DNA from: Candidatus Colimorpha enterica
Lineage (GTDB): Bacteria > Bacillota > Clostridia > Oscillospirales > CAG-272
Assembly: GCA_000433515.1 (NCBI GenBank)
Contig: FR891151.1
Location: forward strand, 1 to 43,625
Length of the DNA stretch: 43,625 nucleotides
Reading direction: 5' to 3'
Part shown: positions 1-43,625 of the stretch, piece by piece
How the letters are laid out: every line of letters starts with the position of its first letter
Numbering within the stretch: the stretch's first letter is position 1
Translations under genes and position numbers: made by a program
The notes under the pieces: generated by a model
Databases searched by the model: none
What the model was told of the DNA's origin: nothing
Seen by the model: the letters and a program-made list of their open reading frames with translations, nothing else

Positions 1-16
1 TCAGAAAGGACTATTT

Positions 17-958
17 ATGAAAAAAATTTCAATTGTTCTGATCTGCTTGGCTATGGCATTTAGCATGTTTACTTTTTCCGGCTCTGCTCTCGGAGCCAAC
101 GGAAAAACGATTCATGCGGATATTGGAACGCCCACCATTGGCAACGGAGAAAAGGATCCCGCTTGGGATGTTGTGGCGGAAATTGCCGTAGTGGATACAT
201 CAGCTTGGGATACATCAGCTTGGAGCGGTGAGCCCGGGTGTGCTGCTATTGAAGATGCGGCGAAAATAATGTTTATGTATGATGCTACTAATCTTTACCT
301 CCATTACGAAGCGCCTATTGAAAACTTCGAAAACTCTGTTTTCCAGTTGCGTACCTCCCCGATTGAAATCAATAATCCCGTCGACCTGGGGTCGATTGAT
401 TTCGATCTGAAAAACAAGACCTGCAACAATGTTGCGGTAACGCCTTACTTCTATGAGGTGGATGGTGTGACCATGCTTGACATCGTCATTCCTTTTGAGA
501 TCGTCGGCATTTACGATCCCGCAGTCAACACGCCGCTGTATATTGAATTGCTAACCTATTTCAACGGCGGCTGGTTGGTATGGAGTATGAACAACGATGA
601 AGCAATTGCTTATGCCCACTGCACGGGAACGACCGCTTACGGAACCCTTCTTCTGTCTGAAGTACAGGCAAAGGAAACGGAAGCAACTGAGACGCCGGTA
701 CAGACGCTCTATCCTTCCGACGAAACAACCGAAGATAATAACTCTTCTGCCGAAGAATCGACCGACGCCACGAATACAACGAATCAGGATACGATTCCCG
801 GAGACACCTCTGAAAATAACGAAGATGAACCGAAGGCTACGACAGAAGCTTCCGATGACAACGCCTCAAAAAAACCTACTGGTTTGATTATTGGGATTGC
901 CGCGGCAGCAGTTGTGATGATTGCGGCAATCGTTATCATTATTCTCAAGAAGAAATAA
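17..958 (+). CDS. Secreted, membrane-anchored surface protein (possible CBM9/DOMON-like N-domain, acidic T/E/D/N-rich linker, C-terminal TM helix ending KKK)
   Basis: RBS-like AGGA upstream. N-terminal signal peptide MKKISIVLICLAMAFSMFTFSGSALG. Low-complexity ETEATETP...EDNNSSAEE linker. C-terminal hydrophobic GLIIGIAAAAVVMIAAIVIIIL followed by KKK. The domain family is only a guess. Confidence 0.6.
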   Translation: MKKISIVLICLAMAFSMFTFSGSALGANGKTIHADIGTPTIGNGEKDPAWDVVAEIAVVDTSAWDTSAWSGEPGCAAIEDAAKIMFMYDATNLYLHYEAPIENFENSVFQLRTSPIEINNPVDLGSIDFDLKNKTCNNVAVTPYFYEVDGVTMLDIVIPFEIVGIYDPAVNTPLYIELLTYFNGGWLVWSMNNDEAIAYAHCTGTTAYGTLLLSEVQAKETEATETPVQTLYPSDETTEDNNSSAEESTDATNTTNQDTIPGDTSENNEDEPKATTEASDDNASKKPTGLIIGIAAAAVVMIAAIVIIILKKK

Positions 959-976
959 TTTCGATTAGGATAACTT

Positions 977-1012
977 AAAGGAGGTCTCCCATATACGGAA
1001 GGCCTCCTTTTT
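977..1012 (+). terminator. Rho-independent terminator after the surface-protein gene
   Basis: The stem aaaggagg...cctccttt is followed by a T-run, immediately 3' of the stop at 958. Confidence 0.6.
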
Positions 1013-1267
1013 GAGTGGCAATGTTGCTGATTAGATTTCTTTGCTCGGGATGTCGCATTCTAACCGCGCCCAGCCGTGTGGGGCACTATCTTCCCTGATG
1101 CCTCCGTTAACGGTGGCAACAGGAAGAGACGGATAACGTGACGTAAGGATGTTTTGGTTTGATTTTCTCAATGATACTCATAACAATCCTTTTCTTTCTT
1201 CCCAATGGTCATTGAAATTGCATCAGCAAGGACGTTCTTGAAAAGGTGTTAACAACGGTAAAAGGAG

Positions 1268-2740
1268 TTAACGATTTTCATCCCTTTGCCCGAAAACGCT
1301 AAAATCAATGACACCCGGTATGATACCGTCCGGAGCGCCAAACAGCGTGAGGCGAACGCTTTCGCAGGTGATGGCAGGGAAGGTTCGGAAGTCACAGTTT
1401 CGGTCTTCGGTATTTTCGCGACAGTCAAGAAGGGTTACCCATTCGTCGAGATCATTATCTATGCATCCTTCCACGGTGTAACGAATCGGGCCGGGATATC
1501 GTCCTGCCTGATAATCCATTCCTATTTCACGAAAGAGAAGTCGTGCAGCTTGGACCCGATAGGGTGCTTGCAAGTGGACGGTAAGTGAAGGAAGTGGGTC
1601 GTCATTTGAGGGCTGCCAAAAGGTGAGCATGCTGTCGTCCAAAGCATAAAAACCTTCATGACCGGGAGCATGTGAGCTTACACGCGAAAAGGCGCGTTGA
1701 CGCGCTGTCAGACAGAAAAGACCGGTTCCGTTGTTGGCGACAGGATCGGCAGAGATGCCGGGGCCGAATTGCGGTGTGTTTGTAACACCGTGAGGGGCAT
1801 AGAGCTCTCCCTCTTTGTTGATGGCCAAAAGATCCATCCCGATGCGGCGCTCATAAATGTGCGAATAGGCGAGAGATATCGTGTAAAATGCCCACAAGGT
1901 ATCACGTGGTCCCTCGACGACACAACCGTGGCCCGCACCGCGAATCAGTCCGTGTCGGCTTTCCAAAATAGGATTGTTTTTTTGGAGTTGAAAGCCTTGT
2001 AGGGGGCCTTCATCTGAATAATAGGCGGCCATGCAGTAGCTACTGTATTCGGTACCCGATGATGCATAGATCAGATAGTAGCGTCCGTTCTTTTTGAGCA
2101 TCCACTGCCCTTCAATCCAGCCGGAGAGCGTGTCTTGTCGGTTTTCGCCAAAGTGCTCCCACTCATTTTTGTTGTCGAAAGAAAAGAGCGTGATCGGATC
2201 GGACAGGAGTTGCCGCGGATTGCTGGGATCCAGCTCAACACCATAGGTGCCGGTAGGAATCACATATTTGCGCGTTTCCTTTCCAAAATAGAATCCGTAG
2301 AGATATAAACGCCCGTCATCATCGACAAACAGCGCAGGATCAATCGGACAAAAAGGCTCGCCGCTCGGCAGAATAAAATCGCCCAAAAAGCGGAAGTCAC
2401 CAAGCGGGCTGTCGGATTCATATAAGCCGTTGGAATGGGAGGTCATCAGATATCGACCTTGAAAAGGCACCACGACGGGGCTGTATTTCATATTGTACGG
2501 TGTAGTCCTTACGTGCTTCCAGGTCACAAAATCCTCTGAGATCCATGCCATTCCATAGCTTGGATACAGATACCATTTTCCGTTTTCGTAAAGCACCGAG
2601 GGGTCGCTGACGGAACGGTAGTCACAAAGGGTTTCTTTCGTGTAATCCATAACATGAGGAGGATCTTCTCCTTTGGGACAGTCCGGCAAATTGAGGGGAT
2701 TACAATAGGTTTTTGTTTCGTTTAATTCTACATAAGGCAT
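1268..2740 (-). CDS. Glycoside hydrolase family 43 (beta-xylosidase/arabinofuranosidase-type five-bladed propeller) with C-terminal discoidin/F5-8-type-C-like domain
   Basis: 490-aa ORF with RBS AAGGAGA before the ATG. GH43-like blocks are present (DPSVLYENGKWYLYPS, DPALFVDDDGRLYLY, WIEGQWMLKKNGRYYLIYA). The C-terminal ~130 aa resemble a galactose-binding-like module. Confidence 0.8.
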   Translation of the reverse strand: MPYVELNETKTYCNPLNLPDCPKGEDPPHVMDYTKETLCDYRSVSDPSVLYENGKWYLYPSYGMAWISEDFVTWKHVRTTPYNMKYSPVVVPFQGRYLMTSHSNGLYESDSPLGDFRFLGDFILPSGEPFCPIDPALFVDDDGRLYLYGFYFGKETRKYVIPTGTYGVELDPSNPRQLLSDPITLFSFDNKNEWEHFGENRQDTLSGWIEGQWMLKKNGRYYLIYASSGTEYSSYCMAAYYSDEGPLQGFQLQKNNPILESRHGLIRGAGHGCVVEGPRDTLWAFYTISLAYSHIYERRIGMDLLAINKEGELYAPHGVTNTPQFGPGISADPVANNGTGLFCLTARQRAFSRVSSHAPGHEGFYALDDSMLTFWQPSNDDPLPSLTVHLQAPYRVQAARLLFREIGMDYQAGRYPGPIRYTVEGCIDNDLDEWVTLLDCRENTEDRNCDFRTFPAITCESVRLTLFGAPDGIIPGVIDFSVFGQRDENR

Positions 2741-2890
2741 AGTTTACTATCTCCTTTTGAAAGTTTTTGGGAATTAACGGGTGCCTATGTTTGGTATACC
2801 GTTGGATGATTGTTTTGTCATATGCTGTTGTGATAAAAACTATAGGTAAACCGTTCATTTCGGTCAATTTCAGGAACGATTTTAATTTTA

Positions 2891-4531
2891 TTGGTGGTAA
2901 TGATTATGGTAATTGAGTATAACTCGTTTCGTGTTTCAGAGGATGAGTCTTTGAATTTATACCATGCTCTTATGGCTTGCAAAGAACAGAAGGCGACCTG
3001 TCTTCGCTTTCGAAAGGATATATATCATTTTCGGGAGGAGTTTGCGGCAGAGTGTTCACTTTGCATGGCAAATCACGGAGAGAATGGCTTTAAGCGTACG
3101 GCATTTTTGTTAGAGCATATGGAGAATTTTGAAATCGACGGAGGAGGTAGCCATTTCGTTTTTGATTCGGTGATGAATATGATGACCGTATTGCACTGTC
3201 GTCATATCGTATTGCGGGATTTTACGGTTTCTATGCGGGGCTGCCCATATCCGCAAGGACAAGTAATTGCCGCGGATGAAAAGAGCTTCGATGTCGCTTT
3301 TTCCTACGAAAAGGAGTTGGTGTTACGAAAGGATGGTTTGTGGATTCCCTTCAAGGACCGAAGAGAGCTTGTTGTGTCAAATATCGAATTCAATGGTGAA
3401 AGTCACGAGATTGAAGTCGGCACCGGTGATCATTCGACGGGGATTTCGTTGAACGCATTATCCAAGAAAAAGATCGGCCCCAATACTTTTCGCTTTTTTG
3501 ATCCTCCGCGCGTTCCTTTGGTGGGAAATCGGTTGGTTTTAATGATTGGTAAGCGTTATGCCTCCGGCTTGTTTTTTGAAGATTCTGAAAACATTCTCCT
3601 ACAAAACATTACGATCCACAGCTGCATGGGAATCGCTGTGATGGCACAATGTTGCCATAATTTGACGATGCAAAAATGCTCGGTATCCTCGGAGGAAGGG
3701 CAATACATATCGGCAGGAGCGGATGCGACTCATTTTGTGGCTTGTACCGGGCAAATTGTCATTGAAGATTGCCTGTTTGAGCATATGCTGGATGACGCTT
3801 TGAATGTTCACGGAGTCTATGTTAAGATCCAGCGGGCAGAACCCGGGAGGGCTACTGTGAAATTTTGCAATTTGGCAACGACGGGTATTCCCCTATTCAA
3901 ACTGGGAGATCAAGTTTGTCAAATGAATGCGCGAACGCTGATTCCGGGCAGCGTTGTGACGGTCTCTGCAGTTCGCAGGATCAATAGCGAGATGACTGAG
4001 CTAACCTTTTTGGAGAATGAAACCTTAACGGAGGGTTTTGTTCTTGAAAATCTTACAACCTATCCTACGTTATATTTCCGGAGGTGCACGGTTCGAAACA
4101 ACCGTGCCAGAGGCGTGCTCATTGCGACACGACAACCTTGTGTGATTGAGGATTGTGATTTTCATACTGGCGGAAGTGCGATTGTCCTGGAGTGTGACGC
4201 TTCGTTTTGGTATGAATCGGGAGCAGTGAAGGACCTTACCGTTCGGGGTAATCGCTTTGACCGTTGCCGACACGCAACATGGGGGAAGGGTGTAATTTAT
4301 ATTCCATCTCGCAAAGCTTCCGTGTTCCGCCAGTATTATCATGGGAAAATTACTATTATCGAAAATACCTTTACCTCTTGCTATGATGATGTGTTGTTCG
4401 CTGATAATATCGCGGAATTGACTTATGCGGGGAATCGATCGAACGGTCAGCAGCTTTTGCATCTTTGCAACGTCGGTCAAGCACATTGCCAGAACGATGC
4501 TCAAATGATACCGCTTGCGACACCTATTTGA
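2891..4531 (+). CDS. Right-handed parallel beta-helix repeat protein (pectin-lyase fold; possible GH110-like glycosidase)
   Basis: 546-aa ORF with repeated beta-helix turns (NILLQNITIHSC, HNLTMQKCSVSS, NNRARGVLIAT, VIEDCDFH). The start is ambiguous (TTG 2891 or ATG 2900/2906). The family assignment is tentative. Confidence 0.55.
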   Translation: MVVMIMVIEYNSFRVSEDESLNLYHALMACKEQKATCLRFRKDIYHFREEFAAECSLCMANHGENGFKRTAFLLEHMENFEIDGGGSHFVFDSVMNMMTVLHCRHIVLRDFTVSMRGCPYPQGQVIAADEKSFDVAFSYEKELVLRKDGLWIPFKDRRELVVSNIEFNGESHEIEVGTGDHSTGISLNALSKKKIGPNTFRFFDPPRVPLVGNRLVLMIGKRYASGLFFEDSENILLQNITIHSCMGIAVMAQCCHNLTMQKCSVSSEEGQYISAGADATHFVACTGQIVIEDCLFEHMLDDALNVHGVYVKIQRAEPGRATVKFCNLATTGIPLFKLGDQVCQMNARTLIPGSVVTVSAVRRINSEMTELTFLENETLTEGFVLENLTTYPTLYFRRCTVRNNRARGVLIATRQPCVIEDCDFHTGGSAIVLECDASFWYESGAVKDLTVRGNRFDRCRHATWGKGVIYIPSRKASVFRQYYHGKITIIENTFTSCYDDVLFADNIAELTYAGNRSNGQQLLHLCNVGQAHCQNDAQMIPLATPI

Positions 4532-4746
4532 GTGCTGTAAACAGCCATCTTGAGCACGAAACACACGGGAGCCAGGCAATTCTTGTGTTTCTTATGCGGC
4601 GACGCGCCAAGCCAAGAACCTTCGAAACGGCGTTTTATTTCATTTGCTAAAATCTTGAAAAGAACGAAATTTGACTTATGAATTTGAATCGTATTTCCAA
4701 GCAGAAATGTTTTGATCTATATTGTTTGAAAGGAAATATTAAAACG

Positions 4747-5318
4747 ATGAAAACTGTAAAAGAAAAGTATTTGGTTGTCGGCGCCGACTTTGCCGGCTAC
4801 CTCTGAAGGAAGCCGTTTGCGCGCACCTACGCGAGAAGGGCTGGAAGATCGAGGATCTGGGCGTCACCAAGGACAGCGATCCCGATGATACCGAGAATAT
4901 GTTCCATCGCGTCGGACTTCGCGTCGGCGCTCAGATCTCGGAAGGAAACTACGAAAGAGCACTCCTCTTCTGCGGCACCGGTATGGGTATTCATATCGCC
5001 GCCAGCAAGTGTCCCCATGTCCATGCCGGCGTTGTCGAGAGCGTTCCCGCCGCTTTGCGTGCCATCACCGGTAACGGTGTCAATGTCCTCGCAATGGGCG
5101 CCTTCTATGTCGCTCCCGCCATGGGCTGTGACATCGCCGACGCCTACCTGAGCGCCAACCTCGGCTCGGGCTACGAGTGGTGGTACAACTTCTATGAGTT
5201 CCACAAGCTCGCTATCGATGAGCTCGAAGCCTTCAACTATGAGGAATATAAAAAGAACGGCTTCAAGATGGAGCACCTTGGTGACTTCCCGCTGAAGCTC
5301 GAAAAGAAACCGGAATAA
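4747..5318 (+). pseudogene. RpiB/LacA/LacB-family sugar-phosphate isomerase, split by a 1-nt frameshift near 4798-4806
   Basis: ATG 4747 gives MKTVKEKYLVVGADFAGYL and stops at TGA 4804-4806. The -1 frame continues PLKEAVCAHLREKGWKIEDLGV...LLFCGTGMGIHIAASK to 5318. Restoring one C in tac-c(c)t-ctg joins both parts into a typical RpiB-like protein. Confidence 0.75.
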
Positions 5319-5504
5319 CTCCGCTGAATGATTGAGAAACTAATTTCAATCTTCTCTTCAGGTTTGCTGCTTAATATTCCGTTTCCCCTACAAAGAGAAC
5401 GAAAGACGGGGTTTATCAAAAGTAAGCCGGGCATACTTGTATGAACAATCGCTCACAAGAGCATTTCAACCAGAATTTGACAAAAACAGGAGGCTTTGTG
5501 AAGA

Positions 5505-7733
5505 ATGAAGGCAGAGCAGTTACAGGAAAAAATTGAAGATCTGTTGCCGAATCCAAACGAGGGTTATATAAAAAACGGCGGAAGAGTCACAATTCCAACG
5601 GACAACAATTATTTTGTAGAAACGAAAAGGATAGCAGAAAAATGGGGGGCCGATGCCGTACGTAATTGTGACGGCACACATCTTCCCGCAAATGCAAGCG
5701 AGCTTGCCGAAAAGGTTTACGGAACCTATTTTGTTGTCAGAGGAGATAATGAATGGGCCGACAGTCATCCCGAGGAACTTCAAAACGTTCTTTTGATGAG
5801 CGAACGAAAGACGGCCAGGGATGAGAACCTGCAGATCGATCTTTTGGAGGGTTATTTTGATGAACAGCTCAAGGTGAATCCAACGGATTACCGAAAGTAT
5901 TGGCAGGTGTTTGACAGAACCACAGGACAAGAGCATGCGAACTGGTCCTACGACGGGAATCGGATGGTTACGATCAATGATCCCATCGCATTCCATGAAT
6001 ATACGGTCAATTTCTTTGCCTATAATATGTGGGACAGCACACAAATGTACAACTACCTGACCAACGATTGGAATACGGAAAAGCATAAAGTTTTTGATCC
6101 GCGATATGAACAGACTCACGCACATATCGAAAGCAATTTGCGCAGTTGGCTGAAGCGCAACGATCAGGTTAACGTAGTGCGCTTTACGACATTTCTCTAT
6201 CATTTCTTTCTCGTTTTTGGAGATAATAAAAAAGAAAAGCATGTAGATTGGTTTGGTTATCCGATGTCGGCAAGCCCCAAAGCTTTCGAGGATTTCAGAA
6301 ATCAATACGGTTATGAGCTGAAAAGTGAGGACATTGTTGACGGCGGCTATTATCACAATCATTTCCGGCTTCCCACAAAAGCATTTTCCGACTATATGGA
6401 GTACACGCAAAAATATGTAGCGAAGACCATTTCACAGCTTGTAGATATTGTTCATCAAGAAGGAAAAGAAGCCATGATGTTTCTTGGGGATAGTTGGATT
6501 GGCGCGGAGCCTTATGGGAAACATTTTGCGGATATCCATCTTGATTCGGTCGTAGGAAGCGTTGGAGGCGGTGTAACTGTGAGAATGCTCTCGGAGATTC
6601 CTCATGTAAAATATCGTGAGGGAAGAATGTTGCCATACTTTTTTACAGACACCTTTTTTGATGGCAATGAAGAGAATGCACTTGCGGAGCTAAACAAAAA
6701 CTGGAGAAATGCCAGACGTGCTCTTATGAGAAAGCCGCTTGATCGCATCGGTTATGGTGGTTACCTCTCACTTGCTGCTAAGTTCCCGACGTTCATTGAT
6801 CGCGTAGGAGAAATTTGTGAGGAATTCAGAACCATATACCAAACAGTAGATAACAAGAAGCCCTATTGCCATGTGAGGGTTGGTATTCTGAATGCATGGG
6901 GCAAGTTGAGAAGATGGATGAGCCATATGGTTGCACATGAGCTTTGGTATCAGCAGATATATTCTTATCAAGGACTTTTGGAGAGCTTGTCAGGCTTGCC
7001 GGTAGATGTGTCGTTTCTTTCGTTTGATGATGTGAAGAACGGTGTGCCGAGTGACATCGATGTTCTGATCAATGTGGGCGCGGCATATACAGCATTTTCC
7101 GGTGGGGAAGCATGGCGTGACGAAAAACTGGTATCGGCCGTGCGCCGTTTTGTGCATGAGGGTGGCGGTTTTGTCGGAATTGGAGAGCCGTCGGCTTGCG
7201 AGCATGGCGGACACTATTTTCAACTTGCCGATGTTATGGGTGTGGATCAGGAAAGAGGTCTGTCGATTTCGGAGGATAAATATAACATAATTCGGGTAGA
7301 CCACGAAATTACCGAAGATGCTTTTCCCATGGATTACGGAGAGGATGTTAAAAACATTTATGCTTTGAAGGGTGCGCGTGTGCTGGACATTGTTTTCTCC
7401 GATCGAGTAACAAGGGATGTCAATGTGGGAGAAGTTAAAATGGCAACCAATGAATATGGTGACGGAAGAAGCTTTTATGTCACAGGTCTCCCGTACAGTT
7501 TAAAAAACGCCAGAGTGTTATATAAGGCGCTTTGCTGGGTAGCTAAGAAGGATCTGAGAATTTGCTACTGTACCAACAAAACGGTCGATTGCCACTACTA
7601 TCCTTCCGGTGGCAAATATGCAATTGTCAATCATAGCACCGACGAACAGCAAACGGAATTCTATGATATTGACGGTTTTTGCCGTTCGGTATCCCTTGCT
7701 CCTCTCGAAATAAAGTATATAAAAAATGAATAA
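5505..7733 (+). CDS. GH112 phosphorylase (1,3-beta-galactosyl-N-acetylhexosamine / galactosyl-rhamnose phosphorylase family)
   Basis: 742-aa ORF. It carries blocks I recognise from lacto-N-biose phosphorylase: WGADAVRNCDGTH, HEYTVNFFAYNMWD, YNYLTNDW, VVRFTTFLYHF, KEAMMFLGDSWIGAEPY, GGYLSLAAKFP and GLPYS. RBS is CAGGAGG. Confidence 0.9.
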   Translation: MKAEQLQEKIEDLLPNPNEGYIKNGGRVTIPTDNNYFVETKRIAEKWGADAVRNCDGTHLPANASELAEKVYGTYFVVRGDNEWADSHPEELQNVLLMSERKTARDENLQIDLLEGYFDEQLKVNPTDYRKYWQVFDRTTGQEHANWSYDGNRMVTINDPIAFHEYTVNFFAYNMWDSTQMYNYLTNDWNTEKHKVFDPRYEQTHAHIESNLRSWLKRNDQVNVVRFTTFLYHFFLVFGDNKKEKHVDWFGYPMSASPKAFEDFRNQYGYELKSEDIVDGGYYHNHFRLPTKAFSDYMEYTQKYVAKTISQLVDIVHQEGKEAMMFLGDSWIGAEPYGKHFADIHLDSVVGSVGGGVTVRMLSEIPHVKYREGRMLPYFFTDTFFDGNEENALAELNKNWRNARRALMRKPLDRIGYGGYLSLAAKFPTFIDRVGEICEEFRTIYQTVDNKKPYCHVRVGILNAWGKLRRWMSHMVAHELWYQQIYSYQGLLESLSGLPVDVSFLSFDDVKNGVPSDIDVLINVGAAYTAFSGGEAWRDEKLVSAVRRFVHEGGGFVGIGEPSACEHGGHYFQLADVMGVDQERGLSISEDKYNIIRVDHEITEDAFPMDYGEDVKNIYALKGARVLDIVFSDRVTRDVNVGEVKMATNEYGDGRSFYVTGLPYSLKNARVLYKALCWVAKKDLRICYCTNKTVDCHYYPSGGKYAIVNHSTDEQQTEFYDIDGFCRSVSLAPLEIKYIKNE

Positions 7734-7804
7734 AAAGTTTTCTTGGAGCTTTCAAAAACGTTAAACAGCGAAAAACTGCGTTTTTCGCAGGGTGATATAA
7801 AAAA

Positions 7805-7822
7805 GCACTGCCGAAGCAGTGC
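7805..7822. repeat. Left copy of the 18-bp target-site duplication (hairpin GCACTGC-CGAA-GCAGTGC)
   Basis: Identical to 9450-9467 and abuts the left inverted repeat of the IS. Confidence 0.85.
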
Positions 7823-9449
7823 TCAGATCACTGACAAAGGGCACAGAACGAGAGTTCTGAGCCCTTTGACCTTTACAAAGGAACAAAAAAGCAGTATAAT
7901 AGTAGTATAAAAGGAACAAAAAGAAGCCCGGAGGGACAGCGATGTTTACGGAAAGAAGCGTGAAGCAGGTCAGGCTTGAGATAGTAGTATTGGAAGAGCT
8001 CGTACCACAGGATCACCTGTTGAGAAAGATTGATGCGAGCATAGATTTCAGCTTTATCAACAGGATCTGCAAGCCGTATTACTGCGAGAATAACGGACGC
8101 CCTGCTATCGAGCCGGAGGTTCTTTTCCGTATGCTGTTCATAGGATATTTGTACGGTATCCGCAGCGAAATAAGGCTGCTGAAGGAGATCGAGGTGAACG
8201 TAGCCTACCGGTGGTTCATCGGATACGATCTGACCGAAAAGCTGCCCGATGTAAGCGTGATCTGGCAGAACAGACTCCGCAGATACAAGAACAGCGATGT
8301 TCCTCAACAGATATTCGATGAGATCGTTCGACAGGCAATGGCAAAGGGACTTGTGGGAGGAAAGATTCTGTATTCGGACAGTACACACCTGAAAGCCAAT
8401 GCAAACAAGAATAAGTTTGTGGAAAAGCAAGCTGAGGTTGAAGCTAAGGAATACATCGATGATCTGAATAAAGCGATCAACGAAGACCGCGCCGCACACG
8501 GCAAAAAGCCTTTCAGATTCGACGGCGATGAGGTCAAAGAAGAGAGCGGGGAAGAAAAAGAGAACTACTTTGACAATGACAGTCAGAGCAGCAAGAGCGG
8601 CGGAAGCGGTGAGATAAAGACAGTAAAGGCGAGTACAACAGACCCCGACAGCGGATTTATGCACAGAGACGGCAAACCGCAGGGCTTCTTCTATCTTGAC
8701 CACAGAACCGTAGACAGCAGGCATAACATCATCACCGACGTATTCGTAACACCCGGAAACACAAACGACGTAAAGCCTTATCTCGGAAGACTCAGAACAC
8801 AGATCGACAAATTTGGATTTGACGTAAAATAAGTAGGACTTGACGCAGGCTACAACGTTTCAAACATCTGCAAATATCTCTGCTACATGGGAATACAGGC
8901 GGCAATGGACAAGCGCCGCGGCTGCCAACAGAAAGGAAAATACGGAAAGTACAAATTCACTTACATACCCGAATGGGACGTATATATCTGCCCGGAGCAT
9001 AAGTATCTGGAATACGTAACCACAGACAGAAACGGTTACAAGGAATATAAGTGCAAGGGCGACAGATGAGCAAATTGTCCGAGACGGGAGGAATGTTTAA
9101 GTGCGAAGCAGGAAAGAAAGAACTTACGCCGTCACGTATGGGAAAATTACAAGGATATGGCGTATGCCTTTACCCATACGGAAAAGGGTAAGAACATTTA
9201 CAAGAGAAGAAAGGAAACGGTGGAACGCAGCTTTTCCGATTCCAAAGAATTACATGGCCTCCGTTATTGCCGTATGCGGGGGCTTTCTAAGGTTGCCGAG
9301 CAGTGCCTCCTCACTGCCGCCGTGCAGAATATGAAGAAAATCGCCTCCCTCTGCCGGAGGCATATCTTCAATTCCTTCGTGTTCTTTCTCTGCTTTCACA
9401 AAAATCAAAGCCCCTCTCTTGCCTGAGACGGGCTTTGTCAGTGATCTGA
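7823..9449 (+). mobile_element. IS1182-family (IS5-superfamily-like) insertion sequence, 1627 bp
   Basis: Terminal inverted repeats are tcagatcactgacaaag (7823-7839) and its complement (9433-9449). It is flanked by 18-bp direct repeats and contains one transposase reading frame. Confidence 0.85.
7942..9426 (+). pseudogene. IS1182-family DDE transposase interrupted by two in-frame stop codons (TAA 8830-8832, TGA 9067-9069)
   Basis: ORFs 7942-8832, 8887-9069 and 9157-9426 are all in one frame. The translation reads continuously through ...FGFDVK*VGLDAGYNV... and ...[14 protein letters not shown].... Family motifs are present ([45 protein letters not shown]). Confidence 0.85.
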
Positions 9450-9467
9450 GCACTGCCGAAGCAGTGC
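9450..9467. repeat. Right copy of the 18-bp target-site duplication, followed by the T-run of the original terminator
   Basis: gcactgccgaagcagtgc followed by tttttt. Joining the flanks reconstructs an aaaaaa-hairpin-tttttt bidirectional terminator 3' of the GH112 gene. Confidence 0.85.
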
Positions 9468-9529
9468 TTTTTTATGGTCTTGCTTGCCACGAAAAACGAA
9501 ATTTTTCACAAATCAAGGTTCTTGAAGGT

Positions 9530-9559
9530 CAAGGGAACTTCTTGCAAGAAGTTCCCTTG
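9530..9559. repeat. Perfect 30-bp palindrome caagggaacttcttg/caagaagttcccttg
   Basis: Read directly. The second half is the exact reverse complement of the first, with no loop. Confidence 0.9.
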
Positions 9560-9577
9560 CGGGTGCAGGACGGCGCC

Positions 9578-9631
9578 CTGCGTTTTTCGCAGAGGGATAT
9601 TCAAAAAAGCACTTCCGTAGCGGTGCTTTTT
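9578..9631. repeat. Second copy of a two-hairpin intergenic module (ctgcgtttttcgcag ... aaaaaagcacNNccgNagcNgtgcttttt)
   Basis: It aligns by eye at roughly 85 percent identity with 7776-7822 plus the T-run at 9468-9473. Confidence 0.7.
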
Positions 9632-9873
9632 GATGAGTTTGAATCAATCTTATTTCAAATTTGAACAGCACGATTTTTTAAGATATTGTTGGCTGTTTTC
9701 AAAACGAGGTAAAACGCTCTAAAACCGTTGAAAATAAAGGATTTTCGGCAAACAACTCATTTCATCCCATCACTATGTGTTACACCGTTTTGCCCTCGCC
9801 CGAACAGATCATAAGCGCAAAATCAAGGGCAAGAATCATTAGCGCAAGCCCCATAACGAAGTTTTATGTAAGA

Positions 9874-9906
9874 GGCGGTGTGATCGAAAAGATCACACTG
9901 CCTTTT
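9874..9906. terminator. Hairpin ggcggtgtgatc-gaaaa-gatcacactgcc plus TTTT next to the recombinase 3' end
   Basis: 12-bp stem with one mismatch. The T-run lies on the plus strand. It sits 6 nt from the stop of the minus-strand recombinase gene. Confidence 0.5.
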
Positions 9907-9911
9907 GCTAT

Positions 9912-11609
<1,698 letters not shown>

Positions 11610-11679
11610 TTATCGCTTGTCTTTATTATAACACAACTCGAAAAACATTTCAACACTTTACAACGCTAAAGCGAAAGTT

Positions 11680-11982
11680 TTATTGTAAACTTTCTTCTTT
11701 CATCATTCGCCAAATTTTCTGAAGAATGTTTTCCCGCGCGTTAGGATTGAAATGCCCGACAACCTCGTAAGTGGTATGACCTTCTTTTTCCTCAAAGTCA
11801 AAGGCGGATGCGGGGACATTGTAATTCACGGGAACTTTCTCACGCTCGGTATCGACTATGGGTACGTGAGGTGGGGGCGGATTTTCTGCCCACTTCTTTT
11901 GATATTCGGCATATCGTTCTTCGATATATTTATCTTTTTCAGATGGCATATCAAGTCCTTTTGATTTTGTTTTATCTATCAT
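11680..11982 (-). CDS. Small hypothetical protein between the relaxase and recombinase genes
   Basis: ATG 11982 has RBS AGAAAGGA 8 nt upstream. The longer 153-aa ORF in the track overlaps the relaxase 3' end and is unlikely. No recognisable domain. Confidence 0.5.
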   Translation of the reverse strand: MIDKTKSKGLDMPSEKDKYIEERYAEYQKKWAENPPPPHVPIVDTEREKVPVNYNVPASAFDFEEKEGHTTYEVVGHFNPNARENILQKIWRMMKEESLQ

Positions 11983-13072
11983 TGCGGTCATCCTTTCTCT
12001 TTTTCTCCTCTCTTGCTTGCTGAACAATCTGCGGGAACTCGATGCGCTCGACAGTCTTTTGAATATCATCACTGCGGTCATAAATATCTTTGCACATTGC
12101 ATATTCCTTACGAAGCGGCTTGAGCTTGTCCGAGATAGCAAAGATTTGTTCGCGTATTGGCTGCATCTTGGCGGGATCCTTCATCCACCGCATCTTGTTC
12201 CGGAACTTCTGCTGCTCCTTATAAAGCACATCCATTTGTGCACGAACCTTGAGCGCGTGTTGTATGAGATCATCCTTTGTATCAAGGAAATACTTGCCGA
12301 GGAACTTCGCCTGCTCCGAGTACATGCGGGCACGGCGTACGTCCTCTTTAATGGCTGCATAAGCTTCGGGATTCTTTGGGATCACCTTGGGTATCACACC
12401 AAGAAGATAACAGTAATGGAGATAGAGTGCGTAAAGACCTCTCGGCTTTTCACGTAAGGTCGGCTCATAATACGTGATCGGTGTCCATTGACGAGCACGC
12501 GCATTGTTTCTTATCCTCGCTTCAATATCCTCCTCGGTATATCCCGTACCGAGCTTGTCCAAGCGAAAGAATTTATCATAGCCGTATGGCTTGATGCGAA
12601 GGAACTTCCCGCGCTGCTCGATCGTATAGCCAAGGCTTCGCATACGGTTGTAAAAGTTCTTGATGATAAATTCTTGCTTTGCCACCGCGTCGATATCGGC
12701 GCGTATCTGATCTCGCATCGTGGGTATGCCTTTCTTTTCGGCGTGAACCTCTGCGATGTGCTTGTGCTTATCCTTGCTTGGATTTTCGATCACCGACAAA
12801 CCGTACTCCCTGCAAAGTCTATCTGAGGTGTCGCGCATCAGCTTGTAAGTAGCGTTGCAATCGTGATACCGCCTCCCCGAAAATCCCGAAGCCGATATGC
12901 AGAAATGATTGTGCACGTGTCCTCTATCGATATGGGTGGCAACGATAATTGGAAAGTCTTCGCCCCACAGTTCGTTGGCGAGCTGAACACCGATGGCGTG
13001 GGCGGTGTCTGCATCTACTTCACCGGGCTTGAAGGATTGGTATCCGTGGTAGGCTTTCATACTCATCATCAC
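11972..13072 (-). CDS. MobA/VirD2-type relaxase (Relaxase/mobilisation nuclease domain), apparently lacking its N-terminal ~70 aa
   Basis: His-cluster motif VATHIDRGHVHNHFCIS. The ORF begins at ...KAYHGYQSFKPGEVDADTAHAIG. In relatives, as I recall them, this corresponds to an internal IAYQIRQSFKPGEI block that follows the catalytic-Tyr segment. Confidence 0.75.
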   Translation of the reverse strand: MMMSMKAYHGYQSFKPGEVDADTAHAIGVQLANELWGEDFPIIVATHIDRGHVHNHFCISASGFSGRRYHDCNATYKLMRDTSDRLCREYGLSVIENPSKDKHKHIAEVHAEKKGIPTMRDQIRADIDAVAKQEFIIKNFYNRMRSLGYTIEQRGKFLRIKPYGYDKFFRLDKLGTGYTEEDIEARIRNNARARQWTPITYYEPTLREKPRGLYALYLHYCYLLGVIPKVIPKNPEAYAAIKEDVRRARMYSEQAKFLGKYFLDTKDDLIQHALKVRAQMDVLYKEQQKFRNKMRWMKDPAKMQPIREQIFAISDKLKPLRKEYAMCKDIYDRSDDIQKTVERIEFPQIVQQAREEKKRKDDRNDR

Positions 13073-13139
13073 TCAAATAGACCTTGACGAGGTGGGTGCG
13101 CTTGCGCCCACCTTTTCCTTTTTCCTCTGTCTGTTTCAT
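13020..13139 (-). pseudogene. MobC-like relaxosome accessory gene, N-terminal fragment only (39 codons)
   Basis: RBS AAAGGAG lies 9 nt before ATG 13139. The product MKQTEEKGKGGRKRTHLVKVYLSDDEYE matches the basic RTxxxxVxLTxxEY start of MobC proteins. It then runs out of frame into the relaxase 5' end and stops at 13020. Confidence 0.5.
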
Positions 13140-13343
13140 TTTGTTTTTACTCCTTTGCTATAAGTTTTCATTATAAAATTTTCAGTTCTGGGGTCTGGGG
13201 TTCTCCCCACCTTTACATTTTGTGTCCACAAATGCAGTGCTTGTCAAGAAAAACAGACGGACTACGAGTCCGTATTGTTTTGAAGTGGATTTCATTTTCG
13301 TTCTCCTTTCCTTCGATAAATTTCGACATTGAAATCGCAAAAA

Positions 13344-13550
13344 AGGGCAGGTATCACTTACAATCGCCACAACAAAACATAATAGGAATTGAATCCGATT
13401 ATGCGTGTGATGATATGTAACTGATACCTACCCTTAAACTGATTGCTGAACCTTGGGCAATTTGCTTTGCAAATTGCGTGGGGGGATTCATCTGTGCGAC
13501 AAATCTCCGTAAGCTTCACAATCCCCCATATTCACAGATGGGAGGATGGA
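13344..13550. other. Cluster of inverted repeats; candidate oriT or structured RNA
   Basis: gggcaggtatcacttaca (13344-13361) pairs with tgtaactgatacctaccc (~13416-13433). A perfect 9-bp hairpin gcaatttgc-ttt-gcaaattgc is present. The stems gggggatt/aatccccc and catctgtg/cacagatg are interleaved in 1-2-1'-2' order. Confidence 0.35.
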
Positions 13551-13600
13551 TCACTAAAAATATGTGTTATTTAATTGTAGATTTAGAAAAACGATATGTA

Positions 13601-14146
13601 TTATGGAGTGTTGCTTGATTTCGAATATTGGTGACTTGGCAGCCAAATACTTTGCACAGACGGATGTTCTTCTTGCGCTTCTCCAATATCGTTATTGATC
13701 TCACCATAGAAGATGCAAGTACCCATAGGGATTTCACCGTCTTGATATGTTCGGGTAATTCTATGATTGAACACATACACGTACTCAAACGGAGTGCCGC
13801 CGATGGTACGGAAGGAACGACGAATAACTTGTGTTCCAACGTGGCGACGGACACCGATGTATTGCTTACACTTAGGGCAAACAATAACGTAGTCCGCAAC
13901 TCCATTTTCTTCAAGCAGCGTTAAAATCGTTTCGTTTTTCGTAACTGCATCCCCTGCGAACATAATATTCTTCGCGTGACAAGCGGGGCAATCAAACGTT
14001 GGAAGCTTATATTTCTTCGGCATTTCCGATTGCTTGTGATGAGCATCAATAACAGCTTGAATCCGCGTCGAGCGTTCTTCCTCGTTGCTATATCGACGCG
14101 CAGATTTTTCAAATTGGTTTCGGAGATCGTATTTCTTTTGGGGCAT
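13601..14146 (-). CDS. Hypothetical Zn-ribbon protein, co-transcribed with the LexA-like repressor
   Basis: 181 aa. It starts 4 nt after the stop of the upstream gene. It has the CxxC pairs CPACH...CPKCK. No family is recognised. Confidence 0.6.
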   Translation of the reverse strand: MPQKKYDLRNQFEKSARRYSNEEERSTRIQAVIDAHHKQSEMPKKYKLPTFDCPACHAKNIMFAGDAVTKNETILTLLEENGVADYVIVCPKCKQYIGVRRHVGTQVIRRSFRTIGGTPFEYVYVFNHRITRTYQDGEIPMGTCIFYGEINNDIGEAQEEHPSVQSIWLPSHQYSKSSNTP

Positions 14147-14149
14147 CGA

Positions 14150-14764
14150 CTACCTCCTTTTCTTCAAGCGGTGCATTACGCAGACCGCAACTCCTTGTAT
14201 CTTTAGATCTCGCGGATATATGTCGGGATAGGTTTCTTTATCCTCGTTGCAAGAACGGAGAATGTATCTGCCGTTATCAATAACAAGCTCCTTGAGATTG
14301 TTAAGACCTTCATAAAGAGCAACAACGTAATCTCCGTCGCTTGCGGTATTTTGCTTGCGAATAACAACGTAGTCGCCTTCGTTCACTCCGGCGTCGATCA
14401 TAGAGTCACCCTTTGCGATCAGCACGAAAAACTCTCCCGTGCCGACTAAGCTTTCGGGGAGACGGATATACTCGATGACTTCCTCTGTTTCTTCTTCACC
14501 CTCGCCGCAACGGACGTAACCGAGAACGGGAGCTGAGGCATGGCGCGATTCCATATCGATACGTTTAGTGGAGATCGACTTGCGCCCGTTGTATTCAAGA
14601 TTGCCGCTTTCTTTGAGCGAGAGCAGATAACGATGCACGGTTGCCAAAGCAATTCCCGTGCCCTCCGCGATAGTTCTCACGGCAGGAATCTCGTTATATT
14701 CATTGTAATACCCGTCGATGAAATCAAGTATCACACTCTTTTTCGATTCGTCTTTTCTTCGCAT
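14150..14764 (-). CDS. LexA-like repressor (winged HTH + S24 peptidase autocleavage domain)
   Basis: Start at ATG 14764 with GGAGG 5 nt upstream. N-terminal wHTH (IPAVRTIAEGTGIALATVHRYL). S24 motifs are IAKGDSMIDAG (Ser nucleophile) and NNLKEL (Lys). The position aligned by eye to the LexA Ala-Gly scissile bond reads VRCGEG. Confidence 0.85.
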   Translation of the reverse strand: MRRKDESKKSVILDFIDGYYNEYNEIPAVRTIAEGTGIALATVHRYLLSLKESGNLEYNGRKSISTKRIDMESRHASAPVLGYVRCGEGEEETEEVIEYIRLPESLVGTGEFFVLIAKGDSMIDAGVNEGDYVVIRKQNTASDGDYVVALYEGLNNLKELVIDNGRYILRSCNEDKETYPDIYPRDLKIQGVAVCVMHRLKKRR

Positions 14765-14775
14765 AACGCCTCCAA

Positions 14776-14790
14776 GAAACAAAATGTTTC
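14776..14790. promoter_or_regulatory. Palindromic operator O1 GAAAC-AAAAT-GTTTC
   Basis: Perfect 5-5-5 inverted repeat between the -10 and the RBS of the LexA-like gene. Confidence 0.55.
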
Positions 14791-14803
14791 AGTATGTAGA
14801 GCT

Positions 14804-14832
14804 ATTATATCACATTATTTTTTAGTTGTCAA
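14804..14832 (-). promoter_or_regulatory. Consensus sigma-A promoter of the LexA-like operon
   Basis: On the minus strand: TTGACA, a 17-nt spacer, then TGaTATAAT (extended -10). Confidence 0.7.
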
Positions 14833-14841
14833 GAGATTAGT

Positions 14842-14856
14842 GAAAATATTTGTTTC
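14842..14856. promoter_or_regulatory. Operator-like O2 GAAAA-TATTT-GTTTC
   Basis: Same 5-5-5 architecture as O1 with one half-site mismatch. It lies between the two divergent promoters, 8 nt upstream of the -35 of the exonuclease promoter. Confidence 0.4.
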
Positions 14857-14864
14857 ATTTGTGC

Positions 14865-14893
14865 TTGAAAAATTCATAAAAATATGATATAAT
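14865..14893 (+). promoter_or_regulatory. Near-consensus sigma-A promoter of the exonuclease-BRCT gene
   Basis: TTGAAA, a 17-nt spacer, then TGaTATAAT. Confidence 0.7.
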
Positions 14894-14927
14894 ATCAATA
14901 ACGCCATTGGACAAACAGGGGGCAGAT

Positions 14928-16634
14928 ATGAAAGTAACATTTTTTGACGTTGAATATGCCAACGTTCGAAACAAATCGATATGTCAAATCGGTATTTTGA
15001 GCAGAGATTTAGATAATCCTAACGCAGAGGTCGATAAATTGGATCTTTTTGTAAATCCCGAAGATGGATTTGACGATAACTGTGTTCGCATCCACGGTAT
15101 CACGAGCGATACTGTTAAGGGCGCTCCCTCGTTAAATAACATTTGGGACGATATCGAACAGTATTTTACGAATGCGGTTATCATTGGGCACAACGTTGCT
15201 TCTGCCGACTTGGATGCTCTGCACAAGAATTTAGTGAGATACGGTATTGAAGTCCCTGAAATCTATTACATTTGCACCTATCAGCTTGCGAAGGAGCTTG
15301 TTCCTTCCTTTGCCGTTTCCGATTACGCGCTCGGCACTTTGTGTAATTTCTTTGGCATCACAATTGCAGAAAAGCACAACGCTTTTTACGATGCTTGTGC
15401 CTGCTCCGATCTTTTGGACAAGTTGGTTGACTATTCGAAAATTAACATCGAAAGCGAAATTCAAAGATATATTCCGAACGATAACGCAGACTTTATCGCT
15501 TACATATCCAATGCTTCGCTCAAAAAGGATATTCATGCCCTATACGGTATGATCAGAGGATTCACATTGGACTCCGAAATATCGGAGGATGAGAAGGAAT
15601 ATATTAAATCGTGGAGAGGAACATTCGCTCCCTATACATCTCACGCGGATGTATCTACCATCATTTCTGTCATCGATAATATTTTGGCAGATGATGTCAT
15701 CACTCTTGACGAAGTAAATACGCTTCAGCTGGAGATTAGAAGACACCTCGATATCGTTTCTACATCTACGATTACTCTTGCTACACAGATTTTGAATGGT
15801 ATTATCAAGGGCATTATCACCGACGAAGAAATTACGTATGAAGAATGTCAAAATCTCCGTGCTTGGTTGTACGAAAACAATTATCTCTCCGGTCATTTCC
15901 CGTTTGATAAATTATATAGTGAGATCGAAGTCGTTTTGGCTGACGGGGTGTTAACTCCCGCCGAAGCGCTTTCTATCAAGAACGAAATTAGCAATCTTTT
16001 AGATCCCGTTGAGTCCTTGCGAAAGGATGTAATGTCTCTCAAGGGTAAGCGCATTTGCCTCAGTGGTAATTTTGCCTTTGGTCAAAAATCTGCCGTTGAG
16101 CAGTATATCATTGAACAAGGTGGTATCATTGAGACAAGTGTCAAGAAAACAACGGACATCTTGGTTGTCGGTGATTACGAATGTAAATCCTATTCCAACG
16201 GAACCTACGGCACAAAGGTAAAGAAAGCGATTGAGTACAACGGCAAGGGCTGTAATATCCAAATTTCCAAGGAAAGTGATATTATTAAGCCGGCGAAATC
16301 CTTTAGCGAGGTCTTGTTTGGTTTTATTGATGCAAGCGGACTTGGTGATGCCGAGGTTTATAAAAAGGCACAACTTCCTCGTCAGATGATGTCAAAAATC
16401 AAATGCGTACCCAATTATCTCCCTTCCAAGCAAAACATTTGCGCTTTTGCAATTGCATTGGAACTTAACGTGGAACAGACCAACGAATTGCTTTCTTCAG
16501 CAGGCTATGTTCTTTCAAGAAACTTTGAGTTCGATAGAATTATTGAGGACGCCATTGCCCACGGCAATTACGATATTTTCAATATCAACGAAAAAATGTA
16601 TGAGCTCGGTATTTCGTGGCTCGGCGCAAAATAA
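14928..16634 (+). CDS. Multidomain protein: DEDDh (DnaQ-like) 3'-5' exonuclease, TerB-like helical repeats, BRCT domain, C-terminal XRE-like HTH
   Basis: ATG 14928 follows GGGGG.
- Exo motifs: FFDVEYAN (D-x-E), GHNVASADLDAL, HNAFYDACA (H-x4-D).
- Internal repeats: LYGMIRGFTLDSEISEDEKEYIKSW and ILNGIIKGIITDEEITYEECQNLRAW.
- BRCT-like: LKGKRICLSGNF...GGIIETSVKKTTDILVVGD.
- C-terminal: PSKQNICAFAIALELNVEQTNELLSSAGYVLS. Confidence 0.75.
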   Translation: MKVTFFDVEYANVRNKSICQIGILSRDLDNPNAEVDKLDLFVNPEDGFDDNCVRIHGITSDTVKGAPSLNNIWDDIEQYFTNAVIIGHNVASADLDALHKNLVRYGIEVPEIYYICTYQLAKELVPSFAVSDYALGTLCNFFGITIAEKHNAFYDACACSDLLDKLVDYSKINIESEIQRYIPNDNADFIAYISNASLKKDIHALYGMIRGFTLDSEISEDEKEYIKSWRGTFAPYTSHADVSTIISVIDNILADDVITLDEVNTLQLEIRRHLDIVSTSTITLATQILNGIIKGIITDEEITYEECQNLRAWLYENNYLSGHFPFDKLYSEIEVVLADGVLTPAEALSIKNEISNLLDPVESLRKDVMSLKGKRICLSGNFAFGQKSAVEQYIIEQGGIIETSVKKTTDILVVGDYECKSYSNGTYGTKVKKAIEYNGKGCNIQISKESDIIKPAKSFSEVLFGFIDASGLGDAEVYKKAQLPRQMMSKIKCVPNYLPSKQNICAFAIALELNVEQTNELLSSAGYVLSRNFEFDRIIEDAIAHGNYDIFNINEKMYELGISWLGAK

Positions 16635-16635
16635 T

Positions 16636-16680
16636 TGTCACTTTCAAAGATACCAAAGTTAATTTAATATTTGTTATAAT
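16636..16680 (+). promoter_or_regulatory. Box-promoter P1: 19-bp box TGTCACTTTCAAAGATACC + 20 nt + TGtTATAAT
   Basis: The box (16636-16654) starts 2 nt after the exonuclease stop codon. The extended -10 is at 16672-16680. Confidence 0.55.
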
Positions 16681-16716
16681 GCACTCACAAGGTAAGTCCT
16701 TGTGGGTGCATTTTTT
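16681..16716 (+). terminator. Rho-independent terminator gcactcacaagg-taagt-ccttgtgggtgc + ATTTTTT
   Basis: 12-bp stem with one mismatch and a T-run. It begins immediately after the P1 -10 hexamer. Confidence 0.7.
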
Positions 16717-16728
16717 GATGATAGCAAA

Positions 16729-16773
16729 TGTCACTTTCAAAGAGACCACACTTGAACGGATATTTGTTATAAT
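16729..16773 (+). promoter_or_regulatory. Box-promoter P2: TGTCACTTTCAAAGAGACC + 20 nt + TGtTATAAT, upstream of the NERD gene
   Basis: Box at 16729-16747 and -10 at 16768-16773. The spacing is identical to P1 and P3. Confidence 0.6.
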
Positions 16774-16827
16774 TAAGGCACAAAAGGAAAATACATTAAA
16801 AATCATTTAAAACAAAGGAGAATCACA

Positions 16828-17901
16828 ATGAAAAGAGCAGAAGATTTTATCAGAGAAATGGAGAGCAGCAACGTATTGATGTCGAAGGAAGTTACCTTCA
16901 ACGAGTATGTATCCGAGCTTCTTGGATTTCAAAATGTTGTTTGCAAAATGGTAGCGGGAGATGCTTACCACGAGCAAATGCGCATCGATGAAGCGCTGTT
17001 TCTCATGGAATCCACCGCACGTAAAAATGATGTTCGCAATCATCCTGCGGTACATAACGGTATCATCACAATGAAAAAGCTTTCTAAGGAATTGGCAATT
17101 ACTATGTCTGGTGCCAAGGGTGAAAGTCTTGTTTCCAAAACCTTGGAATATTTAAACAGACCTAACACCAAGGTGTATCGCAATGTTTACATTACCGACG
17201 GGCAGGATGAAACGGAGCTTGATGCTATTGTTTTGACGGATTCCGGCGTGATCATTTTGGAGGTTAAGAAGGTTAAGTCCGATCTTACACTTACCGAAGA
17301 CGGTAGAATGGTATTTGCAAGTGATGAGTGCTATGATAAGATCCCTCTTGGTGAAAAAATGGCAATCAAGCGCAAACTCTTGAAGAACGCACTTGAAAAA
17401 GCCGTTGCTTCTACTGGTTTGGATATCCCCGTATACGTTGACAGTTACATCGTATTTTCTGCACCCAAGGGACAGTACATCAAAATTGATGATAGATACC
17501 GTAAGGAAAAGCATTGCTTCCGCACGGGTCTGAATCGGAAAATTGAGAACTACCTCGGTTGTGCTTACTACAAGCATGATCAGCTTGATCAGCTTGATAA
17601 GATCTTTTCCGAAATGGAATCTAACGTAAAGCGCTTTGAAACAGAACTCAACTATGATGATGTTCGTCGTAGTCTTGCCGAGGCAATGGTGGTTCTTCAG
17701 GGTGAACCCGAAAGTACCGCGGAGGCAAAGTCAGCGAATCCTGAGGAGCGCAAGTCTAAGGTGATTGATCCCAAGATTGTCCGTGAAAAGTTGGAACAGA
17801 AAGAGAAGAAAAATATCGGCTTTGATTATATTGCTGCCGGTGCCGCCGCTTGTGTTCTCGGATTTGCTATGATGCTCGGTCTTGGATTTAAGCGCGCATA
17901 A
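16828..17901 (+). CDS. NERD (nuclease-related domain) protein with C-terminal transmembrane helix
   Basis: RBS AAAGGAGA. NERD-type block GAKGESLVSKTLEYL...ELDAIVLTDSGVIILEVKKVK. The C-terminus YIAAGAAACVLGFAMMLGLGF is hydrophobic. Confidence 0.75.
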   Translation: MKRAEDFIREMESSNVLMSKEVTFNEYVSELLGFQNVVCKMVAGDAYHEQMRIDEALFLMESTARKNDVRNHPAVHNGIITMKKLSKELAITMSGAKGESLVSKTLEYLNRPNTKVYRNVYITDGQDETELDAIVLTDSGVIILEVKKVKSDLTLTEDGRMVFASDECYDKIPLGEKMAIKRKLLKNALEKAVASTGLDIPVYVDSYIVFSAPKGQYIKIDDRYRKEKHCFRTGLNRKIENYLGCAYYKHDQLDQLDKIFSEMESNVKRFETELNYDDVRRSLAEAMVVLQGEPESTAEAKSANPEERKSKVIDPKIVREKLEQKEKKNIGFDYIAAGAAACVLGFAMMLGLGFKRA

Positions 17902-17902
17902 T

Positions 17903-17947
17903 TGTCACTTTCAAAGATACCTTTTAGACAAACAATAATGATATACT
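17903..17947 (+). promoter_or_regulatory. Box-promoter P3: TGTCACTTTCAAAGATACC + 20 nt + TGaTATACT, upstream of two small ORFs
   Basis: The box starts 2 nt after the NERD stop codon, as for P1. A partial box, aatgtcacc, follows the -10. Confidence 0.6.
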
Positions 17948-17990
17948 AATGTCACCAGGAAAACAAATTGAAATATGAAGGAGAAAATTT

Positions 17991-18167
17991 ATGAAATTAT
18001 TGAGTAGTATCATTGGATTAATCAAATGGTTGGTTGGGGCGGCACTCTTCTTGGTTGTGTTTTTATTATGTCTCATATTTGTCCCCGGAATTTTCGATGA
18101 GATTATCATAGCCATTATTGCTGTAGCGGCCGCAATTGCAAATCCGCCTTCAATAGAGGGTGATTAA
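17991..18167 (+). CDS. 58-aa hydrophobic small protein (two predicted TM segments); not in the ORF track
   Basis: RBS GAAGGAGAA lies 6 nt before the ATG. Product: MKLLSSIIGLIKWLVGAALFLVVFLLCLIFVPGIFDEIIIAIIAVAAAIANPPSIEGD. Confidence 0.6.
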   Translation: MKLLSSIIGLIKWLVGAALFLVVFLLCLIFVPGIFDEIIIAIIAVAAAIANPPSIEGD

Positions 18168-18182
18168 ATCAAAGGAGGTAAG

Positions 18183-18353
18183 ATGAGTATGAAAATCAAT
18201 GTTATGAAATCAGGCGACAAGGTACTTAATGTAACAAGTGAGTTTGTTGCCATTGAAAGAGTTAGCGGTGAGGTAGATATCCTACCGTTAATCCGTCAAG
18301 AGTCGGGAGTTTGGTTAGACACAAAAAACATCTTAATATGCCTGAATGGTTGA
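18183..18353 (+). CDS. 56-aa small soluble protein; not in the ORF track
   Basis: RBS AAAGGAGGT lies 4 nt before the ATG, 15 nt after the preceding stop. Product: MSMKINVMKSGDKVLNVTSEFVAIERVSGEVDILPLIRQESGVWLDTKNILICLNG. Confidence 0.6.
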   Translation: MSMKINVMKSGDKVLNVTSEFVAIERVSGEVDILPLIRQESGVWLDTKNILICLNG

Positions 18354-18401
18354 AACAATACATATAATATGTGAATTCAATTTTTCGGTTTGAAATCTTA
18401 C

Positions 18402-18440
18402 GTTGCAACAACCATAATCATTGGTTGTTGCAACTTTATT
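18402..18440 (+). terminator. Rho-independent terminator after the small-ORF pair
   Basis: gttgcaacaacca-taatcat-tggttgttgcaac followed by TTTATT. Confidence 0.7.
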
Positions 18441-18450
18441 GCTACATATA

Positions 18451-18479
18451 TTGACTTTTACTACATTTTGTGATACAAT
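18451..18479 (+). promoter_or_regulatory. Sigma-A promoter of the HTH/esterase/ABC operon
   Basis: TTGACT, a 17-nt spacer, then TGaTACAAT. Confidence 0.65.
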
Positions 18480-18504
18480 AAACGCAAATGAGTAGGAGGG
18501 TTAT

Positions 18505-18981
18505 ATGAATAGCTATAATGTTAAACAAGTAGCTGACCTGTTAAAAACCAATCCCGAGACCGTTCGACGCTGGATTAGATCTGGTAAATTGGTCGCACAA
18601 CAGGATTCTCGTAAGGGTGGAAATATTATTTGCGAAAGTGCTTTGAGAGAATTTGTAAAATCAACACCTAAGTATGCTGGAACTACAACCGCCTTTCTTT
18701 TGGGAACGGCTGCTTTGTCTACCGCCTTAATCGGAGGCATTGTCGCACATAAACTGTCTGCCGAGGAAAACATAAAAAATGCCCATATTTCCGCAAATGA
18801 CATATGCGAATTTGTATCTACAGAAATTGAAGCACTTTCAAGCTCTGTTTCAAACAAAAGAAAAACTATCCGTCATTTGGAGTCGGAGATAGAAAACGAA
18901 AGCAAAAAGATAGAGGAATTGAGAGAACTTCTTAAAACACTTTCAACTTTATCCGATGGAGGGGAAAAAGATGAAAGATAA
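18505..18981 (+). CDS. Excisionase/MerR-type HTH (HTH_17-like) protein fused to a TM segment and a C-terminal coiled coil
   Basis: RBS GTAGGAGGG. N-terminus YNVKQVADLLKTNPETVRRWIRSGKL. Hydrophobic TTTAFLLGTAALSTALIGGIVA. Heptad-like EIEALSSSVSNKRKTIRHLESEIENESKKIEELRELLKTL. Confidence 0.65.
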   Translation: MNSYNVKQVADLLKTNPETVRRWIRSGKLVAQQDSRKGGNIICESALREFVKSTPKYAGTTTAFLLGTAALSTALIGGIVAHKLSAEENIKNAHISANDICEFVSTEIEALSSSVSNKRKTIRHLESEIENESKKIEELRELLKTLSTLSDGGEKDER

Positions 18982-20140
18982 TCTGCTAAATGAACACCTC
19001 CTAAAAATAACCGAGTATAAAGCCATCGGTGAGCTTCCCAATCCATTCATGTTTGATAATGCAAACTACGTTTCATCAATAGACGAGTGGGAACGCCGGA
19101 AGCGAGAAATCGCAAAAACGACAATAGATGTGCAATTTGGAACATTACCACCAGCCCCCGAAATATTTTGGGTTGAACAACTGAATTGTGGTAAAGAACA
19201 TCGATCATATAAAATTCATGCTGGTACAAAAGAAAAACAAATCTCTTTTGTAGTAAAACTTATTATGCCAAAGGGCGAGAGTCGTCCAATAATCATTGAT
19301 GGAGATATGTGCGCAGGTTATTTTATGAAAGAAGATTTCATAAATGCCGCAGTTTCCAGAGATATCGGTTGGCTTTTGTTTGATAGAACAGAACTTGCAC
19401 ATGATCTTAAGGAAGAACGAGGTCGCGCTGGTGCACTATACGATATCTATCCTGAATACACTTTCGGTGCATTGGGTGCTTGGGCTTGGGGGTATTCACG
19501 TTGTGTTGACGCTGTAATAAAACTCAATCTTCCGCAAATTGATTGCTCATGCATCGTAGCCACCGGACATTCAAGAGGTGGTAAAGCAACGATGCTTGCA
19601 GGAGCAGTTGATGAAAGAATTGCTATCGTTAATCCAAACGAAGCTTGCCTTGTCGGTGGAGGATGTTATCGAATAGAAATGGTAGGAGACTATCCCGACC
19701 TTTTGCCTTGGAGAAGCGAAACCTTAAAGGACATATGTAAGGAAACTGATTTTTGGATCGGTCCAACAATGAAGAACTATATCGGACGCGAAAATGAATT
19801 GCCCTTTGATACACATTTTCTGAAAGCGTTAGTTGCTCCGCGAATTTTATTTGTATCCGAAGCGGCTGGCGATATATGGGCAAATCCTATAGGCTCTTGG
19901 ATGACTACTGAAGCTGCTAAAGAAGTCTACGAGTTTTTAGGCGCAGGTCCTAATATCTATTGGTATTTTAGAACCGGAACTCATTATCACAAAGCAGAAG
20001 ATATAGAAATGCTTGTCAATATTATCTGTCACATCCATGACAACGAGGATATCAGTGATAGCTTTTATAAGTTACCCTTTTCTCCGCCCGAATATCTATT
20101 TAGTTGGAGAAAGCCTAATTTCAAATTAAAAGGAGAATAA
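18971..20140 (+). CDS. Alpha/beta hydrolase, CE15 glucuronoyl-esterase-like
   Basis: The preferred start is ATG 18971, with GGAGGGG 6 nt upstream; it overlaps the preceding gene by 11 nt. The nucleophile elbow is VATGHSRGGKATMLAGAVDERIA (G-x-S-R-x-G-K as in CE15). Confidence 0.6.
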   Translation: MKDNLLNEHLLKITEYKAIGELPNPFMFDNANYVSSIDEWERRKREIAKTTIDVQFGTLPPAPEIFWVEQLNCGKEHRSYKIHAGTKEKQISFVVKLIMPKGESRPIIIDGDMCAGYFMKEDFINAAVSRDIGWLLFDRTELAHDLKEERGRAGALYDIYPEYTFGALGAWAWGYSRCVDAVIKLNLPQIDCSCIVATGHSRGGKATMLAGAVDERIAIVNPNEACLVGGGCYRIEMVGDYPDLLPWRSETLKDICKETDFWIGPTMKNYIGRENELPFDTHFLKALVAPRILFVSEAAGDIWANPIGSWMTTEAAKEVYEFLGAGPNIYWYFRTGTHYHKAEDIEMLVNIICHIHDNEDISDSFYKLPFSPPEYLFSWRKPNFKLKGE

Positions 20141-20144
20141 AATT

Positions 20145-21209
20145 ATGAAACGAATTTTGTCTTTAGTTGTTGCTATGCTTATGATCATCAGTTTGACTGC
20201 TTGCAATAGCAATCAAGGTTCAACGGATAAAGAAACCAAGAAAATTATAGATGCCGCTGGAGACGAGGTTATCATTCCTGCCAAAGTAGATACAGTAATC
20301 AATCTTGTTACATACGGATGCCAAGTTATGGTTGGGCTTGGATTTGGTGATTATCTTGTCGGTATTAATGTAGATGCTATCGAATCTCCATGGATGGCTG
20401 AAATGTATCCGAGAACCAACGAAATTGAAAAATTTGACCAAGAAGCAAGTGCTGAAATTCTTTTGAGAGCAAATGCTGACATTGTTCTTGTTCAAGAAGC
20501 AGAGCAAGCTCGCGATTTGAGAAGCAAGGGTGTTACGGCAGTCACCTTTTCATATTGGTCTTTGGAGGATATGAAGGCAACCATTAAAATGTTAGGGGAT
20601 ATTTTGGGTGGAGATGCTGTAGAAAAGTGTAATAAATATATTGCCTATCTCGACGGAAACATTGCATTGGTCGAAAACACTCTCAAAGATAAGGTACTTG
20701 AAAAAGAAACTCTCTATTATATAAACGGTGTTTCTAATAAAGGGCTATATAAAACTGCTGGAAAGGGTTCTACAAATTCTGCCTGCGCTCAACTTTCCCA
20801 TACCATATTTGCAACAGATTCACTGATAGAATCCCCTGCTAATAAGGTTGATAGCGAAGCAATCTTATCGGTGAATCCTCAAAATATCATAATTGGTGGA
20901 AAATATCAGCATGTCCTCTACGACGAATTGATGGTAACATCTGAATGGTCTAACAACACTGCTGTAAAAAACGGGCATGTATTCAAGGTTCCAATGGGTA
21001 TTTCTGCTTGGAACAGATACGGAATAGAGATTGCCCTAATGATTACATGGACAAGTGCTGTTGTTTATCCTGAGTACTTCGAATATGATCTTGTAAAGGA
21101 AACCATCGATTTTTACAAGGAATTTACCGGGATTACATTGACAGAGCAGCAAGCTCAGTATATTTTAGAGGGGTTGACGCCAAGTGGAGAAAAAGAAATT
21201 ACAAATTGA
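20145..21209 (+). CDS. ABC importer substrate-binding lipoprotein, iron-siderophore/cobalamin (FecB/BtuF, TroA-like) class
   Basis: Lipobox ISLTAC. The size and pattern are typical of periplasmic-binding-protein type 2. It precedes a FecCD permease and an ATPase. Confidence 0.7.
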   Translation: MKRILSLVVAMLMIISLTACNSNQGSTDKETKKIIDAAGDEVIIPAKVDTVINLVTYGCQVMVGLGFGDYLVGINVDAIESPWMAEMYPRTNEIEKFDQEASAEILLRANADIVLVQEAEQARDLRSKGVTAVTFSYWSLEDMKATIKMLGDILGGDAVEKCNKYIAYLDGNIALVENTLKDKVLEKETLYYINGVSNKGLYKTAGKGSTNSACAQLSHTIFATDSLIESPANKVDSEAILSVNPQNIIIGGKYQHVLYDELMVTSEWSNNTAVKNGHVFKVPMGISAWNRYGIEIALMITWTSAVVYPEYFEYDLVKETIDFYKEFTGITLTEQQAQYILEGLTPSGEKEITN

Positions 21210-22236
21210 AAATCTTTATCAAGGCAAAAAGAAAAGCCAACTTTGGATTTTCGCTTTATTAATCATTACTGTTTTTCTTGCCGTTGTGTCCTTGTTTATA
21301 GGTCAATACGGAATGTCATTCTTTGATACTGTTAAAAGTGTTGTGGGCATCAATAGCGGCGTAGAAGCTGAAAACATCAGAAAAATCATTTTGAATATTC
21401 GTGTTCCAAGAACTGTAGCATCGATTGTAATTGGCGGAATATTGGCAATTGCCGGACTCACCTATCAATGTATTTTCCGAAACACATTGGTTTCGCAAGA
21501 CATCTTGGGTGTGAGCACAAGTTCTTGCGTTGGCGCTGCTCTTGGCATCGTATTAGGATGGAGTACCCTTCATATTCAGTTTTTGGCATTCGCTCTTGGT
21601 GTGTTGAATATTTGTCTGATATTTTTGCTATCTTCACGAATAAAGCTTGATAAGACGCTTTCTTTGATTTTGTCCGGCATATTAATCGGAGGAGCCATGT
21701 CGTCTGTGCTTGCTCTTATTAAATATATGGCGAATCCGGAAGTGCATTTACAAGCAATCGTTTTCTGGACGATGGGAGATATTTCTTCAATAACGCTGGA
21801 TCAGTTAGGATTTATTGCTGTGCCTGTGATTGTCTGTACCGTTATACTCTTCGCAAAGAGCTGGGATCTTAACTATTTCTGCTTCGTTGATAGCGAAGCA
21901 AAAAGCATGGGCTTTAACCTCGCTCGTAATAGAATTATTTTTCTTGCATGTGCAACTGTTTTGGTTGCTTCGGCCGTTTCTATTTCGGGATCCATAGGAT
22001 GGGTTGGTCTTGTTATTCCTCAATTGGTACGACTGTTAATTGGGACAAACAATCGCTATACAATGCCACTCTCGTTTTTAATGGGAAGCTCCTTTTTGCT
22101 TTTGGTAGATGTTCTTAATCGTTTGATTTCCGCTGCAGAACTGCCAGTAAGTATTTTATCCGGTTTGCTTGGATTGCCGTTGTTTGTTGTATGCTGGCTC
22201 ATAAACGCTAAACATAGTGAGGTGGAAAGCAAATGA
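21184..22236 (+). CDS. FecCD-family ABC permease
   Basis: About 9-10 hydrophobic segments, with blocks such as RVPRTVASIVIGGILAIAGLTYQCIFRN. The start codon is uncertain (GTG 21184 overlaps the SBP gene). Confidence 0.75.
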   Translation: MEKKKLQIENLYQGKKKSQLWIFALLIITVFLAVVSLFIGQYGMSFFDTVKSVVGINSGVEAENIRKIILNIRVPRTVASIVIGGILAIAGLTYQCIFRNTLVSQDILGVSTSSCVGAALGIVLGWSTLHIQFLAFALGVLNICLIFLLSSRIKLDKTLSLILSGILIGGAMSSVLALIKYMANPEVHLQAIVFWTMGDISSITLDQLGFIAVPVIVCTVILFAKSWDLNYFCFVDSEAKSMGFNLARNRIIFLACATVLVASAVSISGSIGWVGLVIPQLVRLLIGTNNRYTMPLSFLMGSSFLLLVDVLNRLISAAELPVSILSGLLGLPLFVVCWLINAKHSEVESK

Positions 22237-23024
22237 TTCAAGTCAAGAATTTATCATTTAGATATAAGAACAATCTCCCTTTGATACTTGATGATTTGTC
22301 GTTTTCCATCGAGCGTGGATCTATTCTTTCGATTTTAGGCAAAAATGGTGTAGGCAAAACAACATTTATCAAATGCTTAACGTCTGAGATAAAAAACTAC
22401 AGCGGAACCATACTTGTTGATTCGAAGGATGTTCGACAATTATCCATAAGTGAATTATCAAAATCAATTGCTGTTGTAGCCTCAAACAATCCCTGTTATC
22501 AAAACTTATGCGTTGCAGACTTTCTCGTCACAGGATTTGCTAATAAACTTACAGCTCTCAAAGCGCCGAGAAAAAACGAATATGAAAAAGCATGTTCTGT
22601 CTTGGATGAATTAGGTCATGTAGATTTGCTTAATCGAGCTATCTTTGAACTATCATCCGGTGAATTGCAAATTGTAAAAATAGTACGTGCAATACTTCAA
22701 AATCCGAAGGTTATAGTTTTTGATGAACCTACTTCTAATCTTGACATTAAAAATCAATTGATTGTCCTAAATCAAATTACAGGACTTTCGCAAAGAGGAT
22801 ATACCGTAATCACAACAACTCATAATCCGGGACAATCAATAGAGCTTGGAGGAATGGTATTGATGATGTCCGGGTCGCATCAAATCTTTGGCAAAACCGC
22901 TGAAGTGCTTACGGCAGAAAATCTTCGAAACACATACAACCTCAATGTTTCGATTGAAGAAGGGCGGTTCCGGCAGTATGCCTCTTTTGAAGATGAATCT
23001 GGAATTCATCGGTTAATATATTAA
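22233..23024 (+). CDS. ABC transporter ATP-binding protein (FecE/FepC-like)
   Basis: Walker A GKNGVGKTT, signature LSSGELQ, Walker B VIVFDEP. A 4-nt ATGA overlap with the permease gene. Confidence 0.85.
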   Translation: MIQVKNLSFRYKNNLPLILDDLSFSIERGSILSILGKNGVGKTTFIKCLTSEIKNYSGTILVDSKDVRQLSISELSKSIAVVASNNPCYQNLCVADFLVTGFANKLTALKAPRKNEYEKACSVLDELGHVDLLNRAIFELSSGELQIVKIVRAILQNPKVIVFDEPTSNLDIKNQLIVLNQITGLSQRGYTVITTTHNPGQSIELGGMVLMMSGSHQIFGKTAEVLTAENLRNTYNLNVSIEEGRFRQYASFEDESGIHRLIY

Positions 23025-23048
23025 CATTTATTACACACATTTATGGAA

Positions 23049-23087
23049 ATAGCCGTGTGGACATTTTGTCCACACGGCTATGTTTTT
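23049..23087. terminator. Bidirectional terminator between convergent genes
   Basis: Perfect 14-bp stem atagccgtgtggac/gtccacacggctat with a T-run. Confidence 0.75.
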
Positions 23088-23586
23088 AGTTTTCTTTTTC
23101 ACTTACAACAGCAAGCATTAGTTTTGCTCCAAGTTTGAAGGCATACTCAAATATAGCTGCTTCTGCAAGACTCACATACTCGTTCCAACAATCTTGGTAC
23201 TTTTCAAAGATGACTTTTTGTTCGTCGGTTAATAGCTTTTCTAAATCCTCATCATGCCTTGCTATATAACTGATGAGTTCCTTCATTTCCTTCGTGTTGG
23301 TTCGGCTATCTTCTTGCGGTATGATATTTCCGTGCCATAGTTCATTGATGATCGACCTCATTGATAGACCACCTCCTGCAGGACGATTTCTTCCGGAACT
23401 GCCTTGCCAACGAAATGCAAAGGACTTCTTTGTTTTCGTTTGTGTGATTCCTGTTTTGGCGTACACTTTATTCTTGATAGAGGAAAGTGTATCAGCCGAA
23501 ACATCAGACGCAGCATTTTGACTTACGAGTTTTTCAAGCTCGTTTGCGGACGCTTCATCGAAAATATTATTTAGTGTTTTTTTCAT
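23086..23586 (-). CDS. Composite ORF: anti-sigma-like N-terminal segment fused in frame to a small helical protein that retains its own RBS and ATG (23361)
   Basis: The N-part MKKTLNNIFDEASANELEKLV...SSIKNKVYAKTGI resembles proteins encoded after clostridial ECF-like sigma genes. The internal GGAGGTGG lies 7 nt before ATG 23361 and opens MRSIINELWHGNIIPQE... Confidence 0.55.
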   Translation of the reverse strand: MKKTLNNIFDEASANELEKLVSQNAASDVSADTLSSIKNKVYAKTGITQTKTKKSFAFRWQGSSGRNRPAGGGLSMRSIINELWHGNIIPQEDSRTNTKEMKELISYIARHDEDLEKLLTDEQKVIFEKYQDCWNEYVSLAEAAIFEYAFKLGAKLMLAVVSEKEN

Positions 23587-24143
23587 ACCTCATTACCTCC
23601 AAACAATTTACGAAGTTTGTTTAAGGCTCTGTGTGTTCGGGTATCAACATTTGATACGGTCAGACCGACAGCCTTGGCAATATCCTTGGAGGACTCTCCG
23701 TAATAAAACTTACGGAAAATAATACTCGAGTCAGGCTCGCCGAGATCTTCGACCGCCTTGATAACCTCACGCCTAAGTTCATCTTCGGCGAGTTCGCTAT
23801 CGATTATTACGTCATCCGCAACCTGCAAAAGTGATTGCTCATCATCGAGGGAGATGCCTCCTTCGAGACTTCGTCTCTTAGAAACGTTGATCGCTTGATT
23901 ACGTGCGATGACGCACAGATAGGTTTTTATACTCGATATCTTAGGATCGTAGTCGGACAGCTCCGCATAAAATTTGCTGAATACGTCTGCCACACAGTTT
24001 TCAATATCGGATGATACATAATAAGAATCGTCAAGTTTGCTTTTGACAACAGCATAAACAAGACCTGTGTACTGATTCATTAATTGTTCCATTCCGGCGT
24101 TCGGGTCTTTATGTAGTAGTCGAAGTAACTTGTTATCCTCCAT
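23583..24143 (-). CDS. Sigma-70 family (ECF-like, regions 2 and 4) RNA polymerase sigma factor
   Basis: Start at ATG 24143 after AGAGGTGAG. Region 2-like LMNQYTGLVYAVVKSKL...DIENCVADVF. Region 4 HTH SSKDIAKAVGLTVSNVDTRTHRALNKLR. An ATGA overlap with the downstream ORF. Confidence 0.8.
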   Translation of the reverse strand: MEDNKLLRLLHKDPNAGMEQLMNQYTGLVYAVVKSKLDDSYYVSSDIENCVADVFSKFYAELSDYDPKISSIKTYLCVIARNQAINVSKRRSLEGGISLDDEQSLLQVADDVIIDSELAEDELRREVIKAVEDLGEPDSSIIFRKFYYGESSKDIAKAVGLTVSNVDTRTHRALNKLRKLFGGNEV

Positions 24144-24307
24144 ATTCTCACCTCTGTCTTTGAATCGATTCACTATTATATACAATCGAGAACGCAAAAT
24201 CTTACACATCAATTCGAACCTATATAAAATTTTATCAAAAATTATTTAAAAGGCAAGATTTGAAGTTGCAAATCCCAAACACATAAGAAATCGAAAATTT
24301 GTTGAGA

Positions 24308-24344
24308 TTTTGACCAGTTCTGTACTGGTCAAATTGTGGTCAAA
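24308..24344. repeat. GGTCAAA iteron cluster A (palindrome tttgaccagt-tctgt-actggtcaaa plus one direct copy)
   Basis: Read directly. Confidence 0.8.
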
Positions 24345-24379
24345 ATTTTCTGCAAAATAAAAAATTGTGCAGAATGATG

Positions 24380-24429
24380 AAAAAAACGACCGTTTTCAAG
24401 GGGTTTAAGCCTCAAAAACGGTCTTTTTT
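24380..24429 (-). terminator. Bidirectional terminator 3' of tRNA-Pro
   Basis: The stem gaccgtttt...aaaacggtc is flanked by an A-run and a T-run. Confidence 0.6.
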
Positions 24430-24505
24430 TGGTCGAAGTGCGGAGACTCGAACTCCGTGCCTCCTGGTCCCAAACCAGGCGCTCTACCAGATGAGCTACA
24501 CCTCG
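24430..24505 (-). tRNA. tRNA-Pro(UGG): tRNA-Pro (anticodon UGG), CCA encoded
   Basis: Minus strand: CGAGGTG TA GCTC ATCTGGTA GAGC G CCTGG TTTGGGA CCAGG AGGCA CGGAG TTCGAGT CTCCG CACTTCG A CCA. All four stems pair, with one G-U in the acceptor stem. Confidence 0.9.
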
Positions 24506-24545
24506 AAGGTGAAAAAACTTATGAAATTGTAGTTCTCACAGAACT

Positions 24546-24588
24546 GGTCAAAATTGTGGTCAAACCACTTTTGCGAGGGTAGGTCAAA
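24546..24588. repeat. GGTCAAA iteron cluster B (three copies)
   Basis: Copies at 24546, 24558 and 24582. Confidence 0.8.
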
Positions 24589-24643
24589 CAGCAAATGCTC
24601 GTTTTTCCTCCGTTTTTCTCGCGTTTCCTCGCTTTTTTGAAGA

Positions 24644-24705
24644 GGGGATCGGGTAGCGACCTTTAGCTCCCAAATGCGGTGCGATACCAGCTTCGCCACA
24701 CCCCG
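24644..24705 (-). pseudogene. tRNA-Pro relic 2: intact 5' half through the anticodon loop, T-arm missing
   Basis: Minus strand: CGGGGTG TG GCGA AGCTGGTA TCGC A CCGCA TTTGGGA GC. It then continues TAAAGGTCGCTACCCGATCCCC, with no anticodon-stem or T-arm pairing. Confidence 0.7.
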
Positions 24706-24730
24706 AAGTGTGAAAAATATTCGATTTTTA

Positions 24731-24766
24731 GGTCAATTTCCGTAAGTGGTCAAATCTGTGGTCAAA
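24731..24766. repeat. GGTCAAA iteron cluster C (three copies)
   Basis: GGTCAAT at 24731, GGTCAAA at 24748 and 24760. Confidence 0.8.
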
Positions 24767-24869
24767 ACATTTTGTCGGTGTTTTTTTGAAAAGGGTAACA
24801 GCCGAAAAAGTCAATGTTTTCAAGGGTTTTCATGCATTTGAAAAATCAAGAAGCCAAAACCGCCTGCAT

Positions 24870-24908
24870 GCTCCCAAAACTGGTGGGTGACCGTTACCCT
24901 ACATCCCG
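24870..24908 (-). pseudogene. tRNA-Pro relic 3: 5' half only
   Basis: Minus strand: CGGGATG TA GGGT AACGGTC ACCC A CCAGT TTTGGGA GC, followed by unrelated sequence. Confidence 0.65.
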
Positions 24909-24923
24909 ATATTCGGTTTTTGC

Positions 24924-24958
24924 GGTCAAATCCGTAAGTGGTCAAATCTGTGGTCAAA
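24924..24958. repeat. GGTCAAA iteron cluster D (three copies)
   Basis: Copies at 24924, 24940 and 24952. About 60 nt around it align with cluster C. Confidence 0.8.
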
Positions 24959-25056
24959 ATTTTTTGCCGAAACACACGGCGGAGGAAAAGCGAGAAAATG
25001 CGAGGAAAACGGAAATTTTGCGAGCTTTCGGCGGTCGGCTCATGAGGCGGTCACAC

Positions 25057-25095
25057 GCTCCCAAGCAGGCGCGCTGCTAACTGCGCTGCATCCCG
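25057..25095 (-). pseudogene. tRNA-Pro relic 4: 5' half only
   Basis: Minus strand: CGGGATG CA GCGC AGTTAGCA GCGC GCCTG CTTGGGA GC, followed by unrelated sequence. Confidence 0.6.
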
Positions 25096-25353
25096 TTTGC
25101 GGCTGATTGTTACTGCAAATCAATTCTGAACAGTCAATATTGTACCTCATTTGCGCCGCAAAGTCAATAGGAGCAGAGGATTTTTTCAAACTTTGCATAA
25201 CGAAGAAACCGACGAACGTCACTCTGCGCTCTGAATCTCTCCGATATTCGCTGAAATCGCGCATCTGTGAGACGGCTTATCCGCGAAGGTGAACCGCGTG
25301 TGAGCCGTTTTTAAAAAATGTTACGGAAATTTCAGATTATTTCGGATAAAATA

Positions 25354-25382
25354 TTGACAACGACGCTACTTTGCTGTACAAT
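25354..25382 (+). promoter_or_regulatory. Sigma-A promoter of the PadR operon, with a GGTAC-TAT-GTACC palindrome just downstream
   Basis: TTGACA, a 17-nt spacer, then TACAAT. The palindrome at ~25388-25400 is a plausible PadR operator. Confidence 0.6.
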
Positions 25383-25436
25383 GTAGTGGTACTATGTACC
25401 GCAGTGTAGATATGAAACCGCACGGAAGGAGAAAAA

Positions 25437-25805
25437 ATGTTTTATGACAGGTCGCAGCTGATGCGCGGAACGCTTGAGGGCTGTATTCTGAAAATCATCA
25501 GCGAAAAGACGACGTACGGTTACGAGATAATGGTCTCGCTGAAAAACAAAGGCTTCGAGGACATATCCGAGGGCACGATCTATCCGCTTCTCATGCGCCT
25601 TGAAAAGCAGGGAAGCATTAAATCCGAGCTTCTGCCGTCGCCTCTCGGTCCTAAAAGAAAATATTTCACCGTGACCCCGGCGGGACGTGATTATCTTGAG
25701 TCGTTCGAAAACTGCTGGCGGAGGATATCCGAATCGGTCACGGGTATAATCGGCAAACGCGCTTCGGACAGTGTTTTTATCGGGGAGGCTGCTGAAAATG
25801 GATAA
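25437..25805 (+). CDS. PadR-family transcriptional regulator
   Basis: LRGTLEGCILKIISEKTTYGYEI...GTIYPLLMRLEKQG is the PadR wHTH signature. Confidence 0.85.
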   Translation: MFYDRSQLMRGTLEGCILKIISEKTTYGYEIMVSLKNKGFEDISEGTIYPLLMRLEKQGSIKSELLPSPLGPKRKYFTVTPAGRDYLESFENCWRRISESVTGIIGKRASDSVFIGEAAENG

Positions 25806-26496
25806 GGAACTATCCGCTTCTATGAAGAAGCTCAACAAAGAAAACCGCCGCGTCATAATGAAAATGGAGCAGTACATGGAATCGCGGTATATCAACGAGA
25901 TCGCCGGAGAGGATATCCTTGCCGATATGGTGGGGATGGCTCTTGAATATCAGGAGCGGGGAGAGCCGTTTCCCGAGGCAATCGGCGGTGACTGCGAGGC
26001 TTTCTGCCGCGAGCTTGTCAGAAATTCTCCGAGGCAGTCTCCCATCGAGCGGGTGCTGAGCGTCCTGCGGTGGCTGATGCTGTTTTCAATGATACTCATG
26101 CCGTCTCTGTGGCTTATCGAGCTTATATTCCCGAAATACTCTCCCTCTGAGGCTGACGGCTTTCTGTTCACAACGCGGGCGGCGTTTGCCATAAAATACT
26201 ACATCCTGATGTTCATTCTCGTCATCGGGTGGTTCTTTGTCAGAATGTACACGTATAAGCCGATGAAATATGTAATGGGTACATATATCGGCATATTCAT
26301 GCTGTTCTTCCTTTTCACGGACGGGGTTCTCCGATATATCGTGAAGGATTATGTCATATCGGTGAATATAATCGTCTGGGTGGCTGCCTTTGGTGCAGTA
26401 CTGCTTCTTTGCGACGTGCTGAAGCGGCTGGCTGCGATAACGGTGGCATACAGGAAGCGCAAGGAAAGTCAGAAAAACAACTCCTCCGGCAGCTGA
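25798..26496 (+). CDS. Membrane protein of the type paired with PadR regulators (DUF1129-like)
   Basis: ATG 25798 overlaps the PadR stop (ATGGATAA), with GGGGAGG upstream. An N-terminal soluble helical part is followed by about 4 TM segments. Confidence 0.6.
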   Translation: MDKELSASMKKLNKENRRVIMKMEQYMESRYINEIAGEDILADMVGMALEYQERGEPFPEAIGGDCEAFCRELVRNSPRQSPIERVLSVLRWLMLFSMILMPSLWLIELIFPKYSPSEADGFLFTTRAAFAIKYYILMFILVIGWFFVRMYTYKPMKYVMGTYIGIFMLFFLFTDGVLRYIVKDYVISVNIIVWVAAFGAVLLLCDVLKRLAAITVAYRKRKESQKNNSSGS

Positions 26497-26523
26497 AGCG
26501 CCGGATATAAGAAAGGACATAAT

Positions 26524-27408
26524 ATGGCAGACAGAAAAAAACGACGCGGCGACCGTAAGGACGGATATCTTGTCAGGGAAACCGACCCTCTGCACGCGAT
26601 CTCACCTTACATCCTGCCGAACCGCACCGACAACGAAGCTGTACTGACCGAGACGGTCGATATGACAAACGTCGTTGCCTACATAGAAGGCAGAAACGCA
26701 GACAGTCCCGAGTTCAGATACACGTTTTTCCACTTCATCTGTGCGGCGCTTGCAAAAACCATCACCCTCAGACCGAAAATGAACAGGTTTTATTCCGGAC
26801 ACCGGCTTTACGACCGGAAGGATCTTCTGTTCTCCTTCGTCGTCAAGAGAAAATTTGCAGATGACGGCGCAGAGGCACTTGCAACCGTCAAAATTGACCG
26901 TGAAAGCGATGTCCCGCCTCTTGACCAGATATACGAACAGGTTAAAAAATACGTTTATAGTGTCAGAAAAAGCGACAAAAACGATTCGACTACAGATAAA
27001 ATGAATCTTCTTCTGATTATGCCGCGCCCGATACTCCGCTTTGCAATGAGAGTCCTCCGGTGGCTTGAATATCACGGCCGATATCCCAAAGCACTTATGT
27101 ATGACGACCCGTATTACTCATCGGTATTCCTCTCCAATCTCGGAAGCATAAAGATGAGCGCGGACTATCATCACCTTGCCAACTGGGGAACCAACTCCAT
27201 CTTTGTCATTATCGGCGAAATGAAGCCGATGCCGTTCTATGCCGCAGACGGAAGCGTCTCCGTAAGGGAAGCGCTGAAACTGAGCCTGACGATCGACGAA
27301 AGAATAGCTGACGGCTTCTATTTTGCAAACAGCATAAAGATACTGAAAAAGCTGTTCGAATGCCCGGAGCTTATCGAAAGACCGCTGAATGAACCGATCG
27401 AATTATAA
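26524..27408 (+). CDS. Stand-alone 2-oxoacid-dehydrogenase E2 / CAT-fold acyltransferase domain protein
   Basis: 294 aa. The C-terminal block LSLTIDERIADGFYFANS aligns by eye with the E2 catalytic DHRxxDG motif, but carries Glu in place of His. Confidence 0.65.
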   Translation: MADRKKRRGDRKDGYLVRETDPLHAISPYILPNRTDNEAVLTETVDMTNVVAYIEGRNADSPEFRYTFFHFICAALAKTITLRPKMNRFYSGHRLYDRKDLLFSFVVKRKFADDGAEALATVKIDRESDVPPLDQIYEQVKKYVYSVRKSDKNDSTTDKMNLLLIMPRPILRFAMRVLRWLEYHGRYPKALMYDDPYYSSVFLSNLGSIKMSADYHHLANWGTNSIFVIIGEMKPMPFYAADGSVSVREALKLSLTIDERIADGFYFANSIKILKKLFECPELIERPLNEPIEL

Positions 27409-27429
27409 TACCGGAAAGGACAAAATATA

Positions 27430-29229
27430 ATGTCAACTGTCAGAACACCGTGGCTCAACAATTACGGCGACATTCCCGCAAAGCTGGAATACAAGACCGG
27501 CACTATGTGGGAAGCCGTTGCCGACGTTGCCGCCGAATATCCGGACTATGTCGCCTATGCCTTCATGGGGAGGCAGACTACATATCAGAAATTCGCAAGG
27601 GACGTTGCCGCCTGCGCAAAGTCGCTTAAGAAGATAGGGATAAATCCCGGTGACAGGGTCACGATATGTATGCCGAACTGCCCTCAGACCGTTATCATGT
27701 TCTACGCGGTGAACGTCGTCGGCGCTGTCGCCAACATGGTTCACCCTCTTTCGAGCGAGAACGAGATCGCGTTCTATCTCAATGAGTCAAAAAGCATCGC
27801 GGCGATCACTCTTGACCAGTTTTACGGCAAGTTTGCGGCGATCAGAAGCAGGGTCAATCTTGCCAACCTGATAATCGCCGATGTGAAGGACGCACTTTCG
27901 CCGCTGATGAAGATCGGTTACAGCCTGACCGCCGGCAGAAAGATACCGAAGGTACCTGATGATGCTCCGGTCATCAGATGGAACGATTTCATCAGGATGG
28001 GCAGAAGCTATACCGGCGAATATAAGGTGAAGAGAGATAAGCTCGACCCCGCGGTCATTCTTTACAGCGGCGGCACGACCGGAATTACAAAAGGAATACT
28101 CCTTTCGAACCTCAATTTCAACGCCCTTGCCGCGCAGATAATCGCTACAAACCCGGTATTCCGTCCGGGAGACTCGATGCTTGCCGTCATGCCGATGTTC
28201 CACGGCTTCGGACTCGGTGTCAGCATTCATTCGATGCTTGCAAACGGCGGCAGATGCATTCTTGTCCCGCGCTTTACCGCGGAAAGCTATGCCAGATTGA
28301 TAATAAAGTACCGCTGCAACTTCATTGCGGGCGTTCCGACGCTCTATGAGGCTCTTCTGCGTCAGTCGGTCATGGACGGCGCCGATCTCTCCTGCCTTAA
28401 GGGCGTGTTCAGCGGCGGAGACTCTCTTTCGGTTGAGCTTAAAAAGCGCTTTGACAGGTTCCTTGCCGACCACAATGCCTCCGTAAAGATCAGAGAGGGC
28501 TACGGAACGACAGAGTGCGTCACCGCAAGCTGTCTCACCCCGCTTCACCTTGCAAAGGAGGGAAGCATAGGCCAGCCCTTCCCGGACACCTATTACAAGA
28601 TAGTTGCCCCCGGTACCGAGGATGAGGTCCCTTACGGCACGGAGGGTGAGATATGTCTCTCCGGTCCTACCGTCATGATGGAGTACGTCAATCACCCCGA
28701 AGAGACGGCAAAAACGCTCAGAACTCATTCCGACGGACTTAAGTGGATACACACCGGCGACCTCGGCTGTATGGATGAGGACGGTTTCATATATTTCCGG
28801 CAGAGGATCAAGAGAATGATCGTGACAAGCGGCTACAACGTTTACCCGTCTCAGCTTGAGAATATCCTCGACGCGCATGAGCTGGTTCAGATGAGCTGCG
28901 TTATCGGGGTTCCCGATCCGCTGAAGATCCAGAAGGTCAAGGCATTCATCGTCCTGAAGCCCGGATATCAGCCGACCGACGAAAACCGGGAGATCATCCG
29001 CGAGTACTGCAGGAAGAATATTGCAAGGTACGCAATGCCGTATGATATCGAATTCCGCGAGAGCCTGCCCAAGACCCTTGTCGGAAAGGTTGCATACCGC
29101 GTGCTTGAAGAAGAGGAAGCGGCAAAGAGAGCGGCAAATGCAGCGGCGAAACCGGCAGAAACGGTTTCCGCCGACGAAAAGCCGGAAGTCAGCGAAACAG
29201 ACGCAACCGCCCCCGCGACTGTCAGATAA
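27430..29229 (+). CDS. Acyl-AMP/acyl-CoA ligase (AMP-binding superfamily) with Ala/Glu/Pro-rich C-terminal tail
   Basis: Motifs LYSGGTTGITKG, REGYGTTE, HTGDLG and PKTLVGKV. Confidence 0.85.
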   Translation: MSTVRTPWLNNYGDIPAKLEYKTGTMWEAVADVAAEYPDYVAYAFMGRQTTYQKFARDVAACAKSLKKIGINPGDRVTICMPNCPQTVIMFYAVNVVGAVANMVHPLSSENEIAFYLNESKSIAAITLDQFYGKFAAIRSRVNLANLIIADVKDALSPLMKIGYSLTAGRKIPKVPDDAPVIRWNDFIRMGRSYTGEYKVKRDKLDPAVILYSGGTTGITKGILLSNLNFNALAAQIIATNPVFRPGDSMLAVMPMFHGFGLGVSIHSMLANGGRCILVPRFTAESYARLIIKYRCNFIAGVPTLYEALLRQSVMDGADLSCLKGVFSGGDSLSVELKKRFDRFLADHNASVKIREGYGTTECVTASCLTPLHLAKEGSIGQPFPDTYYKIVAPGTEDEVPYGTEGEICLSGPTVMMEYVNHPEETAKTLRTHSDGLKWIHTGDLGCMDEDGFIYFRQRIKRMIVTSGYNVYPSQLENILDAHELVQMSCVIGVPDPLKIQKVKAFIVLKPGYQPTDENREIIREYCRKNIARYAMPYDIEFRESLPKTLVGKVAYRVLEEEEAAKRAANAAAKPAETVSADEKPEVSETDATAPATVR

Positions 29230-29256
29230 TAAAATAATCACGGAGAGGAACAACTA

Positions 29257-30438
29257 ATGGATATTTTCGACAAATGCTATGAACCGTCCCTTGCAAAGCA
29301 GGTAAGGGAGCAGGGAATCTACCCGTACTTCCACGCCCTTCAGTCACGGCAGGACAAAGAGGTCGTGATGGAGGGAAAACGCCGGATAATGCTCGGCTCC
29401 AACAACTACCTCGGGCTGACTACACAGCCGGAGGTCATCGAGGCGGGAGTGAAGGCTCTTGAGAAGTACGGCACAGGCTGTTCCGGATCAAGATTTCTGA
29501 ACGGAACACTCCAGATGCACCTTGAGCTTGAGGAGGAGCTGGCACAGTTCCTGAACAAGGAAGCCGCCATGACCTTTTCCACCGGTTTTCAGTCAAATCT
29601 CGGGATAATCAGCGCGATTGCAAAACACGGAGACTACATTCTCAACGATAAGGAAAACCATGCAAGCATTTATGACGCCTGCCGTCTGAGCTATGCAAAA
29701 ACTCTCAGCTACCGGCACAACGACATGGGAGAGCTTGAGAGGATTTTGAAGCAGATAGAGGGCAAGGGCGGTATACTCATCGTCACCGACGGCGTTTTCA
29801 GCATGAGCGGAGACATAGCCAACCTGCCGGAAATCGTCAGGCTTGCAAGGAAATACGGCGCAAGAGTCATGGTTGACGATGCGCACGGCCTCGGCGTCCT
29901 CGGAGAGGGCGGACGGGGAACCGCAAACCATTTCGGTCTTGACGACGAGGTGGATATATACATGGGAACCTTCAGCAAATCGCTTGCCAGCCTCGGAGGC
30001 TACATGGCGGCAAAGGCGGAGGTCGTCGATTATGTCAAGCACGCCTCGCGTCCGTTCATCTTCTCGGCATCGATACCGCCGTCAAGCTGTGCGGTGGCTC
30101 TTGCAGCCCTCAGATATCTGAAAGCCCACCCGGAGATCGTATCAAGGCTCCGCTCGCTTTCCGATTATGCCCGCCGCGGCTACAAGGCGAAGGGAATCAG
30201 GATAATCGAGGCTTCTACGCCGATAATCCCGATATACACCTATGAAGTCGAAAATACCATAAGAAAAGCTCACGACATCTACGAGGACGGCGTGTACCTC
30301 AATCCGGTTCTCCCGCCGGCGACCCCGCCGGGAGAGTGCCTGCTGAGAACCAGCTACATGGCAACCCTCACCGAGCCGCTTCTTGACGAGGCGATTGAGA
30401 TAATCGCGCGTCACATAAAACCCGACAGCCATGAATAA
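29257..30438 (+). CDS. PLP-dependent alpha-oxoamine synthase, serine-palmitoyltransferase-like
   Basis: GSNNYLGLT, GTGCSGSRFLNGT, FSTGFQSNLG, HASIYD, DDAHGLGVLG and GTFSKSLASLGG (PLP Lys). The pattern is closer to what I recall for bacterial SPT than for BioF or Kbl. Confidence 0.8.
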   Translation: MDIFDKCYEPSLAKQVREQGIYPYFHALQSRQDKEVVMEGKRRIMLGSNNYLGLTTQPEVIEAGVKALEKYGTGCSGSRFLNGTLQMHLELEEELAQFLNKEAAMTFSTGFQSNLGIISAIAKHGDYILNDKENHASIYDACRLSYAKTLSYRHNDMGELERILKQIEGKGGILIVTDGVFSMSGDIANLPEIVRLARKYGARVMVDDAHGLGVLGEGGRGTANHFGLDDEVDIYMGTFSKSLASLGGYMAAKAEVVDYVKHASRPFIFSASIPPSSCAVALAALRYLKAHPEIVSRLRSLSDYARRGYKAKGIRIIEASTPIIPIYTYEVENTIRKAHDIYEDGVYLNPVLPPATPPGECLLRTSYMATLTEPLLDEAIEIIARHIKPDSHE

Positions 30439-31222
30439 GGTAGCTGTCATCACCGGCGGAAGCTCCGGAATCGGAAAGGCGACAGCAATTGAGCTGAAAA
30501 AGCGCGGTCTGACGGTTTACGAGCTTTCCCGCCGCGATTCCGACATCCCGGGGATAATCCACATAAAAGCCGACGTGACCGACGGAAAATCGGTCTCCGA
30601 TGCGATAGACCGTGTGATCTCCGAGCAGGGAAGGATCGATATTCTCATAAACAACGCCGGTTACGGCATTTCCGGAGCGGTTGAATTCACTCCGGCTGAG
30701 GATGCAATGCGGCTGTTTGACGTGAACTTCTTCGGCATGGTCAGGATGACGGAAAAGGTCATTCCTTACATGAGGGAAAACGGCGGCGGGCGCATCGTGA
30801 ACATAAGCTCGGTGGCTGCCGTTGTGCCGATACCCTTCCAGACATATTATTCCGCGTCGAAGGCGGCGATAAGCTCATACTCAATGGCGCTTGCAAACGA
30901 GGTGGGGCGGTTCGGAATACGCGTCTCGGCGATAATGCCGGGTGACATTTCCACCGGATTTACCGACGCAAGAAAGAAAATCACCGAAGGCGACGATGTC
31001 TACCGCGGTTCGGTTTCCCGTTCCGTCGGGACGATGGAGAAGGGCGAGCGCGGGGGCATGGATGTGACGAAAGCCGGCGCTTTTGTGGCAAAAGCGGCTA
31101 TTGACAGAAGACATAAACCGTTATATACTATTGGTGCACAGTATAAACTTGCAGTCCTGCTGACAAAAATTCTGCCGGCAGCATGGCTCAACCATCTTAT
31201 CCGCATTATCTACGCAAAATAA
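30431..31222 (+). CDS. Classical short-chain dehydrogenase/reductase (candidate 3-keto-sphinganine-type reductase)
   Basis: TGGSSGIGKA, NNAG and YSASKAA. An 8-nt overlap with the SPT-like gene. Confidence 0.8.
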   Translation: MNKVAVITGGSSGIGKATAIELKKRGLTVYELSRRDSDIPGIIHIKADVTDGKSVSDAIDRVISEQGRIDILINNAGYGISGAVEFTPAEDAMRLFDVNFFGMVRMTEKVIPYMRENGGGRIVNISSVAAVVPIPFQTYYSASKAAISSYSMALANEVGRFGIRVSAIMPGDISTGFTDARKKITEGDDVYRGSVSRSVGTMEKGERGGMDVTKAGAFVAKAAIDRRHKPLYTIGAQYKLAVLLTKILPAAWLNHLIRIIYAK

Positions 31223-31252
31223 AAGACACACCCAGTACGGAGGATTTGAAAA

Positions 31253-31492
31253 ATGAATGAAGAAATTTTCGATCAGCTTAAAGAGATAATAGTTGACGAG
31301 CTTGATATCGACGGATCGGAGATCAAGCCCGAATCAGTCCTTCTTTCCGATCTTGATATCAATTCCCTTGAGCTTATGAATCTTGTGATGGTGGTTGAGG
31401 AAAAGTACAATATTTTCCTTGACGAAGAAAGACTTCGCGACATCAAGACTGTCGGAGACGTTGTTTCATATGTTGCCGAACTGAAAGGATGA
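31253..31492 (+). CDS. Acyl carrier protein
   Basis: 79 aa and acidic. LSDLDINSLELMNLV contains the phosphopantetheine Ser context. Confidence 0.8.
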   Translation: MNEEIFDQLKEIIVDELDIDGSEIKPESVLLSDLDINSLELMNLVMVVEEKYNIFLDEERLRDIKTVGDVVSYVAELKG

Positions 31493-33177
31493 CCGTCATG
31501 GATTCCAAAGCAAAGCTCAGCAAAAGAAATAAAGAAGGCTACTATATAGTCAAGCCGGTCAACAGCATAAAGGAAATGCTGAAAGCCGCAAAGGACGAGG
31601 CGGGCGACTGGGACGCTTATCAGTACAGGATCCCGGACGACCCGGAGAACGGTATCCGTCATATCACATATAAGGAATTCTACGAAACGACAGAGAATCT
31701 CGGCGCGGCACTGACCGACATGGGTCTCGGAAATGCGCACATCGCCTGTCTCGGCGACAACAGCTACCCGTGGATAGTTGCCTATCTTACCGTTCTGAAG
31801 TCTGCCGGAGTGTTTGTTCCGATCGACAGGGAGCTGCCGGCTGACGATATTCTCCGCATCGTAAACGACAGCGACAGCACCGCGATATTCTGCGGCAGGC
31901 GGTTCGAGCAGATGATCCTCGACAACCGCGACAGGCTCCCGGCGATAAAGTATGTCATTTCGCTTGACGCGGAGGAGAACACCGACGATATGTACTCAAT
32001 GACCGCGCTCATCGAACGCGGAAGGTCGTTTGACCGCACGGAGTATGACTCGCTGAAGTCCGACGAAAACGGGCTGAAAATGCTTGTCTACACCTCCGGC
32101 ACGACCGGCATCGCAAAGGGCGTCATGCTCAGCGAGCACAACCTTGTCTCCGGCGTCTATTACGGACTTCAGGTTTCACAGCCGCTCAGCAAGGGACTGT
32201 CGGTGCTTCCGTACAATCACACATACGAATCGGTCTGCGATATCCTTGTGTCGATACACAAGCACTCCACGCTCTGCATAAACGACTCCCTCAAGGCGGT
32301 GGTCAAAAACCTTCAGCTGTTCAAGCCGGATTATATCTACCTTGTTCCCGCGTTCCTTGAGCTGTTCTATTCAAACATCATGCGCACCCTGAAGAAGCAG
32401 GGCAAGGACAAGCTGGTATTCAGCATGATCGAAAAGTCAAACAAGCTCCGCAAGGTCGGAATCGATATGCGTAAGGTCTTTTTCGGAAAGATAACCGAAT
32501 CCTTCGGAGGAAACCTGAAGAAGATCGTCTGCGGCGGCGCTCCGATACGTCCCGAGATCGGAAAGTTCTTCGGCGATATCGGGATCTGGGTCATCGGAGG
32601 CTACGGGATCACCGAGTGCTCTCCGCTTGTCTCGGTCAACGATGAAAGCGCGAACGACTATAACACCGTCGGAAGAAGGCTTCCGTGCCTTGAGTGGAAG
32701 GTTGACGCGCCCAACGACGAGGGAATCGGCGAGATCTGCGTAAAGGGTGACGTCGTAATGCTCGGCTACTACAAGCAGCCCGAAAAGACCGCAGAGGTGA
32801 TTCAGGACGGCTGGTTCAGAACCGGCGACTACGGCTTCATCACCCCGGAGGACTGGCTCGTCATCACCGGACGCAAGAAGAACATCATTGTCCTTACAAA
32901 CGGTAAGAATATCTACCCCGAGGAGATCGAGGGATATATCATGCAGATAGATTACGTCATCGAGGCTGTCGTCAGAGGCGTGAAGAACGACCACGGACAG
33001 GAAACTCACCTCATGGCGGAGGTATACCTTGACGGTGAACACGAAAAGCAGGATGTCCTTCGCGACATTCAGAAAAAGCTCTCGGTTCTGCCGGGCTACA
33101 AAACAGTTTCCACGGTCGAGATCCGAAAGGAGCCGTTTGCAAAGACCACGTCGAATAAGATCAAAAGAACTTATTGA
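31489..33177 (+). CDS. Long-chain acyl-CoA/acyl-ACP synthetase (AMP-binding superfamily)
   Basis: YTSGTTGIAKGV, GGYGITEC and TGDYG. An ATGA overlap with the ACP gene suggests translational coupling. Confidence 0.85.
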   Translation: MTVMDSKAKLSKRNKEGYYIVKPVNSIKEMLKAAKDEAGDWDAYQYRIPDDPENGIRHITYKEFYETTENLGAALTDMGLGNAHIACLGDNSYPWIVAYLTVLKSAGVFVPIDRELPADDILRIVNDSDSTAIFCGRRFEQMILDNRDRLPAIKYVISLDAEENTDDMYSMTALIERGRSFDRTEYDSLKSDENGLKMLVYTSGTTGIAKGVMLSEHNLVSGVYYGLQVSQPLSKGLSVLPYNHTYESVCDILVSIHKHSTLCINDSLKAVVKNLQLFKPDYIYLVPAFLELFYSNIMRTLKKQGKDKLVFSMIEKSNKLRKVGIDMRKVFFGKITESFGGNLKKIVCGGAPIRPEIGKFFGDIGIWVIGGYGITECSPLVSVNDESANDYNTVGRRLPCLEWKVDAPNDEGIGEICVKGDVVMLGYYKQPEKTAEVIQDGWFRTGDYGFITPEDWLVITGRKKNIIVLTNGKNIYPEEIEGYIMQIDYVIEAVVRGVKNDHGQETHLMAEVYLDGEHEKQDVLRDIQKKLSVLPGYKTVSTVEIRKEPFAKTTSNKIKRTY

Positions 33178-33212
33178 CAATTGCGGATTTTAATCACATT
33201 AACTGCTTCGGA

Positions 33213-33257
33213 AAAGCCATCAGATAACCCTTTGCACGGGAGTCTGATGGCTTTTTT
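33213..33257 (+). terminator. Rho-independent terminator ending the lipid operon
   Basis: aaagccatcaga...tctgatggcttt followed by a T-run. Confidence 0.7.
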
Positions 33258-33632
33258 CACCATGAATCAGGACGTAAACTCGTAAATCCACTGAAAAACG
33301 TCCAACAGACTGCATTTGTGCTGGAAATAACTGCAACTGCTATAATTTATCTTTGTTTGTATTACCGGGTTGGACACACCTGCGGGCAATTTAGCTTGGT
33401 AAGCACGTTGACTCAGTATTGATGAAATCAGACAGCTTTGTGACGATAACTGCCATTGACTGACGTGAAAAAACACTATATAATATAGGGGTACAGCAAG
33501 TCATTTTAATGTATTTATCACAAAAGACTGCTTAAACAGTTACGCGATCATCCGCACGTCGGGACAGTGCTGTCGTCCGGCGCACCCGGCGCGGGTCATC
33601 ATAAATATTTCATTCCCGAAAGGATAAACAAG

Positions 33633-34781
33633 ATGAAAATGTCGAAACGTATTGCTTCTCTTCTCATCACCGTTATCATGCTACTCGGCATGATGACCGT
33701 GTTTGCAAGTGCAGTTGACGCAAGTGCAGCTGACGCGAGCATCAAGCTCAAGAATTGGAATCGAAACGATGTATTCAACTTTGAGTACACCGGAGCAAAT
33801 GAAGGATCATGGGTGGGAATATACCTTGCAAGTGAGACACCCAGTGACGGCACTCCCGCAATTATGTGGAAGTCTGTTGATGCCGGCAGCGGTGAGGCTA
33901 TGATTGCCAACGGCGCTATCAACGGAAACCAGGACGGTAAGGGCGGTGCAAAGTACAGTGACGCTTATACCAATCTTCTTCCGGGTGATTATAAGATCTG
34001 TCTCTTCAAGGATGGCGGATACGAAGTAATCGCAAGTGAGAAGTTCACCGTCAGACAGTATGATGTCAAGAAAGACGGAACGAGCACTTATCTCTCTGAT
34101 CTTCAGTGGGTTTCTTTTGTGAACTACAGAAACACTTCCGATGATCTTAAAAGCGATTCTAATCCTGATGGTCTTACACTTGAGGCAATGGGAGGAAACC
34201 GTCCGTTTTTGGATGCTCAGAACGGCGCATTTGATCCGACTGCCAACGGATATACTTATTACCCCAGTGACACCGCGCTTGTTTCTACAATAAATGTCGG
34301 CGGTCTCTATTATGAGAAGGGCATTTCGATCGCTATCAGAAAGATCACTGATGTGGACGAGATGAAGGAATTCAAGGGCAACAAAGAAAAGTATGCGGAA
34401 ATCGTTTATGATATAAGCAATCTCGATGTTAACAATTTCTCCTGTGTGTTCGGAAAAAACTACCTCGGACAGAAGGGCAACAACATCGGCGGTTGTGAGA
34501 TTCTTGCAGACGACAAGGTTATCTACACTTCTCCTGCCGAACAGATGGAAAAGAAGGATGCTGTTGAAGTAAAGTGCGAAATTCCTGCAGGAACTAAGCA
34601 GCTTACTCTTCGTGCCTATTCCACATCCCAGACTCATGCTGACGGTGGTGTTGCTTTTGCCGATGCAAAGCTTTACAAAACCGGAAGTGCTTCCACATCC
34701 GACATGGGCATCGCGGTTTCCGCCATTGCTCTCGTCGTTGCCGCTTCCGCGGCAGCAGTTGCTCTCTCCAAGAAGCACTGA
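33633..34781 (+). CDS. Secreted surface protein with NPCBM-like carbohydrate-binding module and C-terminal TM anchor
   Basis: ATG 33633 follows AAAGGA. Signal peptide MKMSKRIASLLITVIMLLGMMTVFASA. TYLSDLQWVS is the NPCBM hallmark. The C-terminal GIAVSAIALVVAASAAAVAL is followed by SKKH. Confidence 0.65.
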   Translation: MKMSKRIASLLITVIMLLGMMTVFASAVDASAADASIKLKNWNRNDVFNFEYTGANEGSWVGIYLASETPSDGTPAIMWKSVDAGSGEAMIANGAINGNQDGKGGAKYSDAYTNLLPGDYKICLFKDGGYEVIASEKFTVRQYDVKKDGTSTYLSDLQWVSFVNYRNTSDDLKSDSNPDGLTLEAMGGNRPFLDAQNGAFDPTANGYTYYPSDTALVSTINVGGLYYEKGISIAIRKITDVDEMKEFKGNKEKYAEIVYDISNLDVNNFSCVFGKNYLGQKGNNIGGCEILADDKVIYTSPAEQMEKKDAVEVKCEIPAGTKQLTLRAYSTSQTHADGGVAFADAKLYKTGSASTSDMGIAVSAIALVVAASAAAVALSKKH

Positions 34782-34869
34782 ACTGAGACAATAAGAGACA
34801 GCCATCTGACAACCGGACGACACCGTCAGATGGCTGGCGTCAGTTATTCTCCACAATGAGGTTATTCAA

Positions 34870-36411
34870 ATGAAAGTGAAAAAATTCCTGATAGCCGCAA
34901 CAGCAGTGCTTCTTGCCCTCCTTGCCTCCTGCGGCACAACAGGCACACCGGGGTCATCGACAGCGGGCGGCGGTTCAGGCTCACCCGGAACCTCCGGTGT
35001 TTCTTCCGGTTCTTCCGATACAGACGACAGCCCCCTTTATGTCGCCGATTATCTTCCCACGCCTGATCTTAAAGGGCTTGAGTTCAATATTCTCAACATT
35101 GACAAGAACCAGACTCAGCTTATTCTTGAATTCGCGCCCGATGCTTCGTCCGACAATATTATCAGCGCGGCGCTCTATAAGCGCAACAATATAATTCAGA
35201 ATCGCTATAACATGGTCTTCGTCGAGGATGTCGGCGGAAATTACAAGGATCTTGATACAAAATTCAGCCAGATTATTTCTTCCGGTGAAACAAAGTATTC
35301 GCTTGTAACCATGATACAGAGATATGCCTTTGCCAAGGCAATGAGCGGCTACTGTGTCCTTGTTGACGACCTTCCCAACCTTGATGTCACTCAGCCCTGG
35401 TATGTCCAGGACGTGAACGAGCAGTTCTCGATTGCCGGTGTCAAGGTGTTTGCATACAGCGACGAGTGCATAAATCTGTTTGAGCAGACGATGTGCATAC
35501 TCTACAACAAGAATATTGTCAATAATTCTCAGAACCTTGTCGATCCTTATGACCTTGTCAAAGCCGGAACATGGACCGTTGACAAGTTCCTTGAGCAGGC
35601 AAGGCTCGGCACGCAGGACATTGACGGTTATGAACCGATAAATGACAACGATATTATCGGAATCGTCGGCACACAGGATTTCCTGTATCCGACATTCTGG
35701 ATCGGCGCAGGACTCAATTCCGTCAAGAAGAATGACGACGGAGTCCCGAGCTTCAAGACAGCAACCGATGAGAAGTTCATCACACTCATGGACAAGATTC
35801 TTGAGTATGTCAAGATGGACGGCGTGTTCTTTGACCTCTGGGTAGACACCCCCGCTGTATATCAGTATCCCGATCCCGGCGAGTCCGCAAGAATGATATT
35901 CGAGAACGACCACGCACTTTATACCATCACTGTAGTAAGCGATATCATGCAGCACAACAAAATGAAGTCTGATTTCGGTATCGCTCCTGCCCCCAAGCTC
36001 GACGAGACTCAGGAGAGCTACAAGTCACGCGTCATCGACGGCTGGCTTAAGGTTGTGCCCAACACAAACAAGGACCTTTTCACGACCAGCCTTATCATGG
36101 AGGCTCTTGCCGTAGAGAGCAAGAACTATGTGTACGGACCCTACTACAAGCAGGCACTTCAGGGACGCTATACCCGTGACGATGAAGGAAAGTCCAACGA
36201 GATGCTTGACCTCATCTTCAACACACGTACTCAGGATCTCGGTGATACGGCATGGAAATCAAGCGTCAGCACGATATTCATGAGCTGCTTTGCCAGAAAG
36301 TCCGCCACCTTTGCCTCCGATGCGGCAAGGTATGAGGATGAAATCAACTACAATATTAAGAAAGAAGTCAAGAAGATAACCTCCGGAGAGCTCGGAGGCA
36401 AAAAGTCCTGA
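34870..36411 (+). CDS. Extracellular solute-binding lipoprotein (ABC sugar-binding, family 1-like), orphan
   Basis: Lipobox LLASCG, a Gly/Ser-rich tether, and a ~510-aa size typical of large oligosaccharide SBPs. No permease gene lies adjacent. Confidence 0.65.
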   Translation: MKVKKFLIAATAVLLALLASCGTTGTPGSSTAGGGSGSPGTSGVSSGSSDTDDSPLYVADYLPTPDLKGLEFNILNIDKNQTQLILEFAPDASSDNIISAALYKRNNIIQNRYNMVFVEDVGGNYKDLDTKFSQIISSGETKYSLVTMIQRYAFAKAMSGYCVLVDDLPNLDVTQPWYVQDVNEQFSIAGVKVFAYSDECINLFEQTMCILYNKNIVNNSQNLVDPYDLVKAGTWTVDKFLEQARLGTQDIDGYEPINDNDIIGIVGTQDFLYPTFWIGAGLNSVKKNDDGVPSFKTATDEKFITLMDKILEYVKMDGVFFDLWVDTPAVYQYPDPGESARMIFENDHALYTITVVSDIMQHNKMKSDFGIAPAPKLDETQESYKSRVIDGWLKVVPNTNKDLFTTSLIMEALAVESKNYVYGPYYKQALQGRYTRDDEGKSNEMLDLIFNTRTQDLGDTAWKSSVSTIFMSCFARKSATFASDAARYEDEINYNIKKEVKKITSGELGGKKS

Positions 36412-36420
36412 CATTCACTT

Positions 36421-36465
36421 AAAAAACCGCCGCCCGACCGTATGAACGGAAGGACGGCGGTTTTT
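36421..36465. terminator. Bidirectional terminator between the SBP gene and galE
   Basis: aaaaaccgccg...cggcggttttt. Confidence 0.7.
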
Positions 36466-36474
36466 ATGTTCTAT

Positions 36475-37491
36475 TTATCCTGCAAGCCCGTTCGGGTTTT
36501 TAAGGAGCGCATTCCATGAGTCGCGGCACATATCTTCAAGAGACAGCTTTGCTTCCCAGCCAAGCTCGCGCCTTGCCTTGTCCGGAGAAGCGTAGCACTC
36601 CGCGATATCCCCGGGACGGCGGGGAGCGATGACATAGGGGACATTGACACCGGTAGCCTTTATGAAGGTGTTGACAACGTCAAGCACGCTGTAGCCGTGA
36701 CCGGTGCCGAGGTTGAATATCCCGACCCCGCTGTGCTCAGAAACATAATCAAGGGCGGCTGTGTGTCCCGCGGCAAGATCCGTGACGTGTATGTAGTCGC
36801 GAACCCCTGTCCCGTCAGGTGTGGGGTAGTCGTTGCCGAAGACATTCAGATGATCGATTTTTCCTGCGGCGACCTTCACGATATATGGCATGAGGTTGTT
36901 CGGAATCCCGTTCGGATCCTCAAGAAGCAACCCGCTCTTATGCGCTCCGATGGGGTTGAAGTAGCGGAGAAGCACAACGGAAAGCTCCGGGTCGGCATGA
37001 GCCGCATCCTCAAGGATGTTTTCGATCATGAACTTTGTTTTGCCGTAAGGGTTGGAGCAGTTTCCGACCGGCATATCCTCGGTTATCGGCACGGTGGCAG
37101 GGTCGCCGTAAACCGTTGCGGAAGAGCTGAAAATTATTTTATTGCACCCGTACTTCTTCATTGTCTCAAGCAGGGTGAAGGTGGAATCGAGGTTGTTTCT
37201 GTAATAGAGTAGAGGAAGTCTGACCGACTCTCCGACAGCCTTGAGCCCGGCAAAGTGGATGACGGCGTCGATACTGTTTTCCGCGAAAACGGTTTCGAGC
37301 TTTTCACGGTCGGCAACGTCGATTGCGTAGAGCTTTACATCCTTTCCGGTAATTTTTCTGATTCGGTTGACCGCCTCTGGCTTGCTGTTGACGAAATTGT
37401 CGGCAATGACGACCTCGTGACCCTTTTCAAGAAGCCCGACGGCAGTGTGAGAGCCGATGAATCCGGCACCGCCGGTAAGCAGAACTTTCAT
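36475..37491 (-). CDS. galE: UDP-glucose 4-epimerase
   Basis: VLLTGGAGFIGSH, SSSATVYG, YGKTKFMIE (YxxxK), LRYFNPIGAH. Confidence 0.9.
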   Translation of the reverse strand: MKVLLTGGAGFIGSHTAVGLLEKGHEVVIADNFVNSKPEAVNRIRKITGKDVKLYAIDVADREKLETVFAENSIDAVIHFAGLKAVGESVRLPLLYYRNNLDSTFTLLETMKKYGCNKIIFSSSATVYGDPATVPITEDMPVGNCSNPYGKTKFMIENILEDAAHADPELSVVLLRYFNPIGAHKSGLLLEDPNGIPNNLMPYIVKVAAGKIDHLNVFGNDYPTPDGTGVRDYIHVTDLAAGHTAALDYVSEHSGVGIFNLGTGHGYSVLDVVNTFIKATGVNVPYVIAPRRPGDIAECYASPDKARRELGWEAKLSLEDMCRDSWNALLKNPNGLAG

Positions 37492-37707
37492 AATATCATC
37501 TCCTGATTATCTTTTTCGTGATTACAGTATAACACAGGATTTTCGCTTTGTAAATATGAAAATGTTCGTTCCGATATGAATTATCATACTATTTTGAGAT
37601 ACCGGATATAACAAAATTCGACTAAGGACTTGACCTCAGACCGGTTCGCGTGATATAATAGATACATGAAACGTAATTTCCGGGCACTGCCCTGAAAGGA
37701 GACTCAA

Positions 37708-39393
37708 TTGAACAGCGATCTTAAAAAGAAAATCATAATTACCGTTGCCGTCTGCCTCGTGCTTATCCTGCCGACGGTTGCCGCATTCATAGCATACTCT
37801 TCCGCAAGGAACAATCCCGTCACAAGAAAGTCGGTAAGCGGCATTTCGGTCGTAACTCCCGACGGCGGCAGCTTTGATTTCTCCCGCAAAGCACCGGAAT
37901 CCGGCAGTCAGAGCACCTGGAAAACCATCTCGGAGTGCTTTTTCACCATGAACGAGTCGGGAAAGACCGTCGATGCTCTCCCCGCGCCGGAAAGTGAGTA
38001 TAAATGCTTTACCGTTACATACTCAAGCTACAATCTCAAATCCGAATACCGCTACTACATAACCCGCGACCCGGATAATTCCTACTTCCGCGATTCGGCC
38101 GGAAGATATCATAAAATCTCGTCCGAGGCAGTAACCGCGTTTCTTTCGACCGAGTACGCGACAAGCGTTTTTCCGTCCGCCGCCCAGCCCACGCTGACGG
38201 TAGCCGGCACGCAGAATGTTCTGCCGCAGTCGATGCAGTGGAAGTTCCTCGGCTACAGGGATGAATTTTACGACGGTACGGTCAGTGTCATAAATACAGT
38301 CCCGACCTGTGATGTGTCAGGCGGACTTGAGATGAAGTTTGACACCGAGCCGGACTATCTCTATGTTGAGCTGACCGACAAAGACGGCAACCGTGTTTTC
38401 GAGGACAATTATGACAGACTTGACGCAACCCTGTTTGCCGATAACACGGTCTACAACGTCACAGTCACGGCAAAATGGTACGAAGCCGACGGAAGAACAA
38501 ACTACGGCGAGGGCGTTTACAGATTCATAGCAAACGTGCTTTCTCCGGCGGTATTCTATCTCAATACCCCGTCGATCGAATACGGTGACTTCGTCATAGT
38601 TTCGGCAAAGAATATTGTTGACAAATCGCTTATCGGCTTCACATCAGAGCCGGCTATAAATTTCACGCCGGTATTCACGGAGTACGGCGGATATTATCAT
38701 GCGGTTATCCCGCTTTCTCTCGACCTTGTCAGCGCAAACAACAAGGCACCGTCATATTCCTTTACATTCTCGTACGGCGGTGTGTATCAGGAGCTTACTT
38801 TCAATGCCTCAGTCCGGAAGGTAAACAAAGGCTATCTCAATATTTCTGCAGACAAGTGCAGGGAATACTACAACGAGACGACCCGGAAAGAGTTTTCCGA
38901 TACTTTTGCTCCGGTTTTTGCCGCAGATTGCGGAACGGTATACTGGATAGACGATAATATGCTGATAACACCTACAACAAGAAACGTCAGAATGGGCTTC
39001 GGCTTCTATACCCAGCTTTCCGGAACGAAAGAAACCTTCACACATGAAGGCGTTGATTTCAAGGTGGTTAAGGGCGACTCTGTCGGCTCCTGCCTGCCCG
39101 GAAAGGTCGTTTTCGTCGGCGAAACCAAGATATCCGGAAAAACCGTTGTCATCGACCACGGCGCGGGGCTTAAATCGCTATACGCGAATATGAGCTCGAC
39201 CTCGGTCAGCGTCGGTGACATCATTGAAAAGGGACACATCATCGGGGTTGTCGGCTCGACCGGGCTCTGCGCCGGAACCACGCTTCACTTCGGACTCTAT
39301 GCCGGTAATGTCCCGGTAAGGTATTACAGCTCAGCCGATAACGGCGTTCAGATTTCCGAGGCAGTCAGAAACGCCATAGCCGGCAGAAAATAA
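37708..39393 (+). CDS. Membrane-anchored M23-family metallopeptidase with large N-terminal extracytoplasmic region
   Basis: TTG start 7 nt after AAAGGAG. N-terminal TM. The C-terminus carries HEGVDF, GKTVVIDHGAGLKSLYANM and GSTGLCAGTTLHFGL. Confidence 0.8.
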   Translation: MNSDLKKKIIITVAVCLVLILPTVAAFIAYSSARNNPVTRKSVSGISVVTPDGGSFDFSRKAPESGSQSTWKTISECFFTMNESGKTVDALPAPESEYKCFTVTYSSYNLKSEYRYYITRDPDNSYFRDSAGRYHKISSEAVTAFLSTEYATSVFPSAAQPTLTVAGTQNVLPQSMQWKFLGYRDEFYDGTVSVINTVPTCDVSGGLEMKFDTEPDYLYVELTDKDGNRVFEDNYDRLDATLFADNTVYNVTVTAKWYEADGRTNYGEGVYRFIANVLSPAVFYLNTPSIEYGDFVIVSAKNIVDKSLIGFTSEPAINFTPVFTEYGGYYHAVIPLSLDLVSANNKAPSYSFTFSYGGVYQELTFNASVRKVNKGYLNISADKCREYYNETTRKEFSDTFAPVFAADCGTVYWIDDNMLITPTTRNVRMGFGFYTQLSGTKETFTHEGVDFKVVKGDSVGSCLPGKVVFVGETKISGKTVVIDHGAGLKSLYANMSSTSVSVGDIIEKGHIIGVVGSTGLCAGTTLHFGLYAGNVPVRYYSSADNGVQISEAVRNAIAGRK

Positions 39394-39412
39394 AACTGCA
39401 AATAAATCAGGA

Positions 39413-39448
39413 ACAACCGCAGTCCGGGCAGTGGACTGCGGTTGTTTT
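39413..39448. terminator. Bidirectional terminator
   Basis: acaaccgcagtcc-gggcagt-ggactgcggttgt followed by TTT. Confidence 0.75.
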
Positions 39449-39464
39449 GATATTCGGCAAGAAA

Positions 39465-40112
39465 TTATCTCTGTTTAATGTCGGAGATTGCGGCAACAAG
39501 TATCGCTCCGGTGTCGGGATTCTCCGACAGAACATAAAGCTGCGGCCGGGTCACTCCGCTGTCAAGATCATCGCGGAAGGTGCCGTTGTTTCTGCGTATG
39601 GCATACCGTACTTCAAATTCATAGAGCGTCGTACCGTCGTCGCAGTCCTCATAGCGGAGCAGTATCGCCTCCATGTCATACATCATCTGCATGGTAAAGC
39701 GGTCTTTTGCGCCGTTTTTCTTAATATACGCCTCGGTGAAAAGGGAATTGTACTTATCGCTGTCACCCATAATGACGGAGCTGAAGTACTCCCTGAAAAA
39801 CCGGGCGGTTCTGTGCGCGGAATTATAGGAATTATCGTCGGTAAGTATCGCCGTCGAGGTTCCCCCGTCATCCGAGAAGTGAAGTGAACGGTCGAGGTCA
39901 AGATAAGCCTCGTCGGTGAAAATATCAAAGTCATAATCGGGGTTGAAGAGGAATATCGGCTCTCCTGTCCCGGCGTCCTCCTGCCGCGGTCTGTCGGAAA
40001 GTCCTTTTTCAAGTGCAATGTCGAAGAGAACGAGCACCGCAAAGACCGTCAGAATAATTGCCGCGATCTTCAGTAATCGTTTTTTGCCGTTGTTTGCGGA
40101 TTTGTCATTCAT
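39465..40112 (-). CDS. Membrane-anchored hypothetical protein, last gene of the folT-folC operon
   Basis: The start ATG overlaps the folC stop (ATGA). N-terminal TM LLKIAAIILTVFAVLVLF. The remainder is predicted to be extracytoplasmic. No family recognised. Confidence 0.6.
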   Translation of the reverse strand: MNDKSANNGKKRLLKIAAIILTVFAVLVLFDIALEKGLSDRPRQEDAGTGEPIFLFNPDYDFDIFTDEAYLDLDRSLHFSDDGGTSTAILTDDNSYNSAHRTARFFREYFSSVIMGDSDKYNSLFTEAYIKKNGAKDRFTMQMMYDMEAILLRYEDCDDGTTLYEFEVRYAIRRNNGTFRDDLDSGVTRPQLYVLSENPDTGAILVAAISDIKQR

Positions 40113-41401
40113 GTGGCTTCACCCCCGTTTTCGGTCAGTTTTTTCAGCGCATTTTTGAAATCGGCATAGGAATACAGCGACCCGACGCAGAGAAGAGGAG
40201 AACCCTTCCTTGCCGCAAGCGCATATCCCTTTGAAACAGCCTCGGAAAACGAGCCGCACGGGTGCGCGGCAACTCCGGTTTCGGCGTAGTCATCGGCGTA
40301 GTCGGCGGCGGAGAGTGCCCGGACGCTTGACGGCGTGACGGTGAATACGGTGTCGGCGATTTCGGAAATCTCCGAGGCCATTTTTTTGTGGTCCTTGTCG
40401 CGCAGAACACCGGATATTATGACCGGCTTTCTGTCAAGACAGAGCTTTGCGCTCCTTACGGCAGCCGCAATGCCCTCCTCGTTGTGCCCGCCGTCGAAAA
40501 TCACGGTCGGATCGCGGTGCAAAACCTCGAAGCGTCCTTTCCAGCTTACGTCGGCAAGCCCGGTACGGAGTGCTTTTTCGCTTATTTTCAGTCCGCGTCG
40601 GTTAAGGATACGGACAGCCTCGATCACCGATGCCGCGTTTTCCGGCTGATAGGCTCCGGCAAGCGGGATCCGGACGTTCTCATAATTCCCGTAGGTGAAA
40701 ACCGAGCCGTCGATGCCGTATTTCACGTTTTTCAGCTTGGAAAGATCCTTTTTCCGGTATTCACAGCCGCGGCTTTCAGCCGTTTCCGAGATGACTTTTT
40801 CTGCATCGGGGGAGTTCCCACCGAAAAGCACCGGGGAATGCGGCTTGATTATCCCGGCTTTTTCACCGGCTATCGCCGATATTGTGTTTCCGAGAAACTG
40901 GACATGATCAAGCGAAATTCCGGTAATGACCGAGAGGAGAGGAGGGGGCAGAATGTTTGTTGAATCAAGCCTCCCGCCCATTCCGCACTCGATTACCGCA
41001 ATATCAACGTGATTGCGTCTGAAATATTCGAATCCGACGGCGGTTATAAGCTCGAATTCCGTCGGCTTGTCGCTCATTCTTTCACACAGCGGGGCAATGT
41101 CGGTGACGATATCAGCAAGCTCGTCCCTGCCGATCATCCTGCCGTTTATCTGCATTCTTTCCTCAAAGAATTCGATATAAGGCGAAGTGAAAAGCCCGGT
41201 TTTATATCCGGCGGCATGAAGCACCGAGGCAAGCATTGCGCAGAACGAGCCTTTACCGTTTGTTCCGGCAACGTGAACGGCGGAAAACGATCCTTCCGGA
41301 TGGGACATCATTTCCGAAAGCTCAGTTATCCTTTCAAGCCCCGGACGGCTGCCCTGCCATTCGACCGAATGTATAAACGACATTGCCTCGCTGTAGTTCA
41401 T
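40109..41401 (-). CDS. folC: Folylpolyglutamate synthase / dihydrofolate synthase
   Basis: Mur-ligase P-loop HVAGTNGKGS and typical FolC length. A 4-nt overlap with folT. Confidence 0.9.
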   Translation of the reverse strand: MNYSEAMSFIHSVEWQGSRPGLERITELSEMMSHPEGSFSAVHVAGTNGKGSFCAMLASVLHAAGYKTGLFTSPYIEFFEERMQINGRMIGRDELADIVTDIAPLCERMSDKPTEFELITAVGFEYFRRNHVDIAVIECGMGGRLDSTNILPPPLLSVITGISLDHVQFLGNTISAIAGEKAGIIKPHSPVLFGGNSPDAEKVISETAESRGCEYRKKDLSKLKNVKYGIDGSVFTYGNYENVRIPLAGAYQPENAASVIEAVRILNRRGLKISEKALRTGLADVSWKGRFEVLHRDPTVIFDGGHNEEGIAAAVRSAKLCLDRKPVIISGVLRDKDHKKMASEISEIADTVFTVTPSSVRALSAADYADDYAETGVAAHPCGSFSEAVSKGYALAARKGSPLLCVGSLYSYADFKNALKKLTENGGEAT

Positions 41402-41964
41402 TTTCTCTTAACGACCTTTCCGACCTGAGCCATGAACGTGCGGTTCCGCAGGAGCAGAACAAGCAGCACGGATTCCGCCGCCGCTATCCCGATGTAAACG
41501 GGTATTCTTAAATACACCGCATTGCCGAACCACGCATAAAGCCCGACGGATTTGATGATCATTGATCCGACGATATGCCCGGACAGAACTGCGACCGGCA
41601 CGCTTATCCTGATGTCGGCACCCGGCAATATGTACCGGAACACCGTTCCCCCGACGGCACCGACGGCAGCCGCACCGAGCGTGACGAGCGGAAGCGGCGG
41701 CATTCCGGTTATGATGCAGGAAACAAGATCGGCGCAGAGCGCGGTCGCGGCTCCGACGGTCGGCCCGAAAATGAATCCGGCAAGGAACACCGGAAGGTTT
41801 TCGAACGTCAGTCTCAGAGGTCCTGTGCCGAAGATGCTTTTTGCAAGAAAAGCAAGGACAAGACTTGCCGCGGCAAGAAGCCCGCTTACCGCAAGGACCT
41901 TTGCATTGCCGAACAGCTTCAGTTCATCGGTGAATTTTACGGTTTTTGATTCAGGTTTCATCAT
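41398..41964 (-). CDS. folT: ECF-transporter S component, folate family
   Basis: Start at ATG 41964 after GGGAGG. About 5-6 TM segments. It lies directly behind a THF riboswitch and in front of folC. The 299-aa version in the track would run through the riboswitch. Confidence 0.8.
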   Translation of the reverse strand: MMKPESKTVKFTDELKLFGNAKVLAVSGLLAAASLVLAFLAKSIFGTGPLRLTFENLPVFLAGFIFGPTVGAATALCADLVSCIITGMPPLPLVTLGAAAVGAVGGTVFRYILPGADIRISVPVAVLSGHIVGSMIIKSVGLYAWFGNAVYLRIPVYIGIAAAESVLLVLLLRNRTFMAQVGKVVKRK

Positions 41965-42081
41965 AATAAAAATACCTCCCATGAGCAAACTCGCAGCACA
42001 CGGAGGTATTTGCGGTAAACCGGACGGCATATGCATGATATGCGTATGCAAGCCGGCAGGCAGGATCTTTCTCCTTATGTA

Positions 42082-42177
42082 CCAGCGGGATGCGGAATCC
42101 GGACCGCAACAGCTTTGTTTTCGTCCGAAGGGCAACTCCCCGTCCCTCCGGCACTTAACGCCCGGACACCTACTCTG
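42082..42177 (-). promoter_or_regulatory. THF (tetrahydrofolate) riboswitch aptamer; the expression platform extends to ~41968
   Basis: The minus strand reads CAGAGTAGGTGTCCGGGCGTTAAGTGCCGGAGGGACGGGG...GCGGTCCGGATTCCGCATCCCGCTGG. It contains the AGAGUAG, GCGUUAAGUG and GCAUCCCGCU blocks I recall from the folT motif. Downstream, AAATACCTCC can pair with the RBS GGGAGGTATTT, which is followed by Ts. Confidence 0.8.
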
Positions 42178-42188
42178 AATATATTCTG

Positions 42189-42217
42189 ATTTTATCACAT
42201 TCCCTGACGCTTGTAAA
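42189..42217 (-). promoter_or_regulatory. Promoter of the riboswitch-folT operon
   Basis: Minus strand: TTTACA, a 17-nt spacer, then TGaTAAAAT. This places the TSS a few nt before the aptamer. Confidence 0.6.
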
Positions 42218-42290
42218 CCGGCAAAATCATCAAAATTCGTGAACAAATAATTAATTTTTGCTTTCAGCCCGCAGTTCGTCACACCGGGGC

Positions 42291-42319
42291 TTTTCAAAAG
42301 CGCGGAAATGTGGTATAAT
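42291..42319 (+). promoter_or_regulatory. Extended -10 promoter of the ABC exporter gene
   Basis: TGgTATAAT at 42311-42319. The -35 (TTTTCA) is weak. Confidence 0.45.
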
Positions 42320-42389
42320 CATCGATTGTATGCCGCAGGTGCATTTGCGGCATCTTCGTGAAAGGAATCCCCGGATGCGGGGTAGCGAA

Positions 42390-43625
42390 ATGAAAAAACT
42401 GCTTAAATACATGAAGGGCTACGGGTGGGAGTGCTTCCTCGGACCTCTTCTGAAGCTGCTTGAGGCGGCGCTTGAACTGCTTGTGCCTTATGTCATTTTC
42501 GACATCATAAACACCGGTATCGTGAACGACGACAGGGGCTATATCGTCGGAAAGATGTTCATCCTTATCGGAATGGGCCTTGCGGGGCTTCTGTTCTCGG
42601 TAGCGGCGCAGTACTTTTCGGCAAAGGCTGCCGTCGGATTCTCTTCAAAGGTCAGAGAGGCACTCTTCGCACACATAATGCGTCTCGGATATCCGGAGAT
42701 CGATAAAACGGGAAAATCGACCTTCATAACCCGGCTGACAAGCGACATAAATCAGGTTCAGACCGGCATAAATCTCACCCTGCGTCTCTTCCTACGTTCG
42801 CCTTTCATCGTTTTCGGCGCCATGATTTGTGCCTTTACGATCGACAAAAGCTCGGCAATGGTCTTTGTCGGCGTAATTCCGGTTCTGGCGCTTGTCGTTT
42901 TCGCAATAATGCTCTCGACAATACCGCTTTACAGGAAGGTTCAGCAGAAGCTCGACGTCATTCTCTCAAAAACAAGGGAAAATCTCAGCGGCGTGAGAAT
43001 GCTCCGCGCACTCTGCAAGGAGGACGAAGAGATAAGCGAGTTCGGCGAGAAGAACAACGACCTGAACCATGCGCAGAAATTCGTCGGAAAGATCTCCGCT
43101 CTCATGAACCCGCTCACGTACGTGATAATCAACGCGGCAATAGTCGTGCTCATCTACACCGGTGCGCTCCGGGTGAACGAGGGAATACTCACGCAGGCGG
43201 CGATAATCGCTCTTTACAATTATATGTCGCAGATACTTGTCGAGCTTATAAAGCTGGCAAATCTGATAATCACGATTACAAAAGCCGTTGCCTGCGGAAA
43301 CCGTGTTGCCGCAGTGCTTGAGACAGAGCCTTCAATGACGGTTCAGCCGGAGACATTCGGCGACGACAGACATACCGTGGAGTTCCGCGACGTCAGCTTC
43401 AGATACTCGTCAGGCGCAGAAAACGCGCTTTCCGATATCGTCTTTACCGCCGATCCGGGGCAGACCATCGGAATAATCGGCGGAACCGGCTCCGGAAAAA
43501 CGACGCTTGTAAACCTTATCTGCCGTTTCTATGACGCAACGGGCGGAGAGGTGCTTGTTGACGGCAAAAACGTGAAGTCATATGATTTCCCGACGCTGAG
43601 AAACAAGGTGGGAATCGTCCCGCAG
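42390..43625 (+). CDS. ABC exporter, fused permease/ATPase (MsbA/MdlB-type), 3'-truncated by the window edge
   Basis: The open frame from ATG 42390 to the window end is not in the track because it lacks a stop. Product begins MKKLLKYMKGYGWECFLGPLLKLLEA... with six TM-type segments. The NBD starts at FRDVSFRY, with Walker A GGTGSGKTT. Confidence 0.85.
   Translation, partial: MKKLLKYMKGYGWECFLGPLLKLLEAALELLVPYVIFDIINTGIVNDDRGYIVGKMFILIGMGLAGLLFSVAAQYFSAKAAVGFSSKVREALFAHIMRLGYPEIDKTGKSTFITRLTSDINQVQTGINLTLRLFLRSPFIVFGAMICAFTIDKSSAMVFVGVIPVLALVVFAIMLSTIPLYRKVQQKLDVILSKTRENLSGVRMLRALCKEDEEISEFGEKNNDLNHAQKFVGKISALMNPLTYVIINAAIVVLIYTGALRVNEGILTQAAIIALYNYMSQILVELIKLANLIITITKAVACGNRVAAVLETEPSMTVQPETFGDDRHTVEFRDVSFRYSSGAENALSDIVFTADPGQTIGIIGGTGSGKTTLVNLICRFYDATGGEVLVDGKNVKSYDFPTLRNKVGIVPQ

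Follow-up and report, generated by a model that had tools for sequence, protein, structure and literature searches.

XRE/Cro-type regulators and their operators are known in several arrangements that resemble the locus described here. Lambda cI at PRM activates by contact with RNA polymerase, and the controller (C) proteins of restriction-modification (R-M) systems activate promoters lacking a -35 element. C proteins are stand-alone XRE dimers of about 80 amino acids, and the palindromic box they bind occupies the -35 region of the promoter of their own operon, ahead of the C gene itself. In the RRNPP systems (ComR-comS, PlcR-papR, Rgg-shp), an XRE helix-turn-helix (HTH) protein binds an inverted repeat that replaces the -35 element, with constant spacing to an extended -10, and the regulator gene is immediately followed by its target. 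The XRE-type regulators of the CapH/CapP, DdrO/IrrE, and BrxR/CapW group act as repressors that a partner metalloprotease inactivates, or belong to the WYL-domain proteins.

The locus lies in a 43,625-nucleotide stretch of contig FR891151.1 from Candidatus Colimorpha enterica (the window), where a gene for an exonuclease-BRCT-HTH protein is followed by box-bearing promoters. It shares with cI at PRM, and with class II activator-dependent promoters (site at about -41.5), the Cro/C1 (XRE) fold, a dyad near -42, a poor or absent -35, and a fixed distance to the -10; unlike cI, the HTH is here the C-terminus of a 568-amino acid exonuclease-BRCT protein and the site is downstream of the regulator gene. 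A lysogeny switch is not in evidence at this locus, and a contact with sigma would be hypothetical. The C proteins C.AhdI and C.Esp1396I are structural matches of the HTH domain (TM 0.65-0.76 to target, rmsd 1.9-3.8 Å), although the domain here is fused with its site downstream, no R-M genes are present, and the box sequence is unrelated to theirs. RRNPP regulators differ in carrying the HTH N-terminally rather than C-terminally, and neither a TPR peptide-binding domain nor signaling-peptide logic is found at this locus. The best fold matches include CapH and DdrO, and as in the CapH/CapP, DdrO/IrrE, and BrxR/CapW systems, the regulator sits beside defense-like genes and a DNA-damage or DNA-end signal is plausible; instead of a conserved partner protease, of which there is none here, a putative DEDDh and BRCT sensor is fused to the HTH. 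Related as well are the PADLOC candidate PDC-S48 and the 458-amino acid exonuclease-BRCT proteins of Clostridia; the latter, short class shows 53-58% identity across 79% of the protein, yet lacks the HTH domain and never occurs with box promoters. Given the co-occurrence, fold, fixed geometry, and recognition-helix covariation presented below, the 19-bp box is probably the dyad site of a dimer of the exonuclease protein's own HTH, which would activate sigma-A-type extended -10 promoters. The features of the locus are as follows.

14928..16634, plus strand: gene for the 568-amino acid protein with DEDDh exonuclease, helical-repeat, BRCT, and C-terminal HTH domains (Pfam, homologues, AF2)
16296..16631, plus strand: XRE/Cro-type HTH of about 112 residues with two extra helices, the proposed reader of the box (AF2, Foldseek)
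16636..16654, plus strand: box 1, TGTCACTTTCAAAGATACC, putative operator of P1 (window sequence and box scan)
16672..16680, plus strand: extended -10 of P1, TGTTATAAT, predicted +1 at A16687 (sequence, 20-nt spacing)
16678..16718, plus strand: intrinsic terminator behind the exonuclease gene, with a stem of 15 bp and a T run (terminator scan, RNA fold)
16729..16747, plus strand: box 2, TGTCACTTTCAAAGAGACC, putative operator of P2, 93 bp past box 1 (sequence and scan)
16765..16773, plus strand: extended -10 of P2, TGTTATAAT, predicted +1 at A16780 (sequence)
16828..17901, plus strand: gene for a NERD-domain protein with a hydrophobic C-terminal tail, proposed target of P1 and P2 (Pfam NERD, 3.5e-12)
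17903..17921, plus strand: box 3, TGTCACTTTCAAAGATACC, putative operator of P3 (sequence and scan)
17939..17947, plus strand: extended -10 of P3, TGATATACT, predicted +1 at A17954 (sequence)
17991..18167, plus strand: gene for a 58-amino acid hydrophobic (membrane) peptide, proposed target of P3 (ORF list)
18183..18353, plus strand: gene for a small protein of 56 amino acids, placed second in the P3 unit (ORF list, locus comparison)
18402..18434, plus strand: terminator-like hairpin closing the P3 unit (terminator scan)

An earlier note on this DNA had described a triplicated 19-bp box of the form TGTCACTTTCAAAGA(T/G)ACC, with copies at 16636, 16729, and 17903. A scan of the window with TGTCACTTTCAAAGAKACC confirmed this, returning three exact matches, all on the plus strand (16636-16654, 16729-16747, and 17903-17921), and zero extra copies were found when up to three mismatches were tolerated across the window. 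The number expected by chance is 0.03, and three matches were reached in none of 100 shuffles. The box is an inverted repeat, as had been claimed, with the dyad GTnnCTTT-N-AAAGnnAC, and the related locus L035 carries the perfect palindrome TGTCACTTTGAAAGTGACA. A role at the RNA level, as a hairpin in the 3' UTR, was rejected because the dyad leaves a 1-nt loop and is unable to fold. A box-like match at 10797 lies inside a recombinase gene, has no -10, and was taken as chance.

The distance from the end of the box to the -10 hexamer is exactly 20 nt at all three copies (TATAAT at 16675-16680, TATAAT at 16768-16773, and TATACT at 17942-17947), every hexamer is preceded by TG at -15/-14 (16672-73, 16765-66, and 17939-40), and the best TTGACA match at 16-18 nt spacing reaches only 1-3 of 6 positions in the three promoters, in agreement with the invariant spacing to TGnTATAAT/TATACT and the missing -35 that the earlier note had reported. 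Box 1 begins one base past the TAA stop of the exonuclease gene (16632-34) and box 3 one base past that of the NERD gene (17899-901), which places copies 1 and 3 close behind these stops as described. Assuming a +1 that lies 7 nt after the -10, the box occupies the predicted -51 to -33 with its center at about -42, and tCAcAA is conserved at the predicted -1 to +4. The proposed class II-type position fits this geometry, since the center at -42 from the predicted start sites is near -41.5 and a weak or absent -35 accompanies a near-consensus -10. The distance between P1 and P2 is 93-94 bp in 7 loci.

The same layout recurs in related loci, which supports the proposal that the boxes are promoter-associated regulatory sites of what may be called a private regulon. 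The spacer is exactly 20 nt in 51 of 51 distinct promoters, with an information content of 0.46 bits per position versus 1.35 for the box. In a set of 30 related promoters, the best -35 match has a mean of 1.8 of 6, compared with 2.55 at random positions, and never reaches 4; the -10 match averages 5.4 of 6, and TGn is present in 24. An unbiased scan found TAnnnT at +20 in 21 of 21 boxes oriented TGT..ACC and in 2 of 21 in the reverse orientation. The invariance of the 20-nt spacer in the 51 promoters is the one indirect sign that transcription from the box promoters might depend on a bound protein in contact with RNA polymerase.

A protein bound at this site could also repress. Toxic cargo is usually held off by repression, the nearest folds of the HTH domain include DdrO, CapH, SinR, Stl, and 434 Cro, and repression from the box site is possible because a near-consensus TGnTATAAT could fire without an activator. 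The fused HTH would then cover -51 to -33 of constitutive extended -10 promoters until released by a signal sensed by the exonuclease-BRCT part, in the manner of CapH, DdrO, or BrxR-type control. An occluding operator should nonetheless tolerate shifts of a few bases, yet the distance stays at 20 nt in all 51 promoters while the spacer sequence drifts. In addition, the box never overlaps the -10 or the +1, its orientation is fixed with the ACC end facing the promoter, and the depletion of -35 matches below random is typical of activator-dependent promoters. Activation is therefore favored on this evidence, and we consider repression unlikely, although it is the alternative that we would take most seriously.

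The promoter architecture also bears on the suggestion in the earlier note that an alternative sigma factor reads the box, which would make it a -35-type element recognized either by the ECF-like sigma of the island (23583-24212) or by a small protein with sigma region 4, of the type seen in related islands. The island does hold a sigma gene together with a DUF6809 gene, and small Sigma70_r4 proteins close the islands in L067, L070, and L094. Sigma -35 elements are not palindromic, however, and the box is a dyad (a perfect one in L035); the -10 sequence TGnTATAAT is of the housekeeping, sigma-A type, a distance of 20 nt is unsuited to a -35/-10 pair, and box promoters are present with no sigma gene nearby in L072, L073, L095, and L100. 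The suggestion is not supported by these comparisons, and we judge it very improbable.

A role of the fused HTH as the reader of the box agrees with how the boxes are distributed among the homologues. The unit of box, 20 nt, and extended -10 is present at or close behind the stop of every full-length homologue with a readable 3' flank except L068 (full-length, box-bearing loci: the window, L009, L010, L018, L020, L034, L035, L067, L070, L071, L072, L073, L074, L092, L093, and L094), and the family consensus of the box is TGTCAC-N7-GTGAC(C/A). None of about 19 loci of the 458-amino acid class, which lacks the last ~110 residues, has the box layout, and the C-terminal HTH domain is confined to the class of homologues that bears boxes. 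The exception, L068 (P0072), is full-length and has no box behind its gene; past the terminator, its 3' flank is taken up by a sequence resembling a group II intron. The fused HTH is the only DNA-binding candidate common to the loci compared, the minimal loci L072 and L073 included: L072, in a chromosomal context, consists of the regulator, one box, and a 79-amino acid gene only, and no further HTH gene is found among the called genes of L073. The box could also be bound by a paralog, should the host encode a second HTH protein of this family at another site.

These comparisons leave little room for an SOS-type circuit in which the divergent LexA-like S24 repressor (about 14150-14764) would act on the box as its operator, and the LexA connection drawn in the earlier note is not supported. 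The LexA-like gene does adjoin the exonuclease gene divergently in the window. It is found only there and in the near-identical copy L010, being absent from L018, L020, L067, L070-L074, L092, and L093, and is thus not co-conserved with the boxes, and its own promoter region, the divergent LexA-like/exonuclease region, has no box and carries other palindromes (GAAACAAAATGTTTC at 14776-14790 and GAAAATATTTGTTTC at 14842-14856). Of the explanations weighed here, we give this one the least credence.

Exact-box scans of viral contigs and of one genome per species returned five homologous Clostridia loci and otherwise chance matches. These chance matches are located within coding sequence and lack a -10 at +20, and no TATAAT-like hexamer was present at +20 of the 25 chance matches in genomes or the 16 in viral contigs. 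The box is thus not a common repeat; the earlier note had named a common repeat unrelated to promoters as a finding that would count against it. One might nevertheless take the box for a site of recombination or cassette joining, or for a generic repeat near promoters, since the cargo behind the boxes differs in otherwise near-identical loci (the window versus L018 and L012). The homology between the window and L018, however, continues across the box and the spacer, past the -10, and for about 25 nt more, so the break is not at the box; no integron-type integrase is associated, outside these loci the box yields only the chance matches, and a distance and orientation to the -10 that are fixed in 51 cases call for a transcriptional explanation. 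We find such a site highly improbable. The loci instead agree with the earlier description of cassette-like modules, in which the same box-promoter precedes differing cargo.

The proposed reader of the box is encoded by a gene whose listed ORF starts at TTG 14907. The homologues are 568 amino acids long and begin MKVTFFD, and the coding sequence most likely starts at ATG 14928 instead. Pfam matches RNase_T (6.7e-22) and BRCT (9e-07), and the AF2 model of the full-length protein contains four domains, of which the exonuclease domain resembles PolC, DnaQ, TREX, and ExoX structures. The N-terminal 320 residues match the PADLOC model PDC-S48 (2e-31). Four homologues have lost exonuclease motif III and all four retain box promoters, which suggests that catalysis may not be essential for regulation. 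In the literature searched, neither PDC-S48 nor exonuclease-BRCT-HTH or Macro-HTH regulators were found to be described, and a paper on DEDD diDNases was set aside as it concerns a different subfamily. A search of IMG/VR for homologues of the exonuclease protein returned only one, of the short class, and the idea of a phage-borne module was rejected.

Pfam, NCBIfam, and PDB sequence searches with the C-terminal domain gave nothing significant, and only fold comparison gave it an identity. The domain (residues ~457-568) was modeled by AF2 at a pLDDT of 94.5, and the PDB matches listed by Foldseek consist almost entirely of HTH proteins or domains of the XRE/Cro-C1 type, among them RghR, DdrO, SinR, CapH, C.AhdI, C.Esp1396I, 434 Cro, and Stl. 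The Foldseek E-values are weak (0.09-0.7), although the probabilities are ~1. Against DdrO-N, SinR-N, CapH-N, C.AhdI, and 434 Cro, the probability is ~1 and TMt is 0.7-0.8 at an rmsd of about 2 Å over 60-70 residues. In the model, the domain has the five helices of the Cro/C1-type fold. None of the Pfam HTH models HTH_3, HTH_19, HTH_26, and HTH_31 matched the domain of the window, even at E up to 10; three of five relatives gave sub-threshold matches to Pfam HTH models (E 0.005-0.08) and two gave none, and among 88 family members scanned, HTH_26 was matched in 6 and HTH_31 in 4 at E <= 0.001. The domain shares ~50% identity with an HTH family that has 5180 cluster representatives and thus more than 5000 protein clusters, without a Pfam model of its own. 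Among the best matches listed, the domain is always C-terminal, behind variable N-terminal domains that include Macro (42 of the 88 scanned), flavodoxin, Sel1, YebC, and ASCH, and some members have only a short N-terminal region before the HTH. Judged from sequence, the architecture is that of a one-component regulator, with a variable input domain and a conserved HTH output in one polypeptide. Macro is the most frequent of the N-terminal partners, and Macro-HTH fusions occur in phages.

In Neobacillus, in gut Clostridia, and on phage contigs, the stop codons of family members are followed by TGTCGC-N7-GCGACC and then, at a distance of 20 nt, by TAnnnT. Over 28 loci, the recognition helix covaries with the box: DR(K/R)LFSKI is found with TGTCGC, RQxxSKI with TGTCAC, and RQLM(S/H)(N/H)I with TGTAAA, a set that represents only two or three independent lineage changes. 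The recognition helix of the window protein reads PRQMMSKI. Gln and Asn prefer A, and Lys and Arg prefer G, and the direction of the covariation agrees with these preferences. The protein P0009 (L092), with the altered helix RQTFNKI, was considered as a natural specificity swap and rejected as uninformative, its boxes being canonical except for P1; canonical boxes beside an altered helix weigh against the proposed pairing. From the co-occurrence of box and HTH and the covariation of recognition helix and box, we infer that the HTH domain would bind the dyad operator in a sequence-specific manner.

The mechanism that best accounts for these observations would have a dimer of the C-terminal XRE/Cro-type HTH bind the box near -42, where it would contact RNA polymerase and activate, much like lambda cI at PRM, the R-M controllers, ComR, and PlcR. 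P1 and P2 would drive the membrane NERD protein and P3 the two small proteins. The exonuclease-BRCT part would be the sensor of this one-component system, responding to DNA ends, DNA damage, or foreign DNA, with the variable cargo as the output. The sequence architecture and its conservation, the joint occurrence of box and HTH, the modeled fold, and the covariation of box and helix are observations; that the domain binds DNA, whether it activates or represses, where transcription starts, which signal is sensed, and what the system does for the cell are parts that we infer.

A further element of this scheme, absent from the earlier note, is the overlap of P1 with the terminator of the exonuclease gene. 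The terminator (hairpin 16678-16712, then the T run) folds at -25.3 kcal/mol with a z of -6.3, and its 5' arm covers the last bases of the P1 -10 together with the start site predicted for P1. In the RNA fold, a transcript begun at 16687 is left with a 6-bp stem, which 5 unpaired nt separate from the U run. Transcription reading through from the regulator gene would stop at the terminator, while P1 transcripts, without the 5' arm of the hairpin, should extend into the NERD gene. Such a device would insulate the target from read-through and still permit regulated initiation. The same nesting, with stems that differ in sequence, is found in L020, L035, L067, L070, L071, and L092, and also in the phage loci L107 and L109.

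The cargo of the window recurs in part among the related loci. A NERD gene stands behind box promoters also in L020, L067, L071, L074, and L092. The 58-amino acid peptide is identical in L010 and had no match in family and defense-model searches, and the 56-amino acid protein is truncated at its 3' end relative to L010 and has a 55% identical homologue in L020. With PADLOC-DB v2, the window gave partial or weak matches, among them the NERD protein to MkoA (1.8e-4) and PglW (4.5e-4). Neighbors in related loci match PDC-S01, PDC-S41, PD-T4-1, GajB-like, and GmrSD-like models, and box-driven cargo in these loci includes IetA-like and PD-T4-6-like proteins. A defense-type role of the module is plausible from these sequence matches, and the candidacy as a defense module put forward in the earlier note is plausible given the defense-like neighbors and cargo in related loci.

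More tentatively, and as a possibility that we do not rate as likely, the exonuclease-BRCT-HTH protein might be the first example of an undescribed type of inducible immunity, in which a single polypeptide senses foreign or damaged DNA ends through its DEDDh-BRCT part and directly induces swappable toxic effectors through a stereotyped promoter cassette behind its own stop, with Macro-HTH proteins in phages doing likewise for ADP-ribose signals. Under this reading, Ser/Thr kinases and an IetA-like AAA+ protease would count as effectors alongside the membrane NERD nuclease and the small membrane peptides.

If activation through the box by the fused HTH is true, it would describe a large transcription-factor family that lies below the Pfam threshold and has an operator code and a fixed promoter geometry, so that the targets of thousands of such regulators could be read from sequence. 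Single-residue changes should then alter specificity, for example, recognition-helix Lys to Asn for TGTCAC to TGTAAA, which would be useful for synthetic biology. It would also mean that defense islands of gut Clostridia contain a nuclease-type sensor fused to its own transcriptional output with exchangeable effectors, and that the Macro-HTH regulators in phages would form a parallel set.

Three copies of the 19-bp dyad TGTCACTTTCAAAGA(T/G)ACC lie on the + strand at exactly 16636, 16729 and 17903 (boxes 1, 2 and 3), as the earlier note had claimed, and three matches were reached in 0 of 100 dinucleotide-preserving shuffles. The low-GC island around them, at ~13-25 kb (0.38-0.43 vs 0.45-0.55 in the flanks), and the adjoining stretch carry the following genes:

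9912-11579 (-), large serine recombinase
11972-13072 (-), relaxase fragment
14150-14782 (-), LexA-like S24 protein; probable CDS start ATG 14764, not TTG 14782
14907-16634 (+), DEDDh exonuclease-BRCT protein; CDS likely from ATG 14928
16828-17901 (+), NERD protein
17991-18167 and 18183-18353 (+), two small ORFs
18505-18981 (+), HTH_17 protein
18956-20140 (+), esterase
20145-23024 (+), FecCD-type ABC transporter
23086-23586 (-), DUF6809
23583-24212 (-), ECF-like sigma factor

Box 1 follows the TAA stop of the exonuclease gene, and box 3 that of the NERD gene, each after a single base. The promoter geometry described in the earlier note also held: exactly 20 nt separate the end of each box from its -10 hexamer (TATAAT, TATAAT and TATACT), all three hexamers are preceded by the TGn of an extended -10, and a -35 is absent, the best agreement with TTGACA being 1-3 of 6 positions. 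No fourth box was found in the window with up to 3 mismatches permitted; the box-like TGTAGTTTTGAAATTGACC at 10797-10815, within the serine recombinase gene and opposite its coding strand, lacks a -10 at +20 and is probably a chance match. Among 30 related promoters, a tCAcAA motif is conserved 5-10 nt past the -10 (predicted -1 to +4; 1.2-1.8 bits; window 16681-16690, 16776-16784 and 17950-17958) and is kept across lineages with differing boxes, and could represent a start-site preference or an additional recognition element.

The genome search for the box that the earlier note proposed, carried out with the exact box on one genome per species, returned 30 hits, of which five were homologous loci, all in Clostridia or Eubacteriales and all with a -10 at +20; the remaining 25 were chance matches lacking it. 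Homologues of the exonuclease fall into two classes, one of ~568 aa with an extra C-terminal ~110 residues and one of ~458 aa without them. A box-promoter is present directly at the stop codon or shortly after it in all full-length loci with a readable 3′ flank but one, and in 0 of ~19 short-class loci. The sole exception is L068, in which no box promoter was seen behind the exonuclease gene; a terminator is followed there by sequence (11700-12158) that opens with GTGCGAC and resembles a group II intron 5′ terminus. The three boxes of the diverged locus L020 read TGTCACTTT(C/G/T)AAAG(A/T)TACC, the free central base being expected of a dyad, and that of L035 is a perfect palindrome, TGTCACTTTGAAAGTGACA. 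Among the related loci compared, two (L067 and L070) form small islands on chromosomes, and L072 consists solely of the regulator gene, a single box and one 79-aa gene. Neither the LexA-like gene, the relaxase nor the sigma factor is co-conserved with the box in these loci, which speaks against the sigma-factor role and the LexA link that had been suggested.

The extra C-terminal domain was not recognised by Pfam. Its AlphaFold model (pLDDT 94.5) indicates an HTH, almost all PDB fold matches listed being XRE/Cro-C1 HTH proteins or domains (RghR, DdrO, SinR, CapH, C.AhdI, C.Esp1396I, 434 Cro and Stl) with probabilities of ~1 and TM scores of 0.7-0.8 over the HTH core. A domain profile search returned 5180 cluster representatives (E <= 1e-10), a large and unnamed family; among the best matches listed, it occupies the very C-terminal end, with 0-440 other residues ahead. 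A Macro domain was present in 42 of 88 longer members scanned, and other N-terminal partners included flavodoxin, Sel1, YebC, RNase_T and ASCH.

In a comparison of 28 loci, the recognition helix varied with the box: DR(K/R)LFSKI occurred with half-site TGTCGC, (P/N/T)RQxxSKI with TGTCAC, and SRQLM(S/H)(N/H)I with TGTAAA. Box position 5 is A with Gln and G with Lys/Arg, while position 6 is a C:G pair with Lys and an A:T pair with Asn/His, pairings that agree with common amino-acid/base preferences. Because the helix classes are clades, independent helix/box events are few, and P0009, the homologue in L092, has a variant helix with boxes that are still canonical.

The promoter rule extends beyond the exonuclease lineage. 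The stop codon is followed by TGTCGCTTTTGAAGCGACC in a 193-aa family member of gut Clostridia (L095) and by TGTCGCTTTTAAAGCGACC in a 177-aa one located at the end of a Neobacillus prophage (L100); in each case 20 nt and a -10 come next. On phage contigs, a set that includes Macro-HTH fusions, 21/21 TGTCGC-N7-GCGACC boxes read in the TGT..ACC orientation carry TAnnnT at exactly +20, compared with 2/21 in the reverse orientation. The 20-nt spacer is thus invariant in 51 promoters (30 distinct from the exonuclease lineage and 21 from phages), with its sequence unconstrained at 0.46 bits per position vs 1.35 for the box. In IMG/VR phage loci (L101-L142, e.g., L109 2506-3522 and L139 2500-4857), Macro-domain proteins carry a C-terminal HTH of the same family, and a similar box-promoter comes next that would drive genes for a VWA protein and for an ADP-ribosylglycohydrolase, which suggests that the phage Macro-HTH proteins are ADP-ribose-responsive regulators.

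The box is most likely the operator bound by a dimer of the HTH domain that the exonuclease protein itself carries. Repression from the box is possible, and activation through RNA polymerase contact is favoured over simple occlusion because the box centre lies at about -42, the -35 match is below random, the -10 is extended, the orientation is fixed with the ACC end facing the promoter, and the spacer is rigid at 20 nt. The proposed activation geometry resembles that of lambda cI at PRM, C proteins, ComR or PlcR. The exonuclease-BRCT part would then act as the sensor. The window protein has an intact exonuclease motif III (H-x4-D; residues ~157-162); four homologues (P0036, P0039, P0042 and P0072) carry other residues there, and at least two of these retain box promoters, so that some members are probably catalytically dead sensors.

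The first promoter, P1, has its -10 and predicted start site within the 5′ arm of the exonuclease gene's terminator, a strong hairpin at 16678-16712 followed by a T run; this overlap is absent from the earlier note. Read-through RNA folds here at -25.3 kcal/mol (z -6.3); RNA from the predicted +1 (16687) is left with a 6-bp stem and 5 unpaired nt before the U run. The same nesting, with differing stem sequences, occurs in L020, L035, L067, L070, L071, L092 and the phage loci L107 and L109. Boxes 1 and 2 are 93-94 bp apart in seven loci (the window, L009, L020, L067, L070, L092 and L094), with the terminator sequences between them varying; as this is about nine helical turns, both boxes would lie on the same DNA face and might be linked by cooperative binding or looping.

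The divergent promoter region between the LexA-like and exonuclease genes contains the related palindromes GAAACAAAATGTTTC (14776-14790) and GAAAATATTTGTTTC (14842-14856) beside near-consensus sigma-A promoters (14832-14804, -; 14865-14893, +), and these palindromes are possible operators for the LexA-like protein. Upstream lie a DUF772 transposase ORF (7942-8832) and, in the 9912-13072 stretch, the serine recombinase, which carries DUF4368, and the relaxase fragment, whose match is limited to the C-terminal part of the MobA/VirD2 domain; this suggests that a decayed integrative mobilisable element adjoins the module. A near-identical copy of the locus (L010) is present in an Anaerotruncus MAG from human gut, and the 56-aa ORF (18183-18353) is shorter at its 3′ end than its counterpart there (window 18330-18505 vs L010 1100-1977). 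The ~0.7 kb missing from the window before the HTH_17 gene includes the end of this ORF and probably also held one further small gene.

Cargo behind the boxes varies and includes NERD proteins (six lineages), small membrane peptides, an IetA-like AAA+/M41 protease and a PD-T4-6/mad6-like kinase; in L073, boxes precede both the AAA+/M41 protease and a YbjN-VWA-kinase operon. Genes nearby in related loci match PDC-S01 (4e-140), PDC-S41 (3e-241), PD-T4-1 (2e-67), GajB-like helicases and GmrSD-like enzymes, and the exonuclease N-terminus matches candidate PDC-S48. Given this variable cargo, the defence-like neighbours and the PDC-S48 match, a module for inducible defence or abortive infection is plausible from gene content. 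No account of the HTH family, the box or the architecture was found in the literature; the proposed arrangement belongs to a known kind, that of one-component regulators whose operator lies at a class II-type promoter. Regulator, operator code and targets are all legible from sequence and yield sharp and cheap experimental predictions.

Follow-up and report, generated by a model that had tools for sequence, protein, structure and literature searches.

An array of orphan tRNA-Pro 5' halves, very probably the scar of repeated site-specific insertions, ahead of an intact tRNA-Pro(UGG) gene in Candidatus Colimorpha enterica

The window, i.e., the whole stretch of 43,625 nucleotides analysed here (contig FR891151.1), carries on its minus strand an intact tRNA-Pro(UGG) gene and, upstream of it, three orphan 5' halves whose starts, read directly from the sequence, lie at 24705, 24908 and 25095. 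The stubs are called R1, R2 and R3 and the stretches behind them arms; loci compared with the window carry L numbers. The features of the locus are as follows, in the direction in which the tRNA gene is read.

25139..25167, minus strand: sigma-70-type promoter TTGACT-17-TACAAT (promoter scan, 10/12), in the chromosomal flank common to all strains
25059..25095, minus strand: R3, CGGGATG CA GCGC AGTTAGCA GCGC G CCTGC TTGGGA, with a loop one base short
24909..25058, minus strand: alpha arm, read as the end of the first incoming element, starting GCGTGTGACCGCC, with GACCAC repeats just ahead of its tRNA
24936..24965, minus strand: GACCAC-N6-GACCAC pair in the alpha arm (repeat family D2)
24872..24908, minus strand: R2, CGGGATG TA GGGT AACGGTC ACCC A CCAGT TTTGGGA
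24706..24871, minus strand: beta arm, read as the end of the second incoming element, starting GCATGCAGGCGG
24744..24773, minus strand: GACCAC repeat pair in the beta arm
24668..24705, minus strand: R1, CGGGGTG TG GCGA AGCTGGTA TCGC A CCGCA TTTGGGA
24506..24667, minus strand: gamma arm, read as the end of the latest element, starting GCTAAAGGTCGCTACCCGA, with GACCAC/GACCAG repeats ahead of its tRNA
24542..24571, minus strand: GACCAC/GACCAG pair in the gamma arm
24430..24505, minus strand: intact tRNA-Pro(UGG), allele E (ARAGORN; Rfam tRNA, 63.7 bits)
24378..24423, minus strand: intrinsic terminator of the element-borne tRNA, a 14-bp stem and T run (inverted repeat I5)
24309..24353, minus strand: GACCAC/GACCAG pair and palindrome TTTGACCAGTACAGAACTGGTCAAA, beyond the intact tRNA
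9842..24308, no strand given: 14.5-kb segment (Pfam)

All three stubs stop at the anticodon loop TTGGGA, which is followed by GC and then by unrelated DNA; the start-to-start distances in the array are 187, 203 and 200 bp. The D-stems of the four copies are GCTC/GAGC, GCGA/TCGC, GGGT/ACCC and GCGC/GCGC. A 5'-half HMM trained solely on intact alleles from other strains recovered R1 (E=4e-8), the intact gene (1e-6) and R3 (7e-4), with no other match in the window at E<1, and a second model built from 21 alleles of other species recovered R1 (E=6e-8) and R2 (E=2e-3). R2 is identical at 37/37 positions to the 5' half of the intact L001 gene; R1 shares 35/38 positions with the intact L066 allele, the D-stem difference being a compensatory pair, and R3 shares 34/38 with the intact L021 allele. 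The exact R1 allele was not found intact in any other genome searched. When stretches cut exactly at the stub break were run in the truncated mode of Infernal, the general tRNA model ranked first among the families for both R1 and R2, with 16.2 and 13.9 bits, respectively, and with model positions 1-37 covered in each case, while R3 gave no Rfam tRNA match even in this mode. The stubs are not a chance resemblance, as the HMM, allele identity and Infernal evidence shows. An Rfam scan at E<=10 over 23800-25800 detected no stub, and it is uninformative because half molecules within longer DNA cannot score. The initial annotation had described one intact tRNA-Pro(UGG) gene with three diverged 5' halves in ~200-bp units, which was supported by HMM, ARAGORN and Rfam, and compensatory differences among the D-stems, which held as stated; covariance-model scoring, named there as a check, was passed by R1 and R2 and not by R3.

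The universal tRNA positions are kept in R1 and R2. R3 is missing U8 (it has C8), the D-loop GG and one loop base, and is therefore an old, decayed copy. R2 is very likely the orphan 5' half of a tRNA-Pro (allele B) that was delivered by an alpha-type element, and there is equally strong reason to regard R1 as the orphan 5' half of a tRNA-Pro delivered by a beta-type element. R3 is likely to be the oldest stub and probably represents the original tRNA-Pro gene of the species. It also appears likely, although inferred from sequence alone, that the promoter at 25139..25167 is the native one of this original chromosomal gene and now drives R3. The terminator scan found no terminator between the array units.

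When all loci were pooled, the lone 5' halves numbered 70 and the arms fell into 39 types, 35 of which open with GC. The GC behind TTGGGA is a conserved arm start and does not belong to the tRNA. In other genomes, at least 11 distinct tRNA-Pro 5' halves, and some additional hosts, were seen with the gamma arm attached; the beta arm type is also found in L004-L007 and L009, there behind another 5' half, and an alpha-type arm in L096 is inserted into an E-type tRNA. The sequence 'CTACCCG-A' behind the 24705 stub belongs to the arm of the incoming element because the same sequence trails 11 other 5' halves. The suggestion that one stub might be a whole tRNA with a T-arm deletion thus failed on arm identity and also with ARAGORN, which called no tRNA in any stub taken together with its downstream 76 nt. 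Over their first 100 nt, the three arms in the window are unrelated (z = 1-2.5) and are therefore not one unit duplicated; similarity among them is seen over the last ~60 nt (z about 7; D1 and D2 repeat families). Together with the allele matches, the unrelated arms uphold the earlier view that the copies come from different tRNA-Pro alleles and not from slippage.

In 55 distinct arms, the motif GACCA[CG] was counted 117 times, with 4.1 occurrences expected, and the far arms of L058, L087, L072 and L109 contain it as well. The beta arm contains a promoter-like TTGACC-18-AAAAAT at 24753-24724 (promoter scan). The GACCAC repeats are candidate arm-type integrase sites and/or promoter -35 elements, which is an inference without binding data. 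The pair and palindrome at 24309..24353 are the last part of the element still in common with L010, L006 and L007, where the integrase genes come next.

The comparison with 12 same-species contigs showed that the right flank is identical and that 1 to 5 stubs stand ahead of one intact gene, so that the intermediate states with 1, 2 or 3 relics proposed for a search by the initial annotation do exist, along with states of 4 or 5. R3 with the alpha arm is present in all 12 contigs, R3 having point variants, and the lower units differ. Each arm type tends to accompany its own downstream tRNA allele: the whole gene of allele E, identical in sequence, stands behind the gamma arm in L003, L005-L008, L015 and others. 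The 3' half of allele E is identical whichever tRNA was the target, and the replacement gene therefore arrives whole. An excision 'ratchet' that leaves hybrid tRNAs was dropped because no hybrid gene was seen among the alleles compared. The original tRNA-Pro gene is dead in every examined strain of the species, and the working allele depends on the strain. Allele E is very likely element-borne, the present working copy at the locus and the next potential target; that the host relies on an element tRNA is inferred. In lookups, the left-flank protein (17-958) had no record, and GH43 returned solely short contigs with the same arrangement as the window.

Two complete elements, of 7.15 kb in L058 and 13.2 kb in L109, were found with both junctions visible. 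In L058, the upstream junction reads ...GGTGG TTTGGGA/GCATAG... after the host 5' half, and at the far junction, 7.15 kb off, the host 3' half follows as ...AAATGCG/TTTGGGA/CCATC...CACTCGGACCA. In each case both halves of the host gene are displaced and rejoin to give a normal tRNA-Pro, which ARAGORN calls tRNA-Pro(UGG) for L058, and a whole tRNA-Pro of the element's own lies about 160 bp inside one element end. The junction core is the 7-bp TTTGGGA, or TTCGGGA in L109, where the host target is a tRNA-Pro(CGG); the element-borne tRNA of L109 keeps the isotype Pro, with the anticodon AGG versus CGG in the host. Both junctions fall inside the anticodon loop, and the core is too short for stub and arm to make up a functional tRNA again. 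The L058 element encodes int1, int2, HTH_17, HTH_36, DUF6809 and its own tRNA, with no relaxase detected in this gene content, and the L109 element carries int1, int2 and a MobL relaxase. Phage structural genes were not seen in the element content, which comprised integrases, excisionase-like and HTH proteins, DUF6809, MobL and cargo. Scans of viral contigs (IMG/VR) for the gamma and delta junctions gave 0 matches; the same search for the gamma junction in metagenomes returned 7 loci, every one an integrated copy, and the faecal contigs labelled 'Bacteriophage sp.' lack a terminal repeat, are thus not circular, and likewise contain integrated copies. Integrase-bearing elements, which had been suggested for a search, were found outside the window as the int1/int2 pair, complete in L058 and L109; the excised circular form (attP) and the far arm of the gamma-type element were not recovered.

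The elements encode a conserved pair of paralogous tyrosine integrases, int1 and int2, and an excisionase-like protein. A search on integrase homology alone with a single query returned 80 species-level loci. At 46 of these 80, a tRNA-Pro lies on the opposite strand just beyond int2, and in 38 of the 46 the tRNA-Pro is preceded by 1 or 2 lone 5' halves, the median distance being 190 bp. At nearly all loci with enough room, int1 is directly upstream of int2. The nearest solved relative of both integrases is the Tn1549 Int (PDB 6EMY; E=1e-15 and 6e-11); both have an N-terminal motif like an arm-binding domain, and int2 carries another motif of this kind at its C-terminal end. ArdA- and methylase-type genes of conjugative elements are found in the neighbourhood of L008. 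These elements are likely to be small, integrative and apparently mobilisable elements of gut Clostridia, the relaxase being seen in L109 and none being detected in L058.

By Pfam, the window encodes no tyrosine integrase of this family. The segment at 9842..24308 encodes a large serine recombinase (9912-11579), TnpW, a relaxase, a LexA-like repressor, an exonuclease, NERD and an iron-type ABC transporter, and related strains hold the int1-int2/excisionase module where the window has this segment; the array of the window is therefore without its cognate integrase. The flanks of the window and L010 are identical and the content differs. The ends of the segment lie outside any tRNA loop and do not coincide with the stub junctions, the serine recombinase protein was seen in the lookup only in contigs with the same arrangement, and an IS is located at the far side in the window. 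A 3'-half HMM built from 21 alleles (a 5-sequence predecessor was too weak, with E=0.023 on the true gene) found no lone 3' half anywhere in the window, and the far-side junctions of the locus were not seen. The initial annotation had predicted a displaced 3' half at 1043-1070. This prediction failed: the 3'-half HMM gave no match there even at E<=1000, Rfam in truncated mode gave none, the 8-mer CATCCCGA turns up 4 times in the window where 1.3 copies would be expected, and the half is not detectable. Searches of the window with T-arm regular expressions and the acceptor strand returned only the intact gene and a weak 3'-half candidate at 1052, which was rejected after failing both HMM and Rfam.

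The array is very likely a left-hand scar, produced as elements of a two-integrase family inserted site-specifically time after time. Serial integration through the anticodon loop by elements that bring their own replacement tRNA-Pro and strand 5' halves had been proposed initially, and it held as the central model. The junction sequences, the modularity, the strain variation, the complete elements with both host halves and the linkage to the integrase pair are shown by our data. In the proposed mechanism, the core of the element would be the 7-nt tRNA-Pro anticodon loop TTTGGGA, followed by an arm with GC at its start, GACCAC repeats at its end and a length of about 150-165 bp, then by a complete tRNA-Pro gene and its terminator, two paralogous tyrosine integrase genes reading toward the tRNA, the excisionase-like gene, cargo and a second arm also with GACCAC repeats. 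Strand exchange would take place inside the loop of the resident tRNA-Pro, which would be split and never rebuilt, the 5' half remaining upstream and the 3' half being shifted to the element's other end; the role of the split gene would then pass to the tRNA-Pro of the element, which lies about 160 bp downstream of the junction. That the integrase pair catalyses the exchange, and the exact cleavage positions, are inferred from sequence alone. The replacement gene has the same loop and would therefore be the next target, so each arrival would add a unit of ~190-200 bp, composed of the previous 5' half and the new arm, directly upstream of the newest gene. The order of events inferred for the window begins with R3, the original gene under a promoter of its own; R2 and R1 followed in turn, and the present gene came last. 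The later loss of the older element bodies with their 3' halves is assumed and was not observed, and host dependence on the element's tRNA is likewise an inference.

Several other explanations were considered. Canonical 'reverse-orientation' tDNA islands, in which the 5' portion of the element regenerates the gene with the host 3' half, would make the units miniature or deleted elements. Displaced 5' fragments are indeed known (159/3,919 in Islander; PMC4383910), and the units do sit between a 5' fragment and the next gene. However, the allele E 3' half does not change with the target, L058 and L109 have both host halves displaced and a whole gene 160 bp inside the element, and the integrases and cargo are downstream of the intact gene and not between stub and gene, which makes this explanation very unlikely.

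The 5' halves might instead be kept for a function, as expressed tRNA-half RNAs or as extra promoters for the downstream tRNA, and not be neutral scars. Promoter-like hexamers are present in each arm, R1 and R2 are undecayed and the units are not separated by a terminator. We likewise hold this to be very unlikely, since the number and identity of the units vary freely among strains and the oldest unit is decaying. Stub and arm fold no better than shuffled sequences (MFE, z = 0.06 to 2.2), but this weak method was not counted as evidence because cloverleaves were not reproduced even for real tRNAs.

Local tandem duplication or slippage of a promoter-plus-tRNA unit, with later divergence and 3' truncation of the upstream copies, would account for the regular ~200 bp spacing and the similar arm ends (D1, D2). 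It is all but excluded by the unrelated first 100 nt of the arms, by the match of R2 to an intact allele of another strain, by identical arms behind different 5' halves across strains and species, and by the position of every break at the same loop position beside the conserved GC. The last candidate, the large serine recombinase of the window (TnpX-like) acting at the GA of TTGG-GA-GC, is the sole recombinase in the window, and TnpX/TndX-type enzymes cross over at GA dinucleotides, but it can be practically ruled out because the arrays in 46 other species and in most same-species strains adjoin the tyrosine-integrase pair with no serine recombinase alongside, the segment ends (24308 and 9842) are not in a tRNA loop, the protein is confined to contigs with the same arrangement, and the 7-bp identity is typical of tyrosine-recombinase overlap regions.

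Repeated insertion by two-integrase elements therefore remains the preferred reading, and a bolder form of it can be formulated, which we hold to be possible but less likely than not. It holds that these are a widespread, undescribed family of two-integrase mobilisable elements with a 'takeover' strategy, in which the newcomer would kill the tRNA-Pro gene in current use, usually that of the previous element, and substitute its own. The host would then depend on the newcomer and the previous element would be dispensable, and therefore old bodies would vanish while 200-bp stubs pile up. If true, an essential translation gene is serially swapped for foreign alleles in these bacteria. The targets are alike only in the 7-nt loop and their flanking stems are wholly different; recognition may therefore depend on how the DNA of the anticodon stem-loop is shaped, or on its dyad symmetry, and not on its sequence. 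An integrase pair accepting any tRNA-Pro allele with just these 7 nt in common, its catalysis being inferred, would be an interesting case of target recognition.

The stub array can be read as an ordered log of past invasions with the oldest on top, and stub arrays may be of use in strain typing and in reconstructing the succession of elements. In the species of the window, the tRNA-Pro at the locus has passed to mobile DNA and varies with the strain, which bears on translation-gene turnover and element-host addiction. Half-tRNA stubs are also a source of tRNA annotation errors, and island finders that expect a regenerated gene and one fragment would mis-delimit such elements.

As for known systems, an integrative and mobilisable element (IME) is defined by an integration/excision module of its own and a relaxase/oriT in the absence of conjugation machinery; of these features, L109 shows int1, int2 and the MobL relaxase, and L058 shows the integration module with no relaxase detected. 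A Tn4451/TnpX-type element does not fit as the maker of the array, whose junctions are missed by the segment ends and which occurs elsewhere without that recombinase. Integrases of the Tn916/Tn1549 family insert with low target specificity and tolerate heteroduplex overlaps, whereas the elements described here are specific to tRNA-Pro anticodon loops, their integrases are paired and int2 has an extra C-terminal motif. In the accretion of ICESt1/ICESt3 of Streptococcus thermophilus, newcomers use the att site of the resident and att-flanked CIME remnants persist. There the elements are neighbours with repeated att sites in common, whereas here the newcomer nests within the tRNA gene of the resident and the remnant is a fixed ~200-bp piece of arm and half tRNA.

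Canonical islands in tRNA and tmRNA genes (Williams 2002; Islander, PMC4383910) have anticodon-centred sites in 2,083/3,919 islands and a displaced 3' fragment in 3,760/3,919 or a 5' fragment in 159/3,919; tandems of at least 3 are rare in Islander (4 cases), each member with its own integrase and fragment. The tyrosine integrase, the anticodon-loop crossover, the displaced fragments at the ends and the tandem occupancy of a tDNA are common to both systems. The far-end fragment of canonical islands is present in L058 and L109, with no lone 3' half in the window, and their internal tyrosine integrase is present in related strains and species and absent from the window. The target is regenerated in canonical islands, whereas here it is not, both halves being displaced and a separate whole gene supplied, and up to 5 stubs stand 200 bp apart without element bodies between them.

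The closest known mechanism is the tRNA-dependent lysogeny of actinobacteriophages described by Guerrero-Bustamante and Hatfull (2024, PMC10865867), who also cite the Lactobacillus johnsonii prophage Lj965. In that system, a tyrosine integrase acts on an attB within the host tRNA gene, and the common core is short, so that no functional tRNA is rebuilt. Similarly, the junctions here lie in a host tRNA gene with an integrase pair in the elements of related loci (not in the window), the 7-bp core is too short to rebuild a tRNA at the junctions, and the element supplies a whole tRNA-Pro about 160 bp inside. The differences are that the carriers are not phages (the MobL relaxase of L109, no phage genes seen, 0 matches in the viral contig scans), that two paralogous integrases are used versus one, and that insertion is directed at the tRNA-Pro anticodon loop in Clostridia. 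The principle 'disrupt the tRNA and bring your own' would thereby extend past actinobacteriophages to non-phage elements that are common in the gut Clostridia of humans and animals. About 160 bp separate the crossover from the replacement gene, which serves as a target in its turn; therefore the insertions nest and the 5' halves stack, which is not described in PMC10865867, and this self-renewing target with its stacked stubs is likely to be new.

The only tRNA gene of the window is an intact tRNA-Pro(UGG) (63.7 bits; ARAGORN and Rfam), upstream of which three orphan tRNA-Pro 5' halves (stubs R1, R2 and R3, the last being the oldest) were read directly.

Features of the array and its surroundings
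25167-25139: near-consensus promoter TTGACT-17-TACAAT, upstream of R3
25095-25059, minus strand: R3 5' half, CGGGATG CA GCGC AGTTAGCA GCGC G CCTGC TTGGGA
24908-24872, minus strand: R2 5' half, CGGGATG TA GGGT AACGGTC ACCC A CCAGT TTTGGGA
24705-24668, minus strand: R1 5' half, CGGGGTG TG GCGA AGCTGGTA TCGC A CCGCA TTTGGGA
24505-24430, minus strand: intact tRNA-Pro(UGG)
24423-24388: terminator left of the array, on the tRNA 3' side (terminator scan)
24353-24309: GACCAC repeat pair and palindrome, past the terminator
9842-24308: 14.5-kb mobile segment, past the repeat pair and palindrome

Each stub runs on into GC and then into non-tRNA-like sequence, and the start-to-start spacing of the array is 187, 203 and 200 bp. 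Searched with a 5'-half profile made solely of intact genes in other strains, the window gave R1 (E=4e-8), R3 (7e-4) and the intact gene (1e-6), with no further match at E<1; a second profile, made from 21 other-species alleles, recovered R1 (6e-8) and R2 (2e-3). When stretches cut exactly at the break were tested for truncated hits with Infernal, R1 (16.2 bits, model positions 1-37) and R2 (13.9 bits) both had the general tRNA model as their top family, and R3 gave no match to it. R2 and the 5' half of contig L001's intact gene are identical at every base, R1 matches an intact allele at L066 in 35 of 38 positions, the D-stem difference being a compensatory pair, and R3 matches an intact L021 allele in 34 of 38. 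R3 has decayed, with C for the universal U8, the D-loop GG gone and one loop base missing, positions that are all intact in R1 and R2. The initial annotation, which described an intact tRNA-Pro and three 5' halves in units of about 200 bp, is upheld by the profiles, Infernal and the intact-allele identities, and the D-stem differences it listed between copies are also correct.

Ten long contigs of the same species were obtained by exact lookup of the PadR protein; their right flank is identical, the DNA to the left is very different, and the array is present in all ten. R3 and the alpha arm that follows it (arms being the element ends of about 150-165 bp between a stub and the next tRNA) occur, with point variants (e.g., CTTCGGGA), in every same-species contig and are therefore fixed and old. 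Below this unit the arrays differ between strains, and a metagenomic contig (L096) represents an additional strain with at least three stubs.

Number of stubs, R3 included, in same-species arrays
1: L001
2: L002, L008
3: L003, L005, L010 and the window
4: L006, L007, L009
5: L004

This polymorphism is accompanied by a clear modularity, in which a few arm types recur (alpha, beta, gamma, delta, epsilon and others), each usually with its own tRNA allele downstream, and the 5' halves upstream may differ. The gamma arm, which follows R1 in the window, follows four other alleles within the species, and 11 different 5' halves are joined to it across all loci. The 3' half of allele E, the intact element-borne tRNA-Pro(UGG) type present in the window, is constant regardless of the gene invaded, so the replacement gene arrives whole and is not assembled at the junction. 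Since a gamma/E unit lies inside another gamma/E unit in three contigs (L004, L006 and L007), the gene brought by an element can itself be invaded. The rival explanation that the array is a duplication of a single unit is all but excluded, because the three arms in the window show no significant similarity over their first 100 nt (z = 1.0-2.5), and their relatedness is confined to the last ~60 nt (z about 7), where the GACCAC repeats lie.

Several further features of the arms and arrays were observed. A purine-rich block (GCGAGGAAACGCGAGAAAAACGGAGGAAAA) is found in both the gamma (24591-24630) and the alpha (24982-25021) arm, in opposite orientations and with 78-89% complementarity; it might be a binding site usable either way round. 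A 5.9-kb module encoding TetR and a giant FG-GAP-repeat protein in L003, L005, L006 and L007 (e.g., L006 2934-8790) sits exactly after the ACCA of an E-type tRNA, ahead of the gene's usual terminator, and this placement points to another site of insertion, at the 3' end of the tRNA. In L005 (~700-210, minus strand) a non-tRNA arm is joined to a delta arm at TTTGGGA, an attP-like or tandem junction, after which a second array (F stub, eta arm, intact allele D'') adjoins a DUF4368 recombinase gene. L001 carries at 7449-7523 (minus strand) two T-arm-like remnants 74 bp apart (GGCAG TTCGAAT CTATC and GGTGG TTCAAAT CTGTC), whose acceptor strands are not Pro-like; they could be scars of elements using other tRNA genes.

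Complete elements show both junctions. In L058 the host 5' half and near junction (slashes mark the joins) read CCGGGTGTGGCGCAGTTGGTAGCGCGGGTGG-TTTGGGA/GCATAGACGG, followed by a GACCAC-bearing arm, the element's own tRNA-Pro, a cargo ORF, the paired tyrosine integrases int2 (tRNA-proximal) and int1, HTH_36, HTH_17, DUF6809 and a GACCAC-bearing far arm, which ends at the far junction ...AAATGCG/TTTGGGA/CCATCAGGCCGCAGGTTCGAACCCTGTCACTCGGACCA. This element is 7.15 kb long, and the host halves pair in both the acceptor and the anticodon stem; ARAGORN calls a tRNA-Pro(UGG) once they are put back together. L109, a faecal contig, has the same architecture around a host tRNA-Pro(CGG), with the core TTCGGGA, complementary host halves 13.2 kb apart, and int1, int2, a MobL relaxase and cargo between them. 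Comparison of the two cores identifies the common core as the 7-nt anticodon loop of the targeted tRNA-Pro isoacceptor, and at both loci the target gene stays split, each of its halves having been displaced. Additional junctions of far arm, core and 3' half were found in L087 and L072. The L109 element's own tRNA-Pro (2466-2542, plus strand) has the loop TTAGGGA and the anticodon AGG, uncommon among bacteria; a loop altered in this way would protect the gene from being invaded again by the same integrase. L109 (MT835887.1) and L107 (MT839022.1) are GenBank "UNVERIFIED: Bacteriophage sp." records from human faeces, and both are bacterial chromosomal fragments with these elements and stub arrays, not phage genomes.

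In most strains two adjacent tyrosine-integrase genes lie downstream of the intact gene and read towards it, together with an excisionase-family gene; in L010 the gamma arm, E' tRNA, terminator and GACCAC palindrome are followed directly by the integrase/excisionase genes. Int1 and int2 are paralogues (37% identity) whose nearest solved relatives are Tn1549 Int and XerD. Both carry an N-terminal RKDGRWEG-type motif that resembles an arm-binding domain, and a second copy (G.IRK.G.G....WEG) occurs near the C-terminus of int2 (L010 6997-8451, plus strand; residues 413-456) and not in int1. With int2 as the sole query, species-representative genomes yielded 80 loci, spread over Oscillospiraceae, Ruminococcaceae, Faecousia, Acutalibacteraceae and other Clostridia, with int1 directly upstream of int2 at nearly all loci with enough room. 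A tRNA-Pro lies just past int2 on the opposite strand in 46 loci (43 UGG, with 21 distinct alleles, plus CGG and GGG), and lone 5' halves are found upstream in 38 of these (one in 30 loci, two in 8) at a median start-to-start spacing of 190 bp (range 183-243). All loci together contain 70 lone 5' halves and 39 distinct arms, 35 of which start with GC. Across 55 distinct arms there are 117 copies of GACCA[CG], where 4.1 would be expected, and they lie between -70 and -20 relative to the next tRNA. Metagenome matches include a split host gene with its own promoter (L095) and a split last gene of a tRNA operon (L097). The linkage of the arrays to the integrase pair is shown, as are the junctions, the modularity, the polymorphism and the complete elements.

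The GC content of the window is ~0.50 to the right of the array, among ordinary genes including PadR and an acyl-CoA-ligase cluster, versus ~0.40 to the left. Because R3 has its own near-consensus promoter, it is likely to be the original chromosomal tRNA-Pro gene. The 14.5-kb segment encodes sigma-70/DUF6809 genes, an iron-type FecCD/ABC transporter, HTH_17 protein, NERD, a glucuronyl-esterase-like gene, an RNase_T/BRCT exonuclease, a LexA-like repressor, a relaxase, TnpW and a large serine recombinase with DUF4368; no tyrosine integrase is present in the window. L010 and the window are collinear as far as window position 24309 and once more from 9841 leftwards; between these identical flanks the window has the serine-recombinase segment in place of L010's int1-int2/excisionase module. 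Beyond the segment lies an insertion sequence with a DUF772 transposase (~7753-9450), 99.7% identical to the L010 copy, which occupies the expected place of the tRNA-Pro element's far end. A RAGATH-35 match below threshold (24270-24334, minus strand; 25.4 bits vs 38.9, E=0.036) spans the palindrome TTTGACCAGTACAGAACTGGTCAAA and sequence just within the segment, and an extra TTTGGGA lies at 24279-24273; the match may be due to chance, or the "RNA" motif may really be a DNA-level attachment site. A THF (tetrahydrofolate) riboswitch aptamer was found at 42081-42179 (minus strand; 90.3 bits vs a gathering score of 36).

Serial integration at the anticodon loop by elements bringing a replacement tRNA-Pro, the main model of the initial annotation, held on the comparative evidence and is very likely the right account; the strain comparison it had called for revealed intermediate states, with 1-5 stubs across same-species contigs. 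In the proposed mechanism, the attachment site of the circular element would consist of the far arm, a loop-identical core and a GC-initiated near arm leading into its own tRNA-Pro. The integrase pair, presumably acting on the GACCAC repeats of both arms, would capture the resident gene and exchange strands inside the loop sequence; catalysis by the pair and the role of the repeats are inferred, as is host reliance on the element's tRNA. The resident 5' half with its promoter would be stranded ~160 bp upstream of the incoming gene and the 3' half moved to the element's far end, and the next element would split the incoming gene likewise, so that stubs would stack every ~190-200 bp, the oldest furthest from the live gene, with element bodies and 3' halves nested on the other side. 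No lone 3' half is detectable in the window; since the integrase module is also replaced and an insertion sequence lies at the far side, the older bodies are inferred to have been deleted, replaced or to lie beyond the window, and their loss by recombination between related nested bodies is plausible but has not been observed. Two side claims failed. A matching 3' half had been proposed at 1043-1070 (GCGCGGTTAGAATGCGACATCCCGA), where the acceptor 7-mer is correct; no 3'-half profile match was obtained there even at E<=1000, nor any with the Rfam truncated mode, CATCCCGA occurs 4 times in the window vs 1.3 expected, and the site sits in an intergenic spacer stable across other contigs. The CTACCCG-A after the stub at 24705 had been read as its degenerate acceptor 3' strand; it lies in the gamma arm and is also found after 11 other 5' halves, and is therefore not what is left of that stub's own acceptor strand.

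Such stub arrays are not described in the open-access literature searched, although subscription journals were mostly outside the search and earlier accounts are not excluded. In canonical tDNA islands the gene is regenerated and one fragment displaced (PMC4383910); Islander records a displaced 3' fragment in 3,760 of 3,919 islands and a 5' fragment in 159, anticodon-centred sites in 2,083 islands, and only 4 tandems of three or more (PMC4383910). Restoration of the gene at the junction, the defining feature of those islands, is absent in the tRNA-Pro elements. Nearest in mechanism is the tRNA-dependent lysogeny described in actinobacteriophages, whose integrase site lies partly within a host tRNA; the ~10-bp common core leaves that gene unrestored, and lysogeny needs a phage tRNA of matching isotype, which compensates for the loss (PMC10865867); the Lj965 prophage of Lactobacillus johnsonii is also pointed out there. 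The principle of a split host tRNA and a compensating element tRNA is the same, but the elements of Clostridia are not phages, have two integrases, target tRNA-Pro loops, and carry a replacement gene which adjoins the crossover and is itself a target, hence the nested insertions and stub arrays. They belong with the tRNA-splitting integrative elements bearing a compensating tRNA, among which they stand out for a target that renews itself and leaves half-tRNA scars stacked in order.

Follow-up and report, generated by a model that had tools for sequence, protein, structure and literature searches.

An SPT-like synthase and a KdsR-like reductase share a PadR-headed clostridial operon with an acyl-ACP module and an E2-fold candidate acyltransferase

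Do gut Clostridia carry genes for sphingoid bases, or even for ceramide-like lipids? The question is raised by a stretch of 43,625 nucleotides from Candidatus Colimorpha enterica, an uncultured gut Clostridium (contig FR891151.1), called the window here, in which six tightly packed, co-directional genes lie at 26524-33177. The original prediction took them for a complete ceramide-type gene set headed by a PadR regulator and a membrane protein, and held that sphingolipid pathways, known mainly from Bacteroidota and some Proteobacteria, are not documented for clostridial Firmicutes. The latter statement agrees with our literature search, which found no published report of a sphingolipid pathway in Clostridia.

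The six genes belong to a single promoter-to-terminator unit on the + strand (25354-33258), composed as follows.

25354..25382, + strand: sigma-70-type promoter-like site, TTGACA-17-TACAAT, 11/12 matches, 55 nt 5' of the PadR gene
25437..25805, + strand: PadR-family transcriptional regulator, 122 aa (PF03551, E = 8.8e-23)
25771..26496, + strand: membrane protein, about 4 hydrophobic helices C-terminally, N-terminal soluble part weakly DUF1048-like
26524..27408, + strand: E2L, 294 aa (PF00198, 45.7 bits, C-terminal part only)
27430..29229, + strand: Lig1, FadD-like long-chain acyl-CoA ligase, 599 aa (AMP-binding and AMP-binding_C)
29257..30438, + strand: SPT-like alpha-oxoamine synthase, 393 aa (Aminotran_1_2; best NCBIfam NF047600)
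30431..31222, + strand: classical SDR, candidate 3-ketosphinganine reductase, 263 aa (adh_short; best NCBIfam NF049977)
31253..31492, + strand: acyl carrier protein (ACP), 79 aa (PF00550, PP-binding)
31489..33177, + strand: Lig2, ANL-family acyl-AMP ligase, candidate acyl-ACP synthetase, 562 aa (AMP-binding)
33213..33258, + strand: intrinsic terminator, 13-bp stem, -23.3 kcal/mol, T6

All six predicted ORFs are present, and the PadR and membrane-protein genes lie directly upstream of E2L. The intergenic distances from E2L through Lig2 are, in order, 21, 27, -8, 30 and -4 nt; the predicted overlaps, of 8 nt between synthase and SDR and of ATGA between ACP and Lig2, are exact. The membrane protein is likely to start at the ATG at 25798. 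A search at seed 6 for an inverted repeat that could serve as PadR operator found none. PadR is also found upstream in eight related loci (L001, L002, L003, L008, L010, L023, L028 and L031), the membrane protein is kept after PadR in related loci, and every related locus carries an annotation to Clostridia, Oscillospiraceae or Christensenellaceae. L001, L008, L028 and L081, which represent independent genomes and contigs, show all eight genes in the same order, so the arrangement is not due to chance.

The synthase was placed against SPT, Kbl, BioF, HemA and cysteate acyltransferases, and SPT proved nearest. Its best NCBIfam match is NF047600 SerpalmtaseCFB (CFB for Cytophaga-Flavobacteria-Bacteroides), with 513 bits; the bioF and Kbl models reach 381 and 376, so that the CFB-type SPT leads both by at least 132 bits. 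The 513 bits fall short of the NF047600 equivalog cutoff of 640 bits; relatives L084 and L119 reach 519 and 511 bits. The bioF score also lies under its own cutoff (426), as do the scores on two Kbl models (376 and 306, cutoffs 460 and 493). Among solved structures, the best relative is the Sphingobacterium SPT (408 bits, 49% identity over 380 aa), followed by a Thermus BioF/Kbl enzyme (278), Kbl (252 or less), BioF (199) and ALAS (179). In a neighbour-joining tree, the synthase falls in a clade adjoining the Sphingobacterium SPT, and the outgroup consists of Kbl/BioF-like sequences. The motifs quoted in the original prediction were recovered, namely GSRFLNGT (residue 77), FSTGFQSN (107) and GTFSKS (237), in which Lys241 is the PLP-binding lysine. 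The PLP site shows conservation with the Sphingobacterium SPT in the segments GSRFLNGT, NHAS, DDAH and GTFSKSLASLGG; GTFSKS, NHAS and DDAH are either the same in both enzymes or conserved. HMM scores, PDB ranking and tree together support the grouping of the synthase with SPT and rule out a BioF or Kbl identity. A CqsA-like autoinducer synthase was also discarded, its PDB score being the lowest (109 bits).

The position of the synthase below the SPT equivalog cutoff would fit an enzyme that takes alanine, glycine, cysteate or the like; in place of a true sphingolipid, it would make an amino lipid such as a 1-deoxy-sphingoid or a capnine-like sulfonolipid. Alanine and glycine are among the substrates that SPTs can accept (PMC10191378), and a parallel pathway is known in which cysteate acyltransferases work with a 3-ketocapnine reductase (PMC11211663; PDB 28eh, 7u7h). 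We nevertheless consider a non-serine substrate distinctly unlikely: the cysteate acyltransferases score 236 and 226 bits, compared to 408 for SPT, and the scanned ORFs of the window include no cysteate synthase-like gene. On these same two grounds the capnine route was set aside.

For the SDR, the best of 235 matching NCBIfam families is NF049977 KdsR, the bacterial 3-ketodihydrosphingosine reductase, at 250.6 bits, which is below the equivalog cutoff of 400 bits; the runner-up is a generic oxidoreductase family (230.5 bits), and a PDB sequence search gave generic SDR matches only. The classical SDR motifs TGGSSGIG (residue 8), NNAG (74), SSVA (126) and YSASK (140) are present, and from the residues SRR after beta-2 we infer that the enzyme is probably NADPH-dependent. 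The SDR gene follows the synthase gene in every synthase relative at 64% identity or more. This coupling holds on contigs without the other operon genes (L084-L087, L119 and L140); at L084 and L119 the pair stands without E2L-Lig1 within 8 kb. Both the best-matching family and the evolutionary coupling to the synthase are in line with the predicted function, a reductase of the 3-keto type.

These data also bear on a role in cofactor or amino-acid metabolism, that is, BioF-type biotin synthesis or Kbl/Tdh threonine catabolism. The identical synthase protein occurs on 272 contigs and is named '8-amino-7-oxononanoate synthase' by one source, and biotin-related genes near some E2L relatives (see below) would point the same way. 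Such a role is nonetheless very improbable, since the bioF and Kbl scores are well below the SPT score, the tree puts the synthase with SPT, and the operon contains no bioA, bioB or bioD. No threonine dehydrogenase family figures among the 25 best NCBIfam matches of the SDR, and a Tdh/Kbl pairing was ruled out by its classical KdsR-like character. The sole apparent Kbl at 65% identity to the synthase (L088) is an assembly chimera, because its residues 1-183 are 100% identical to the window synthase and the remainder is Kbl; it was left out of the comparison. We conclude that, with an SPT-grouped synthase, a KdsR-like SDR and coupling of the two in relatives, a sphinganine-type long-chain base is the well-supported product. 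As far as sequence can indicate, the operon is likely to make a base of the sphingoid type.

The ACP scores 72.8 bits on NCBIfam subfamily NF002150, above the cutoff of 66, and carries its attachment Ser within DINSL. The ATGA overlap couples it translationally to Lig2, and the pair recurs in L001, L003, L008, L028, L031, L082 and L142, five of which (L001, L008, L028, L082 and L142) also have the synthase-SDR pair. PDB sequence searches with Lig1 and Lig2 gave generic ANL matches only. In Proteobacteria, a specialised ACP and an acyl-ACP synthetase, AcpR and AasR, serve Spt (PMC11324152). The operon shows the same arrangement, a small ACP with its attachment Ser beside an ANL ligase in an spt cluster, which is consistent with the dedicated ACP and second ligase that had been proposed.

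The remaining question is whether the base could be N-acylated, and it turns on E2L. With 13 sequences, AF2 gave a low-quality model (pLDDT 63); an alignment of 120 sequences brought this to pLDDT 95.2. In a Foldseek search, the best 50 PDB matches were all E2 cores (E about 1e-15, TM up to 0.78). Model and sequence agree on a stand-alone E2 catalytic-domain fold with a helical insertion of about 60 residues. Like the E2 cores of 2-oxoacid dehydrogenase complexes, E2L keeps the SNLG segment and the D-x-R-x-x-D-G frame. Its active site differs, however: DERIADG replaces DHRxxDG, which puts Glu259 at the position of the catalytic His shared by E2, CAT and C-domain enzymes. Of 118 diverse homologues, 101 have Glu at this position and 10 have Asp (together 111/118), and none has His; an invariant pair, His216-His217, lies 43 residues upstream of it. 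Also unlike E2 cores, E2L has no lipoyl or subunit-binding domain, its partner is a fatty-acyl ligase, and its neighbours are this ligase and PadR, with no E1 or E3 gene nearby. Fusions to transmembrane domains occur in some members of the family (P0252, P0356), and one member is fused to a wax-ester synthase/DGAT and adjoins a neutral ceramidase; these features point to a role in lipid acyl transfer. A literature search for an E2-like family of this type returned nothing.

Relatives of E2L are present in at least 562 species. An E2L-centred survey covered 80 loci, of which 77 were evaluable species loci. Pairing with Lig1, whose C-terminal tail is 40 aa long and rich in Ala, Pro and Glu, was found in 74 of the 77, and extends to the distant members L162 and L164; more distant members (L166, L167 and L168) have no ligase neighbour, and the pairing is therefore not universal across the wider family. 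At L162, true BioA and BioD genes come after the E2L-ligase pair, and a BirA-like gene adjoins E2L in six loci. E2L does not have the distribution that would be expected of a ceramide synthase: the synthase lies next to E2L-Lig1 in only 6 of the 77 species loci. As about 92% of species loci have E2L-Lig1 without synthase-SDR genes, E2L is not a dedicated ceramide synthase. L003 and L031 retain the order PadR, membrane protein, E2L, Lig1, ACP, Lig2 and have neither synthase nor SDR. In the E2L tree, synthase-bearing loci are scattered among synthase-less ones, the pair persisting where synthase-SDR is absent. Given this persistence in surveys and trees, the operon is an assembly of three two-gene modules: synthase with SDR, ACP with Lig2, and E2L with Lig1. 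The claim of a complete ceramide set thus stands for synthase, SDR and ACP/ligase, but not for E2L, which lacks the canonical His and occurs mostly without synthase-SDR.

Such a distribution might also be produced by two pathways on one transcript. Synthase, SDR, ACP and Lig2 would then yield a free base, or one N-acylated by an enzyme encoded elsewhere, and E2L-Lig1 would act independently, in general membrane-lipid acylation or in the incorporation of exogenous fatty acids, as a split functional analogue of Aas that merely lies upstream. Besides the loci and tree just described, several observations are on this side: no residue column separating synthase-linked from synthase-less E2L was found, the synthase-SDR pair stands alone at L084 and L119, and the L162 ligase also matches the acyl-ACP synthetase part of Aas. 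Against it, Lig1 is immediately followed by the synthase-SDR pair in 10 of the 11 Clostridia-subclade loci with upstream sequence (the window, L001, L008, L010, L012, L028, L041, L081, L083 and L142; the exception is L084), a single promoter and a single terminator enclose all eight genes, and the operon has no other acyltransferase gene. We view two separate pathways as possible but rather unlikely.

In the joint scheme, the synthase, an SPT-type PLP enzyme, would condense serine, or a small amino acid like it, with a long-chain acyl thioester; the SDR would then reduce the resulting 3-keto amine to a sphinganine-type amino alcohol. ACP and Lig2 would supply acyl-ACP as a dedicated donor system in the manner of AcpR/AasR, the simplest recipient being the synthase. 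Lig1 would form acyl-CoA or acyl-AMP, and E2L would hand the acyl group to an acceptor; most economically, this acceptor would be the amino group of the new base, giving a dihydroceramide-like lipid. Gene order, the placement of synthase and SDR by homology, their evolutionary coupling, the E2 fold and the changed active-site residues are observed; what we infer in this scheme are the substrates, the assignment of donors to enzymes and, above all, the N-acylation step. Whether a single PadR-headed operon joins the three modules in this manner is, in our judgement, evenly balanced. That E2L would N-acylate the base is plausible, an assignment we make only tentatively, and the ceramide step is not established.

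The operon combines traits of several known systems. The entry steps in Bacteroidota are carried out by Spt and the 3-ketosphinganine reductase BT_0972 (PMC9278070). The synthase is nearest to the Sphingobacterium/Bacteroides SPT lineage and the SDR to the KdsR model, which was built on BT_0972, although both are below the equivalog cutoffs. The Bacteroides spt and reductase genes (BT_0870 and BT_0972) are not known to be adjacent, whereas in the operon the two genes share 8 nt and recur as a pair. Acyl-CoA is the donor used by Bacteroidetes Spts (PMC11324152), while the operon, in a Gram-positive-type Clostridium, has a dedicated ACP and ligase attached.

Caulobacter and other 'Rhodobacteria' make ceramide with Spt, AcpR, AasR, CerR and bCerS (PMC11324152, PMC11087976). 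The operon is similar in its clustering of an SPT, a specialised ACP with acyl-ACP synthetase, a reductase and a candidate N-acyltransferase. It differs in that the alphaproteobacterial SPT model gives its synthase no more than 325 bits, its reductase best matches the Bacteroides-type KdsR (KDSR) model, and its Clostridium host has no periplasm to separate the steps. The candidate acyltransferases differ as well, bCerS being GNAT-like and E2L having an E2 fold.

A third comparison is found within the same bacterial class, where gut Clostridia make N-acyl amides with a ligase, an ACP and a CAT-superfamily condensation enzyme (OaaA, OaaACP and OaaC; PMC13310621). Free-standing ligase, ACP and CAT-superfamily acyl-transfer enzyme are common to both systems, and OaaC resembles E2L in its non-canonical active-site motif. 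OaaC is, however, a Condensation-domain protein, whereas E2L matches only the E2 catalytic domain, and the amine of the operon would come in situ from synthase and SDR rather than from uptake.

Bacterial sphingolipids of the gut enter host metabolism and modulate immunity, and they are at present credited to Bacteroidota (PMC10191378 and PMC10871352, the latter citing Brown 2019). Production of sphingoid bases or ceramide-like lipids by Clostridia as well would change this attribution and would add a hybrid architecture to those known, in which a dedicated ACP serves a CFB-type SPT and KDSR. It is doubtful that prevalent gut Clostridia make dihydroceramide-like lipids de novo through a His-less E2-fold ceramide synthase whose E2L-ligase pair is a general, as yet unrecognised system for lipid acylation in more than 560 bacterial species; if they do, E2L would represent a third type of ceramide synthase, with an evolutionary origin of its own. 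The E2L-ligase pair constitutes an extensive, uncharacterised family of enzymes in which the active site has been rebuilt, and the operon supplies the first concrete hypothesis for the acceptor substrate of E2L, one that is directly testable.

All six open reading frames that the original prediction had read as a complete ceramide-like gene set were recovered in the ORF listing of the window, with matching coordinates and descriptions.

Features of the lipid operon and of the DNA around it
7942-8832: DUF772 transposase, in the mobile-element-like block
9912-11579, - strand: large serine recombinase, same block
11972-13072, - strand: MobA/VirD2 relaxase, same block
24430-24505, - strand: tRNA-Pro(tgg), at the end of the block, just upstream of the operon
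25354-25382, + strand: near-consensus promoter (sequence match), 5' of PadR
25437-25805, + strand: PadR gene, upstream of E2L
about 25798-26496, + strand: membrane protein gene, upstream of E2L
26524-27408, + strand: E2L, 294 aa; Pfam PF00198, limited to the C-terminal 85 residues
27430-29229, + strand: acyl ligase Lig1, 599 aa; AMP-binding and AMP-binding_C
29257-30438, + strand: synthase (AOS), 393 aa; Aminotran_1_2
30431-31222, + strand: SDR, 263 aa; adh_short
31253-31492, + strand: ACP, 79 aa; PP-binding
31489-33177, + strand: acyl ligase Lig2, 562 aa; AMP-binding
33213-33258, + strand: terminator-like hairpin with T-run, -23.3 kcal/mol
40109-41401: FolC/Mur-ligase-like gene, after the ECF-transporter S component
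42081-42179, - strand: THF riboswitch, 90.3 bits

From E2L to Lig2, successive genes are spaced by 21, 27, -8, 30 and -4 nt, and a good ribosome-binding site lies ahead of each non-overlapping operon gene. With the promoter, the hairpin, and the PadR and membrane protein genes upstream, this defines an eight-gene operon. Its G+C content is 49 to 55%; on the upstream side, the nearby mobile-element-like block has 38 to 41%, and the DNA downstream has 46 to 54%.

We regard the operon as three separable two-gene modules that have been joined: AOS with SDR, ACP with Lig2, and E2L with Lig1. The top NCBIfam model for the synthase was the CFB-type serine palmitoyltransferase (SPT), at 513 bits, below its cutoff of 640. 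Scores against the other models were 396 for betaproteobacterial SPT (cutoff 500), 381 for bioF (426), 378 for a BioF/Kbl-related subfamily (535), and 376 and 306 for Kbl models NF005394 (460) and TIGR01822 (493). Among PDB sequences, the closest solved structure was Sphingobacterium multivorum SPT (408 bits; 49% identity across 380 residues, with the PLP-site segments conserved), compared to 283 bits for Sphingomonas SPT, 278 for a Thermus BioF/Kbl enzyme, 252 for Kbl, 236 and 226 for cysteate-C-fatty acyltransferases, 199 for BioF, 191 for human SPT2, 179 for ALAS and 109 for CqsA. In a neighbour-joining tree built from a synthase-centred metagenome scan, with Kbl/BioF-like sequences (32 to 42% identity) as out-group, the window synthase and its relatives formed a clade adjoining Sphingobacterium SPT, nested in a large radiation of SPT-CFB-like sequences. 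Clustering with BioF or Kbl did not occur, and the predicted SPT-like nature of the synthase was upheld. A seeming Kbl at 65% identity to it, on metagenome contig L088 (368-1555), was rejected as an assembly chimera: its residues 1-183 are 100% identical to the window synthase, and the remainder is Kbl, above the NCBIfam cutoff. A protein identical to the window synthase was present on 272 contigs, so the carrier organism is common in sequenced samples.

The top model for the SDR was bacterial 3-ketodihydrosphingosine reductase, at 250.6 bits, below the cutoff of 400. Classical SDR motifs are present, and an Arg-Arg after beta-2 suggests, from sequence, the use of NADPH. Evolutionary coupling to the synthase is stronger evidence than this family score. 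In the metagenome scan, synthase relatives of at least 64% identity each lay directly 5' of an SDR homologue (48 to 69% identity), and the pair was also found on contigs carrying no other operon gene (L084-L087, L119, L140). This constant adjacency designates the two as a module, whose natural reading is SPT plus KDSR, leading to a sphinganine-type base. Production of such a sphingoid-type long-chain base is the best supported of the steps, and we consider it probable.

L084 (8001-12043) carries the synthase (80% identity) and SDR, with neither E2L nor Lig1 inside a distance of 8 kb. Downstream of the pair lie genes for an unknown protein of 262 aa and for a class-III aminotransferase resembling glutamate-1-semialdehyde aminomutase, a hint that the keto-amine or amino-alcohol may be tailored differently there. 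In environmental SPT-CFB-like loci (L107-L111, L113, L114, L116, L117, L124, L125, L139; synthases 48 to 55% identical to that of the window), a different SDR (32 to 38% identity) lies directly upstream of the synthase, in what looks like a second, independent SPT-reductase pairing.

The ATGA overlap translationally couples ACP and Lig2. This pair follows AOS-SDR at L001, L008, L028, L082 and L142, and occurs without it at L003 and L031; plausibly, it would supply the acyl donor of the synthase. Proteobacterial Spt prefers a specialised acyl-ACP from a specialised synthetase, whereas the Bacteroidetes enzymes draw on acyl-CoA (PMC11324152). The operon resembles Bacteroidetes in its SPT and KDSR type and Proteobacteria in its ACP supply, and its architecture is thus hybrid.

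E2L was modelled from a 120-sequence alignment (pLDDT 95.2, pTM 0.92). Each of its best 50 PDB fold matches was an E2 catalytic core, with E around 1e-15 and TM values reaching 0.78; the model has an additional helical segment at residues 132-194. Conservation was counted over 118 sequences, namely the window E2L and 117 representatives of 50%-identity clusters. Where DHRxxDG has its catalytic His, 101 of them have Glu and 10 have Asp; none has His. His216 is invariant (117/118) and His217 nearly so (111/118); Asn205, Gly207, Ser208, Asp258, Arg260, Asp263, Gly264 and Tyr266 are also conserved. E2L thus has the E2 fold, but is no E2 in the family sense. With E <= 1e-30 as the threshold its family comprises 498 clusters, and with E <= 1e-10 it comprises 1298; relatives occur in at least 562 GTDB species, labelled almost all as Clostridia, Oscillospiraceae, Christensenellaceae or Eubacteriales. 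The C-terminal tail of Lig1 (29110-29229), some 40 residues enriched in Ala, Pro and Glu, recalls the flexible linkers of E2 proteins.

Of the 77 species loci that could be evaluated, 74 have a Lig1-type ligase directly after E2L, and the pairing is kept in distant members at L162 (about 29% identity) and L164; three still more distant members (L166-L168) have no adjoining ligase. No other widely conserved neighbour of E2L was found among the loci examined. The synthase adjoins the pair at only six of the 77 loci (L001, L008, L010, L012, L028, L041). L003 and L031 carry PadR, the membrane protein, E2L, Lig1, ACP and Lig2 without AOS or SDR, and L002 only the first four. In the E2L tree, synthase-bearing loci are dispersed among those lacking it (the window and L001, for example, have L002 and L003 as sisters), and no column of the E2L alignment distinguished the two groups. 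E2L-Lig1 must therefore have a function for which AOS-SDR is not required, and E2L is no dedicated ceramide synthase; the synthase and reductase of the predicted complete ceramide set stand. In the main rival explanation, E2L and Lig1 form a module of their own for lipid acylation or fatty-acid incorporation, co-transcribed by happenstance; we hold this to be possible, but less likely than not. N-acylation of the base by E2L, fed by Lig1, to a dihydroceramide-like lipid is a reasonable hypothesis given the shared transcript, the lack of another acyltransferase in the operon, the synteny with Lig1 (AOS-SDR directly follows Lig1 in 10 of 11 loci of the Clostridia subclade) and the ligase-ACP-CAT-superfamily route to N-acyl amides known in gut Clostridia (PMC13310621). 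We propose this step only tentatively, as less likely than not, because of the distribution of E2L, mostly without the synthase, and its altered active site.

Two family members (P0252 and P0356) are fused to N-terminal transmembrane domains. On a high-GC (66%) contig (L161, 116-4524), a neutral ceramidase-like gene (900 bits; cutoff 1200, not reached) is directly followed by one for a protein of 773 aa in which an E2L domain, keeping YHHL and DERIEDG, is fused to a wax-ester synthase/DGAT that has an HHAIVDG motif itself. These contexts hint that the family acts on lipids. A recurrent association with biotin is a counter-hint: at L162 (7001-11713, in an organism of 31% GC), the pair is closely followed, co-directionally, by true BioA (654 bits, above the cutoff of 625) and BioD, and six GTDB loci (L044, L046, L048, L058, L072, L080) have a divergent gene for a BirA-like biotin-protein ligase upstream of E2L.

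Elsewhere in the window, the low-GC (38 to 43%) block at 7900-24510 looks like a mobile element; it also carries an S24/LexA-like repressor, a NERD nuclease, an iron-type ABC transporter and an ECF-type sigma factor with DUF6809. The flanks (1268-7733 and 33567-36411) encode a GH43, a beta-helix protein, a lacto-N-biose phosphorylase (655 bits), an NPCBM-domain surface protein and a lipoprotein-like 513-aa protein, host-glycan functions that would fit a forager on gut mucin or milk glycans. The THF riboswitch lies inside the listed ORF of the ECF-transporter S component (41398-42297), whose true start is therefore probably downstream of it.

Reviews describe bacterial sphingolipids as confined for the most part to Bacteroidota and certain Alphaproteobacteria (PMC10191378). 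In the literature searched, which was not exhaustive, no account of a clostridial SPT-KDSR cluster came up, nor any of this E2-like family. The operon would place a sphingolipid-type pathway in an unexpected phylum, with a hybrid architecture and, in E2L, an uncharacterised candidate enzyme for the final reaction.
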